Shown here: in pieces, positions 1-64,000 of the stretch | Position numbering within the stretch: the first letter of the stretch is position 1 | Layout of the letters: the number at the start of each line of letters is the position of its first letter | Assembly (NCBI RefSeq): GCF_963853765.1 | Contig: NC_088857.1 | Location: 48,360,001-48,424,000, forward strand | Reading direction: 5' to 3' | From: Magallana gigas | Taxonomy: Eukaryota | DNA length: 64,000 bases | The notes under the pieces: model-generated | The model's input: only the letters and a program-made list of their open reading frames with translations | Told to the model about the DNA's origin: nothing | Database searches by the model: none | Translations under genes and position numbers: made by a program

Positions 1-1213
1 TGCTGCTGTAAAGATTGTAACCATGTTACGATCAATTTTTTGGGAAACTATAGTTATACAACTTACCCTTATTCGGATAATATATCTACTTAAATAAATG
101 AAAATTATAAACTTTGACGAATTTGTCATACTGCATATGGGTGAATACCCTGGTCAATAAGTGTTAAATAAAATCATGCTCACAGACCTGCTAAAACAAT
201 TGGAAAATAACATAAATGCAAAATATTATTCTAATAAATAAATAACTGAACTTACCAAGTTGTATGCTCCAAAGTTTGGCAATGTTTTTGCCAATCATGA
301 GATTTTTTCATTTTTATGATAAAAATATAGATATCTATACGGCACAGTGGGATATTCCATTCCCAGCCAGTCTCTGTGCCCCCTTATCAGCACAATACGT
401 CTGTTTATCAGCCACTCTTACCAAAAAGCAAGGCAATCGATATCTTACTTCTAAAGACACGCAAAATCATGTTATCAAGAGGACCCCGAGCACTGAGAGG
501 GAGCCATTCAGATCAGGGGATACCACCATGTTTCCGCGCCGTGTAAGTGTGTGTTCAGATGAAAGATGCATTTTAATTAAGATTTCACAAGGAGCAGTGG
601 TTCATGTTCGTAACCTTGGCAGACATACATGTTCAAAGACAATCTGTTACATGAACTGTAAGGTGATTTGAAGATGGGATCTCTTTACGGTTGGTTTTCT
701 TGAAGAAAACAAAATTCGCAACGAATATCAGTTCATCTGAGAGAAGTTTTATGCAAATCCAGACGAAGTCATCCTATCTTGGTTTTTATCAACATGCTTA
801 GAAAAACTTCCCTAAGTAACAGCAAGGCCTAAGATAAAACACTTTGGTATATTTATTTCTGATTCACGAACAAAAATTATCTTTTCCGATCTCGTGCACG
901 GATTTTAGTAAGATAGGAAATAGAGAAAAGATCTTTTCCGATTTTTATGCAAGGATTTCTTAGTAAAAAAGGAAATAGAGAAAAGACGGCGTGGCATCGC
1001 TTTTTCGCCCGATTTTTTCTTTAGCTGTGTTTGGTTTTCAAAATTGTTCTTTCGTGTGTGTTTTCAATTATTATCTGAAAAATAAGTTTTCACACCCACT
1101 TACACCTCGATCCGATTTCATTATTTACCAAATTAATTACTATCTTTAATTTCGAATTTTGGTGGGTTGCGGTTGCCAATACCTTTCTTTTTTTTGTATG
1201 GTTATGCCAATGT

Positions 1214-1214
<1 letters not shown>

Positions 1215-1277
<63 letters not shown>
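1215..1277. repeat. (AG)n microsatellite
   Basis: Uninterrupted AG dinucleotide run of about 63 nt. Confidence 0.98.
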
Positions 1278-1279
<2 letters not shown>

Positions 1280-1404
1280 CCTCTCCATGATGAAACTGAA
1301 TTTTAATTTTCCATTTGATTAAAAATTAAAAGATATTACATATGCGACTTACATTTTCCATGTAATAACATTTATTACTGAAAGTTACCATATCATTTAC
1401 TAAC

Positions 1405-1800
1405 TTAGTTAAACAATAAAACGTTTCTTTGGTGATTCATGGATTCATGCGGGATATGAAGGTGGCGACAATGCAGAAAAAATACATAACCCGCATTAGC
1501 GTGTTATGTAATTTTTTTCTGCAATGACCGCTATTTTTTTAAATAAATTAGTCGTAAAAAATAAGTAAAGTTAACTAAAATATTGCTAATGCACATCTGT
1601 GCACTGGATAAAAGAAGCAGTCAAATCGTCTTCTATGAGAATTTGAGTCTGATATCATCATGATTATTTCATGCAGTCCGTGATTTTCTTAGGTTGCTGA
1701 TTATAAAGGTTTTGACCATGGATAAACGGGGCTTGTAGATTTCAGTCCTGTCAGTTTTAACAGAGCTATGAATTCCTATTAGTTTTCGTAAGAAATATGG
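1405..1800. mobile_element. Dispersed repeat with long internal palindrome, copy 1 (opposite orientation to 58325-58830)
   Basis: Contains GATTCATGCGGGATATGAAGGTGGCGACAATGCAGAAAAAATACATAACCCGC..GTGTTATGTAATTTTTTTCTGCAATG (hairpin). 1610-1790 is a diverged reverse complement of 58330-58590 (e.g. CAGTCCGTGAT..TCTTAGGTTGCTG). Confidence 0.75.
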
Positions 1801-2100
1801 TGTATGTAAATATTTAAAAAAACAACAAATATCATTCTGCCGCCTCACTTAATCATTTTATTTTATGATCACATATTTCCTGAGTACATATATATATCAG
1901 TACACATAAACATTCTTTTATTTATTTGCATGGAATTTTAAAAATCACTTCTTCATTTCCTCCTTTTTTTGATGATCTAACAGTTATACAAGCGTCTGTC
2001 TGACATTACGTGGATTGAGTCTATCACTAACAGAACAGGTGGACAGAACACCCGAGTGTTCAACAGGTGAGCAACATCACTGAGGGACGCACCTGTTTGA

Positions 2101-5100
2101 TCACAACTTGCTGCTTTGACCTCCATCAATGTTCACCATAATCTTCCCGATGCTCTTCTTTGTGTACAGGTACTGTGACAAGTAAAGCAACACAAGACAA
2201 TGAGACAGTCCACATTTATACTACATACATAGTTTCTATTAAATTTAATGACCATGCATACATCTTCATCTTTTCAAAGTTGTTCTATTTTCTTCCCTGA
2301 AATGCTGCCTATGTATGGTGAAATTTTAAAGATATAGGCTAAAGTTCTATCCAGTAGAAGTGCCTGTTCACGCCAGAATAAGACCCATAATTGATGACAC
2401 TTTCATATATTACCGTATATCAGGTTTTTTCCGCGAATCAGAGCCTAGAACGGTATATAAAATTTACGCGAATCAAATTTTCACTATTTCAAAGTCACAT
2501 AGAAAATATGATTCACGATTGTTTAAAGCTGTGAGGTAAGAGGGGAAAAGTATATTAATTGTTAATCTTTGTAATGAAAAATTCGGACAATGAAACCAAT
2601 AACACGATTTCCTTAATGTAAAATAATTACCCATATTTATTCTCAGAGACGCAAACATTCATAAATAAATAAATCATGTACCGTTACACATACCAGTAGC
2701 TCATGTATAATTAGATATCGGTTTACACAAGGAAAGTGACCGTTTTAATTAGCTTGTCAATGGATTATTAAAAAACAACGAGGCTTACAAATCTATTATC
2801 TGGCGCTTGTCCTCCGATTTCGCAATTTGTACCTCAAACTAAACTAACTGAACATAGTTCACCGTACTTTTACTTACCTGTTTACTTAATCAGGGAAGAG
2901 AGAAATCTATTACAATACAAAACTTTGTATCAAATTTACGCTGATTTATTTTCCGCGATTCGGAAATCGTCGCGAACAAAGCGGAAATTGGATACACGCG
3001 GAAAAAACCTGACATACGGTAACTACCGATACAGTATCTTTCATATTTTCAAATATTGTTGTTGATAACAAAACAATTACATCCATGAATGAGTTGACAC
3101 CCTGTTAAAATCATTCCACTACCATGCTTTCCAGTACTGGATGTTTCTATAGTTAAAGTTCACTGTACATCAGCAGCAACACTCATTAATCAGGGATGAT
3201 TTGGAACGTTATTTTTAATTCCTTTTAACTGACATTCTTTATGATTTTACATTGAAGTGTTCAAGGTTTAAGGCAAATAATTTAAGGGGACAAACATGAC
3301 TTCAATATAACTAATACTTTGTTATATACAGGTACCCTTTAAGCAAGTGTTACTGTACACAGGATGGGACAATTGGTCTTACCTCCACAGCATCAGCGAT
3401 GCTCTCCAAGCCCCGGAATGGTCCCTTCTCATAGTTCTCTCCCATGTCTACGAAGGTTTTCAGCTTGCCTTCTTGTTGCAGCTGAATCATTTTAGTAACA
3501 TAGCGAGGGATATCGGACACAAAGTGTTCCAAGAAGAATCCTCTTATACTTGAGGATTTGTTCAGCAGCTGAAAGTATTATATCAATTAATTACATATTT
3601 ATTCTACTACATGAATACACTTTATGAGACAAAAAAGTACTAGTGTTGAATGAACTTGCCCTGACAGGTATAGTAGCCATTGTCCTGGAAGGCTTAAAAC
3701 CGAGTTCTGTCTGGTAACCCTCTATAAACCCTATTACAATCAGTCGGCCCTTTACTGCAAGGCTAAAATTATAATTGTAAGAAGGAAAGGTAATTCATAT
3801 AATAGTTATAAGCTCTATACACTTTTTTTGAAGAAAAAAATTAGAATATCTGTATATTTCATTTCTCATATGAATAAGGGGAAGTCACTCTGATTATAAA
3901 CACCTACTCTGTATTGTCTTAAAGAGCAACAAACAGAACTTGTGTTTGTACCACCCACTGTACAGCTTTTTTTGCTATCTGTAAATTAGCTAGCTGTAGC
4001 TGTGGGAAAGACATCTACATCTACTGCAGGTCAACCTTAATTTTCCCATAAAGTTACAGATCTGCAGCTACAAGTTAGTATTGAATTAGTCAGACAAGAC
4101 AGAATTAAACAAAATATTAACATTCAGTGTGTACCGTATTTCCCCTTATCAGCTTATGTTTGCATTTCAATTTCGTGTGTTTGTAAACACACTTAGCCTT
4201 TTAACGGTGTATGAGCACAAATATAAAGTCAATTTTTTTTAGGATATTTATTATTGTAATATTAAATGCAACTTTCAAATTTACACTACCAATTTGAATT
4301 GTACTTATAAAAAATAATTGTTTAATCACATCTATTCGTTGATAAAAAAAATTTCTTGACAAAGTTTCTGGCACTATATTTTTAGTTGCTGAAGCGAACT
4401 AAATAACTTGTTAATATGGCTGCTCCATGTATGTTTCGTATCCCTGGCTAAGAGTGTATATAATGGCTTTAAAGCAACAATACACACATATTTCATACAA
4501 ATAAACATCAATATGAATATAAATATAAGTTAAGTGTGGTATGAAAATTTGTCTGTATGACATTCAAAAATAAGCATTCAATGCTTAAATGTTTTTTAAA
4601 TGAATGCAAAGCCAGATTTACCTATTTACACAGATGTCGAACACTTCTCCACCAATGGTTTCATATACTACATCAACGCCATTCTAAAACAAGAGGCCAA
4701 CTGGCCTTAAAGGGACTTGGACACGATTTAAGATCAAAAATTTTATTTTTATTTTTTATGTATAAAATGGTTTACTGGTGCATTTTAAATGATTGACCAA
4801 AATATTGAATGTTAAAGTCAAGCTACAAGCGAGATACAGAGGTAAGAATTGGTTGTTATGTAAACAAAGCTAGAGTCTTATAGTTGTTTACAAAAAATGT
4901 AATGTAGAGAATTACCATTTCTTTGAAAAAATGACAAGTAAAAACAATTTAAACTAATTCAGTATCTTTATAAATACTATTACCAACAAAAGAAAGATAC
5001 ATTTGATTGAAACTTACACCAATACAACACATATGTAAAAAATGACTATATTCGAGTTTGTTTACAAAACAAAGAATTATGAACTCTGTATCTTGCTTAT

Positions 5101-6679
5101 AACTTGATATTTGACTTTCAAATTTTGACATAGCATTATAAACTTCTATATTTATCAGTATAAACATCGAAAATGGAAAAAAAAAAATTAAATTTGTTGA
5201 GTCAAATCGTGTCCAAGTCCCTTTAACGGTCACCTGAGTAGCATATATCCCATACACAAACTTTTCATGGAGTATCATATATGCATCTCATTAATTAGGT
5301 TTCATACTGGAGTAGAAAAATTATAAATTTGTGATGACGACCACATTTCAAAAAGAACTGTGAAACCTATAATTTTGGTGAAAAACTAAAAGATCTGGTC
5401 TACAAAATCATGAATTCAGTTTTCCTTTCAGGTGTGTGGGAGTAAAGAAGATATTTTTTTTAACATTATATACATCTATACATCTATACATCCATTTTGG
5501 CCCTGCCTTAGAGTCAAAACCCATACCCCAGGGGACATGAAAATTAAAATTTCAGTAGAGGACTTCCTGGTAAACATAATTATTAGTCAGGTTTTTTTTT
5601 ATACAGATGTGTGAGAATAGAGAAGGAGAGTTTTAAACATTATATGCATTAACACTATATTGCCATATTGCCCCCCCCCCCCTTCCCTCATGTCCTGAAC
5701 CCCTGACCCAGGGGCCATGAATTTCACAATTTAGGTAAAGGAGATTGTGGATATCATAACAATGTATTCAGTTTTTTGCCCACATGTGTGGGAGTAGAGA
5801 AGAAGATTTTTTAAGATTTAAAACATTTTTACTATATGGCCATATTGGCCCCACCCTAGAACCTAATCACCTAACAAAGGGGTCATGAATTTCACAATTT
5901 TGGTAGAGGGCCTCATGGACATCATAACCATGCATTTAGTTTTTAACAAATATATATGGGAGTAGGGAAGAAGATTTTCTAAGATTTAATACATTTTTAC
6001 TATTTTGCCATATTGGCCCCACCCTAGAGCCTGAACCCCCGACTGAGGGGTCATGAATTTCACAATTAAGGTAGAGGGCTTCATGGACATCATAACCATG
6101 CATTTAGTTTTTAACAAATATATATGGGAGTAGAGAAGAAGATTTTCTAAGATTTAATACATTTTTACTATTTGGCCATATTGGCCCCACCCTAGAGACT
6201 GAACCCCTGACCCAGGGGTCATGAATTTCACAATTTTGATAGAGGGCCTCATGAACATCATAATCATGCATTTAGTTTTTAACAAATATATATGGGAGTA
6301 GAGAAGAAGATTTTCTAAGATTTAATACATTTTTACTATTTTGCCATATTGGCCCCACCCTAAAGACTGAACCCCTGACTCAGGGGCCATAAATTTCACA
6401 ATTTTGGTAGAGGGCCTCATGGACATCATAACCATGCAACCAGTTTTTTCCTCACATGCGTGGGAGTAGAGAAGAAGATTTTTGAAAATTTTGCTTTTTT
6501 TGCATATTTGACCCCACCCGTGGCACCCCAGGAGTGGTAGAGCCATAAATTTCACAATTTAGATTCTTCTTACCATAGAGATGCTTCACACCAAAAATGG
6601 TCACGATTGGCCTGGTAGTTTTCAAGAAGAAGTTAAAAATGTAAAATTGTTAACGCACGGCGACGGACGAAGACCAATT

Positions 6680-6716
<37 letters not shown>

Positions 6717-9700
6717 TCAAATATAGAATTTCAGACTATACCATCGAAAGTGCATTCACAATGGGACAAAATTTTATACCGGTAAACCTAAGATAAAAAT
6801 ATTACTGTTTCTATGGAACTATATGTAAATGACTCATTCATATTGGATTATGACCATCATTGTATATTTCATACATGGTATCTAGTATAGTACAATAAAT
6901 GTTCTACTGGTGTTTCTAGATGGGTAAGTCAACTGTGTCATACAATATTCCTTATGTTATAGATTACCTTGTATTCATTTTTAAGGACCTCCTTTAAGTT
7001 TTCTTTATTATAGTTGATGGGACGATCACAGCCAATTTTCTGCAAAAAGGAAATAACAACAAATAATATTTACCGGTACATTCAGTGTATTGGTACATTT
7101 CCCCTAATGTTTGCACTGGAAATCGGTGACATTCAATTTTCTATAACACCATTTCAAATCTGAACACGGTGTATGGGCAAAAGAAAACCTCATCACACCT
7201 TTTGGATAGATTTATTATTGTAAGATTAAATGAAACGTTTAAACCTATACATGTATTACTATAAAAAATTTAAAATGTACTTTTGAAAAATAAAAGTTAA
7301 ATCAATCTATTCGATCTCAATAATGAATTTCCTTGGCAAAGTTTCTGGCAATATATTTTTAGCTACAGAAGCACCCTAAGCAACATGATTTATGGCTGTT
7401 CATATACTATTCACATCCCTGACAAAGAGCTTTAATACCATATATTATGGCTTTAAAGCATTTATACAAAAATATTTCACATGTATAGCGAATTAAATCC
7501 ATTGCTTTTGAATTTGAGTATTTTATATATGCATCTTAAAATTGCGTGTATCTTCAATGAAGTTTGTAATGGATAATATTTGTTACATAAAGGATATTGC
7601 CGTATATTCGCTATATCTCTGTATGTTATATTCGAGTCTTGATGTGTGAATAGTTTATACCTTCAGGAATTCTACTTTAGCATCTGTAGAACAAGTTCCT
7701 ATAACATGGCAGCCGGCAAGTTTGGCCCACTGTACCTATTGAAATGACAAAAATCAAATGGCCAGTCAGTGTATGTAATTCAAAATCTTTAGATCACCTA
7801 TAAACATAAACATGTATAATTTAATGATTTAGGATTTGAGGCTTAAACAAAACTGTGAAGATGTTATGAATTTGAAGAACTTACAGCAATAATTCCAGTG
7901 CCTCCTGCTGCAGCTGAAAGAAAACTATACACTGAAATCTTTGAGGAAGACTTTGACAGATATTGTGCATGCATTAACTTAAACATATTAAGATTATCTC
8001 TCATTGTTATAATGTTATATTGTTGAAATAATTATGTAAATGCAGCTGATGAAATATCAATACCTGTGATGAGGACCGTTTCTCCTTTTTTGATTTCACC
8101 AACCTAAAAAACAGCAAATATTATTTCTCTTGAAATACATGTAACATACTGGAACACTCACATGTAGATTTCTCCTAATATATGGCTTATGTACGCAAAA
8201 CAGTATAATTGGTGTCAAACTGAAAATAACCTGTTAACATGTTTTTGATCATTTGTTGCTCTTATATTCTTAAGATTCAAAGACATATAGAAAGCATATT
8301 AATCAATTATCTGTTTATGAGATAGTAAACTCTGAGACTCCGAGGTGAAATAAAGCTATCAATTTCAATGCTTTATGGTAAGAATTACTATTTTCCCTAT
8401 AAAGCCATACCTATATTACAGTCTTATCACTCCGAAACCTTTTTTTTTGTAAAACATGCTAAGATTTGCAAAATAACAGCTAAAACCCATTTTATACAAC
8501 TATGTAACTTTTTTCTTATAAATAAATAAATAAAAACAAAAGGGTTGATGGGGAATCTGAGTTGGTGGCGGCACTGCTTACCTTGTCCAGAGATACCGAG
8601 GCTGTTATTCCACTGACTAGGAAGGGCAAGAACTGGGGCGACGGGGAGGGGATAGGAAATACCCGATTGGCTTTCAATACCTGCAATGATACATTCTGAT
8701 TAGATCCATTTTAACAAGAGCTTGGACTTTGGATAGTTTGTCAAACAGCAATGTGATGTAGGCCTGTCTATTTCATTGTTGGCCATTCAGCCATGGCTCT
8801 TTGAAATGTACAAGATTTGTCTTGATTTTGCATTAGAAACCAGTGTCATTTTTAACTTCTTTTGGTGCAAGAAATAGATACTGTATGCAGGGAAATATTT
8901 GCCCCCTTTTCGCCTCTTTTGCCCTCGTTGCCAGTCACTGTGGGTGAATTTAAGACTGGGCGAATTCCAATGACTCAAATTATATACAAATTCAAGACGG
9001 GGCAAAGCTTTTGCAAGTGTAGAAGGACGAAAATAACATGGGGCGAAAATAACCCTGTATACAGTAGTTACTTCACACCGATAGTCCAAGGTCTTGTTAA
9101 CAAGGTTCTAAGCTCACACTAAGAAAACTATCATCTTCAACAATATCACTACACATTCTTGTTTTCAAAATACATGTAATTAGATTAAAGCTGCTGAATA
9201 GCTAATTAAGAAATGGAATCTACTTGTTTAAAGTTAATGTGTAATATGTAGACCTGACAATGGTTGACGTGTGGTGGATTGACATATCATATACTGCTTG
9301 ATCATATCATGCTGGAAATATTGTACTAAGAAGGATGTCCTCTGAATGTATATTTATTTACCTTAAAAGCAAAGGGACTAAAGTTAACAGGTAAAGATCA
9401 AACCTTGTATTCACTAAAGGCTCCGTGATTGAAATACATGACAGCCTGACCCACAGGGAGGGGGGAGTTTTTGCTGGCCTGTACAACTTCTCCAAGTCCC
9501 TACAATATCAAACAGAGTTTCAGCTGGCTGATGCTTTCATGAAAACTTTAAAAATTGTCTGTACATGTTTTTATTGTGATGGTCATGCAGTCTGGTTTGA
9601 TTGCTGCCTGTCATCTGGCACCACATACTAGTACATGTAGCTCAGCTGGTAAAGCATATTAATTACTACAGATTCAGGGGGCTGTGTTTTAATCCCTGTC

Positions 9701-10286
9701 TGGTCCTTCATTATTTCAAAAAATATTAATTCTATTAATCTATAATAGCTGCATTATCTTTAAGGTAAGTTATTTTCTTTCTTTATTTATCATTTATTGC
9801 GTAATTGATGATTACTTAACTATCACTCAAGTATAGACACAATTTAATATCTTACCTCAAAACCAATATCAAATGGCGGCTTGATTTTAGACTGGTGGCC
9901 ATATCTTCCTGCAGTTACATTGATGTCTGAGGCATTAATTCCTACATACCTGTAAAATCAGTCATTCTATGAAAATTTTAAGTCCTACTATTACAACACT
10001 AGGAAACATTTCTTTTGTTTATTAACTATTAAGAGGCATTCTTAATAAATCATCAATAAGAAAATCTACATACCCCTGACCTCATTCTGAAGGACCGGTA
10101 TGTAGATGCTTACTTTTTTTTTTTACAAAGTTTTGTTTTTTTAACTTGCCTGTTCTTTATCAGAATTTCGCCATCACCAGGTTGCGGCATCGGATCTTCA
10201 GCAATAGCAACAACATCTCTAAACTTCGGGCTGAACTGTGTTGCGACTAGTTTTCGAAGAGTCCGTGGTAGGTTAGTTCCAGGCAT
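2101..10286 (-). CDS. PTGR3: Prostaglandin reductase 3 / zinc-binding alcohol dehydrogenase domain-containing protein 2 (MDR family), 354 aa, 12 exons
   Basis: Exons (minus): 10286-10150, 9949-9856, 9499-9404, 8680-8582, 8103-8064, 7913-7885, 7735-7661, 7039-6968, 4683-4622, 3762-3660, 3568-3383, 2172-2101; total 1065 nt with all phases compatible. Peptides [81 protein letters not shown] match ZADH2/PTGR3. Ends in SKL (PTS1). The ORF track starts at GTG 10304; the first ATG is 10286. Confidence 0.95.
2413..3019. mobile_element. MITE with TA TSD and CCG...CGG termini (Tc1/mariner-type), in the last PTGR3 intron
   Basis: TA|CCGTATATCAGGTTTTTTCCGCG ... CGCGGAAAAAACCTGACATACGG|TA; ~23-bp near-perfect TIR; no coding capacity. 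Confidence 0.88.
4121..4495. repeat. Diverged duplicated intronic block, copy A (homologous to 7079-7460)
   Basis: Shared ordered anchors: CATTCAGTGT, ACGGTGTATG, ATTTATTATTGTAA, AAAGTTTCTGGCA, TATATTTTTAG, ATCCCTG, ATGGCTTTAAAGC. Confidence 0.65.
4711..5222. mobile_element. TTAA-TSD non-autonomous DNA transposon (Kolobok-like), nested in the HINE end
   Basis: TTAA(4707-4710)|AGGGACTTGGACACGATTT ... AAATCGTGTCCAAGTCCCT|TTAA(5223-5226); perfect 19-bp TIR; AG...CT termini rather than the CC...GG of piggyBac. Confidence 0.9.
5490..6520. repeat. ~168-bp satellite-like tandem array (about 6 units, Cg170-like)
   Basis: Anchor CCATATTGGCCCCACCCTA recurs at 5840, 6008, 6176 and 6344 (168-bp spacing), with degenerate flanking units at ~5663 and ~6503. 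Confidence 0.9.
7079..7460. repeat. Diverged duplicated intronic block, copy B (homologous to 4121-4495)
   Basis: Same ordered anchors as copy A. Confidence 0.65.
8701..9110. mobile_element. ~250-bp MITE family copy 1, interrupted by a nested MITE
   Basis: Ends TAGA(T/A)CCATTTTAACAAGAGCTTGGACTTT / AGTCCAAGGTCTTGTTAA..GGTTCTA; body aligns with copies at 33874 and 55182. Confidence 0.88.
8881..9064. mobile_element. 184-bp MITE with TA TSD and CTG...CAG termini, nested in 8701-9110
   Basis: TA|CTGTATGCAGGG..TTTGCCCC ... GGGGCGAAAATAACCCTGTATACAG|TA; the uninterrupted site GAAATAGATAGTTAC is visible in the copy at 55381-55395. Confidence 0.88.
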
Positions 10287-10556
10287 TTTATGAACTTTGG
10301 ACACGAGAAAGACAAAATGAAAATGAAAGTAGAAATGGGGACAGCTGGACGAATTTTTTGCCGAGTTGAGTTATATTTTTTCAATAAACTTTCTTTATAC
10401 ATGAAAGCACGTGCTCAATACATTGTTTGAATTGTGTTACATAATTGTTTCTCAAACCAAACAAGTATAACAAAACTTAAACCGGAACGGTTGCATCGTT
10501 TTCTATTTGCATTTTATCGGGCAATCAAAGTGAAACTAAAAGTTTGTAAACAAACA
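10287..10556. promoter_or_regulatory. Probable bidirectional promoter / 5' UTR region shared by PTGR3 and nurim
   Basis: Only 270 nt separate the two divergent ATGs (10286 minus, 10557 plus). Confidence 0.7.
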
Positions 10557-10704
10557 ATGGGCATTATCACTAAAGTAATTCAGTTTGTGTCAGTTTTGAC
10601 ACTTACTAAGTGTATCGTTGATCTGTTCAAGTTTTTAAGATGGGATGGAAGATATCAATTGAAGCTGCCATTCTTCGCAGGACAAAGTAGAGGTATGGTC
10701 TGCG

Positions 10705-10749
<45 letters not shown>

Positions 10750-13488
10750 ACACTTTAATTAGGTAATAAAACTACGTTTCTTTTGGCAGAGTCAGTTTTG
10801 CAAGCTATTTTCTACGATCTTGGTTTGCTGTTACTATTTCTTTGTCAACACCGACTACTGGGTTACTTGAAGAACAAGAGCAAAGTGGACATCACACCAA
10901 TATATGGACCAATACACATTATTACTTCATCACTGGCTCTTATGGTAAGTTCTTAACATTAAATTATGTGAGTGATTTTTTCTTTCAAAAGGAATTTGAC
11001 ACAGAAAGAAATTTTGGACATTCTAAGTTAATATTCTAATGTTTTGCAAATGAATGTTCATGAATTGTAACTAAGGATGTCAAATTCTTACCATGTTCAT
11101 AGTAGACGATCTATTGACTGATTCGAAAGAGCAAGATATATATATTGTGCAAACACTTCCAAATTTGAACATTCATTTGGTAACAAACCCAGAAAGAGAA
11201 ACCCTCCCCCTAAAAACTAAAAAATCAAAACTTTAGGAATAAACACATGTACTAGAATAGGAGGAATGATAATGAGTAGGCTTAAACCCATCTTCCCAAA
11301 TCAAGGTCTTTTGATCTGCTCAGCTTCTTACAAATGTAGAGCGGATCGGATCAGAAACTCTTGACTTGGGAAGATGGCTCGAACCCAAGACCCTTCACTT
11401 TAAGAACCAATGCTCTACTGACTAAACTAGAAGGTTAATCTACAAGCTAGAGCTAACAGATGAAGTAAATAATTTTTGACTCTCCCCAGCAAATGAAAAG
11501 TTTTTTTTGGACAACTTTATAATTTGTCTTTTCCAGAGGTGAAAACTTTCCATTTAATTTTTCCAGCCAATGATATTCTGATGTTTGACTTTTCCAGCTC
11601 TTAACTTTTGCAAAGATAAATGACTTTTCCGTTTGACTTTTCCAAGTAGTAATGACATTTCGATTCGATTTTACAGCTGATGATGACTCACTGGACCCCG
11701 ATTCCTACAGTGACGGTCTGGTTCTGGGATGTGTCCGCCTACCCTTTACTGGTTCTCTTTCTTCAACTTGTCTACATGTTTGCTTGGGCCATGGTCATCC
11801 TAGAAAATATGGTTTACATATTACAGACACATGGATTTCAAATCAGTCAGGTATCTTTATTGTTTCAACTCCACTTACTCAAATACCAGTGCTAAAACTT
11901 ATTATACAGGAAAACTTAATTATTTAACGTAGCTCGCGGGTTTGCTGACGTCACAATAGGATTCGACGAAAAGAGTTGACCGTCATAACAAACTCACACA
12001 ATTCTTTTAGAAATAACAAATGATCTTTAAAAACATAAAATGAAATATTTTAAAAAGCTAAATTGGAGTTTATAGAAAACATTTATAATTATCAAGTGCT
12101 AAAAATTTAAAGATGACATACATTGTCGCATTGAGTTCTATAAGGTATGAGTGTGCGTTGGAACTCTTTAATTTGTTGTTTAGACAAGTACATTGTAAAT
12201 AAATTGAACCGTATGCATTAACTTCCCTCGTTTCACAATTATGAATTCTGTATTTTCAAATACCGATCTAACTATTAAAATCATTTTAGCTTTAGCTAGT
12301 TATCGTAATTATGCGATTACAAACTTTTTTATATGTCAATACGTGTATGGTAATTATTTTTGCATTGAATGCATGACTGATTCATTGAAAGGATAAGTAG
12401 CCATGTTTCTTCTCTTCACAACCTTACATTAATTTCCTTCATGCATTCGAAAACATTCATTATAATGTTAATTAGATTTGCATGTTCTAATATGTGTAAA
12501 TCAGCTAGTCTGGTCAACCAGCGCATTTTCATATTTGGTTCTCAGACGAAAATAAATTGATAACGTCGGGCTAACGTCGTGATAAGAATATTAATAGGAT
12601 TTTGTGAAATCTTTTAAATCTTTAAAGTTGTTTTACGAAAAATTGGCCGAGAACACATATTGATTTTTTTCTATGAATTGATTCAAAATAATCTCTTCTG
12701 TTATTGTGTTGAGTAAAATTAAGTTCGTCTAGATCGTTTAAAAGTTTGAAGCATAGTTTTGAAATGCGGTTTTCGACTAAGATATGCATTTTACTATATA
12801 TTTCATTGAAATGGCGTTGCTTGATTTAATCAGCGACACTGTGTTTGAATCACGATAAAATTATTACTACGCGGACGAATCTCAAATAATTTTTAGAAAT
12901 AAATCATTGAAACCTATCGATCACGCGGACAAATTGTCAGGGTAGGTTTTCTCGCAAGCAGTAAACCCGCGAGCTACCTTAAGGTCCAACAGCTGCATGT
13001 GCAGTGTATATACAAAGTACTTACCAATATTGACTCTAGTAAGACCTTTTTTTATATCATAATATCATTTCTAAATTAAACCACATTTGAACTAACTTAG
13101 CTGCAGGTCTCTTCCTCTACTTAAAAGATCAGCTTGTCAATCCAAATTTCCCTGTAGAGCTACAGCTCTGCAGCTAAATCTTACTATTCATTAAATACCA
13201 ATAAATATGAAATTTATCTTAATTCTTCACTGACAGTTGTTTACCCTGAGGAGGAATGTCCAGTCACCAGCATCATCAGGCCTGTGGAACTTGTTCCCCC
13301 ACCCAGGCCTCATCTTCTTCACGGTCATCCTGTGGGTGACCCCGACCTTGACCTTAGACAGATGGCTCCTGGCCACAGTGCTGTCTTGGTACATTTACGT
13401 CCCACGGCGAGTAACTCGGGAAGACTACAAGTACTTCTGTAAATGTTACAGTTATGTGGAATATGAGGAGCAGCAGGTGTCATACTGA
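10557..13488 (+). CDS. NRM: Nurim (inner nuclear membrane protein) homolog, 238 aa, 4 exons
   Basis: Exons 10557-10692, 10790-10944, 11677-11850, 13237-13488 (717 nt, phases compatible). Motifs DLGLLLLFLCQH, LALMLMMTHWTPIP, HP..F.VILWVTPTLTLDRWLLA align with human nurim DLGLLLLFVGQH, LALQLVMRYWEPIP, HP..TVLWVVPTLGTDRLLLA. Confidence 0.9.
10708..10748. repeat. (CT)n microsatellite filling much of the 97-nt nurim intron 1
   Basis: Visible CT run. Confidence 0.97.
11288..11377. mobile_element. 90-bp hairpin MITE
   Basis: CCATCTTCCCAAATCAAG ... CTTGACTTGGGAAGATGG (18-bp IR, 1 mismatch); related truncated copy at 63890-63944. Confidence 0.7.
11376..11429 (-). mobile_element. tRNA-derived SINE head (degenerate)
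   Basis: Minus strand reads TAGTTTAGTCAGTAGAGC (A-box-like)...GGTTCGAGCC (B-box); no intact cloverleaf. Confidence 0.55.
11928..12978. mobile_element. ~1.05-kb TTAA-TSD non-autonomous element (Kolobok-like) in nurim intron 3
   Basis: TTAA|CGTAGCTCGCGGGTTTGCTG ... CAGTAAACCCGCGAGCTACC|TTAA. Confidence 0.85.
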
Positions 13489-16081
13489 TGAGACATGCAC
13501 ATTGTCACTGGATTTTTCTTGATCACTACTGCAGCTTAACTGATATGATGTGTTCTGCTATATATTAAGTATTGTCACAATTAAGGAATATTTTGTGATG
13601 TCCATATATTAAGAGGTAATAGTTTTATCAGTTTGATATTATAAATGAATGTGTTCATATAATGATGTTTTTTTTTCCTTTAACAAATATTCAGTTATAC
13701 GTTGGTATTTTTGATCATGTTGGTGTTGTCAGAATATATATTAACTCTGTTTTATATGGTATATGTAAATTCATTAAAATGCATCAAAAACAAGTCTTTT
13801 TATGTAATGAAAATGAAATTTATTGATGTCTGTTTGATTGTTATAAAAAATTTTTTTTAAAAGTTTCTTCAAATATCTCTATATAAAAACAGGTTTTCTG
13901 GTGCTGAACCACTGAAAACACAAAGATAAAAAAGAGGTGATGTACAATAACTGGTGTACACTTACTAAAATATTTCAGGAAACCTGATGAAAAGCACCTT
14001 TTATAGTTTTGACATTAAATTCATTGCATGAAAAGATATATTACATGTATCTTTTTAAACACAGGGTACTGACAATATAAAAGGTAAAATACAGTATGAG
14101 AATTGCATTTCCTCAGTCAAATGTTTACAAGTGTTGGATAATTAATGTGCTGATGTTATTTCCAAAATTAATATACCAGTACATGATGAATACAATGAGT
14201 TAAAAATAGTGATAAAGTTAGTTTCTAAATCTACCAAGTTTTTTTTTTTTTTACATTAAATACAATGAGGGAGAAAAGAGTCCAATGTTATAATATATTC
14301 AGTTAAGTTTAATGTATTAAAAATCTGAATTCTTTCATCTTCAAAGTTTGAATCATGATGATAAACAAATATTCTTGTTGTTGACTGAAAGTGGAAAATA
14401 ATTTGAAGGTGTATATCAAATGGTTGTAGTTGCAAGCATTAGTGTCTATAATCATTTAAGTAAAATTGATACTTTCGATTCAAGTGCATGAAACTAATTG
14501 AATTAAGCACAAAAAATAGCACCAAATACACAGCAATTGATCTCCATAAAAACACACAAAGGTTTTTCTGCTAAATGCAGCTTTATAAAAACCCAAAAGA
14601 AACATTACACAGACTATAAACACAAATGTACGCCAGGTACTAAGTAATAAATTAAAGTCAGCATATACAAAGTACATACAATGTGTACATAAAATAACAA
14701 ACATCACACACCAGTAGATGAAACTTACTTAAGCCCCCTGAAGTCCAGCTAGTGCTACCTAGGAAAAACTAATATCCTTGGGGTGGGACTTCTTTTGGAT
14801 AGGTGCCACTTGGTCAATGACCTCGGACCCACCCCCCCCCCCCCCCCCCCACCCCCTTCTGAACTTCCTTATTGTTGGATTAACAATGCTGTTAATGTCA
14901 AATCAAATTAAACAACATCTACAGGTACACTGGTCAAACATAATTCTATGAACTGTCAAAAGTGATGGAAACAACTAAAATTAAATCTGGTACATACCGG
15001 TATCTGGAAAAAAATTGATGTGAGTATATCTTACCTACTATCTAAAAAATACATGTAAATTGTCTCTCCACAGGTAAGCCATCAAAGAAATAGGTAAAAG
15101 TATGCATTGTCATGTTGGCTCATGCATACAATAAAAGTCATTCAAAAGAGGGCATAAAAAGGGGAACGAAAATAAACCTAATCATTGCCAATGACTAGGT
15201 CCTAGTCCATGGATTTCAAAATGAACACTATGATACAATGGAAAAGTGGGATCATTGTAAGATTAGGATACTCTTGAGTAAAAAATCACAAATCTGATCC
15301 CATTCATACTGTAAAATATCTCAAATAACTAAACCAGGTCCAAAAGTACATGTAATGGGAAAGTCAACATTGCTTGTACATACCATACCAGCTAAAAACA
15401 CGATGAAAAAAACGTTAGCTGGTGTTTATTTCTCTATGTTGTCTGAAATTCTGGTGTGAATTTCCATATAAATCAATATGATTGTTAATCAAAATAGTTC
15501 AGTCTAGCAAGTTTAATTTTCTGTTACTGTATAAATGTCAAATTGACACATCTAAAAGGTGACATTGAGTAAAATATCAAAAAAGAAATAGCATTACAAA
15601 TTGACAAAGCATTTGTTCAACCTTTAGTATAAAAAATCATTTGTAAATGACCTCAAAAGAGATGTAAGAAAGTTCTATAAGGTACAATAGTAATATCAAA
15701 CTTATCAAAATAGGTATTGCATATGCAACTACAAAAGACAGAATGATTATAAAAGACAAGAAAAACAGCACAAAAATTCATAGAAATAAATAGTTACAAG
15801 AAAGACTACTGAAAAAATCAATAATCAGAGCTTGGTATCTACCCAGAACAAGAAAAGATCAACAGAAAAGTCTCCCTACATCAAAGGGATAAAAAACAAA
15901 GTATCCACATGATTTCACAAAAATAAATTACTAGTACCCCATCTATCCCTTACCACTTAGTAGATTTTTGTCTATTTTTAGGGGAAGTATATAAGAAAAA
16001 TTCCATATTCTGGATCTCTTCAATGTAGATTTTTGTTAAAGGACAAGTTGGTTAGAATATAATTGCATATTCTTGATAACT

Positions 16082-19000
16082 TCAGTAAAACTTCACGGCA
16101 CTGAGGGCGTGGTCAAGGCTTTCCTTGCTGGGTAGTGCTGGATACAGGGCGGTGGGGCAGGGAGGGGTCAGACTGACCTGTGGGACAGACTCTACACTCG
16201 GACTGACTTGTGGGACAGACTCTACACTTGGACTGACCTGTGGGACAGACTTTACACGCGGACTGACATGTGGGACAGACTCTACATGACTTGATTTATC
16301 CTGCCACTGTGGGTGCGGTTCTTTTATCGGGGAGTATGGGGGTGGATCATCAGTTTCCTCATCTGTCATAATGTAAACATGCAGATGTACAACAAGAAGT
16401 ATTATTAAACATTGAAACATCAAGCACTCTACATTATTATCCAAATTTTATACAACAAACACATGCCTGTACTTGTGTGTATACTTTTACAGGCAATACA
16501 TATAATATCCCAATAGATTTTCTGAGGTTTGACACTTCCCATCTTTTATCAAAGTTGCATATTAAATGCATTAATTTGAAATGCAGATTAGAATGCTTGT
16601 TATGATTGATCAACATGTACAAGCAATGCTTTTAAAAGCAGTCTATTTTTCTTTATCATATATTTAAAGCACCATTTTTTCTTATTTGAAACAGAAGATA
16701 ATTCATATCTGTCAAAAAGAAACTTACTTCATGTACTATGTATTATACACTACATATGTTTTATATTTCTGAAGCTACAGTGTAGGAGTATGTCCAGTAC
16801 CCTATTAGATATTGTTTGAAATGTTTATTACGAGACAAGAGCAAACTTAAACCAGTGAAACAGAACTGTTACACCTGAAGATAAATACATGTATTTCGTC
16901 TCACCTTTGTCCTGGCAGTGATAGGTGGGAAACGGTAGAGGAGGGTTGAGTCGGAAGGACTCCCGCCGGTAGCTGTGGAGCTTCTCTTTGGCTTTGTACA
17001 AGTAGTTCTGGGTTTTACTGGATCCTGTGTATACATTTGTACATGAATGAACATGAATAACAATACAACATACATCTAACATCTAAAATATAATCATACA
17101 AAGCGCAGAGACACTTGGAGTTCCAAGACGTCAGAATGAACTTTGATTCAACCAATCGGATGGCAAGTTACGCTTTCCTGCAAGTGATATTGTTGATGTA
17201 AATTTTTAACAATGTTAACATCAGTTAATGACTTTATCTTACATGCAAACAATTTAGTTCATTTGGACATCATGGAACATGACCATCAGTGGGTCTTGTC
17301 AGATCTTTCTGCACTTTGCACTATTTTAGAGATATGTATTTGTATCAGATTGATATCATACATAACATACAGATGAATGTATCATATTGAAACATGCAAT
17401 CCAGTTACCTGTATATTTGACTTCCTCTAACTCTTTTCCATGGACATCTGGAATCTCCATGGCAACATCCTGTAATAAAATAGGAACAATTCTGATTTTA
17501 ATTGAGAAATGTAAAATAAAATGTCATAAAAGCCAACTGTTCATTTTGTATCTACCAAATGGTCATAATTTAAATGTGCTTTGGTACAGTGCTTTTGATC
17601 AAAAAACCATATCCTTTTAAAATTAAACATTTATCCTTTCTATTACATATTCTCCATGTCAGAATATTTACCTGGCTCGCACACGCCTGACATGAAAATT
17701 ATTTCCCTTTTGTAATAAGATTATTCACTGTACTAATATTCAGGGAACCCTTTAGCGTTAGGATACATATTATTTCAGTATTTACCTTTTGAGCCTGAAA
17801 CACAGTGGAACACTTCTTGCCCAGTTCTACATAGGCCTCAGCAATTCGCACAAACCCTTCTTTTAGCCGTATCATCTTGACAGCTTCATTTTCCCGAATT
17901 CTCTCAGTGACTGCAATACAAAAATTTCAAATTTCTTTTTTCCTTACAACTACCAGTAACTTTAGAACAAGTGTAAACAAGATTTATTTTTTTTTTTTAA
18001 AAGAGAATCTAACACACTTATCCATTATATCACAAAGCAAGAGGCACATGGTTGTCACAAAAAATTTGGTAATTGGGGAATAATATTTTTTTTTCACATG
18101 TTTATTTTATAACTATGTCTAGCTCTCAATCTCATGGACATTGAATAACTGAAGTCTTATTAAACAAAAATACATGTACACTGGTAGCTGGACTGTGCTA
18201 TATTCTCATAAAGGTTAATCCTTGTTGTTTAGTGTCCCTCCCTGTTGTTTAGTGACACTCCCTGTTGATTAGTGTCCCTCCCTGCTGTTTAGTATCCCTC
18301 CCTTTTGTTAAGTGACACTCCCTGTTGTTAAGTGACCATCCCTGTTGTTAAGTGACCCTCCCTGTTGTTTTGTGACCCTCCCTGTTATTAAGTGAAGTGA
18401 CCCTCCCTGTTGTGAAGTGTCCCTCCCTGTTGTTTAGTGACACTCCCTGTTGATAAGTGTCCCTCCCTGTTGTTAAGTGACACTCCCTGTTGTTTAGTGA
18501 CACTCCCTGTTGATTAGTGTCCCTCCCTGTTGTTAAGTGACACTCCCTGTTGTGAAGTAACCCTTCCTGTTGTTTAGTGTCCCTCCCTGTTGTTAAGTGA
18601 CACTCCCTGTTGTGAAGTGACCTTGTCTGTTGTTTAGTGACCCTCCCTGTTGTTAAGTGACCTTCCCTGTTGTTTAGTGACCCTCCCTGTTGATAAGTGA
18701 TTCTCCCTGTTGTTAAGTGACACTCCCTGTTGATAAGTGATCCTCCCTGTTGTTAAGTGACCCTCCTTGTTGTTTAGTGTCCCTCCCTGTTGTTAAATGA
18801 CCCTCATTGTTGTTTAGTGTCCCTCGCTGTTGCTTAGTGTCCCTCCCTGTTGTTTAGTCACCCTCCCTGTTGTTTAGTGACCCTCCCTGTTGATAAGTGA
18901 TCCTCCCTGTTGTTAAGTGACCCTCCCTGTTGATAAGTGACCCTCCCTGTTGATAAGTGACCCTCCCTGTTGTTAAGTGACCCTCCTTGATGTTTAGTGT

Positions 19001-22000
19001 CCCTCCCTGTTGTTAAGTGACCCTCACTGTTGTTAAGTGTCCCTCCCTGTTGTTTAGTGTCCCTCCCTGTTGTTTAGTGTACCTCCCTGTTGTTTAGTGA
19101 CCCTCTCTGTTGTTTAGTGTCCCTCCCTGTTGTTAAGTAACCCTCCCTGTTGTTTAGTGTCCCTCCCTGTTGTTTAGTGACCCTCCCTGTTGTTAAGTGA
19201 CCCTCCCTGTTGTTAAGTGACCCTCCCTGTTGTTAAGTGACCCTCCCTGTTGATAAGTGACCTTCCCTGTTGTTGAGTGTCCCTCCCTGTTGTTTAGTGA
19301 CCCTCCCTGTTGTTTAGTGACCCTCCCTGTTGATAAGTGATCCTCACTGTTGTTAAGTTACCCTCCCTGTTGATAAGTGACCCTCCCTGTTGTTAAGTGA
19401 CCCTCCTTGTTGTTTAGTGTCCCTCCCTGTTGTTAAGTGACCCTCACTGTTGTTAAGTGTCCCTCCCTGTTGTTTAGTGACACTCCCTGTTGATTAGTGT
19501 CCCTCCCTGTTGTTAAGTGACACTCCCTGATGCTTAGTGACACTCCCTGTTGATTAGTGTCCCTCCCTGTTGTTAAGTGTCCCTCCCTGTTGTGAAGTAA
19601 CCCTTCCTGTTGTTTAGTGTCCCTCCCTGTTGTTAAGTGACACTCCATGTTGTGAAGTGACCCTGTCTGTTGTTTAGTGACCCTCCCTGTTGTTAAGTGA
19701 CCTTCCCTGTTGTTTAGTGACCCTCCCTGTTGATAAGTGATTCTCCCTGTTGTTAAGTGACACTCCCTGTTGATTAGTGTCCCTCCCTGTTGTTAAGTGA
19801 CACTCCCTGATGCTTAGTGACACTCCCTGTTGATTAGTGTCCCTCCCTGTTGTTAAGTGTCCCTCCCTGTTGTGAAGTAACCCTTCCTGTTGTTTAGTGT
19901 CCCTCCCTGTTGTTAAGTGACACTCCATGTTGTGAAGTGACCCTGTCTGTTGTTTAGTGACCCTCCCTGTTGTTAAGTGACCTTCCCTGTTGTTTAGTGA
20001 CCCTCCCTGTTGATAAGTGATTCTCCCTGTTGTTAAGTAACCCTTCCTGTTGTTTAGTGTCCCTCCCTGTTGTTAAGTGACACTCCATGTTGTGAAGTGA
20101 CCCTGTCTGTTGTTTAGTGACCCTCCCTGTTGTTAAGTGACCTTCCCTGTTGTTTAGTGACCCTCCCTGTTGATAAGTGATTCTCCCTGTTGTTAAGTGA
20201 CACTCCCTGTTGTTAAGTGACCTTCCCTGTTGTTTAGTGACCCTCCCTGTTGATAAGTGATTCTCCCTGTTGTGAAGTAACCCTTCCTGTTGTTTAGTGA
20301 CCTTCCCTGTTGTTTAGTGTCCCTCCCTGTTGTTTAGTGACCCTCCCTGTTGTTTAGTGACCCTCCCTGTTGTTTAGTAACCCTCCCTGTTGATAAGTGA
20401 TCCTCCCTGTTGTTAAGTGACCCTCCCTGTTGATAAGTGACCCTCCCTGTTGTTAAGTGACCCTCCTTGTTGTTTAGTGTCCCTCCCTGTTGTTAAGTGA
20501 CCCTCGCTGTTGTTAAGTGTCCCTCCCTGTTGTTTAGTGACCTTCCCTGTTGATTAGTGTCCCTCCCTGTTGTTTAGTGACCCTCCCTGTTGTTTAGTGA
20601 CCCTCCCTGTTGATAAGTGATCCTCCCTGTTGTTAAGTGACCCTCCCTGTTGATAAGTGACCCTCCCTGTTGTTAAATGACCCTCATTGTTGTTTAGTGT
20701 CCCTCCCTGTTGTTTAGTGACCCTCCCTGTTGTTAAGTGACAATCCCTGATGTTTAGTGACCCTCCCTGTTTATAAGTGATTCTCCCTGTTGTTAAGTGA
20801 CCCTCCCTGTTGATAAGTGATCCTCCCTGTTGTTAAGTGACCCTCCTTGTTGTTTAGTGTCCCTCCCTGTTGTTAAATGACCCTCATTGTTGTTTAGTGT
20901 CCCTCCCTGTTGTTTAGTGTCCCTCCCTGTTGTTTAGTGACCCTCCCTGTTGTTTAGTGACCCTCCCTGTTGATGAGTGATCCTCCCTGTTGTTAAGTGA
21001 CCCTCCCTGTTGATAAGTGACCCTCCCTGTTGTTAAGTGACCCTCCTTGTTGTTTAGTGTCCCTCCCTGTTGTTAAGTGACCCTCCCTGTTGTTAAGTGT
21101 CCCTCCCTGTTGTTTAGTGTCCCTCCCTGTTGTTTAGTGTCCCTCCCTGTTGTTTAGTGACCCTCCCTGTTGTTTAGTGTCCCTCCCTGTTGTTAAGTAA
21201 CCCTCCCTGTTGTTTAGTGACCCTCCCTGTTGTTAAGTGACCCTCCCTGTTGTTTAGTGACCCTCCCTGTTGTTAAGTGACCCTCCCTGTTGTTTAGTGA
21301 CCCTCCCTGTTGATTAGTGACCTTCCCTGTTGTTTAGTGTCCCTCCCTGTTGTTTAGTGTCCATCCCTGTTGTTTAGTGTCCCTCCCTGTTGTTAAGTGA
21401 CCATCCCTGTTGTTTACTGACTCTCCCTGTTGTTTAGTGACCCTCCCTGTTGTTTAGTGACCCTCCCCCTTCCAAACCTCACCTTCAATTTCAGCTTTCT
21501 CTCTTTCCATCTGAGCTTCATGTAATTTGGATTCCAGATTTCTTAAATCAGCTTCATTACTTCTCTGAAATTTGTTAGTAAGGTCAAAAAATTAACACTG
21601 CAAAAACAGTCATTGGTCTTTTAATCATATAACCAAGCACAAAAAGCAATCAATACATTCATCTTCAGAACAATTTCCTACCTACAATGTTATTCAAGTA
21701 CAATTCTCTGTGATACATACATAAAATAGTACATTTATGTACCGGTACATGTAAAAGACAGAAATTTAATATCGCTGATTATTTACAGTTGTTGAAGGTT
21801 TGGTGTGAAATTTATTTCTAATAAGTAATAAGAATGGTATCTGCTAGTGGTATTCATGCAACATGGCTTAAAATATAAAGAGTCTCCACACTATCACATC
21901 TTCACATTATTGAAGATCACTGGTCTACATTTGAGACAATAATTACTAAATAATGCATGTCTGTAAAAGAACATGCATATTCATTCATGCCAAATTCAAG

Positions 22001-25000
22001 GATAAACTGTTATTTATCTGAACATGCTTGGTGTTAGTCCAGAAGTCAATTTGAAATAAGAAAGAACTCGTAAATGCAGATATTATTTCAACAATAAACT
22101 TCATTAATAAAAAAAAATTGATTATTTAGCCCATAGCAACCAGCTTCAAATGGGCCATGAGATTCTGAATTCTTTGAACATGAAATCACTGAGGAAAGAG
22201 TGAAATAACAGAAATATTGAAGTGATGGTTTAAAGGAAAATAACTCTAAGAAAACACAACATCAGACATACTTTACCACTTCCACAAAACATAATGAATT
22301 TGGGTTTAAACACAGACTGTAATTACATGTAATCAATGTAAAACACATACTGTAATTACATGTCATCAATGTAAAACATAGACTGTAATTACATGTAATC
22401 AATGGTTATAGATAAGTTAGTGGTTTTAATGCTATTGGGTATTTTTTCTACTCCTTGTCAATCATAATCAAATAATAACAAGTACAGTGACACATGTTCT
22501 ACTAAGATAAAAGAATATTTTTTTATTCATGTATTTTGATATGATTTATCTCATGCTTTATCTATCTTCAGAACTGATGACTAAAAATGCTCCCACTCAT
22601 TTTTGAGATAGTGAAAATTTAATATCACAGAGTCTGCTGAATGTAATACTGACCTTTTCTGCCTTCCTGAGGTCCTTTCTCAGCTTGGTTTCTTTCTGCT
22701 CATAGTTATTCTGAAGAATGAGATTCCGTTAACTTTTCTACTTAATGATCATTTTATTTATCATAACCTGACATGTATACTACAGTAAACTGTAGTCTTG
22801 ACATTTAAATAGGTATTTACAGTACTATTTTCATTGACAGTTTTTGTAATCACTTTGCCCTGTGTAGTGTATCTTGGTGAATTGCAAATAAATATTATTA
22901 GTGTACAGTTATAACCTAGATCCTTTAAAAACTTGTAGCCTGCACAACTGCATACTACATGTTTTTCTAATAAATTCATTCATGACAAAAAACTACAAGC
23001 TACAAACAATATTGATGCCCATGTTATTTATATGTACCAGTATACTTACCAGGTTATCTTTGGCCTGTAATACATGTTTTTCTCCCTCCAGCACCATCTC
23101 ATACATTTGCTTATACTCCTTCAGATGTCCTTAAAATAAAAAGAAAGAATGATAAAAAAAAAAAAAAAAAGGATTACACTAGTATTCATAAAACATTCTC
23201 ACTTCTCCCTCTTATACTTTAATTAACTTGTACAAGGAGAACACTGTGTTGAAGATCAAATGACGAAGTGTGTGTCACTTGACATGCTCAAATTTGTATA
23301 TATATGCTACTATGAATTTAAGGTCAGACACAAATAAATACTAGTAAATACTTTGTATTGGTAATTAAATGAAGAGGAATCAATTATTTTGCATAAAATT
23401 ATGAGAAGCAAACCCTGTGAACTTTAAACATTACTTTGAAAAGCGCACTACCTGTGAATCTAGTCATATAATTTCATTCAATGATTAAAGTAGCATATGC
23501 CTGACTATTCGGTAGTACAGTAAAACTCATTTAGTACGAACACGGATATTGCGAATTTACGGTTATAGCAAAGTCATCTTAGATCCCCAGCTATGTAAAT
23601 TTAATGAATTTCTTATAAGGTTATAACGAATTACGGATATAACAGAGTAATTTCTTAGGTCCCAGTGACTTCGTTATAACCGAGTTTTGCTGTATATTAC
23701 CATTTACCGGTACATGTTTTTCTTATTCAATACCAACCAATAAAATCTTTCTGTACATCTGTCCACAAAAGGTTTAACTCTGCAATGTGGTTGGCTACAT
23801 CCTACAAGGTAATAATAAAATAACTGTAATTCTCTACAATAATCTTTCATAAAAATATTATTAAGTCAAACTCTTATGAAGTGTAATAGTGCTTGCTCTT
23901 AGAAGCATGGCAGTACTGAGCCTATTAATTTATACACACTATCCCAGCTTAAATACCAGGGGTACTTACCGAATCATGATAAAAACTGAAATTAAACATG
24001 TGATACATCTACTCTGTTTGAAATGCATGCATATAAATGAATTTAATACGGTACCAATTAGAGCCAACCAAATACCGGAGCAGAACCAACTAAACCCTAG
24101 GTTTACTTTTGGGGTTTACTCTGGGTCTGCTTTTGGAAAATTTGCATTCACTCAACAGGTTTACTTTAGGTCCATCCGGGATTTACTTTGGGTTTGCTTT
24201 TGGCTGAAGTGTGAAGCAGACCCATCTTGTATCTTACCATCTTACTGCCTGTAATTCTTGTCCATTGTATATTCCAAATACACATGTAGCGTCTGCTTTC
24301 AGGGGTACACCTCTGATCGGGGTTTACTCTCAAAATCCACTCTGGATTTACTTTGGTTTTACTCTGGGTCCTCTCTAGTAAAACCGAAGTAAACCCAGAG
24401 TAAACCATGAGAGTAAACCAGGATTTAGTTGGAGTTACCTTTCTGCTAAGTAGGGTATGATCAGTACAGTAGTTTTAAAATTCATTACTCTAAAACATGT
24501 AAAACTAGAATAATTTTATTTAAAAATTCTATTTTTCAAAAAGCTTTGAATATCGAATTTTTTGTTGTTAAAACTGATCAACATAGTCTTATTATGTTAT
24601 CAATTATGTTATTAGTGGAATACTAGTATGTTAACCTGAATGGCCCTGTTTTCTTCATTGGCCGCCCATCGCATCATATCCTGACATGCTACAAGGGAAA
24701 ATTAAGATTTACACTTAATTGTGAAAGTCTTCAAAATCTATCCTATTTGGGTTTATCATGTTTATAAACTTACAACTTTGTATAAGGGTAAAATCAGTGA
24801 GATTCATCGAGACCACAGACGTAATACTAACTATATATAGTCTGTCCCAAGATATTTTTGCAGTACATTTGGACGAATAAAGTATACATACATGTGAAAG
24901 AAGTGCAATTGAAATCAATGAAAAGGGAAAATTTCCAAGATAACTAGATTCACACATTACTAATGCAAAAACAAATCTTTAGTTGTTTAGTATCAGTAAA

Positions 25001-26063
25001 ACGAATGATGTAATAAGGTATGCGGATAGTCCGATACGCCGTGCAAGGTTGCGACACAATATTTTGGTCCAGCTTGAGCCATGATTATCATTTTTCATTC
25101 GCAAAAATTCACAGGAAAGAAAACAGATTTATTACGGAGATTTATAATGGGGAATGTTTACATCTTTTCTCCATTCGAAAGTGCCTCAGAATACCTCGCG
25201 TAATTTTTCAGCGTTATCATCCATGGCCAGGCTTACTGCAATGCAAAATCCCCATAGACATCACATTTTTTAGCTGTGTATTGAAGCCTGATAATTGAGC
25301 TAGAGGGGGCGTTTTTAACTGAGAAATACTTTTGAATGAACATTGTTTGAACCCTGAGGTATTTATAAATATCGAGAAATTAGGCAAAATGTGAATCGAG
25401 GATATCTTAGGACAGAGTATATACTGTTATAATATATTTCTCTGTCGAGACTGAACAATTTTGACTCACATCTCTTCAAAAGAGAAACTGAGAAAAGTGA
25501 CATCATTCAAATTTTTCCAGTGTCAACGAATGTTTAGATTACTTTATGGGCAGCGTTTATCATTTACTGTATTATACACATGAATTAGTAGGCAAATGTC
25601 TTTTTTTTTCATAACTAGTACATGGTTGTATAATGATTTTATAAAATCAAAAGCTGCTTTATGTAAAAGATCTTTGGATTACCTGAGTTTTGTGCATTCA
25701 TGAAGCCCTTGGCACTCTCTCGCATATCTTTTAATTCTGACACCATGACATTTAAATCAGCACTTCCCCCTGATCCAAGCGACCTCAACTTGGCACCACT
25801 CCTTAAAAAGGAGAGATTAAAATGTAAAATACGTAAGGGCCCGGAGTACCAGTCAAAACTCACAAAACAGATATGTTGATAAAAGTAAAAACATAACTGA
25901 GAAAATACTTGATATATAATATGTGATAAAAAAAATGAATGCATGATAAACATAGCCTAGTCCTACATTTATATTTGTCATACAAACATAACTGCATGCC
26001 TTTGTTCTTATCTTATAAAGCCTAATTTGCTTACCTTCTTATTGCCCGAGATGCTTTGTCCAT
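16082..26063 (-). CDS. Uncharacterised helical protein, 356 aa, 11 exons; N-terminal ~245 aa resemble the eisosome Pil1/Lsp1 BAR domain; Pro-rich C-tail with PPPY
   Basis: Exons (minus): 26063-26035, 25801-25683, 24688-24636, 23801-23738, 23129-23050, 22710-22654, 21564-21483, 17910-17786, 17469-17409, 17024-16905, 16362-16082; total 1071 nt, all GT-AG with compatible phases; in-frame TGA two codons upstream of the ATG. The gene model is strong; the Pil1 assignment is an alignment by eye and the last exon is less certain. Confidence 0.82.
18220..21468. repeat. 3.2-kb minisatellite, 20-bp unit CCCTCCCTGTTGTTTAGTGA (~160 copies), in intron 7 of the Pil1-like gene
   Basis: Direct tandem array with variant units and duplicated higher-order blocks (e.g. 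280-nt offset between 19481 and 19761). Confidence 0.98.
22316..22405. repeat. 33-bp tandem repeat, about 3 copies
   Basis: ACTGTAATTACATG recurs at 22316, 22349 and 22382. Confidence 0.85.
23518..23692. mobile_element. MITE with TA TSD and CAG...CTG termini (Tc1/pogo-type)
   Basis: TA|CAGTAAAACTC ... GAGTTTTGCTG|TA; a related truncated copy starts at ~45051 (TACAGTAAAACACGG). Confidence 0.8.
24086..24432. mobile_element. Inverted-repeat element rich in GTTTACTC/GAGTAAAC submotifs
   Basis: CCAACTAAACCCTAGGTTTACT ... AGTAAACCAGGATTTAGTTGG terminal inverted repeats; TSD not resolved. Confidence 0.7.
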
Positions 26064-27419
26064 CTTTGTTCAGTTTTCCCCTAGCTGATACACATTTGTT
26101 TTTCTGTACCAAATCACATTCCAGAAACTGTCAAGAAGCCAGTCGTGTGGACAATTTAAAAACGCGAATGTTTACAAATTCAATTTCCGCGGGGTAGTGA
26201 CGTCATATTTCTAAAAAATGAATTTGTACTAAAAATATTTCGGAGTCCGGAATCCCCTCTTTCAAAATGAAAGTAGCATAACAAAGGACAAGAGAAATAT
26301 GAGAGGTGAGATCATGTAATCTTTAAAACGAAATAAAGATTTAAATATCAAAAAGGTCTTCTTTAAGTATATAGTAACATGTTATATAAAAGGCCTATAA
26401 GGCTATATGAAGTCAATAAACTGATAAATTGCTTTGCTTCAACTGCTGATCGAGAATGGGGTTTTTTTCCGGATCCACCCATTATAAATGATAGCTTGCT
26501 TTAGTACTCATTTTAACTTCAATATTGTTTGTCATTTACTAATACTTTAACACAATTTTTAAATTCTTGTATGATTATAATAATGTCATAACTGTTACTT
26601 GTTGTGGACTCGGAATTATAACTTTTAAATGTTTGTTCTTGCTTATGCACTCGGACAGTCCCTTAAACATATATACTTCCGTGCCAAATGTATGTGTCAA
26701 TTCCTTTTTCTTGCAATAATATCTCTGTAATTTTTTCGTTTATCACATTAAAGTGGGGATTTGGAGAGATGTAGATTAACTAAAGTATACTGAATGCAGA
26801 TCTATAATTTTTTTAGCACTTGGTATATATTCAGTAAAGTATTTGACAACCAATTTGTAATATAAAACTTCCAAACAATAGTATTTTATTTAGTTACTTT
26901 TAAGAAATCGATAAAGAAGTGACCTTGGCAGGGTTATGTTTTTAAATAATTATAGGCCTATAGAGATTCCGAGGTAAAAATAGTTTTGACATAACTGTAG
27001 CAAATATACACTTTATTTCAAAGTTTTAATATTTGACTATTTTCTGCATGATGCAGATATAACATATATTTTTTTCAAATCAGGGATAATATTTTCTCTC
27101 TCTATACATTGTACTATAGTATATCTATTTTACTTCAGATGTTATACAATGTACCAATATGTGCTATACATGTACCACTTTCATTTACGATATCGTCGGT
27201 CGGTTGTATACTTGGATGCACATCTGATTTAAACCCAGTTGTATAAATGAAAATGTACCCTTTTCACATATGAACGTTTAAAGATTAGGCATACTCGACT
27301 GTTTTCAAATGGAAGATCACCACGGGAATGTTGATTGTGGATTTGCTTGTCTTATTTTCATCCTAGACATACCGGTACTACATATATACTATTGTACATA
27401 TTCATTTCAGGTTGAAAAA

Positions 27420-29609
27420 ATGGGTGGAGATAACAAAAAATCCAACATCGATCGAGACATAGAAGAATTACTTAACATACTAAAATCACTATATGACGAG
27501 CATGGATCAACCATTCCAAAGCTGAAGAAATCGCTGGAGATTTTGCAGACGATCAAAGAAGAGGCAAAAGACCTGCAAGTCTCTTCTGAACAAGACACAA
27601 TCTCTACACTAGATTTGAAGGACCTAGATGTTCCATGGAAAAAGATCGGTGCTGGGAACTTTGGAAGCGTCTTCAAAACAACATGGAAGGGAACATCCAC
27701 CGTTGCAATCAAAGTTTTGAAGGAACAGGCTAAGCACCAAGCCCGCGAATCTAGACTTCTGCGATATCTTAGCCACGAAAACATCATAGCGTATCGGGGG
27801 ATGGGGTACGTGCAGTCTGAGGAGGAACTGAAGCGGATACTGGAAGGCAATAGAGACGAAGAAGTACGAGAGATGTTCCAGGTACCAAGTATGTTCTTCG
27901 TTATGGAGTACATTCCAACAAATTTGTACCGATACATTGTTCAGCAGGAGAGCCACGAGAGGCAGGGTCTCTCCTTGGGCAAGGCTTGGGATGTCGGGAA
28001 ACAGATAGCCAGTGCGCTGAGTTATCTTCACTCAGAGGGGATTGTCCACAGGGATATGAAACCGGACAACATCTTGATCCAAGGTTACGTGAACAAGTTC
28101 ATCATTAAAATCGCCGACTTTGGCTTGGCATGGCAGGATGACCAAATTGACAAGCAGCAGACAAGGTATGGATCCGTGATGTCCGACAACAATACCGTTT
28201 CTCAAGTGAGCGGGTACGGATTTGTGAACATAAGGTGGGGACCACCAGAGTTCCGCTCGTCTTTGGAAAGTGGTAAAAGTCACTCCATGACCGACTACAG
28301 GAAGGGTGATGTCTACTGCTTTGGTTTGATCATGCTATTTACAGTATCTGGGCTCAAACCACTGGCAGAACTGTCTTCATCAAGTATACAGGATGAAATA
28401 GAACTTCCCACGCCGTCTATCCCCAAAGAATACATCGGAGATCCCAACGATATCATTGCAAAGTCAATTATAGAATGCACGATTGATACGCCCGAAAAGC
28501 GACCAACGGCGGAAGATGTTATAGAGAAATTCTATCGAGGGAAAAACCCGTATTTATCGGAAGCAGACGAAGGAGAATTATTTTCATGTGGGTTCATGGA
28601 CAAAACGGACATTTTTGTTGCAGATTCTTGCACAGATGAAGACGCAAGTCAGAAAGGATTTTTCGAGTCCCGAATACGACCATCCGGGTACCAACACGAC
28701 GACTTGAGTTGTCCCATTCAGGTAGAGTCTAAACCGTGCAGGGACAGGTACGAAAACTGGGACAAAGAAGAAGAATACATTGCAAATTACCAGGAATTCA
28801 GCAGACAGGCAAAAGACAAAATAATTGACAACAACCCTACAGTGGCTTTGAAACGCTTGGCGTTTGCTCGCCCAGGTGAGGATGAGTGTCAGAGAGTCGA
28901 GATGTTCTTCAAGCAGTCAGAATATGTTCACCACAGAGCAATGCGGAAAATTTGGATGAGCCTAAATGAACAACAGAAACAAGACGCCATTCCAAACAAA
29001 GCTGATGTCAATCCTTTCTTCAGCAATACATTTGGGCTACATGTGGCTATCCTGACAGACGAAGGCCCAGGGAATCCACAATACTTCGTGTTTCCACAGC
29101 GTGCAAAACGTGCCGGGATGTCTGCCCCTGGTGCCTTTACTTGTGGAGCCGTGGAAAGCGCATCAACTCCTGACATCAAAGGTGAGGGCACTTCAAGAAG
29201 AGTGGATCTAGTCAATACAGCAGTACGCGGTTTACGGGAAGAACTTGGTCTGGAGTTGTCTGGATCTGACACAGAAGCCGTTTGTTTGACCACAATCTAT
29301 TTAAAAACTGACACCCACGAGTGGGGTCTGTGCGGGTTCGTGGACCTGACGGACGATCGGATCAAACCAGAAAACCATATCAGTGCCGACAACCTGAAAG
29401 ACCGCTTTTCTAGCGGACCAAAGGACAAATTCGAGCACCAGACTCTGACATTTGTCAAGTTCACGTTAGAAGATATGGTGGACTTTGTGTTTGAAAACCA
29501 CGACAATTTTGCCAGTTCCGCCAAGCTAGTCGTCGTGAAGGTGCTACAAGCGTTCTTTGGATGGTCGAGAGTCCAAAGGGAGTTTGAGTCGAGAAAGGTT
29601 ACTTCCTAG
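27420..29609 (+). CDS. Ser/Thr protein kinase (TKL-like) fused to a C-terminal NUDT22-like Nudix-fold domain, 729 aa, single coding exon
   Basis: Uninterrupted ORF. Splice acceptor TTCATTTCAG at 27401-27410 implies a non-coding first exon and ATG 27420. Kinase motifs GAGNFG (27648), VAIK, HRDMKPDN (28047), DFG, WGPPE, DVYCFG, KRP. C-terminal FSNTFGLHVAILTD..FVFPQR..PGAFTCGAVE..RGLREELGL (29226-29252). AATAAA directly follows the stop. Confidence 0.93.
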   Translation: MGGDNKKSNIDRDIEELLNILKSLYDEHGSTIPKLKKSLEILQTIKEEAKDLQVSSEQDTISTLDLKDLDVPWKKIGAGNFGSVFKTTWKGTSTVAIKVLKEQAKHQARESRLLRYLSHENIIAYRGMGYVQSEEELKRILEGNRDEEVREMFQVPSMFFVMEYIPTNLYRYIVQQESHERQGLSLGKAWDVGKQIASALSYLHSEGIVHRDMKPDNILIQGYVNKFIIKIADFGLAWQDDQIDKQQTRYGSVMSDNNTVSQVSGYGFVNIRWGPPEFRSSLESGKSHSMTDYRKGDVYCFGLIMLFTVSGLKPLAELSSSSIQDEIELPTPSIPKEYIGDPNDIIAKSIIECTIDTPEKRPTAEDVIEKFYRGKNPYLSEADEGELFSCGFMDKTDIFVADSCTDEDASQKGFFESRIRPSGYQHDDLSCPIQVESKPCRDRYENWDKEEEYIANYQEFSRQAKDKIIDNNPTVALKRLAFARPGEDECQRVEMFFKQSEYVHHRAMRKIWMSLNEQQKQDAIPNKADVNPFFSNTFGLHVAILTDEGPGNPQYFVFPQRAKRAGMSAPGAFTCGAVESASTPDIKGEGTSRRVDLVNTAVRGLREELGLELSGSDTEAVCLTTIYLKTDTHEWGLCGFVDLTDDRIKPENHISADNLKDRFSSGPKDKFEHQTLTFVKFTLEDMVDFVFENHDNFASSAKLVVVKVLQAFFGWSRVQREFESRKVTS

Positions 29610-31569
29610 AAATAAAAAAGAACCGCTTCCATTGTACGGTGAGCTTGCGAGAACGTTTTCCACGTTGCTATTTTTTGAGTACCATAAATGTATACGTATT
29701 ACCTCAGAATATCCATGTTTGTTTTCATACATACACAAGTATTAACATATTTTCCATGTGAACCATGTCATTCAAAGGAATTGAAAACGGATCGGCGATT
29801 AATGTTGGTTGTGATATGATGGTTAAGGTTTTGGAAGTGACAATATCTATGATGAACTTAGATATAAATGGAAAGACAAAATGTTAAGAAACCTATTGTA
29901 ATCATGGCATGAAGCAAAAAATGCCTATGGTCTTTGTGAAAAATGCACGTATAGAACAAAAACATTTTTACAAGCTGACACTGTTCATGATGTATATGTT
30001 GGTGATAGCCTTGAATCACAAAAGGCAAAGTTCGATGAATGTCTGACGAAATTTTAACAAATAATGTCGTCACTGAAATCATTAAGCACAAAATTATCTT
30101 TATTTATGCACACATTTATAATGTTTGCTCATGATTTTTGTAGAATGATTTATCACAAATAAATTATTAAAGCTTGCGAAAATTGCATTGTTTTGTGGAA
30201 AAATAACACGTACGGTATAAATACAGAAAGAGAATTGACGCATGGCGATTGATGTACAAAAGAAACCGTGTGCCATAGTCGCTGTATACCCTGAAACTAA
30301 TTACTAAGACTATCGTGTTGGGAATACTTAGATTTTGACCTTTTCAGATTTGATCAATACTACCAGGTGTCTATAGGAAGAATTGATATATAAAGGCCGT
30401 CTTACTGTTTATTTAGAAATAAATACTAGTATTAAAGGTGAAAAGAAACTATGAACATATGTATCACTTAATTGTAATTTAGATATTTTAGTAAAATACA
30501 TATGCATTCATCTTAAATAAAGATGTCACTTTATCTTGATAATTTGACCAAATCAAAATTCAGCCTAAAGTTAACGTTAAATGGAAAAACAAACCCAGCG
30601 ACTGCGAACAAGTTAATGATCGTCAAATATAAATCTTTTTGTCTAATATAATCCTTATTATGAGGTAACAAATTTTCCATTTGAAAGAGGTAATTTGTTA
30701 TTTTGGTTGCGTAATAACGAGGATAAATGTGAATGGCTGTTCATAATTCAGTTATGCTTTCATATAACGGAGATATTCAAGCATTTCAGAAAACAACACT
30801 GAGGATTTACCTGTATTGTTTTTTCCTTAAATTTATCTACCAACAACAACTCATTATCATGTATTCGCATTCATTATTGAATTCCTCAGAGTTTTGTTTA
30901 AAGTTCCATTTAATGGCTTTCTTTGGCATCATGGGTCTTTGAGCCATGACCTTGAACAATGATCTTGATATGTCAGCCCCCTCATCGTGTGTATTCATGA
31001 CTATTTGTTTCACTGTGTGTATTCGTGACTATTTGTTATAGGGCAATGTGATGCATGGACATAAATGATCTGTCTGAAATTATCATACAATAAAGGTGAT
31101 TAATCGCAGCACATGTTGCCATAGCTTGCAAAAATCTATGTAAATTTTCACTGCATGCACTGTAATAAACATGACCACAAACTTCATTTTCAGTAAACTG
31201 TTCTGAAATTTTTATTGTAATTAAAAGGACAAGGTATTGTGAAATTGTATCACAGTAAGGATCCAGTTTGTCATTGACAAGAATGTTATTGCAAAACTTC
31301 TAACAAAAAATTCCCCAAATTCAGTGCAACGCTATGTCCTCATATTAATTTTTTTTATAGCTTATTCGGTAATTCATGCGAGGAAGTGTTCCAATTTGCA
31401 AAAGGACAACCAAGAGAGTACGGTGTATACAATCGCCTCACTTTTTAGACAAAACACACATGTAATGTAAAATATTGAATTATCTATATAAATAGTTTGA
31501 ATATTCTTTAATTTTGAATGCAATCATTATTGAACACACTAGAAGTTATTACGACTATTATGTAACATA

Positions 31570-32458
31570 GGAGGGTTGTAACAAAAGTTCGCGGATAAGT
31601 TCGATTACGAGCGGACTATCCGCATGATACCAAACTTGACGTAATTTCTAATAAAAATAAACGGTATTTCATATGACGTTAAAATAACTTAGGAAGGTCA
31701 CTTTGTGAAAGTTTCAATTGAAGTTTAAATTGAAGACTTTTTGACTATTTCATCGCCGAATATGGACGACACACGCATGAAAATTAAGTAGAACGTTAAC
31801 GTCAATGGACAACTTGGAGCACCGGGCCTTCATTAAATTTTGTATGCAATCAGGAACATCTCCGTTCAAACCAAAGGGTTCTTAGATGCTGCAGGAGATG
31901 GCCCACATATGTTTAGGACAATGGTTAACAAATGGAATCAGATGTTTAAAGATGGAAGGGCTGATATTTTCAGCTCTTGCTGCAACCCCATCCCCATTTC
32001 TTAATACAACCCGGATTTTGCACCTATGGACTTTGCTTTATGGAAACTTCGGACAAAACTTTTTGGACCTAAATGGTCTACGATATGTCACAGAAGACAT
32101 TATTTAAAATCTTGACAAATAATGGTATGAAGGTGCGTTTTATGAATGGGTTAAATGACATAAGAAAGTGCATGGAACTGAAAAGTGTTCACTTTAAAAA
32201 AAAAGCGTGGCAGATTTGCCGACAGTTGTTTGACGTCACATGATGTCGTGGAAATATAGAATGACGCTCCGTATAAATCTAATTCATACATCTATAGTAA
32301 AATTCGTTGTATATTTTGAACGAATTATCAAAATGATATTATTTTTGGCATACTTATTTTCAACTGAGAGTAATTTAATAAGACATAAGTCATCCTACAA
32401 AGTACACAGTCATTTTTCCGTAAATCACTTCGTCCACTAACTTTTCTAACAACCCTCG
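31570..32458 (+). mobile_element. Internally deleted mariner (DD34D-type) element with transposase remnants
   Basis: TIRs GAGGGTTGTAACAAAAGTT / AACTTTTCTAACAACCCTC. Frameshifted peptides MDNLEHRAFIKFC..(31805), RTMVNKWNQMFKDGR (HTH), and YNPDFAPMDFALW (YSPDLAP motif). Confidence 0.85.
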
Positions 32459-33873
32459 TGTACTGGAAAGCAGTATATTGATTTCTGTGAATGAACATGG
32501 CCGAGCGTTTGACAGATGATGCCCTTAAAACTTCAATATTTTTAGGTTTCATAAATTTTAAAATGTCTCTGTAATAGATTGAATGATTCTGGGTATTTAC
32601 GACTGTAGCAGCATTGTTTTAAGGATTGCACAATGCGTTTGCATAAAAGTAAAATACTAAGTTTAATGAAAAAATTTAAAAGGAATATTTCTTAATTTTA
32701 AGACCCAAAACTTAGTTTTTTATTCACAGAATTCAGTTTATGTTCTCATTCACGTATCTGTTCTAGATGAAACACACGTATTATAATCTTAACGTGCACC
32801 TTACATGTACATGTAACTTAATTATTCAATATATGGTTAAATTTCATTGCAGCGTTTCTTAATATCTTTGTTTCTTTTTATTAATAGAGAACATATGAGA
32901 ATATCAGCTATTCTTATATAACTAAATGCCTTTCCTCGTTCATTACATAATATTGGTTTAGATATCGATTGTTTTGGTCGTTTTGGCTTACGTTAACTAA
33001 TTTTATGCCTGATTAATTCATATGTTCTAAGTTTTTTTTTTAAACTCCTTATCTCTTTTGTATATTAGATTTGAATTTTACGGCTTTGCTGTTATATTGA
33101 ATTATTTTTATTTCTGTCGAGGATATAGAATTAACTAAAAGATCTCAGGTCAGCGCAATCATTTTATTTTGTCTTGGTGCTTTCTTATCTTTGATGTTAT
33201 ATGTGACTTGCACGTTTAGCTTACATTATATCGCTAATACATGCTTAACTAATCAAATAATCAGAGACGTATCATCGAAAGTGAATGAAAGGGGATTTTC
33301 CGTACATACAATTTATTCATGAACTATTAATTGAGAGGAATTATCACCTTCAAATTCTAACTTATGCTGACACATCTAAACATAATCACGTTCTGAAATC
33401 GTTCAGATAACTATGTAGTCAGGTATTGTCTATTAGTTCTGTAGAAAAAAAACCCTTTGATATAAACAGAAATTATTTTTACAATCGATAAAAATAAATT
33501 CAACGTTTTTGATGCACCAGATGCAATGTTAATTGATGAAATACAAGTAGGCAATAGATAAACATGAAATATTTGTTGTTTTGTTTCACGTGACTTATTC
33601 CAATTTATATCATTTTATGAGCAAGTTATATTAACGACAAAATCATGGTATTGGACATGTGTTTACATATCAATGTACCGTAAGGCATGTTCCATATGCA
33701 TGATAAATTATGACTGGGGGTGATAGTTAAACGCTTCTCGCTTTTTATTCTCACCTTAGTACACAGATGAAAATCAAAACTGTTAGGAGATTAATCATAT
33801 TAACTAATATAGAAGTAGGTCTGACTATGTAGGTTTTGATTGATGCAAACATGTACTTCTCTTGAAATTGTTC

Positions 33874-34127
33874 AGAACCATTTTAACAAGAGCTTGAACT
33901 TTGGGTAGTTGTGTCAAACGGCAATGTTACGTAGGCCTGTCTTTTATTGCAGGTCATGCATTTAGCCATTGCTCTTTGTAATCTGCAAGATTTGTATGGC
34001 TTTTGAACTAAGACTACGCAATCTGTGTATATTTCACTTCAAACCAGCGTCATTGCTAACTTGTTTGACGCAAGAAATAGATAGTCACGTCCTACTGAAA
34101 GTCCAAGGTCTTTTTAAAATGGTTCTA
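33874..34127. mobile_element. ~250-bp MITE family copy 2
   Basis: AGAACCATTTTAACAAGAGCTTGAACTTT ... AAAGTCCAAGGTCTTTTTAAAATGGTTCTA; aligns with 8701 and 55182. Confidence 0.88.
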
Positions 34128-36020
34128 TATACCCAGCAGATGTGGAGTAATGGTAGAGGCACATACAAACAAAATACATGTATTCCTATCGTGCTTTCTG
34201 TGTTATTTATAACAATTATTAAAAATTATAACAACAATATCAAAAATATGTGTATTTTTATACGATTAGCCGGTTAATCGGTCGGAACGAATTTCGATTA
34301 ACCGATGAGCAATTCTGCAATCGATTGCCATCCCTACGAAAAAAAAATCATAATTAGATAGAAATAATTTATCATACAAATTAAACATTAAAAAAAATGA
34401 GTTAAAAAGTATTTATTGAAGTAAGCAAATACTTATAGAGAGCTTATAGACAAGTATTCAAGGGAAAAAATGGTAACTTAAAACTTCGAGTAAGACAGAT
34501 AATGATTCATGGTATAGAGAATTTCAGTAAGGCCCACTTTCCGTAGGTCGAATTCTCAGAAAGTAAGTATGAAAGAAAGTGACCAAGTAAGGAATTTTAT
34601 AAAGGAGTAAGTAAGTAGGTTAGTTTAGTCAGTAAGTTTATGAAAAAGGAAGGTACATGTGATTGAATTATTTGGCATATATTACTGACTTTGCAAGTAA
34701 ATAAAAAAGTAGGCACAGAATATAATCAGCGTACGTGTGTACAGTCGCTAATATACATATTCAAATTTAAATGACATTTTTTGTGAAATGTTGAGTTTGA
34801 AAAACAAGTTTTTGAACCAATAAAATGAAACATTCTCAATCACTCATTCTGACCTCGAAATAATTCGAGATTCAAATTCAAGAATAGATCATTCTCTAGC
34901 CCGAATTAACGGTTGTTTATATATATCATTTCCGTCATAAAAAGCGACTTATGCGTTCTGGATGGACTTGAGATAAACAATTACTATGCATATGTATAAA
35001 TAACCGTCACACATAGCATATCTCTATCTTTGAAGGAGTGTGCTGTTGTGTTGAATATAGAACAGACCGGTAGCATATTGAAGGTTATTGTGTATTCACA
35101 CAAAAAATTACTCAAATTCTTCAATAAGTGTATTAGTGCTAGGTTGTAAAATATAAATTTCCCGAAGCACCAACATTTAAATTGGATTTATGTTAGAAAT
35201 TCTAAGGTAAATGTTGGAATTTTCAACTTGGGTGGGCAAAGTCTTGAGACAGTAGCAATGGTGCTGTTATTTGGAGGGCCCCGCTTCTCGACCATTATGG
35301 TGCGTTTTACTTTGTTTTATTATAAAACAATGACGTATTTCATCTACTACAATTACTCAAGTTTTCTTGGCCTGTAAAGCACACGTTCATTATCACGTCA
35401 TGCGCTATCTCAACTGCAAAGGATCGCCAAATAAGAAAAAGATATTCTTTGATTCTACTAAATTTGATGTGATCTAATTTGTTCAATGTTATTAGAAAAA
35501 AAATTAATAATACGATTTATTCTTTAAAGGAAATCCATAAAAAGATAAAGTTTGTTTAGAAAAAAGAAGAAGAGAGACTTGCTCATCAAAAAGAGACCCC
35601 TCCCCCCAAATGTTTATCAATATTTCTGGTGTTTTCTCTGCAATAGAAGTGTGTAGTTTTGAAATAAATCTTAATGATTTTCAGTTTCTTATTTAACCAA
35701 ATGAAGTATATTCTCAACTTTTTACCGATCCTATATAATTTGTCAGTTGGTTTCTTTTGCAAATGTATTTCTAATCGGGAGTTTAACAGATTCGCGGACA
35801 AAACGCTCTAATCCATTGTTTTCAAACTGGCTACAAAATGCTTATTAGCATATTTTGCTTTCCTGCATGAATGAATTTGCGTAGAATGATCCTTTCAAGT
35901 ACAGAAAATCAACAAGCTGCGCCCGACAAAGCGATGTAAGAATGATTAATTAGCGGAAAATGACCCTATATTTCGCTCCTCTCAAGTAAAATGTCTTCAG
36001 TTGAAAAAAGTGCATCAACA

Positions 36021-38832
36021 ATGATAAAAGAAAAGCAATATTTTCTAATTTTTTGTTTTTTACTCTGGAATAATACTTTTGCTCAGAATGGTAAGAATGA
36101 CATACATATTTAAAAACAGAATTATATTTTATGTGCTGAGGTATTTTTTTTTTTATTATTTATTATTATTTAAAATGCGTATTTTTGATTGAATGAAATC
36201 GTTACTAAAAATAAAATTTCTCATTGTATTTTTTCTGCTTCTATTTTGCGTGTGTCTGTGGGATCATATCCTTACCTGAACCCTATCTATATATACTATT
36301 CATTTATAATTATCATATTCATCAACCTTTGGATAAACTATGCTGGTATGTCAAACAAATGAATAACAAAGTAAACAAATCTGACAATAATGTTTAGAGA
36401 TTTCTTGTTTTTTCTGGTGCCTATTTTTGAGGTTTTCTCATCGGAGACAAACCATTTTCTTAAATGTATCTGTATATAATTTTAAGATTGGAATAGAATT
36501 GGAATGAATAATGAATTTATAGTTTAAAAGATTGAATATTGTTAAACAAAAGCGCACTGTTGTTTTGATCTTTGACATTTTGTCGTGCATTACTTCACTG
36601 AATTGACGTAATACACCTGACAACTGTTATAAGGAGATTGAAAAGTGCTCTCTTCCAAATGGAAGACAGATTATAGAGAGATATAAAGACAGGCACAAAA
36701 ACAAAGACAGGCATCGATGAATGGAAACACAAACATAGACATAAACATAGAAATATACATACAAAGACACAATGGCGGACCAACATACAAAGACCCATGA
36801 CGGACCAATGAACACATTCCGCATATAAAAAAAAACGCATTGAAAGACATAGCGACAGACTGACAAAACAAGAGTAGGATAGTTTTTTTCTTCAATGAAA
36901 TAATATTCTCAGGAGAAAGGTCTTATAAAAATCTACATTTATCAAATTCCTTCATTAATCCGCTGTTTGAAAATGCATAGGACGTACTTAAGGAAATATA
37001 TTTACGTACTTGCTTTAAAACAAATTCACCAGAAAGTTGATTCACAAAAATATTAATCTAGATTCTGTTTGAAAACATTAATTCATCTCTGGTTTTGCAG
37101 AAGAACCCTCAGATTTAGCCGTTGTAGAGGCCCCGGTAGGGGATGACTCAAATCCTAAAAATATAGACATTGAACTGGATATTGGAACCAGGAATAAGAA
37201 GATACAGCTTCACCTCAAGAGAAACGATGATCTCAATATGGACGCCACTGTGTTTGTCCCCCGAGTGGATTCCACTGGGAAATCCGTGCTGGTCAAAGAA
37301 ATGGTTCCTGTTGACACGGTAGGTAACTCCGTCTTAAAAAACTGGCCTCATACACGTTCATGTTGATCAATTCCCCTTCCTCCGCCATTGTTAATCATTT
37401 TGGTGGCACCTAACTTCTTGTTCCTGTAATTATTTATACGTTTGAGTATTTGTCACCACAACGTGAATTAGGAAAGTTTGTTTACAGACTTCTCGAACCT
37501 TGGAAACAAATCAAGCGCTCGTCATTAGATACATGCACTGTTGGATTGTCCAACAGAGACACTGTTTTGATATTTATCATTTATTTACATATTGTGCAAC
37601 AAAGACACTGTTTTAATAATTATTATTTATTTACTTTGCATGTTATTATCTACAGAAAACGTCCTACTATCAAGATCCAAACCATGGTGCAGCCGTACAA
37701 ATGCAATGTGGGGAGTCGGCGGCAGGTGGGGAATGCGAGAGGACTTTGGTAAGGATGTAAGGGATCAATGATAGAAAACATTGGTTATGACGTAAGGGAT
37801 AAAAAATTCTTTGCAAGAAAAAAATTGCAAAGACAGAAAAGCTTTACTTTAATATCAAGTTATTTATCTATTTCAATATCAATGCATTCAATGCTATAGA
37901 ACATTAATAGAATTCATTTTAGACCATTTTGTAAAGAAAGAGAGGTTATTGTCTGACTTCCAGTTGTTCAATACGAGAATACATTGATATGACAGAGTTA
38001 CCGTGTGATTATCAAGGAATCCTCGCTAACGGACACTTTGAAGTGTACAAACATTTTAGTTACTGTTTCAGTACCAATTCAAAAAGGTACATGTATAAGG
38101 GCTAATGTATAGGTACTAGTACCGTAGGAAAAAAAAGAGGTCTTATTATCAATTCATTTATAGACAGAAAATCTTTAAGAAGGATTTAATTACTACATGT
38201 ATTTGCAAGAGAACATTAATAGTAACAGAAGGATTATTTTAAGAGTACCCATGTTTTTCTTGAAAAAGAATAAAATAAGTGTCAAAAAAGCTTTAGTACT
38301 AATGTACTACCTAAAATACTGCTAAGGATCAAGAGCCATTGTTATTGTATTCTTTGCAAGTGTACCAAAGCAGTGTATCAAAGACAACCGCGACTTATGG
38401 GAAGATTTGAAAACCTATATATTCTGTGTAAGAGAGGTGGATTAAGGATACATAGCTTTTTGTTTGGTAAAGCCAGAGGATAATAGTAAAGTATTATTGG
38501 AGAAAATTAACAAGGATACAAGGCTTGTTCATTTTTTAAAAGTAAAGCACAAGTAAGGTTATAAGATTATCGTTATGTCAAAGCACCAATGCAGACATTT
38601 CTTACAGGAGAACATCTTTTATTGTTTGATAATTTATTACTTTTAATCTATTACTTGCAAAGACCGACACTGTTAAACATTTAAAACAAGTTTATTGAAA
38701 TAAAAAATTAGATTTTACATAAAATTCATATAAAAACAAAGCGTTTTAAAGTAAAATTAGCCTGTCATCATTCCTTCAATTGGAAATCTTGGAGTGTCAC
38801 ACCCTGATGTATGAGTTTAATTTTCAAACGAA

Positions 38833-38880
<48 letters not shown>

Positions 38881-41800
38881 TTTAGATACAATCAGACAAC
38901 AGTTTGATAAATGGTGATATTTTAAATAATAAGTTATTTAAAAATAGAAATCCCTCCAATCGATATAATAATTATGAAACATAGGACCAAATACATATAT
39001 GGTTGCTGTGGTTACAATTTCAATTATATTTTTAAAGCATTTACAGAAAAACAGGGCTGTTTAGAGGTAGATATAGAACGTTGGTTTTGTGATTGATTAA
39101 GTGGTAAGCTCCTGTTTTTATCGATGCGTAATATCCTCGGCTCACAAATCTGTTACACCACGATAAATTATTCTCAACTAAAATATATGCAATACTAATT
39201 AAAAACCTTCTCTACACTGCATAGTAAAGAGTTCTAATTAATGGTACTTTTTCTTTATTTTGCCAACTGATTTGAAAAAGAATAAACTACAGTTGGTAGT
39301 CTATTAGCCATGCGGCTCATCAGTATTGCATACATATACAAAATATAACAAATATAAAAATATGCAAGGCACGCAAAATGCGAAGCCAGTAGGCACCAAA
39401 GAGTCTCTGCAGGGCATGTATTCTGTTACATCAACTATTTCATCATATATAAACAACATAAATATTATAAACATATAAAAATGTAATATATACGTTGATT
39501 TGATTATGGTAAAAGAATTTGAATAATTTTTTGTCTGATTTAGCTAAAGCAATGAATTTCTCAACAAATTTGCTTAAAAAGGATTATACAACTTATTGGT
39601 ATTATTAAACTAAATAATTGGACAATTTTGAACACAGATGATTTTTTGACATAGAAATACATAATAAATTTTGATCTGTATGAATTGTAAACTAGATAAA
39701 ATGAAAAACATCTCGAATATCATTATAATGTTGGCTTAAACACACTGGATATTTTTAAGCGTTAGAGCAAGGGTTGGTAACACAAAACTTAGAACAATAG
39801 CACTATAAAGCAAAAAAAAAAAGAAAAAAGAAAAAGAAAAGAAAAAGAAAAAAAACAAAACAATTATACTAGTCTTCTGTAAGTAAAAAATATCTTAAAT
39901 GCCATTATGATTAATGATTATTAAGAGAACATCTTCTTTTATTTCTACAATCTTTTAGACTCAATTTATAAGGAATACGATTCTGGTCTATACTTTGTAA
40001 TGCATCTTCTGAATTTCTGAGTCAAAGGTTGGAGTGAATACGACTGCATACAGTAATTATCAATCAAAAGTGAAAATATAACATTTTGATGAATTGCTAA
40101 TAACAGCAAACGATTCTTGATAATATACATATATATGATTTAAGCATATCTGATCCTCAGCAATGTTTTATAACTCATTATTTCTGGGATGTTAGATTTG
40201 GCTTACGTATTGGAAAATTTTGATAAGATCGGGGGAGGAGAGGGGGGATATGTACCCTACCTTCTCAGAGAACAGATACATTTTCTTTATAAATGGCCAT
40301 TAATGTAAAGAAAAAATATAATGAACAGTCCTATTCAACCTCCCTTCTTTTCCTTTGAAAAATGACAACACGTGTGCATTTCGATTGCAGGTTGGTTCTT
40401 TGTATGTTAGCGGGGAAGAGTTTGCTTTACAACCCCTTGATCAAGGAGCGAGGCGTAAGAGACAGGTGAAATTTAAGACTGACCGTAACGGCAAAAAGAA
40501 GACCACCGTCATGTATGGACTGTTCAAAAAGAAGAAGCCAAACATAGGAAAGAACTGGGAAATGAAGAAGGATGTGAAAGATTTCAAAGCGGCGTGGGAT
40601 GAAAGTAAGTTAGACTTTATGTAACAAGTAGAGAAAAGTAAGACTTATTGTAACAAGTAGAGAAAAGTAAGACTTATTGTAACAAGTAGAGAAAAGTAGG
40701 ACGTATTGTTACAAGTAGATAAAAGTAAGACTTATTGTTACAAGTAGATAAAAGTAAGACTTATTGTTACAAGTAGAGAAATGTAGGACGTATTGTTACA
40801 GGTAGAGAAATGTAGGACGTATTGTTACAGGTAGAGAAAAGTAGGACGTATTGTTACAGATCAAGGAAAGTAAGACTTATTGTTACAAGTAGAGAAAAGT
40901 AGGACGTATTGTTACAGATCAAGGAAAGTAAGACTTAGTGTTACAAGTAGAGGAAAGTAAGACTTATTGTTACTCAAATGATAGATCATATATTTCTCTT
41001 AAATTTTCAAAGATTGCATATCAATGATACATCGATGTATCAATCAATAAATCATTAACAACATAATAGTTCAATAAGAGAAGAATGTAATCGCTAAACT
41101 TTGAAAAAAAATGTTGGCTTAAGCACATTGAATATCTATCAGTGCTAAAGCAAGGGTTGGTTACACAAAAATTAGAACATTGGCAATTGTAATCAATTTA
41201 ACAAAAAAAAAAAAGAACTGGTAGTGTTGGTTTACTTGAAGGAAGAGACTCACGTTACTGCTAAACATCTCTCCTAGATTATGATTAAGTCAAACAGTTA
41301 AGAAATATGCACTGATTTCATTTGTTTCATGAATGTGATAGATTTTCTTAAAGTGTGAAACGATGTTTATTGTCGTTATTACAATTTTGAAAACAACATG
41401 TGTACATAAATCAACAATTAGCAGCCTTTGCAACAGGGTCAGTTGATATTTTAAGCTTATGAAAGTAATTTGTACACACTAGCTGAAATCTCACTAAGGA
41501 AAACTTTTATTGCTGGTTGTGTTTTAAATAAATAAAAACAAACAATACTCTCTTATGCCAGAGATATACGTCAAAATAAGTTAAACTATAAGTAGCTGGT
41601 AAAAAAAACCCACAGAAAAAGTTTCTAAGAGTAACACATGTTAGCACTGGCGTTATTACATACTGTACGACGAAGTGACTTCTGTTAAACATATTTATTT
41701 CAAAGAGGACTGTGTCTCTTGTCTGCAAAACAAAAAGAGTTATTTCCTTTTGATGCTTTTCTAATTAGTCAAAAAAGTCAGAAGCAAGAAACGGAGACCT

Positions 41801-42172
41801 GTCAGCAGAAAACCAACTTCCAGATTCTCCCAATCGTCTTGGAAAAAGGCCTCTAACGTCAAGGGTTTGACGTTTACTCCGCCCCCGATCGACCGTGACG
41901 CTGCTAACACCGGAAGTGAGAGCGATCCTTTGCAAGCTTTTACGGCTCTAAGCAGCAGGAACAAGAAAAAGCTTGTAGTTGATGCAACCGAGTCAAAGGT
42001 CCTAGGCGAGAGCATTGTAAACGGTCAAAGGCCTACAGCCTTTGCAACCGCAAAACAAAGATTGGTCGTGGCAACGGTGACGTCAGAGTACCAAGTTGGT
42101 ATCCTGATTGCCCTGGATTATGCAACTTATGAAAGGTTTGTTTCGTAAAATAGAAACTTTTTGACGCAGCAG

Positions 42173-42243
<71 letters not shown>

Positions 42244-45200
42244 CAAAACAAAAAGGGTAATTTCATCTTTATCATCTGCTTTGAATTGTCCATCGAACAA
42301 TCTATAATTGTAATTGTATCTTTATCACTTATTTTGAACTTATTATCAAAATATCCTTTTAAAAACAAAGGTTTTACAAAAAAGCAGCAGGTGCCACAGA
42401 AAATGAACGCGACACAAAGGCCAAACAAGATATTCGAGCTTACTTCTCTCAAGTAATCAACGGGGTACGTGTTTCAGTCTTTTGATATTAAATCATATGC
42501 TTTACAGCCTACGCTTCCCATGCTTGAAATGTTAATTGAACAAAAATATTAAGTTTGCAAAAAAGCTAGCTAAATATTATAATTGTTCTACATTGAAACA
42601 CTCTGAAGGCGCAATGAACTTTGATTTTGTGCGCAAATTACAGCATAATGCTTTAGATAAAATTTAGTTTTCACAAAGATCTATATTATTTTCCCTTAAG
42701 TAGATGGAATTTTGTAAAGAGGAAACCACCAAACAAATGTTTACTAATTTCAGTAACAGTATTGCCTTCAACGGCATGCTATAGGGCAGATCTATTGTTT
42801 TTGACCAGTCCAACCTTTATATTTCATCTCACATAATCATATATTTGTTTTGTTTTATTTTGTTTCTGTTTTTGAACTTACATCTTATTGTTTTATTGCA
42901 GGTTGCTCTGAGATATAAAACCATACAAGCAGAATTTTCATTAAACATTGTGGTCACTGGTTTCATCATTGTAGATGTAAGTATATATATAAACAAGATG
43001 TATTTCTGAGTAGTACCTTTGACTCAGGTGGATATTGTGTTTTCTGGTTTGTTACCAAAGCGTTAAAACAAGACTGTATATATATTAATCAATAAAATGT
43101 GCATTCATAAAGTTACCCAATAACTAGTTACTTTGGTCATCTGATTATTTTTTTTAAGAGGAAAACCCACTACATTCAATTTGATAAAAAAAAATATGTT
43201 GTGTCTTTTGATTATACTTTTGATTGCTTTAAATGGAAAATTGGCAATGCAATCATTGCAACGTAAAGTTCAATATCATATTTTGCAACGTATTTGCAAG
43301 GTAAAATTCAATATCATACTCTCCGATTTTCACGAATTATTTTGAAAAAAATAATACGGCTCTATAAATATTTCAAGGAGAAAGAATAATTAATGTTTTG
43401 TCTTTGTTTGAATCAAAGTTGTACAGTCGAATATATTTCAAGGAAGACATATGCATGAAGATCATATTAAACTAATTAGTTTGATGACGTATTATAATTA
43501 TGTAATATTAGGGTAATGTAATAGCGGTATCAGTGCTATTTTGGTGAAATAAACGCAAATGGCGACAAAGCTAAGCTTCGCTGTGCCTATATGTACACAG
43601 TCATAATGTCAAACCTCAAAGATTTCACCCTACATTGGTTATTATAGAATAACATTGAGTCAAAACACGATATAGTAACCTTGACAGAAAAAACAAAAAT
43701 AATGATATCATTTTCTAACTAATTTTCTGTCTTTGCAGACTAACGATTATCCCTGCTTCACATGCGGAAAAGTTAAGAACGTGTTCGATGACACACTCCG
43801 GGACCTGACCGATATCGAGTCCTCCCTCAAGAACATCACAGAGTTCCGACAGAAGACGCAGCTACCCGAACACGACCATCTTATGATGTTCACAGAGTAA
43901 TTACATTTAACCTCATTACCCGTATTCTATTTAAGTCATAGAAGAGAGAGAGAGAGAGAGAGTTTGTCTATTCAGTTGAAAAACCAGTTATTGTTGCGAT
44001 TAACGATAAGTTTAGTATATATTTGAAAATGTGCTCAATAACATTATCGTTGTCTTGTCTTCTGTAGCTTGGATCTTTACTACAGTCCTAGCAAGAACAA
44101 CTACCAAACCGATGTTACAGGTAAAGTTAACATTTGTAAACTATGACAGTAACCTTTGTTATGGAGGCTGGATCGTCAACATATTAACCATTATATCTAC
44201 CTTAAGTTATAATTATTAGATATTATCTTTAAAGCTATAAAGTATTAACTGGTTAAGAAAAATTCCATATATTTTAGCTTTGAAATTTGAATATTTTCCT
44301 ATATCTGTGTACAATGCTCTTCATCATTAGGAAAACAATATTGTTCAAAAAGGCGACGGCCATCCAACGCTTTTAAGATTACGATAAGAACTAAATATAA
44401 AAATCATTTGAGGGAGAACTTCATCGTCGCGTACAGTCCTGATCATTATCAATCTTGCTCGCATTTATTTAACGTATCTTGCTAGAGTAGGCCACAGAAA
44501 TTACCCCTGACGTATTAGAAAATATAGTTGGTTTACAGTATTAGATTTTAGATTTTTTATATCATAACTTGATAAAAATAGCAAGAGATGTTTATTTTAC
44601 ATCCTTGATTTTCATTAAGGTTTCGCATACGTTGGTGCTTTGTGCACACAAGCCAGTACCTCCGTTATTGAAGATTTTGGAAATTTCGAGAGCGTGTTTA
44701 CAGCTGCGCATGAACTTGGACACAGGTAAAAGCCTAGATCATCAAAAACGTTACAAACAACTTAACAAAAGGATGTCTTTATATTCATTATACAGACCAT
44801 ATTTACTAAAATTCTTCCTAATTATTAAGTTAAAAAATTGTTGGTGAAGCGAGTAGTATATCGTATGGGTCTATTGTTATTCCAGTCTAGGGGCACAGCA
44901 TGACGGTTACGGGAACACCTGTTCGGAGATGGACCAGTACCTGTTAACAGCGGTGTCCGGTCAGACCACGGAAACAACCAAACGCAACCCCTGGAAATTC
45001 TCCTCTTGCTCTATTAATTATTTCAGAAACTATATTGCCAATATGTAAGTACAGTAAAACACGGTCATAGCGAACACGCTTATAATGAATTGACGCTTAC
45101 AGCGAAGTGATTTTCATTCCCCGTAACTTTATTACATGTTGTAAACTTGACGGATACGCTTATAACGAAGTAAAATTGCCCGTCCCGGGGACTTTGTTTC

Positions 45201-48200
45201 AAGCGTCTTTTTTTTTTTACATTTACTTTGACAACAATAAAAGCTCTTTGTTAGTTTTAAAGATAAACCTACTTTAAACTTTATTTTTTGGAATCCCCCA
45301 TAAGGAAATATCCTGTTTTTAAGATTAATGAATCTGTTTGCTGAAAATCTCATTCAGAGTTAAAAGTGATGGAAGAGGTCATTTTTTTTTAAAAGTACGG
45401 AATTTTTTAGTTACAGTAGAGTTACGAAAGAGTTTAACAGTCCTTCATTATTATTCAAATCCTTCACATTTCCAAAATTTTTAGAGCGAATCAAAGATAA
45501 GGTCTTCTAAAATTTTTACTTTTCATTTCGTATATTCATGCAAACTCCGCTTGGGCACAACAGCGCGCCATTAGCGTACATGTATATTGTTTGATAATTG
45601 ATGTAGATATAGACCTATACACTCACGGACAAATACGCAACGTCTGTAGACTATGGTATAGATTCTCCGTTTAAGGAATAATTCCTCTGCATAGCCTGAG
45701 GTCAGTAGATGTACTTATCGCTTGTATGCTGTAGAAAAGTATCTGTAAGTATCAAAGCATGATAATGAAAAAAATCTATATTTCTGAATACAGAAGCAGT
45801 GATAGCTCCTCCGTCAAAAACTGTCTCACGGACGAAGCATTCCTTTACGACGCGGAGGAATTCAAACAAAATATTGGCACACACCCAGGGCAACTCTCTC
45901 ATCCTAATGAGCAATGTAAAGCCACTGTTGGACCCCGGTCTTACTACGGATGGGTGAGTCTGATTTATTCTTTTTGCTATTACACATCTGATTAAAACCA
46001 ATTTTATTATAATTTGAACACTACTGATGAGAAAGTATGATGGATTATTTTGTTGCAGGGTGGCGCTTTAAAAACGTTTGATGACATCTGTACTTCGATG
46101 GCTTGCAATACAGGGGAAGGAGCATCGTTGTTTGTATTTGGAATAGCGTACAGGGGAACTTCCTGTGGAGACAAAAAGGTATAACTAGGGTTATATGTAT
46201 AATAATATTCATTGGTTTTCAACGTCGTTGAATTGCGTTTCAATCTAAGATGATCAAGGTACGTTTATGAACCAATTAACTACTGGAATATACTTTATTT
46301 GTACATTTGTATTTTAGTGGTGTATAGAAGGCCAGTGTGTATATGACCCACAGGCTCCAGCGAAAAACGGTGAGTCCTTGTTCAATGCAAATGTCATCAG
46401 TCTAGACGGGACTCCCAAAACGGAGTTAACTCCCAAAACGGAGTCTTTGGCTCCATCATGCATTGCGGTAAAATGGCGTTTCTAATGTAAACAACGTGCG
46501 AGTTATGCCCCTTAGTTCTAAATAAATCTCTAAATTTGGCCAAAAACACGATAAAAATTAAATCTAAACTTTCAAAAACATATCTGAACGTTTATGTGTC
46601 ATATTAATGTCATATGTTCATAACCGTTTACTTGTATTACGTAAGATTAATTTTTAAAATGAAAAATTCACCCAAAACTTTGACCACGCACAACTATAGC
46701 TGTTTTGAAATTAATTTAACGCTTGGGTATGTTGATTTATCATTGTTTGTTAAAAGTATAGTCTCATTTTAATCTTTTTCATGCTAAATTATCCAATTAT
46801 CTTGAATAATTATGTATTTAACATGGTTTCCTAACATCGCGAATGCCGCGAACAATTATTACTGTTTTGATGATAATTATCAGTTCAATTTAAAGCTATA
46901 CACGCTATAATTTACGTCAATTTTGAATGACAGTGAAAACGCATGTGTTTGTCTACTTATAAAAGTTATCCTTAATCTGTAAATTACAATGGTGAATTCC
47001 ATCTCGTTACAAAGATATAGATTGTTAATTGTTTATTTTCCTGCCAGGAAAATATACCTTTTCATGAATATTGATGAAGGAAGAGCGAAACCGACCTCAT
47101 TGCGCATGTCCGCGGAGAACTTGGTGGTCGTTATTGTTTGCCTAATTAAATATCCAACTTGATTTTTAATATGCTTAACATTTGTTAATTTGAAATGCAT
47201 ACATGTATAATGAGTAAAATACGTTTGTCATTCACGATACCCTTACTTCTGCATTAACACTTATAGGATCTATAAATAGCACATAGGGGAAAAACACAGG
47301 TCTACGTCATCTTTTTAAAGGAAGTATTGATATTTACTCACAGGCTTGTATTTTTTTCTTTTGTTTGTACTCGTGTATCGGACAAATTCATGCTTTACTG
47401 AAAATATCCTTTCCTTTGTGAAACTATCACAATTATGAAGATGTTGACCCTTCACCAGTTTTGGTATGATAGGCTAAATTAAGCTGTCGATATCACGTGA
47501 TAGATTGATATTCACGAGGAGGCATTACTTTCCTGGCAGGAAAATAAATAGTTTTTATTGTTTATTATTTGATATATTTGTTACGTGATCGAATTGAGCA
47601 CTATAATTAACAGAATAAAGGTAACTTTTATTAGTAATCAAACACATACATTTTCCCCTTTATTCAAAATTGACGCAAATTATAGCGTGTATAGCTTTAA
47701 AGAGTTATTGAATCTAGAGTGATAATTCGTTTCATTTTCTGGGCTTTTATACAACAAATTCTATTTTTTAAATACCAAAAAGACGTTTTTAATCATCGCT
47801 AGAGCACCCATGTTTTTGTTAGTAATCGAAGCTTTTTTCGTTTACGCACTTATCAATTTGTATGTTTGGTGATTTTAAATTGTAACACAATATGAAAGAA
47901 GTAAAATTTAATGCAATTTACCTTTTATCAACGATTAAATTCCATGAAAAACACAAAAATATAACTTTTTAAGCATCGTCCAAACGTCCAACTTCGAAGA
48001 GAAATAACTTTCTTAAGTGCAAATAAACCCCTATTTCGTGCAAATACGATCGATAGTAAATTACATCCTGGGTCTTTTAAAACATGTTAGACGTCTGCCA
48101 ACACATGCAGCACTTTGCAAGACGATTTTTTGTTGACCCCATGTTTTCACCGAAAAATCGCCATATTTTGTACCAGTGCGCATGCGTAGACTCCCAAAAC

Positions 48201-51200
48201 GGAGTCCAAAATGCTTGCAGAAATTCACTTCCGTCGACTCCGTTTTGGGAGTCCGTCTAGACTGGTCATCGTGTCTCGAAAAAAAATCGTTATTTCGTTA
48301 CGGCGGCCATGTTGCCGTCTATTATTTGCTACTTGCGGACTACAGAAACAAAGATACAAATGAGATGACACATTTTCCAATTATGATGCGCCATTGTAAT
48401 CCGTTGACGGTCAATGAATTCTTTATAAGTCATAAAAGATAGTTCTGATCGTGAGTTTTATACATTTTAACTGAATTTTTAGCAAATTGTGTGCATGGGG
48501 ATATGCAGGAGAAATTCTCCTTCCTGGAGAAGACGTGCGCACAGATAGTGGCCGAAACGCCGTCCCTGTGCTACAAAAACCCTTATGACTACAAGTGTTG
48601 TGACTCCTGCGAGAAAGCTGCTGACAAGTCAAACCCAGGTAAGAGATTACAGAGGGTCGATTAGTTGCGAAAATTAACACGATGATAATTAATGTGTTTG
48701 TTCTTTCCAATAAGATTTTTAAAAAAATACCGAAATTTACCATTTTGGGAAACCAAGAAACAAATATATGTAAATGTGTTTACCTTTTGTAACTATTTTG
48801 GTCTTTGTGTTGATCTAACTTCCTCCAACTTTGCTCTGTACAGATTGTCCATATGGAGACAGGGCTGATACATGCTCCAAGGTTCTTACTAATCCATCAC
48901 TGTGCTACTTTGAGGAAAGAGAGTGCTGTGCTACGTGCAAGAGCGTCAATACTGGACCCGAGGGTGAGCTAGGCGATGAATGACGAATTAACTTTTTGAT
49001 TTATCAACTCCTCCGATACAAAATTGTTGCTATCCTTCTATATGAGAGCAAGAGAAAATTAACATGCTTAAAGCTAAACATGGCTCGTAAAAGGCATTGT
49101 CAAATTAAATTTTACGCACTTTTTCCAAAACAGGGGAAAACTATCATCAATATACAGGTCAACGCATTATTTACAAACAGAAATTGTACATAAAACAAGG
49201 AAAACGCACAAAATTTACCACCAGGAAAGGAGTATGAGTTTCGGGTGTGCAATCAACTTTTACAAAATCGAAGGGTTTACACACTTGTTTAATGATACAT
49301 ATTTATGAATTGTGTTCAGCTTTATAAACAACAACATAAAATAACTAAAGAAAAGCTTTTTAGTGTGTAATTGCATAGTCCTAATTTAATCGACATCATG
49401 ATGTTTCATTAAATATAAATAACTAAAACTTGACTAAAGATTGGGTATGCACACTAGACCAAACATTATCTTGCCTTCAGGATATTTCTTGTTTTATCAA
49501 AATGATTAATCACTAACAATCAAAATTTATATGCGTTCCAGGCTGCCAATATGGAGATAAGATAGACTCGTGCAGTAAATCTGAATGCGGTAAAGATGCT
49601 GCCTATAGAGATAATTGCTGTGAAACATGTGCTGACTATGTACCGACCACTGCCGCTCCCATTGTACTGGCGCCAACGCCAGCACCTACTGAAGCACCAA
49701 CACCAGCACCAACGCCAGCGCCAACTGAAGCACCAACGCCAGCACCAACTCCAGCGCCAACTGAAGCACCAACGCCAGCGCCAACTGAAGCACCAACACC
49801 AGCGCCAACGCCAGCGCCAACTGAAGCACCAACGCCAGCGCCAACACCAGCACCAACTCCAGCGCCAACTGAAGCACCAACACCAGCACCAACACCAGCG
49901 CCAACGCCAGCGCCAACTGAAGCACCAACGCCAGCGCCAACACCAGCACCAACTCCAGCGCCAACTGAAGCACCAACACCAGCACCAACGCCAGCACCAA
50001 CTGAAGCGCCAACAGAAGCGCCAACTCCAGCTCCAGTGCAGACAACACCATCTAACTTTGTCTCAATTGTTGATTATTATGATTCCCTATGTGTTAAGCC
50101 ATTTGTTGAAGTTGGTTTTAGATCCTGTGCATCTAGAGCAGAAGGCATGTCTTATCCGTGTCGATTTCTATCATTTAGGACTTCGTGTTGCACACAATGT
50201 ACAGGTAACGTTTATCAATTCAACAGATTACAGATCAAGTTAGTGTAAAATTTTAAGTTTTCCCCATGCATGCAAACTTCATTTAATATTCAAACTTATC
50301 TAACAAGGCCGAATTCTACTGTTTTTACCATGCATGTAGATCTTTCATTGATAAGACTGGACATTCTACACATTAACTATCAGATCTATATTATACATTT
50401 ACATTAGTTACTTTAGACCCTAAACTGTTATTCAGAAGAAAAGCCATTTAATATTTCGGCTTATAATTTAAGAATTTTCCTATATTTTTATGTAGTCTTT
50501 TTTGCATAAAGAGAGGTAAATATATAACTAAAAATAACCCTGACCAACAAAACTTTAAATCCTGTTATTGATTAATAGCAGTTACGTGTATTTAATTTAT
50601 AAAAGAATGCAAAGACTGTGATATTATTGTAAAAGTAAAGTTAATACCGGTATGCATCAGTTTCAAGTTTAATATGACTAACGAGCTAAGTCAGAGTCTA
50701 CAATAAAGAAAAACATTCTCAGGAAAAAATAAAAGCTTTAACTTTGTAAAATTTGCTTTAAAACAAGTTAGAATGAGAACATTTGAAATCTGAAATGTAG
50801 GTGGTCGCAGTTAGGGGGAGTCTTGGATTAGGGCATAGACACTTAAACTTTCGACTTCATTCACTGTACTACTGGATCAAGTTTATCCAAACTTTAAACA
50901 TATTACCCTTCGTTGATTGGAATTCAAAATTGTGAAAATAAACTTTCATATCTAAAGAAACTGGGCGCACAAGATAGTGAGTTTGCAGGAACCATCGACA
51001 CGAACCAATTGGGGTTTAAATGTCTAAAAGTCATCTTTACAAGTTTCAAATTTGTGGAGAGAAGACCCAGAGACATCATAATCATTTAAAAACAGCTGTA
51101 AATAAGTACGATTTTGCATCAATTCCGCCGTGTTGCTATATTTAGGCCCATATTATGACAAAACCTTTTGCATTTCAAACATTTGTCTGCCCATTCTATG

Positions 51201-52833
51201 TCCAACAGAAACAAAATAACGGTTATAATTCGAAAAATGTCCAAAATTAATCAATGAAATTTTCACTTTTCTTGTGCGCCCAGATTCCTGCCGAATCTAC
51301 ATCTTAAGCGCCCACTTTCTTTGCCAAAACTCTCAGGCAGAAGCGACGATCTAAAATGGCTACAAACAGAATAGGGGAGCTCTTAAATAAATATTAGGGA
51401 TGTATAGTTTTCTCGAGAAAGAAAACTATGCTAAATTTTGATTCACATATAAGTATGAAAGCATCCTAAAATAATGTTGGTTAAAATCGATTTATACCCA
51501 ATTATTTAAATCGATTTACATCAAATCCCATCAGCTACCCCCCCCCCCCCCCCACCCCCTGAAAAAACCGAAAACTCACAATAGGGATGTGCATAAACAA
51601 TTTTGGTCGATCTTCATTGTATATATATCGAACATTGATCGCACTCTTCAAAACAATGCGTTTTGAGAAAAAATAATCTAAGAAAGAGATACAAATAAAT
51701 GTATTTACTAAAGATGTAATGCATCGGCAAGCAAAATAGTCAGTGGGTCTCTGGTCTTGTTTTTTGTTTGATTTTTATGCTGGTATAGCAAAATGATGGT
51801 CGAAATATTTTCGTCTTCACCATATAGAATGTTCCGATAAACAACTTTGTGGGGATGTGAAGCCGGGTTACTGTTACTACAATCAGACACGAAGGGACTG
51901 CTGCGAGTCATGTGCTAGAGCCGCTGAATTGGAACCAGGTAAAAATATTATCCCTTAAAAATGTAACCAAGGATTTTTTACGATATGATTTCTATAAAAC
52001 AATATTTTTAAAGTTTTCATCTTAAGGAAGTTGGACGATCAACAAATTAACCATAAGATTTGCCTTAAACTTTTCAATATATTTTGTATACTGTAAAGTA
52101 TTATAAAGTTAAAAATAAACATATTTTAGCTTCACAATTGGACCATTTTACTTAATCTTCATTCAAAGACTGTAAATATAGCGACCACCCAGCCCCCTTA
52201 AGGTTTAATTGAAGGCAACAGCTTGAACATGATAACAACGAATATTCTTGTTTAAAGTACTAAAAGGACAGACGTTTTTTCTGTAATTAAATTTTAGATT
52301 GCTTGGGGGATGCAAGTCCATTTTGTGCACACTTTGTTCAACTCGACGCAGAATATACCTGTTCGAGATACGGAAGAGCTTGCTGTAGATCATGTGGGTT
52401 CGTGAAGTTCAACAGTCTTTTTGCCCGTTCTGCTAAAAACGACCCCTCAATATTAAAAGCAAGATCTCGGATAGACTCAGTCATGGTAAAAGTCGCTGAT
52501 CCAAACAGTCTTATTGATCTGAGGAAAGATTTTCTGCACACTGTCGATGAATCGGTACAATTGGAAAATGCCGGAATTTCAAACTCAACTCCAAAGCCCA
52601 CAACCCCGAAACCACCAAGGAAGAAATTTTCACCGAAGAACCGCCGTCGATTTGGTCCCAATTCAAGAACACGGCGACCGACTCGGCGATTCTTTAACCG
52701 GCCTAGTCGGCGCCCTGCAGCTAGCAATCGGCCCGCTCCGACACCAAGACCAAGGGGTTTTAATAGGTTAAGACAAAGATTGCAGAACTTACGGGGCTCT
52801 TTGGCTGGACGAAGAGGGCGTCTTTTGGGATGA
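36021..52833 (+). CDS. Secreted ADAMTS-type (reprolysin/M12B) zinc metalloprotease with six PLAC-like Cys modules, Pro/Thr linker and Arg-rich tail, 1174 aa, 19 exons
   Basis: Exons 36021-36090, 37101-37318, 37656-37748, 40391-40604, 41769-42135, 42371-42464, 42902-42976, 43739-43896, 44068-44120, 44620-44725, 44886-45044, 45794-45953, 46059-46178, 46318-46369, 48483-48638, 48844-48963, 49542-50204, 51828-51938, 52298-52833; total 3525 nt with compatible phases. Signal peptide, RRKR furin site, HELGHSLGAQHD zinc motif, WKFSSCS, PGQ..QC..G disintegrin-like region, [15 protein letters not shown], repeated C..C..C..CC.xC modules. Confidence 0.92.
38836..38877. repeat. (CT)n microsatellite
   Basis: Visible CT run. 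Confidence 0.97.
40605..40975 (+). repeat. 29-bp minisatellite (~12 copies) starting at the exon-4 donor of the protease gene
   Basis: GTAAGAC/GTAGGAC recurs at 40638, 40667, 40696, 40725 and onward; unit approximately GTAAGACTTATTGTTACAAGTAGAGAAAA. Confidence 0.92.
42176..42242. repeat. (TA)n microsatellite
   Basis: Visible TA run in intron 5 of the protease gene. Confidence 0.98.
46398..48264. mobile_element. 1.87-kb non-autonomous TIR element with 5-bp TSD (GTCAT), unclassified
   Basis: GTCAT|CAGTCTAGACGGGACTCCCAAAACGGAGT ... ACTCCGTTTTGGGAGTCCGTCTAGACTG|GTCAT; ACTCCCAAAACGGAGT is repeated subterminally. Confidence 0.85.
46894..47696. mobile_element. 803-bp TTAA-TSD element (Kolobok-like), copy 1, nested in 46398-48264
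   Basis: TTAA|AGCTATACACGCTATAATTTACGTCAATTTTGAAT ... ATTCAAAATTGACGCAAATTATAGCGTGTATAGCT|TTAA. Confidence 0.93.
49669..50035 (+). repeat. Coding 12-bp-based repeat encoding (APTP)n(APTE) mucin-like linker
   Basis: GCGCCAACGCCA/GCACCAACTGAA units within exon 17 of the protease. Confidence 0.95.
50957..51286. mobile_element. ~330-bp inverted-repeat element
   Basis: GAAACTGGGCGCACAAGATAGTGA vs TCACTTTTCTTGTGCGCCCAGATTC; TSD not resolved. Confidence 0.55.
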
Positions 52834-53195
52834 AAGGTTCTCGTCAATCAACATAGTGCTCTGTTCCGTTTGTGAAGGACATGTGCAATAAACAAATCTT
52901 GTTTTTCCCTTCACTTAGAGTGTAAACTTCTCAGCTAATATGAATTTGTTGCTGTTTCAAGTAACTATCGTCTACATCGTGTATCCGTTGGTTATGACGT
53001 CTCACTAATAGTATAAAATAAAGTAAAAGGAAACTGATTCACGTTTATTTTCTTAGATTATTAGTAATTATTGTGATGTTGTTTCTAAATAGTCACGACA
53101 GTTCTTCATTAATTTGAGAACTTATATGGATAGTTGCACGGTATCGAAAATAATTTTTATGTAAACTTTATTCTATTTGTCCACATTTAATTTAA

Positions 53196-53984
53196 AGCTA
53201 TACACGCTATAATTTACGTCAATTTTGAATGACAGTGAAAACGCATGTGTTTGTCTACTTATAAAAGTTATCCTTAATCTGTAAATTACAATGGTGAATT
53301 CCATCTCGTTACAAAGATATAGATTGTTAATTGTTTATTTTCCTGCCAGGAAAATATACCTTTTCATGAATATTGATGAAGGAAGAGCGAAACCGACCTC
53401 ATTGCGCATGTCCGCGGAGAACTTGGTGGTCGTTATTGTTTGCCTAATTAAATATCCAACTTGATTTTTAATATGCTTAACATTTGTTAATTTGAAATAC
53501 ATACATGTATAATGAGTAAAATACGTTTGTCATTCACGATACCCTTACTTATAGGATCTATAAATAGCACATAGGGGAAAAACACAGGTCTACGTCATCT
53601 TTTTAAAGGAAGTATTGATATTTACTCACAGGCTTGTATTTTTTTCTTTTGTTTGTACTCGTGTATCGGACAAATTCATGCTTTACTGAAAATATCCTTT
53701 CCTTTGTGAAACTATCACAATTATGAAGATGTTGACCCTTCACCAGTTTTGGTATGATAGGCTAAATTAAGCTGTCGATATCACGTGATAGATTGATATT
53801 CACGAGGAGGCATTACTTTCCTGGCAGGAAAATAAATAGTTTTTATTGTTTATTATTTGATATATTTGTTACGTGATCGAATTGAGCACTATAATTAACA
53901 GAATAAAGGTAACTTTTATTAGTAATCAAACACATACATTTTCCCCTTTATTCAAAATTGACGCAAATTATAGCGTGTATAGCT
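53196..53984. mobile_element. 789-bp TTAA-TSD element (Kolobok-like), copy 2
   Basis: Near-identical to 46894-47696, in the same orientation, with its own TTAA TSDs. Confidence 0.93.
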
Positions 53985-55181
53985 TTAAGCGTGTTAGTAT
54001 TATATTGGAAGTCAACGAAGAACGCTCTTTCAAGAAGAGATAATACTCAAATAGCAAAATCTGATGAGAAATCCCAAAAAGGTGGTTACACAAAATTTTC
54101 GACAAGTTCTCGATTTATGGTAGTTTAAAGTTTGCCTAAGCGTTAATACTCGAAGTCAGCATCATAGGAATAACTAGAATGGGAGAACACTTAAGAATCT
54201 TGAAAAAAATGAAAAAAAGAGGTTTCAAAGCAACATTTATGTTCTTATTCATTTCCCTCAAACGAACATAAAATGTTTATGAAATAAAAACAAACTCGTG
54301 AGTAGGATATGAAGCGCTTTGAAAGTGCAGTTTAATTACATTCAATTTAACAATAATTTCTTTTCTTCGAAACCACATCTTCCATATCTACAGAATAAAA
54401 TTACGAATTTTAGACAATGCATACATCTATATATTGGATAAGACGAACACATGGGCGGATGGGTGGAACTTAAATATACATGTATATGATTGCACGAAAA
54501 AGAGCCTTTGAATGGTTTTACTAGTACACAATAACTTTCACGGTCATTCATAGCCCGTGCTATGAATGTTAATGTCACCTGACTAGGTGACAATAGATGT
54601 AAAGAATAAACAAACACTACCACGTGTAACATTAATAAATACATTTCTACATAAATAGAAATGTAAAAAGTTTTTGAAATAGATAGGTTAAACTCAATTA
54701 AAACGAAGTCAAAGGACTTAAGTGGATCTACTTAGTTAACCGGTAATTTCTGATATTCATGTTACGAATTATCATTGCCGCGTAACGTGTTTTAACCTAT
54801 GACAGTAAAGTGTGCATTTTAAGAGCTGTCTTCTTAGGAGAAACGAAGTCTTTTAAATATAATTTAAAAGATTTATATTGAAATGAATAGGAATAAATAA
54901 TTTCAAATAGAACCTTTAAAAACCTTATAACAGTTTGTTTTAAGATGCTCATTTTTCTTGCTCGGAGACAATATTATGCTGAAAAAGATTTATTGGGCAT
55001 CATACAAATAGTTACATCAGTGACTTCTCTGTATTTGTTTTATACTTCTCAATTTGTATTACTTTTTAAAAAAGAATTGTGAGGAGGTTTCCTGTACAAC
55101 ATGACGAGTCCGATGTAGCCGTCATTATTCTCTCTGTTGGTAGTGAACAAGTTTGCTGTTTGTAAAAAATTTCAAGAATTT

Positions 55182-55434
55182 TAGAACCATTTTAACAAGA
55201 GCTTGGACTTTGGGTAGTTGTGTCAAACAGCAATGTGTCGTAGGCCTGTCTATTTCATTGCTGGCCACTCAGCCATGACTCTTCGAAATCAACAAGATTT
55301 TTATGCTTTTTGAGCTAAGACTACGCAATTAGTGCATTTTTTGCTTGAAACCGCGTCCTTTTTAACTTGTTTTGACACAAGAAATAGATAGTTACGTCCA
55401 ATCGAAAGTCCATGGTCTTGTTAAAATGGTTCTA
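55182..55434. mobile_element. ~250-bp MITE family copy 3
   Basis: TAGAACCATTTTAACAAGAGCTTGGACTTT ... AAAGTCCATGGTCTTGTTAAAATGGTTCTA. Confidence 0.9.
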
Positions 55435-57299
55435 AAAGCACCGCTTAAAAAATGAAGATATCCGAGAGTTTGTAATATTTGTACTCCTACTAAACTAGGT
55501 TTGCTGTAGAAGCAGGTTAGTGTAAAGAAGTGCATGGCAGGACTGTACACTACAGGTGGATTACAAAATAAGTTTTAAGAAAACGTTGTATTGGGTGTAG
55601 ATTATTCCATCAGCATACAATATATACATATAATTAATTTAATCTTGCATATATATGAGTATTACATGTATATAAAAGGATCCCAAATTCCGAAAGAAAA
55701 GCAATTTATTGGAAAAACAACAAATGATCCACAATTTTCACAAATGCATCATAACCGTAGAATAAAAAAAAATAGGGCCCTTTTTCGTTCTTTGTAATAC
55801 ATGATCAGCTGTTTACATGTACGTTTAAAATTCAACAGGATTTAAGGGTAAGTAAAAAGAAACAATCCTGATGAAAACGGGAAAATATAATTAGCGTCAA
55901 TTAAAACCACGCATTATTCTCATTGGCTGAATAGGAGAATTTTTAATATTACTTATTTCAACATTCAACCACGGTTTTGATAGAAATATAAGTAAAAGTA
56001 TACATACAATCTAAAAGAAGGGGAGATGTCACGATCGTGATTAATTCAAGACAATCTTTGTTTACGATATTGCCAAATACAAAATAGGTATTCGCTATGT
56101 AACAACGTGATTTCCACCGGTAAAACCTCTGTTTTATGATATATTTATACTTTACTGCCTCACATTTTTTGCATTTCCCTCGGGCTGCTTACGATATTGG
56201 ATTTACTTTTCTGACAACCCCTGTGGTATCATGCACTATGTGTATACCCATAATGCGCAATCACTTCCGCTTCAGTTTGCCTTTACATGGAACAAGGACC
56301 CGATTTAACAAGGGGTGGGTGATGCAGGTAAGTATAGATAAATCGTAAACAAAACGTTTACCTTTAAAAACTTTAGTTTACATCAATATCTATACTTTCT
56401 ATTTATGTTCAATCCTTTTCGACCATCTTGAAGTGTCAAAGACTGAAAAATTGGCAAACTGGTCTTCTCCTTGAGACCCTACCCTCATTTAAAACAAATT
56501 GGTTTCTGTTACTCAATGAGCTGTCTGCATTATTTCCTCCTGTGTTGCACTATCAAAAAGGGCTCATGAATCTGACATTCGTCGTCTAGCAACATGTGTA
56601 CGCACACTATATAAATTCTCACTAGTTTGACCATACACACATTTCACTAACGACATAATCTACTAGTATTTTGAAATGGAATTATTGAATGCTGAGTTCT
56701 TACTTTTGGGAAAGAAACCCAAACAATCTAAGGGCAGAGTTACAAGCTTGGACTCTACAGGAAACTTATGGGTTTAAATTCCGCTATCTTTCGTGGCCAG
56801 GCTATGCATATCTATCACTTAAGAACTTCTCCTTCGTAGCGCAAAATATGATTGCTTTATTTTTTGCTCTAAGATTTCGGCTGACTTTTCTCTATCTTTT
56901 AATTCCTTGCAGGACTTAAGGTTAAACCGTCTCTCTGATTTGAATTTCTGAAGTGATGCGTTTCTTTAGTATCTCTCAGACTCTCTACGCCCGGTTGAAG
57001 AATTTCAAAATGTTTTCCACAAGAGAGTTTTTAAAGATTAAGAATATATTGTATAAGAAGTTTATTTTCATTTGTTTTGTTTTAAAATCCAGATCCTCGA
57101 ATTAAAAATTGAAGTCTCTACTTTGACTTTTCATAATTGTTTTTAATTCTGATTTTTTAAAAATTCTTCCATTTTAATCTATAATTTATTAATTCTAGCA
57201 TGCATAATTGGTTTCCGTATGTACAGAACCTGCAGCAGACTGCGTTATCACTCTCTAATTGATTGTTGTATGACATCATGAACAGATACATTATCACCT

Positions 57300-58070
57300 T
57301 TATGTCTTACCAAATCAGCGTCATCCGAGTCTCGAGGGGGTTGATCATCGGATGGTCGAAAACGATCGAACTTCTACGATCTTCTTTCTGCACGGGTTTT
57401 GGTCCTTTTAGCTGGTTGCTTACCCGTGCCCTTAAACAAATCTTTAAAGCTGACGTCAACCATGCAAATTTCTTATGAAATTGTTGCCCCTGATGTTCAA
57501 AATTCCCCAACATTAAAAGTGGTAAATTGTCAACTTAAAACAGAAAGAACAGCTGATTCTCCTTATATGTAAAGGTTACCACGGTAACTACAACTACTTG
57601 AAAGTCTGAGATCAGCCCGCGTCCAAGACTGTGCATCTAATTTGTTCTCTCTGTGTCCGTCCAGTGAGGATTTAGTACAATAAATTGTACTGTCATATCC
57701 CAGTCTTCCCGTATGTGACAACCGGGGTTAAAATGTTCGATCCTGTCGGACTCTTTGATGTTTTTTTGTGATTATGGCGGAATTGTGGTTGCTTTTTCGG
57801 AGGTCACTTGTTTCTCCAACTTATTGTTTTGAGCAAGCAAACCTACAGCTGATGAGATACATGCAATTGTCTACGCGACAAGACGCGTTTCTTAATATGT
57901 TTAGGTGCGACCCATAATGGAACTAGTTATTCTGTCCATGTCAGTGCTGTACTTGCACAAACTTTCGTTAGTATAAGAATGGAAAAATTCTTTCTTAGTT
58001 CTTGGAAGGGGACCTATTGTCTTTTTTCTTTGTTTTGCAAAAGGATTTCCATGTCTTTTGTGGTTATGTC
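57300..58070 (-). pseudogene. Degraded coding-like island, probably transposon-derived
   Basis: Less AT-rich than its flanks. Broken minus-strand frames give peptide-like stretches (HNHKRHGNPFAKQ.., SSCSYRGNLY, VDVSFKDLFKG..RPSDDQPPRDSDDADL|GTAAG) with stops and frameshifts; no family recognised. Confidence 0.3.
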
Positions 58071-58324
58071 AAAAAATGCCTAACATTTTGTACTGGTTGG
58101 CTTTGTAGCATCGAACACATAGATTGGATATAAAGAAACTAATAAACTTATAAGAAAATATATATATATATATTGGAAAATAGAAACTGGGATCAAAAGT
58201 GAGCTCGTCTAACATTTATGGCCCCAGGGCCTGGTCCAAGGAATTTTAACATTAAAAAAAAATTATTAAAAAATTGATTGTTGTTTCAAATATATAAATT
58301 ACATCTACTAAGTATTATTTCCTA

Positions 58325-58830
58325 TACTATAGTATTTCTTCCGGAAACTTATAGTTAATTCATAGCTCTATAGAAACAGCCATACTAAAATCTACACGCC
58401 CCGTTGATCGATTGGTCGAAATATACAGCGGCTGAAACTGACAAGAAACTGACAGGACTAAAATTGACACGCCCTGTTTATCGATTGGTCGAAGCCTACA
58501 GCAACCTAAGAAATATCACGGACTGCACGAAATAACAATGACGATGTCAGACCCAAAGTCTCGCAAGAGACGATTTGGCTGTTTCTTTTAGCTAACGTAC
58601 TCGTGTACACTAACAGTAATTTAGTGAATTTTACTAACTTTTCATAATCAATTTATTGATTAGTTAAAAGAAAGATGTTAATATAAACAAAAAATGTTTT
58701 CTTTGATGATTCATGCGGGTTATGAAGGTAGCGATCATTGCAGAAAAAAAATAATTGTTTTTTTTCTGAAATGTTGCTACCTTCATATCCCGAATGAATC
58801 ACCAAAGAAAGCATTTTATTGTTTAAGTGA
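58325..58830. mobile_element. Dispersed repeat with internal palindrome, copy 2 (see 1405-1800)
   Basis: GATTCATGCGGGTTATGAAGGTAGCGATCATTGCAGAAAAAAA..TTTTTTCTGAAATGTTGCTACCTTCATATCCCGAATGAATC hairpin plus the shared 58330-58590 block. Confidence 0.78.
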
Positions 58831-59768
58831 AGCATATGCCTCCATTGCACAACGACCGTTCACGCGATGTCTATATAGCTTCACGTGATTATCTCCCACC
58901 GTGATTTCTCCCACCGTGATTTCTCTCACCGTGGTGTCTCTCCTTACATTCTCGACAATTTTTTAATGACTCAGGCATATTTAAAAATCGCCGGCTAACA
59001 AAGGAAAATTATTGAAAGAAGAATGTCGCGCAGCCTAAAATACCCAAACAAAGCTGCAGTGCTCTCGCATTATGGGTATCATACACACACTGTATGATAC
59101 GACAAGGCCGGACTCAAAAAGGTTCAAGCAAGATGGAAGGCAGCCCGGAGAAAATGCAAAATAATTGATGTCAGTAAGTATACTTATTGATGTAAACATA
59201 CTTGTGGTAATCGATTTTGCCTTTAAAAAATAAAATATATTCATTAAACTTCTTTTGTAAAATAAAAACAAAACTAGGATAATACAAACGAATTTGACTT
59301 TATTTACATACAATTAATAACTTTGCAAAAACACATTGCTATTGTAAACTTTCATATCAAATAACGGATCAATAATTACCATAAGAGGGGCTTGAAAAGG
59401 GTCAATATTTATTTTGTGTCTTGTTTCGAATGGATATATGAATTGACAAATAATTTGCAACAAAGAAACACTCAAGACTTTGTTTTCAAAGCTATACGTC
59501 TATTAGATTGTACCAACCCATTTGATCAATTTATTTAAGAAAATGTAATTTAACAGAAAGTAATCAAACAGAATAGTTTGAAATATGATTGTTCTGTGAA
59601 TCGACGAGCTATTCGTAAACACTGGATCAGTTGATATATAGTCCAATCAACGTACAGATTAATTAGGAAATGTCCCAATGGATTTTAATGACGTATTTCT
59701 GCAAAGTTATCTTTGATAGAAGTTCGTACGGTGGATGAATAATCGGAAATTGTCGCAAAGTATCGACA

Positions 59769-61112
59769 ATGAAGCGATCGTTTCAAGATTATCTTTTCAC
59801 ACTGGGTAAGTATTTTTTTTTTAAATTCTGCAAAAAACATTTTATATGAAGAAAGTTCATAAAATCGTGAATTTATGAAATTAATGAAATAGATAATGAT
59901 AATCGTGATTTAACTTTTAACCACTACAAGTTATCAGTGTAAATTCTATATTAACTTTAAGCTCCCTTACTTCTGATCTTTAACTTGGTCCAAACACTGA
60001 ATCGTTCAGAAGCTAGCATAACAAGCATTCTGAGAGTATTGCATAAGCAATACACGTCCCCTACCGGTTTGTAGAAATTTGTGGAAACAATGCACTGTTA
60101 TGCAGAATATCATTCTTACCGTCTTGTGTACCCCGAATCAACAGACCAACCCGATAACGAACCCGATTGTAATTATACAAAAACCCCTTTCGATTAAATT
60201 AACAACAGAATGCTTGAAACTATTTTAGAGAACTTGTTTGTTTTGTTAGACACAAGTAATGCACGATATTATTACTGACTACATACTTTCCTCGTTTATT
60301 CGTTATACCTCGGTGAAACCAGTAGGGGACTAATAACTAATACGCGTTCTTTGATATTGTTTCTCAGCTGTTTTGACCAGCGTTGTACGACCGATCCTTT
60401 CCCTGCCTCCCTCCAACTACTCCTGGGGCCTGGAGAAAGCTCTTAGGACGGAACTATTTGAGAACGCGAATTACTCCGCCTTCCAGCGACCGGTCAAGAA
60501 AGTGGACGTTAAGGTGGCGCTGACGTTACTGACCGTCAATGAATTAGTGAGTAAACAGGCACAAAGAAAAAAATAATCCGGACTGAGATACAACAGTAAA
60601 GCACAATTCATTAGACTTTATATATTACAATGTAACCAATACTTGGCATCGTTAAATTTCGTGGTGGCTCAGTTTTCGTAGAATTCATGGGTACCCCTCA
60701 TTCAAGAATTAACCTCCTCCGCGAATTTAGGAATAAGAGTAATAAATTCATATTTTCCTTGTATGTATAAGATACATGTACTACACGAAATTACGTCCCC
60801 ATAAACCTGTAATATTGATGCCATCCACGAAAATTGGCCCCCACGAATTTAAATGATTCCATGGTAGTTGGTGTGACGAAATCTTGCACTGGAAGTAACT
60901 ATTTTCAAATTTTGACTTATTTCTACAAATATTATATAATGAAAAAGTAAACTAAAAATAGATCATGTTTTCTGATATGAAAATTTTCAGACAGTCTAAA
61001 TTTATTACATTTAATTCAATTGAAATCACCTGGACCTGTTCTACATTTGTTTTATTTGTTTCTCCAGAATGTGAGGGACCAGATTCTGTCAGTGTCCGGT
61101 TACCTATCTATA
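59769..61112 (+). CDS. Cys-loop ligand-gated ion channel (nicotinic acetylcholine receptor-like) subunit, first three exons only (partial)
   Basis: Exons 59769-59805, 60368-60546, 61068-61112 with compatible phases: [77 protein letters not shown], matching the N-terminal L..LF..Y...RP...V.V.L.L..I.EL...QIL pattern. No further exon identified before 64000. Confidence 0.82.
60640..60866. mobile_element. Diverged TA-flanked MITE in intron 2 of the channel gene
   Basis: ATCGTTAAATTTCGTGGTGGCTCAGTTTTCGT vs ACGAAAATTGGCCCCCACGAATTTAAATGAT imperfect TIRs. Confidence 0.7.
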
Positions 61113-62360
61113 GTGAGTACACTGTTTAAAAGAAAGGGAAAATCCATTCTCTTTGTTGAAAATGAATCACATAGATTAGTCAGTACTTCTTCTACATCAA
61201 CCTTTTAATCACGATGCAATTTGCATCACGGCTCTCTTTATGACATTTATGTAAATAAAATGTGTTATCAGATTTTCTATACATTATGTTAAAACCTTGT
61301 TGCAGACATTAACTGATTACTATAGTGACATCACAGGTGTTTACAACAATCTGTTTGGTTGGTTGTAAAAGAACCTGGGGGAATAAGCCGAGGCATATGC
61401 CCACAAGTGGTCACAATCCTATCACTATTATGTTTCAAATGACAATCACGCGTTTAGAATAATACATGTATTAACTTTAAATATTTTTATTCCTGTGCTT
61501 ACATATCTCCAGAGAATTTATTATGTGCGTGTAAAGAGAATAATTCCAATCTTTCGTCTTAAAATCTATAATTTGTACCCCCTCGACAAAGTAACATGTT
61601 TATTTTAAAAAAAATATATACTTAAGATAATCGTAACTTATTTAGCAGTTAACTAAAAAATATAGTATGATTCAGTGCGTGTGTTAAAATTATAACAACG
61701 CAATTTTTAATTTCTTTACGTCAAATGAGTTTTCGAATTCAAACAAAGACATGAACAAATTTTACAACACGATTTATTAGAATCGAACACCTTCTTCGTC
61801 ATACTTATATTCCAAGAACTCCTCGCTAACCCCTACACCACGGAATCACATGTTATAATCCCTTTAAATAACAAACGCAATGTAGTATTGCGCAAGCACA
61901 ATTCGATCTTTGCCATTTGATGATCATCTTGAAAATTGAAGGAGGAAAACTTGCTTTTTACCATAGAGTGGGTCTCGGTACCACTTTTTTGAAAATTGAA
62001 AAAGATAGACATTTACATGTTTTATCAGTATACGTTCTTTAAAAAATTGTATGATGACCCACTCTATAAATCAAAGTACTGAAGTACTGTCGGGAGTTGA
62101 TTTTATTGATTATTATCAATTTTAAAATCAACGATATGGTATTTTGCCTGGCAAGTAGTTTCTAATCCGTATTTGAATTACGCACATTTTTATAATATGA
62201 ATTGTCAAACTTTTCCGACAGGAATTTCGAGAAAACCCCATATGAATCATGCTGTGTAATATTTAAAGATAGAATTAATTCCATCAAACTGTACATGTGT
62301 ATCAGTAATCGAAATGTGTCTAAAAATTGTACACGTCTGGATCCAAGCAATATTGAACTC

Positions 62361-62474
62361 TAGTCTCGTTCAACCAGACACGCGGCTGTCTCCGTTAATC
62401 TCTGACTACCAAGAGAGACTCTCTGCTTGTCGTAGATTTACGGAGACAGCCGAGCGTCTGGTTGAACGAGACTA
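62361..62474. mobile_element. 114-bp almost fully palindromic element with TAG...CTA termini
   Basis: TAGTCTCGTTCAACCAGAC.CGCGGCTGTCTCCGT.AATCT ... AGATTTACGGAGACAGCCGAGCGTCTGGTTGAACGAGACTA. Confidence 0.75.
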
Positions 62475-64000
62475 TATAGAACTTTGGCGTAGGAATACAT
62501 ACAATTACAAAAAACAATTAAATTGTTCGTACTATATAAAATCTGACTATTTTCAAGGTGTTTATAAATACGTTTCTTTTGAAAAACTATGGTATAGTAT
62601 ACAGTACACCGAATTAATCTATTATTGCGTGGACCCTGAGGTCCACGCAGAAAATATATAAGCGAGGTTAAACCGGATGCTATGGGGAAAATTCAGCCTG
62701 CGCATGAGCTAGCCTGGTTCCTGTATAAAAGTTTTAATCTCAAGAAAAATGCATCAAAATATGAAATTTTTGATTTACACAAAGCTGTCACTGCATAGTT
62801 AACAAAGTAGTGCGAATCGTAATGTGTGCGCAAATAGTAGAATTCACCGAATGCCTGATACTATACATGCAAACTTCATTCATAGATAGATCATAATTAT
62901 TTTAGAAGTATGAATCCTTTAAATTCTGATATAAAAAGTCAGGGCTATACATACATGTACATGTATACGTAATACAACGTACAAATTAATTTAGTGGTTA
63001 AAAGCAGAGGAATCTCTGATAATCTTAAGGCTTTCACGTTTTCGTTGGAAACACATGCAAATGGTCCACGTATTGTAGTCCTTTTTTTAAAGGACAGCAA
63101 CTTGTTTTCAAGATCTACGTCTTGTCAGCGGTGATAATTTGTGCTTAGGTCCAAACACTGTTTCACTTTCGGTTTGTCAGAGTAACTGCATAGGAGAGTT
63201 GATTAAAATCAACTCCCAAAAACTATAGTCTGAATATCAGATTTCATTAGCATTTTGTTGCTCAATTAGCATATACATATTTTGATGTCTTAATATCAAT
63301 TAGATTTAAAGTCAATTTTGAAGGTTTTGGCAATACTGAATGCAAATGATTACATACGAGTATGCTTAGTAAATGTAACAAAAGTAGTATTTGTAAGGGA
63401 AAAAAAGGTGTGGGATTTTCAAATGCACTTAAATGGGTTTATGCCTAAATAAAGCGTAGCGCTTCGCTGAATTTTAAAACTATTTGAACAAGCATTGCAA
63501 AACCAGATTTATCTTTTCTCGTAATGAATAGTTAATAAAAGCGAGATCTTCCAGGAATTTTCTTTAGTAAGTATCGTTTGGTGGCAAATTGTACGTCACA
63601 TTTGTTTATCGTCTATGAGTCATGTTGATGATATAAGATTAAGGGATGAAAGTAAGATTTTTCTTCATTTAGCTTCGTTTAAGTAGAAAATCAGGCACAA
63701 TGGCCGGACTCGCCTATTGAAATTTTTGGAAAGCTTATATATAAGATATCTTAAGATCTGAGATTTTAATTTATGTTGCCAGTCTATTTACCACTTAAAA
63801 CAATATAATTCGAACTTATCCATAATAGTTATAGATAAGTTTGAAAATAATAAACATGTATTTAATGTAACATTTTCACAAGTAACCTTCATCTTCCCAA
63901 GTCAAGGGTTTCTTAGAGCAGGGCGGATCAGAAACCAGATGAAGTAGCCTTTTGTCGTATGTATATAAAACATGCGGATCCGATGATAGTTTATGTACAA

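What the first reader, a model, noticed from the sequence alone, without database searches (positions are those of the whole stretch)
27420..29609. Protein kinase fused to a NUDT22-like/bacterial-type Nudix domain: candidate nucleotide-sensing or nucleotide-editing signalling enzyme
Seen: one 729-aa ORF with a ~60-aa helical N-terminus, a complete kinase (GAGNFG, VAIK, alphaC Glu, HRDMKPDN, DFG, WGPPE, DVYCFG) and a ~330-aa C-terminal region. That region (DNNPTVALKRLAFARPGEDE..FKQSEYVHH ... FSNTFGLHVAILTD..FVFPQRAKRAGMSAPGAFTCGAVE ... RGLREELGL ... HEWGLCGFVDL) follows the layout of NUDT22-type Nudix proteins (LGVGAAL.TAD..LVFLRRS....PG) and, from memory, of uncharacterised bacterial Nudix proteins. 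Established: HRDxKxxN indicates Ser/Thr specificity; Nudix folds bind or hydrolyse nucleoside-diphosphate-X (ADP-ribose, ApnA, UDP-sugars, caps). I know of no described animal kinase-Nudix fusion. Inference: a one-component system in which a nucleotide metabolite or immune second messenger gates the kinase, or in which phosphorylation controls a hydrolase; plausibly innate immunity or stress signalling in a bivalve.
Basis: partly seen in the sequence, partly recalled or inferred. Interest (0 to 1): 0.9.

Follow-up and report, generated by a model that had tools for sequence, protein, structure and literature searches.

The report
Kinase fused to NUDT22-like Nudix enzyme
This oyster gene encodes one expressed protein joining an active-looking Ser/Thr kinase to a NUDT22-type Nudix nucleotide-hydrolase module; the combination is conserved from sponges to lamprey, I found no paper describing it, and the module's bacterial relatives sit in defence-type proteins.

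Summary
Window 27420-29609 (+) is a single-exon, 729-aa CDS. It has a helical N-terminus (1-60), a complete TKL-like Ser/Thr kinase (about 70-372) and, after roughly 10 residues, a C-terminal module of about 345 aa.

That module has no Pfam, NCBIfam or PDB-sequence hit of its own. A 92-sequence profile finds human NUDT22 first (E 1e-4). A pLDDT-94 model matches NUDT22 over both of its domains (Foldseek E 1e-9; VIA Z 20.1, next fold about 15).

An eight-residue core (R561, E579, D585, R603, E607, E608, D669, E672) is intact in 82 of 92 relatives, which argues for an active hydrolase rather than a dead sensor.

RNA contigs from four studies span both domains. All 10 coding variants in them are synonymous.

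Orthologs run from sponges and cnidarians through molluscs, brachiopod, hemichordate, amphioxus and tunicates to lamprey. None was seen in jawed vertebrates, arthropods or nematodes.

Prokaryotic relatives are rare. They are fused to TIR, caspase (EACC1 system), kinase, HTH, EAD11, PilZ or a membrane anchor, and lie in defence or mobile islands.

Substrate, kinase-hydrolase coupling and any immune role are untested. I found no paper on the fusion.

The parts
27420..29609 (+). Complete CDS (729 aa plus stop) in a single exon
   Evidence: ORF. 729-aa orthologs. Colinear RNA contigs 27422-29720. 10/10 synonymous variants.
27401..27410 (+). Splice-acceptor-like 'ttcatttcag' 10 nt upstream of the ATG; the 5' end of the mRNA is not resolved
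   Evidence: Sequence. RNA contigs in two runs begin at 27422, and there is no depth at 26200-27357. Inference only.
27420..27599 (+). N-terminal helical hairpin (residues 1-60), poorly conserved, no Pfam family
   Evidence: AF2 helices 6-28 and 33-52 at pLDDT about 85. Conservation 0.26. No Pfam hit.
27627..28535 (+). Protein kinase domain (residues about 70-372), TKL-like, Ser/Thr type
   Evidence: Pfam E 1e-30. Best PDB sequence matches are CTR1, Raf, Src, LRRK2 and PKR. K98, E110, HRD..N and DFG are at least 90% conserved in orthologs.
28047..28070 (+). Catalytic loop HRDMKPDN (residues 210-217)
   Evidence: Direct reading. Conserved across orthologs.
28116..28124 (+). DFG motif (residues 233-235)
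   Evidence: Direct reading. Conserved.
28566..29606 (+). NUDT22-like two-domain Nudix module (residues about 383-729)
   Evidence: hhalign boundary. Profile against PDB: NUDT22 at E 1e-4. AF2 pLDDT 94. Foldseek NUDT22 E 1e-9, TM 0.62. VIA Z 20.1.
28575..28721 (+). Conserved N-terminal extension of the module (E.FSCGF..T.IFVADS...GY..L.C, residues 386-434), earlier taken for a linker
   Evidence: At least 90% conserved positions. Aligned to bacterial forms. Forms strands in the full-length model.
29226..29252 (+). Nudix helix RGLREELGL (residues 603-611), a variant of REUxEExGU
   Evidence: R603 invariant; E607 93% and E608 97% conserved. Lies in helix 597-609 of the model.
29610..30176 (+). 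3' UTR, approximate extent
   Evidence: RNA contigs tile to about 30176 in run X7.

Best explanation
The gene encodes a bifunctional signalling enzyme with two parts.
1. A catalytically competent TKL-like Ser/Thr kinase.
2. About 10 residues further on, a catalytically competent Nudix pyrophosphatase module of the NUDT22 two-domain fold.

Shown: the architecture, the fold, conservation of both active sites, transcription as one unit, purifying selection, the pan-metazoan range, and the prokaryotic kinship.

Inferred:
- The Nudix module binds and hydrolyses a nucleoside-diphosphate-linked metabolite. The likeliest candidates are an NDP-hexose (as for NUDT22 and AtNUDX9) or an ADP-ribose/NAD-type compound (as its TIR partners suggest).
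- The short tether couples this chemistry to kinase output within one signalling step.
- In prokaryotes the module is an enzymatic effector or signalling domain that is swapped among conflict-system proteins. An early eukaryote or animal kept it fused to a kinase.

Not resolved: whether the ligand controls the kinase or the kinase controls the hydrolase.
For: Kinase: Pfam E 1e-30 with all catalytic motifs present and conserved in orthologs.

Nudix module:
- The profile's top PDB hit is NUDT22 at E 1.1e-4, followed by IPP isomerase and NUDT17.
- The model has pLDDT 94.2 and pTM 0.90.
- Foldseek's top six hits are all NUDT22, at E 1e-9 and TM 0.62 in both directions.
- VIA gives Z 20.1 with 242 residues aligned, against 15.2 for the next fold.
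- The structure atlas gives TM 0.81 to bacterial 'Nudix hydrolase domain-containing' clusters and 0.71 to plant NUDX9-like proteins.
- One relative passes Pfam's NUDIX gathering score.

Active site: the core R/E/D/R/E/E/D/E is intact in 82 of 92 sequences whatever the partner.

Effector context in prokaryotes:
- Caspase-X lies 3' of an EACC1-like gene, which is the layout described in PMC7159879.
- There are also EAD11-X, PilZ-X and TIR-X fusions.
- These genes lie in defence or mobile islands.

Real gene: RNA contigs from four studies span 27422-29720. All 10 coding variants are synonymous. Orthologs carry introns. The animal clade is monophyletic with support 97. The lamprey ortholog is colinear at E 5e-129 with both sites intact.
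Against: - No activity has been measured for any member of this family.
- The oyster module itself fails Pfam NUDIX.
- The Nudix box departs from the canonical form. The Glu of 'RE' is Gly, and the G-x5-E-x7 spacing is altered.
- HTH fusions (3 of 70) and the variety of output domains are also what a ligand-sensor domain would show.
- The EACC1 match is weak: E 4e-4, below Pfam's cut-off.
- Inter-domain geometry is unresolved. The full-length model has pTM 0.54 and the docking job was not run.
- No expression data under any challenge were examined.
Confidence: 0.6

Rival explanations
1. Ligand-gated kinase. The Nudix-like module is mainly a receptor for a nucleotide-derived second messenger or metabolite and switches the kinase allosterically. 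Any hydrolysis serves only to reset the switch, as in ring-nuclease CARF/SAVED domains or the catalytically active NUDT9-H domain of invertebrate TRPM2.
For: - The same module is joined to alternative output domains: TIR, caspase, at least two unrelated kinase lineages, HTH and a membrane anchor. This is the classic pattern of a sensor domain.
- The kinase-module tether is very short.
- Nudix-fold sensors are a known kind, e.g. NrtR, whose structures appear among the fold matches.
- The prokaryotic fusions are single genes with no obvious partner.
Against: - Nudix sensors such as NrtR have degenerate catalytic residues (established knowledge). Here the core is intact in 82 of 92 sequences.
- The module sits in the variable effector position of EACC1-caspase proteins and behind EAD11 and PilZ, where an output enzyme is expected.
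- No signal-generating enzyme such as a cyclase or CD-NTase was seen next to any relative examined.
Confidence: 0.25
2. The Nudix-like module is a non-catalytic scaffold or protein-interaction domain, as TIRR/NUDT16L1 is for 53BP1. It targets or autoinhibits the kinase.
For: TIRR and syndesmos structures are among the fold matches. The Nudix box is non-canonical, and Pfam NUDIX does not match the oyster protein.
Against: Eight charged residues at Nudix-box and flanking positions are nearly invariant from bacteria to lamprey. That would be hard to explain without metal or diphosphate chemistry. The matches to TIRR (Z about 12) are far weaker than to NUDT22 (Z 20).
Confidence: 0.08
3. Artefact: two adjacent genes read as one, a pseudogene, or bacterial contamination or recent horizontal transfer in the assembly.
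For: The CDS is intronless in an intron-rich genome. The module's other relatives are mostly prokaryotic.
Against: - Single RNA contigs span both domains in four studies.
- All 10 coding variants are synonymous.
- The gene lies inside a chromosome-scale contig between spliced animal genes.
- Nematostella and amphioxus orthologs have 9 and about 13 exons, with introns inside both domains.
- The animal clade broadly follows the species tree.
Confidence: 0.02

Closest known systems
Human NUDT22 (UDP-glucose/galactose pyrophosphatase; PDB 5lf9, 5lor, 5lou)
   Same: It has the same two-domain architecture, an N-terminal beta-rich domain plus a Nudix fold, aligned over about 240-280 residues (Foldseek E 1e-9, VIA Z 20.1). 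It is also the first PDB hit of the family profile.
   Different: - Identity is only 14-16%.
- NUDT22 is a stand-alone enzyme of about 300 aa.
[quoted passage not shown] This family keeps R-x3-E-E and has extra invariant acidic residues.
- The substrate here is unknown.
Arabidopsis AtNUDX9 (GDP-D-mannose pyrophosphohydrolase), grouped with NUDT22 in PMC4566977
   Same: Plant 'Nudix hydrolase 9-like' models match at TM 0.71/0.70 over 249 residues. Both characterised members of this fold class hydrolyse NDP-hexoses, which suggests a substrate class.
   Different: In AtNUDX9 the conserved Arg and Glu residues of the Nudix motif are substituted. It has no kinase. Orthology was not tested.
TRPM2 channel with its C-terminal NUDT9-H Nudix domain
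   Same: The concept is the same: a signalling output domain fused to a C-terminal Nudix module that binds, and in invertebrates hydrolyses, an NDP-X ligand (ADP-ribose). This comparison rests on my own knowledge and was not tested here.
   Different: The output is a channel rather than a kinase. The Nudix subfamily is NUDT9, not NUDT22-like. There is no sequence relationship beyond the superfamily.
NrtR / AraR Nudix-related transcription regulators
   Same: A Nudix-fold domain is used with an HTH output. The HTH-X relatives found here have the same logic, and NrtR and AraR appear among the fold matches.
   Different: In NrtR the Nudix site is catalytically degenerate and serves as a sensor (my own knowledge). 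Here the HTH fusions keep the full core in 3 of 3 cases.
EACC1-caspase two-gene systems and EAD-coupled effectors of prokaryotic conflict systems (Kaur et al. 2020, PMC7159879)
   Same: Caspase-X follows an EACC1-like 5' gene, and EAD11-X exists. That paper lists Nudix among the effector domains that may act on ADPr or NAD+, and Ser/Thr/Tyr kinases among the common effector domains.
   Different: The animal protein has no caspase, EACC1 or EAD. The paper does not describe this NUDT22-like module or its kinase fusion in the passages I read ('NUDT' occurs 0 times, 'Nudix' once).
Death-domain TKL kinases (IRAK, RIPK)
   Same: The kinase type is TKL-like. One amphioxus paralog has a Death domain N-terminal to the kinase.
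   Different: The oyster protein has no Death domain. IRAK and RIPK have no Nudix module. A specific kinase relationship was not tested by phylogeny.

Membership tests
Eukaryotic protein kinase superfamily (Pfam PF00069/PF07714) | Significant match to the kinase domain profile above the gathering score | tested here: met
   106-108 bits against cut-offs of 31.7 and 23.1, residues 74-370.
Eukaryotic protein kinase superfamily (Pfam PF00069/PF07714) | Catalytic residues present: Gly-rich loop, VAIK Lys, alphaC Glu, HRD..N, DFG | tested here: met
   GAGNFG, K98, E110, H210-R-D212..N217 and D233-F-G are present and at least 90% conserved in 39 orthologs. Lamprey has HCD in place of HRD.
Nudix superfamily | Nudix alpha/beta/alpha fold | tested here: met
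   There are 118 Foldseek PDB matches at E <= 0.001; the listed top 50 are Nudix-fold proteins, including IPP isomerase and TIRR. VIA gives Z 12-20.
Nudix superfamily | Nudix box GX5EX7REUXEEXGU | tested here: inconclusive
   The helix RGLxEELG keeps R, E, E, G and the hydrophobic positions. The Glu of 'RE' is Gly, and the upstream G-x5-E-x7 spacing is replaced by CGxxE..S..D plus a longer loop. Pfam NUDIX gives no hit for the oyster protein and passes its cut-off in only one relative.
NUDT22 / AtNUDX9 subfamily | Two-domain architecture: N-terminal beta domain plus Nudix domain | tested here: met
   Model residues 1-275 align to NUDT22 31-290, Z 20.1, rmsd 3.3 A. TM is 0.62 normalised by either length. 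The profile hit covers the N-terminal domain, NUDT22 54-151.
NUDT22 / AtNUDX9 subfamily | Characteristic degenerate Nudix motif (conserved Arg and Glu residues substituted) | tested here: not met
   This family retains R603, E607 and E608. The literature describes substitutions in NUDT22 and AtNUDX9. No residue-level structural alignment was available.
NUDT22 / AtNUDX9 subfamily | NDP-hexose pyrophosphatase activity (UDP-Glc/Gal or GDP-Man) | not testable with these tools
   Needs an enzyme assay.
NUDT22 / AtNUDX9 subfamily | Orthology (reciprocal best match or a common clade) | not tested
   No NUDT22 sequences were obtained for a joint tree. At 14-16% identity it is at best a sister family.
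EACC1-caspase conflict systems (PMC7159879) | 5' EACC1 gene followed by a gene with an N-terminal caspase and a variable C-terminal effector | tested here: inconclusive
   This applies to the bacterial relative P0131, not to the oyster gene. Its caspase domain scores E 5e-16. The adjacent 132-aa 5' ORF matches EACC1 at E 4e-4, 20.8 bits against a cut-off of 23.6. That ORF has a hydrophobic, small-residue-rich stretch.
Death-domain kinases (IRAK/RIPK type) | Death domain N-terminal to the kinase | tested here: not met
   Residues 1-72 of the oyster protein have no Pfam hit. A Death domain is present only in the B. belcheri paralog P0040, at E 2.6e-9.

The most novel reading that the evidence does not exclude
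The NUDT22-like module is the receptor and terminator of a still unknown NDP-linked intracellular signal in animals, for example an NDP-sugar or an ADP-ribose-derived messenger made on infection or stress. The fused kinase relays that signal. This would be an ancient pathway inherited from prokaryotic conflict systems, parallel to cGAS-STING and TIR signalling. It would have been retained from sponges to lamprey and lost in jawed vertebrates, insects and nematodes, which would explain why it has been overlooked.
Probability: 0.15. Interest if true: 0.9.

Novelty: new variant of a known kind. Interest (0 to 1): 0.62.

Why it matters
Protein kinases and Nudix hydrolases are each very well studied, but I found no description of a conserved animal family joining the two.

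- **Range.** The family spans sponges to a jawless vertebrate. It was not seen in the standard model animals, so it is a blind spot in kinome and innate-immunity catalogues.
- **Origin.** The Nudix module belongs to a family that prokaryotes pair with TIR, caspase and kinase domains in defence-type loci. That adds a candidate to the list of animal signalling parts that originate in prokaryotic conflict systems.
- **Testability.** Both active sites look intact. Tractable hosts exist (Nematostella, Ciona, oyster haemocytes), and the Nudix module is a compact, confidently modelled domain (pLDDT 94). Substrate identity and kinase-hydrolase coupling can therefore be tested directly.
- **Wider use.** Finding the substrate would also give a first functional handle on the bacterial family, which is about 0.7% of sampled genomes in one phylum and several hundred members in atlas clusters.

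Tried and rejected
- **The search for related loci** with alignments A1 and A3 failed because no stretch was conserved enough. I used the genome search and the look-up of encoding contigs instead.
- **Complex prediction** for kinase (61-375) against module (376-729) was counted but not folded, under the tool's eukaryote/microbe pairing rule. It is no evidence either way.
- **PADLOC** matches in the relatives (PDC-S66, ThsB, PD-T4-6, mad6) cover only their TIR or kinase parts, not the Nudix-like module. The module is therefore not a modelled defence protein.
- **Single-sequence searches** of the module gave nothing in Pfam, NCBIfam or PDB.
- **The N-terminal 72 aa** have no Pfam family.
- **An ancient single origin for all kinase fusions** was considered. 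The kinase domains of P0137 and P0146 score only 17-30 bits against the oyster kinase, less than plant CTR1 at 67 bits. Independent fusions are therefore more likely for those two. P0070 aligns colinearly, and its origin is unknown.
- **Literature:** the first search was too broad to be useful. 'Nudix'+'kinome', 'kinase-Nudix', 'NUDT22-like' and ortholog LOC identifiers gave nothing relevant. The NUDT22 structure paper (PMID 29413322) is not held, so I could not map NUDT22 ligand-contact residues.
- **The search of earlier findings** for 'Nudix' gave nothing.
Full report
**1. The observation**

The window holds one long ORF at 27309-29609 (+). It is the only ORF above 220 aa in 64 kb. Starting from the Met at 27420 it encodes 729 aa, the length of the near-identical public protein P0001 and of most orthologs.

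Just upstream lies an acceptor-like 'ttcatttcag' at 27401-27410.

The assembly is 564 Mb in 29 contigs. The protein is 93% identical in its C-terminal region to a Crassostrea virginica protein and 90% to a Saccostrea protein, so the source is an oyster.

**2. It is a real, expressed, constrained gene**

I laid contigs from four runs of four different studies on 24600-30500. These runs have small contig sets, and they show spliced joints with CT..AC ends in the neighbouring minus-strand gene, so they are RNA-derived.

- Each run gives a single colinear piece across the CDS: 27422-29689, 27422-29720, 27495-29677 and 27573-29671.
- There is no depth in the intergenic stretch 26200-27357.
- Tiling continues to about 30176.
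- Kinase and C-terminal module are therefore on one transcript without an intron.
- The ten variants those contigs carry inside the CDS are all synonymous third-position changes. Only 21% of random changes would be synonymous.
- The 5' end is not resolved. Two contigs start at 27422, inside the ATG codon.

**3. The kinase**

- Pfam Pkinase / PK_Tyr_Ser-Thr match residues 74-370 at E 1e-30.
- The best solved relatives are TKL-type or neighbouring kinases: CTR1 at 1e-17, then Raf, Src, LRRK2 and PKR.
- HRDMKPDN is the Ser/Thr form of the catalytic loop.
- K98, E110, HRD..N, DFG and the P+1/PPE region are at least 90% conserved in 39 full-length orthologs.
- The activation segment (244-269) is variable and modelled with low confidence.
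- Residues 1-60 form two helices, are poorly conserved and match no Pfam family.

**4. The C-terminal module**

On its own it matches nothing in Pfam, NCBIfam or PDB sequences. An exhaustive search of 1.84 billion representatives found 196 relatives.

- A 92-sequence alignment (A1) used as a profile finds human NUDT22 as the first PDB hit (E 1.1e-4). Other Nudix-superfamily proteins follow.
- With that alignment AlphaFold2 gives pLDDT 94.2 and pTM 0.90.
- Foldseek's six best PDB hits are all NUDT22 (E about 1e-9, TM 0.62 in both directions, about 280 columns). Generic Nudix hydrolases follow from E 4e-6.
- VIA-align gives NUDT22 Z 20.1 (242 residues, 3.3 A), against 15.2 and 14.6 for the next folds.
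- In the structure atlas the nearest models are bacterial 'Nudix hydrolase domain-containing' proteins (TM 0.81) and plant NUDX9-like proteins (TM 0.71).
- The language-model search had already pointed to bacterial hypotheticals and a NUDT22-like cluster.
- hhalign of the animal against the bacterial alignments (E 3.9e-56) sets the module boundary at about residue 383. The conserved FSCGF..IFVADS stretch, which looked like a linker, belongs to the module. Only about 10 poorly modelled residues separate it from the kinase.

**5. The active site**

The Nudix helix reads RGLxEELG. R603 is invariant, and E607 and E608 are 93% and 97% conserved.

Together with R561, E579, D585, D669 and E672 this forms a core that is intact in 82 of 92 sequences. 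By partner: animal 23/25, TIR 6/6, caspase 3/3, HTH 3/3, EAD11 1/1, other kinase fusions 3/4.

NUDT22 and AtNUDX9 are instead reported to have a degenerate Nudix motif. I therefore treat this as a sister family with the NUDT22 architecture, not as NUDT22 itself. I read the conserved core as evidence for metal-dependent diphosphate chemistry. Both characterised enzymes of this fold class hydrolyse NDP-hexoses, which makes an NDP-sugar a reasonable first guess.

**6. Range in eukaryotes**

- Full-length kinase-plus-module proteins occur in bivalves, a gastropod, a chiton, a brachiopod, amphioxus, tunicates, anthozoans and homoscleromorph sponges.
- They also occur in a hemichordate and in sea lamprey. 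The lamprey protein is colinear with the oyster protein (34% identity, E 5e-129) and has both sites intact.
- No jawed vertebrate, arthropod or nematode name appeared among the hits examined. This is 'not seen', not proof of absence.
- The module is better conserved than the kinase.
- The animal clade is monophyletic (SH-aLRT 97) and broadly follows the species tree.
- The Nematostella and amphioxus orthologs have 9 and about 13 coding exons, with introns in both domains. The intronless oyster CDS is therefore a secondary state.
- The oyster has a single copy.
- One amphioxus paralog carries an N-terminal Death domain.
- Protist relatives exist in Andalucia (a kinase fusion) and Gefionella.
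- Database names are 'uncharacterized' or borrowed kinase names. One Mytilus fragment is auto-named 'Nudix hydrolase domain-containing protein'.

**7. Prokaryotic relatives**

Most are proteins of about 380 aa with an N-terminal hydrophobic helix and a basic stretch, probably a membrane anchor, followed by the module.

- Among 70 distant relatives, the partner domains are TIR (6), kinase (4), caspase (3), HTH (2, plus one MerR-like), EAD11 (1) and PilZ (1).
- Atlas clusters add TIR+Hexapep+GMPPB_C fusions.
- The family is rare: 3 of 401 sampled genomes of one phylum, one of them another TIR fusion.
- Contexts are an integrase/AlpA island and a restriction/nuclease/helicase island.
- The caspase fusion has an adjacent 5' ORF that weakly matches EACC1. 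Kaur et al. 2020 describe exactly this two-gene layout, with the region after the caspase as a variable effector, and describe EADs as adaptors that recruit effector or signalling enzymes.
- The module therefore sits where output enzymes sit. That, together with the conserved core, moved me from 'sensor' towards 'active enzyme'.
- The sensor reading still keeps real weight because of the HTH fusions and the diversity of partners.
- Kinase domains of the bacterial kinase fusions are no closer to the oyster kinase than generic kinases are. Kinase-module fusion has probably arisen more than once, which itself suggests a functional affinity between the two.

**8. What is not known**

Substrate, direction of coupling, partners, cellular role and any response to infection are all unknown. 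The full-length model does not fix the inter-domain geometry (pTM 0.54).

**9. Literature**

None of the 75 papers that mention NUDT22 describes a kinase fusion, judging from the 25 listed titles and abstracts. No paper in the held library contains 'kinase-Nudix', 'Nudix-kinase' or 'NUDT22-like', or the six ortholog gene identifiers. The library is incomplete, so this is absence of evidence only.

**10. Verdict**

The functional story remains a hypothesis. I rate this a new variant of a known kind: a new, conserved domain architecture built from two well-known superfamilies. Interest is moderately high.

Noticed in passing
window 18219-21467: A 3.25-kb minisatellite: 162 copies of a 20-bp unit (TCCCTGTTGTTAAGTGACCC), 86% matches. 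It explains the odd composition at 18-22 kb (GC 0.43-0.46, AT skew -0.33 to -0.40). It lies inside the span of the neighbouring gene noted by the scan (s1-394911).
   Followed up: partly
window 24635-26182 (minus strand): The neighbouring gene is transcribed divergently from the kinase gene. RNA contigs show spliced joints 24688^25683 and 25800^26034 with CT..AC ends. About 1.2 kb separates its most upstream exon from the kinase CDS, so the two may share a bidirectional promoter region.
   Followed up: partly
window 24994-25190: Summed RNA-contig depth is very high (440-1273, against 20-50 for the kinase gene), with many short contigs, odd joints and loose ends. This is probably an expressed repeat or transposon fragment inside the neighbour's intron.
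   Followed up: no
window 49596-50243 (+) and 52303-52847 (both strands): ORFs of 215, 176 and 169 aa. The two that were scanned have no Pfam family. They were not examined further.
   Followed up: partly
L011:396-2607 and L012:1579-3790: A bacterial two-gene unit: a 132-aa EACC1-like ORF followed by caspase plus the NUDT22-like module. It lies next to a ThiF/E1-like gene with small ORFs and a BTAD protein on the other strand, which may be a separate ubiquitin-like conjugation or defence locus.
   Followed up: partly
P0208 / P0103 (Gefionella okellyi): A malawimonad protein carries the module behind an N-terminal region of about 400 aa with no Pfam match. It is not recognisably a kinase, so it may be a further unknown partner domain.
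   Followed up: no
Atlas clusters, rows 5-6: Bacteroidota proteins of 757 aa combine TIR, Hexapep/GMPPB_C (the C-terminal domain of a sugar-nucleotidyltransferase) and the NUDT22-like module. This hints that NDP-sugar chemistry and TIR signalling meet in one protein.
   Followed up: no
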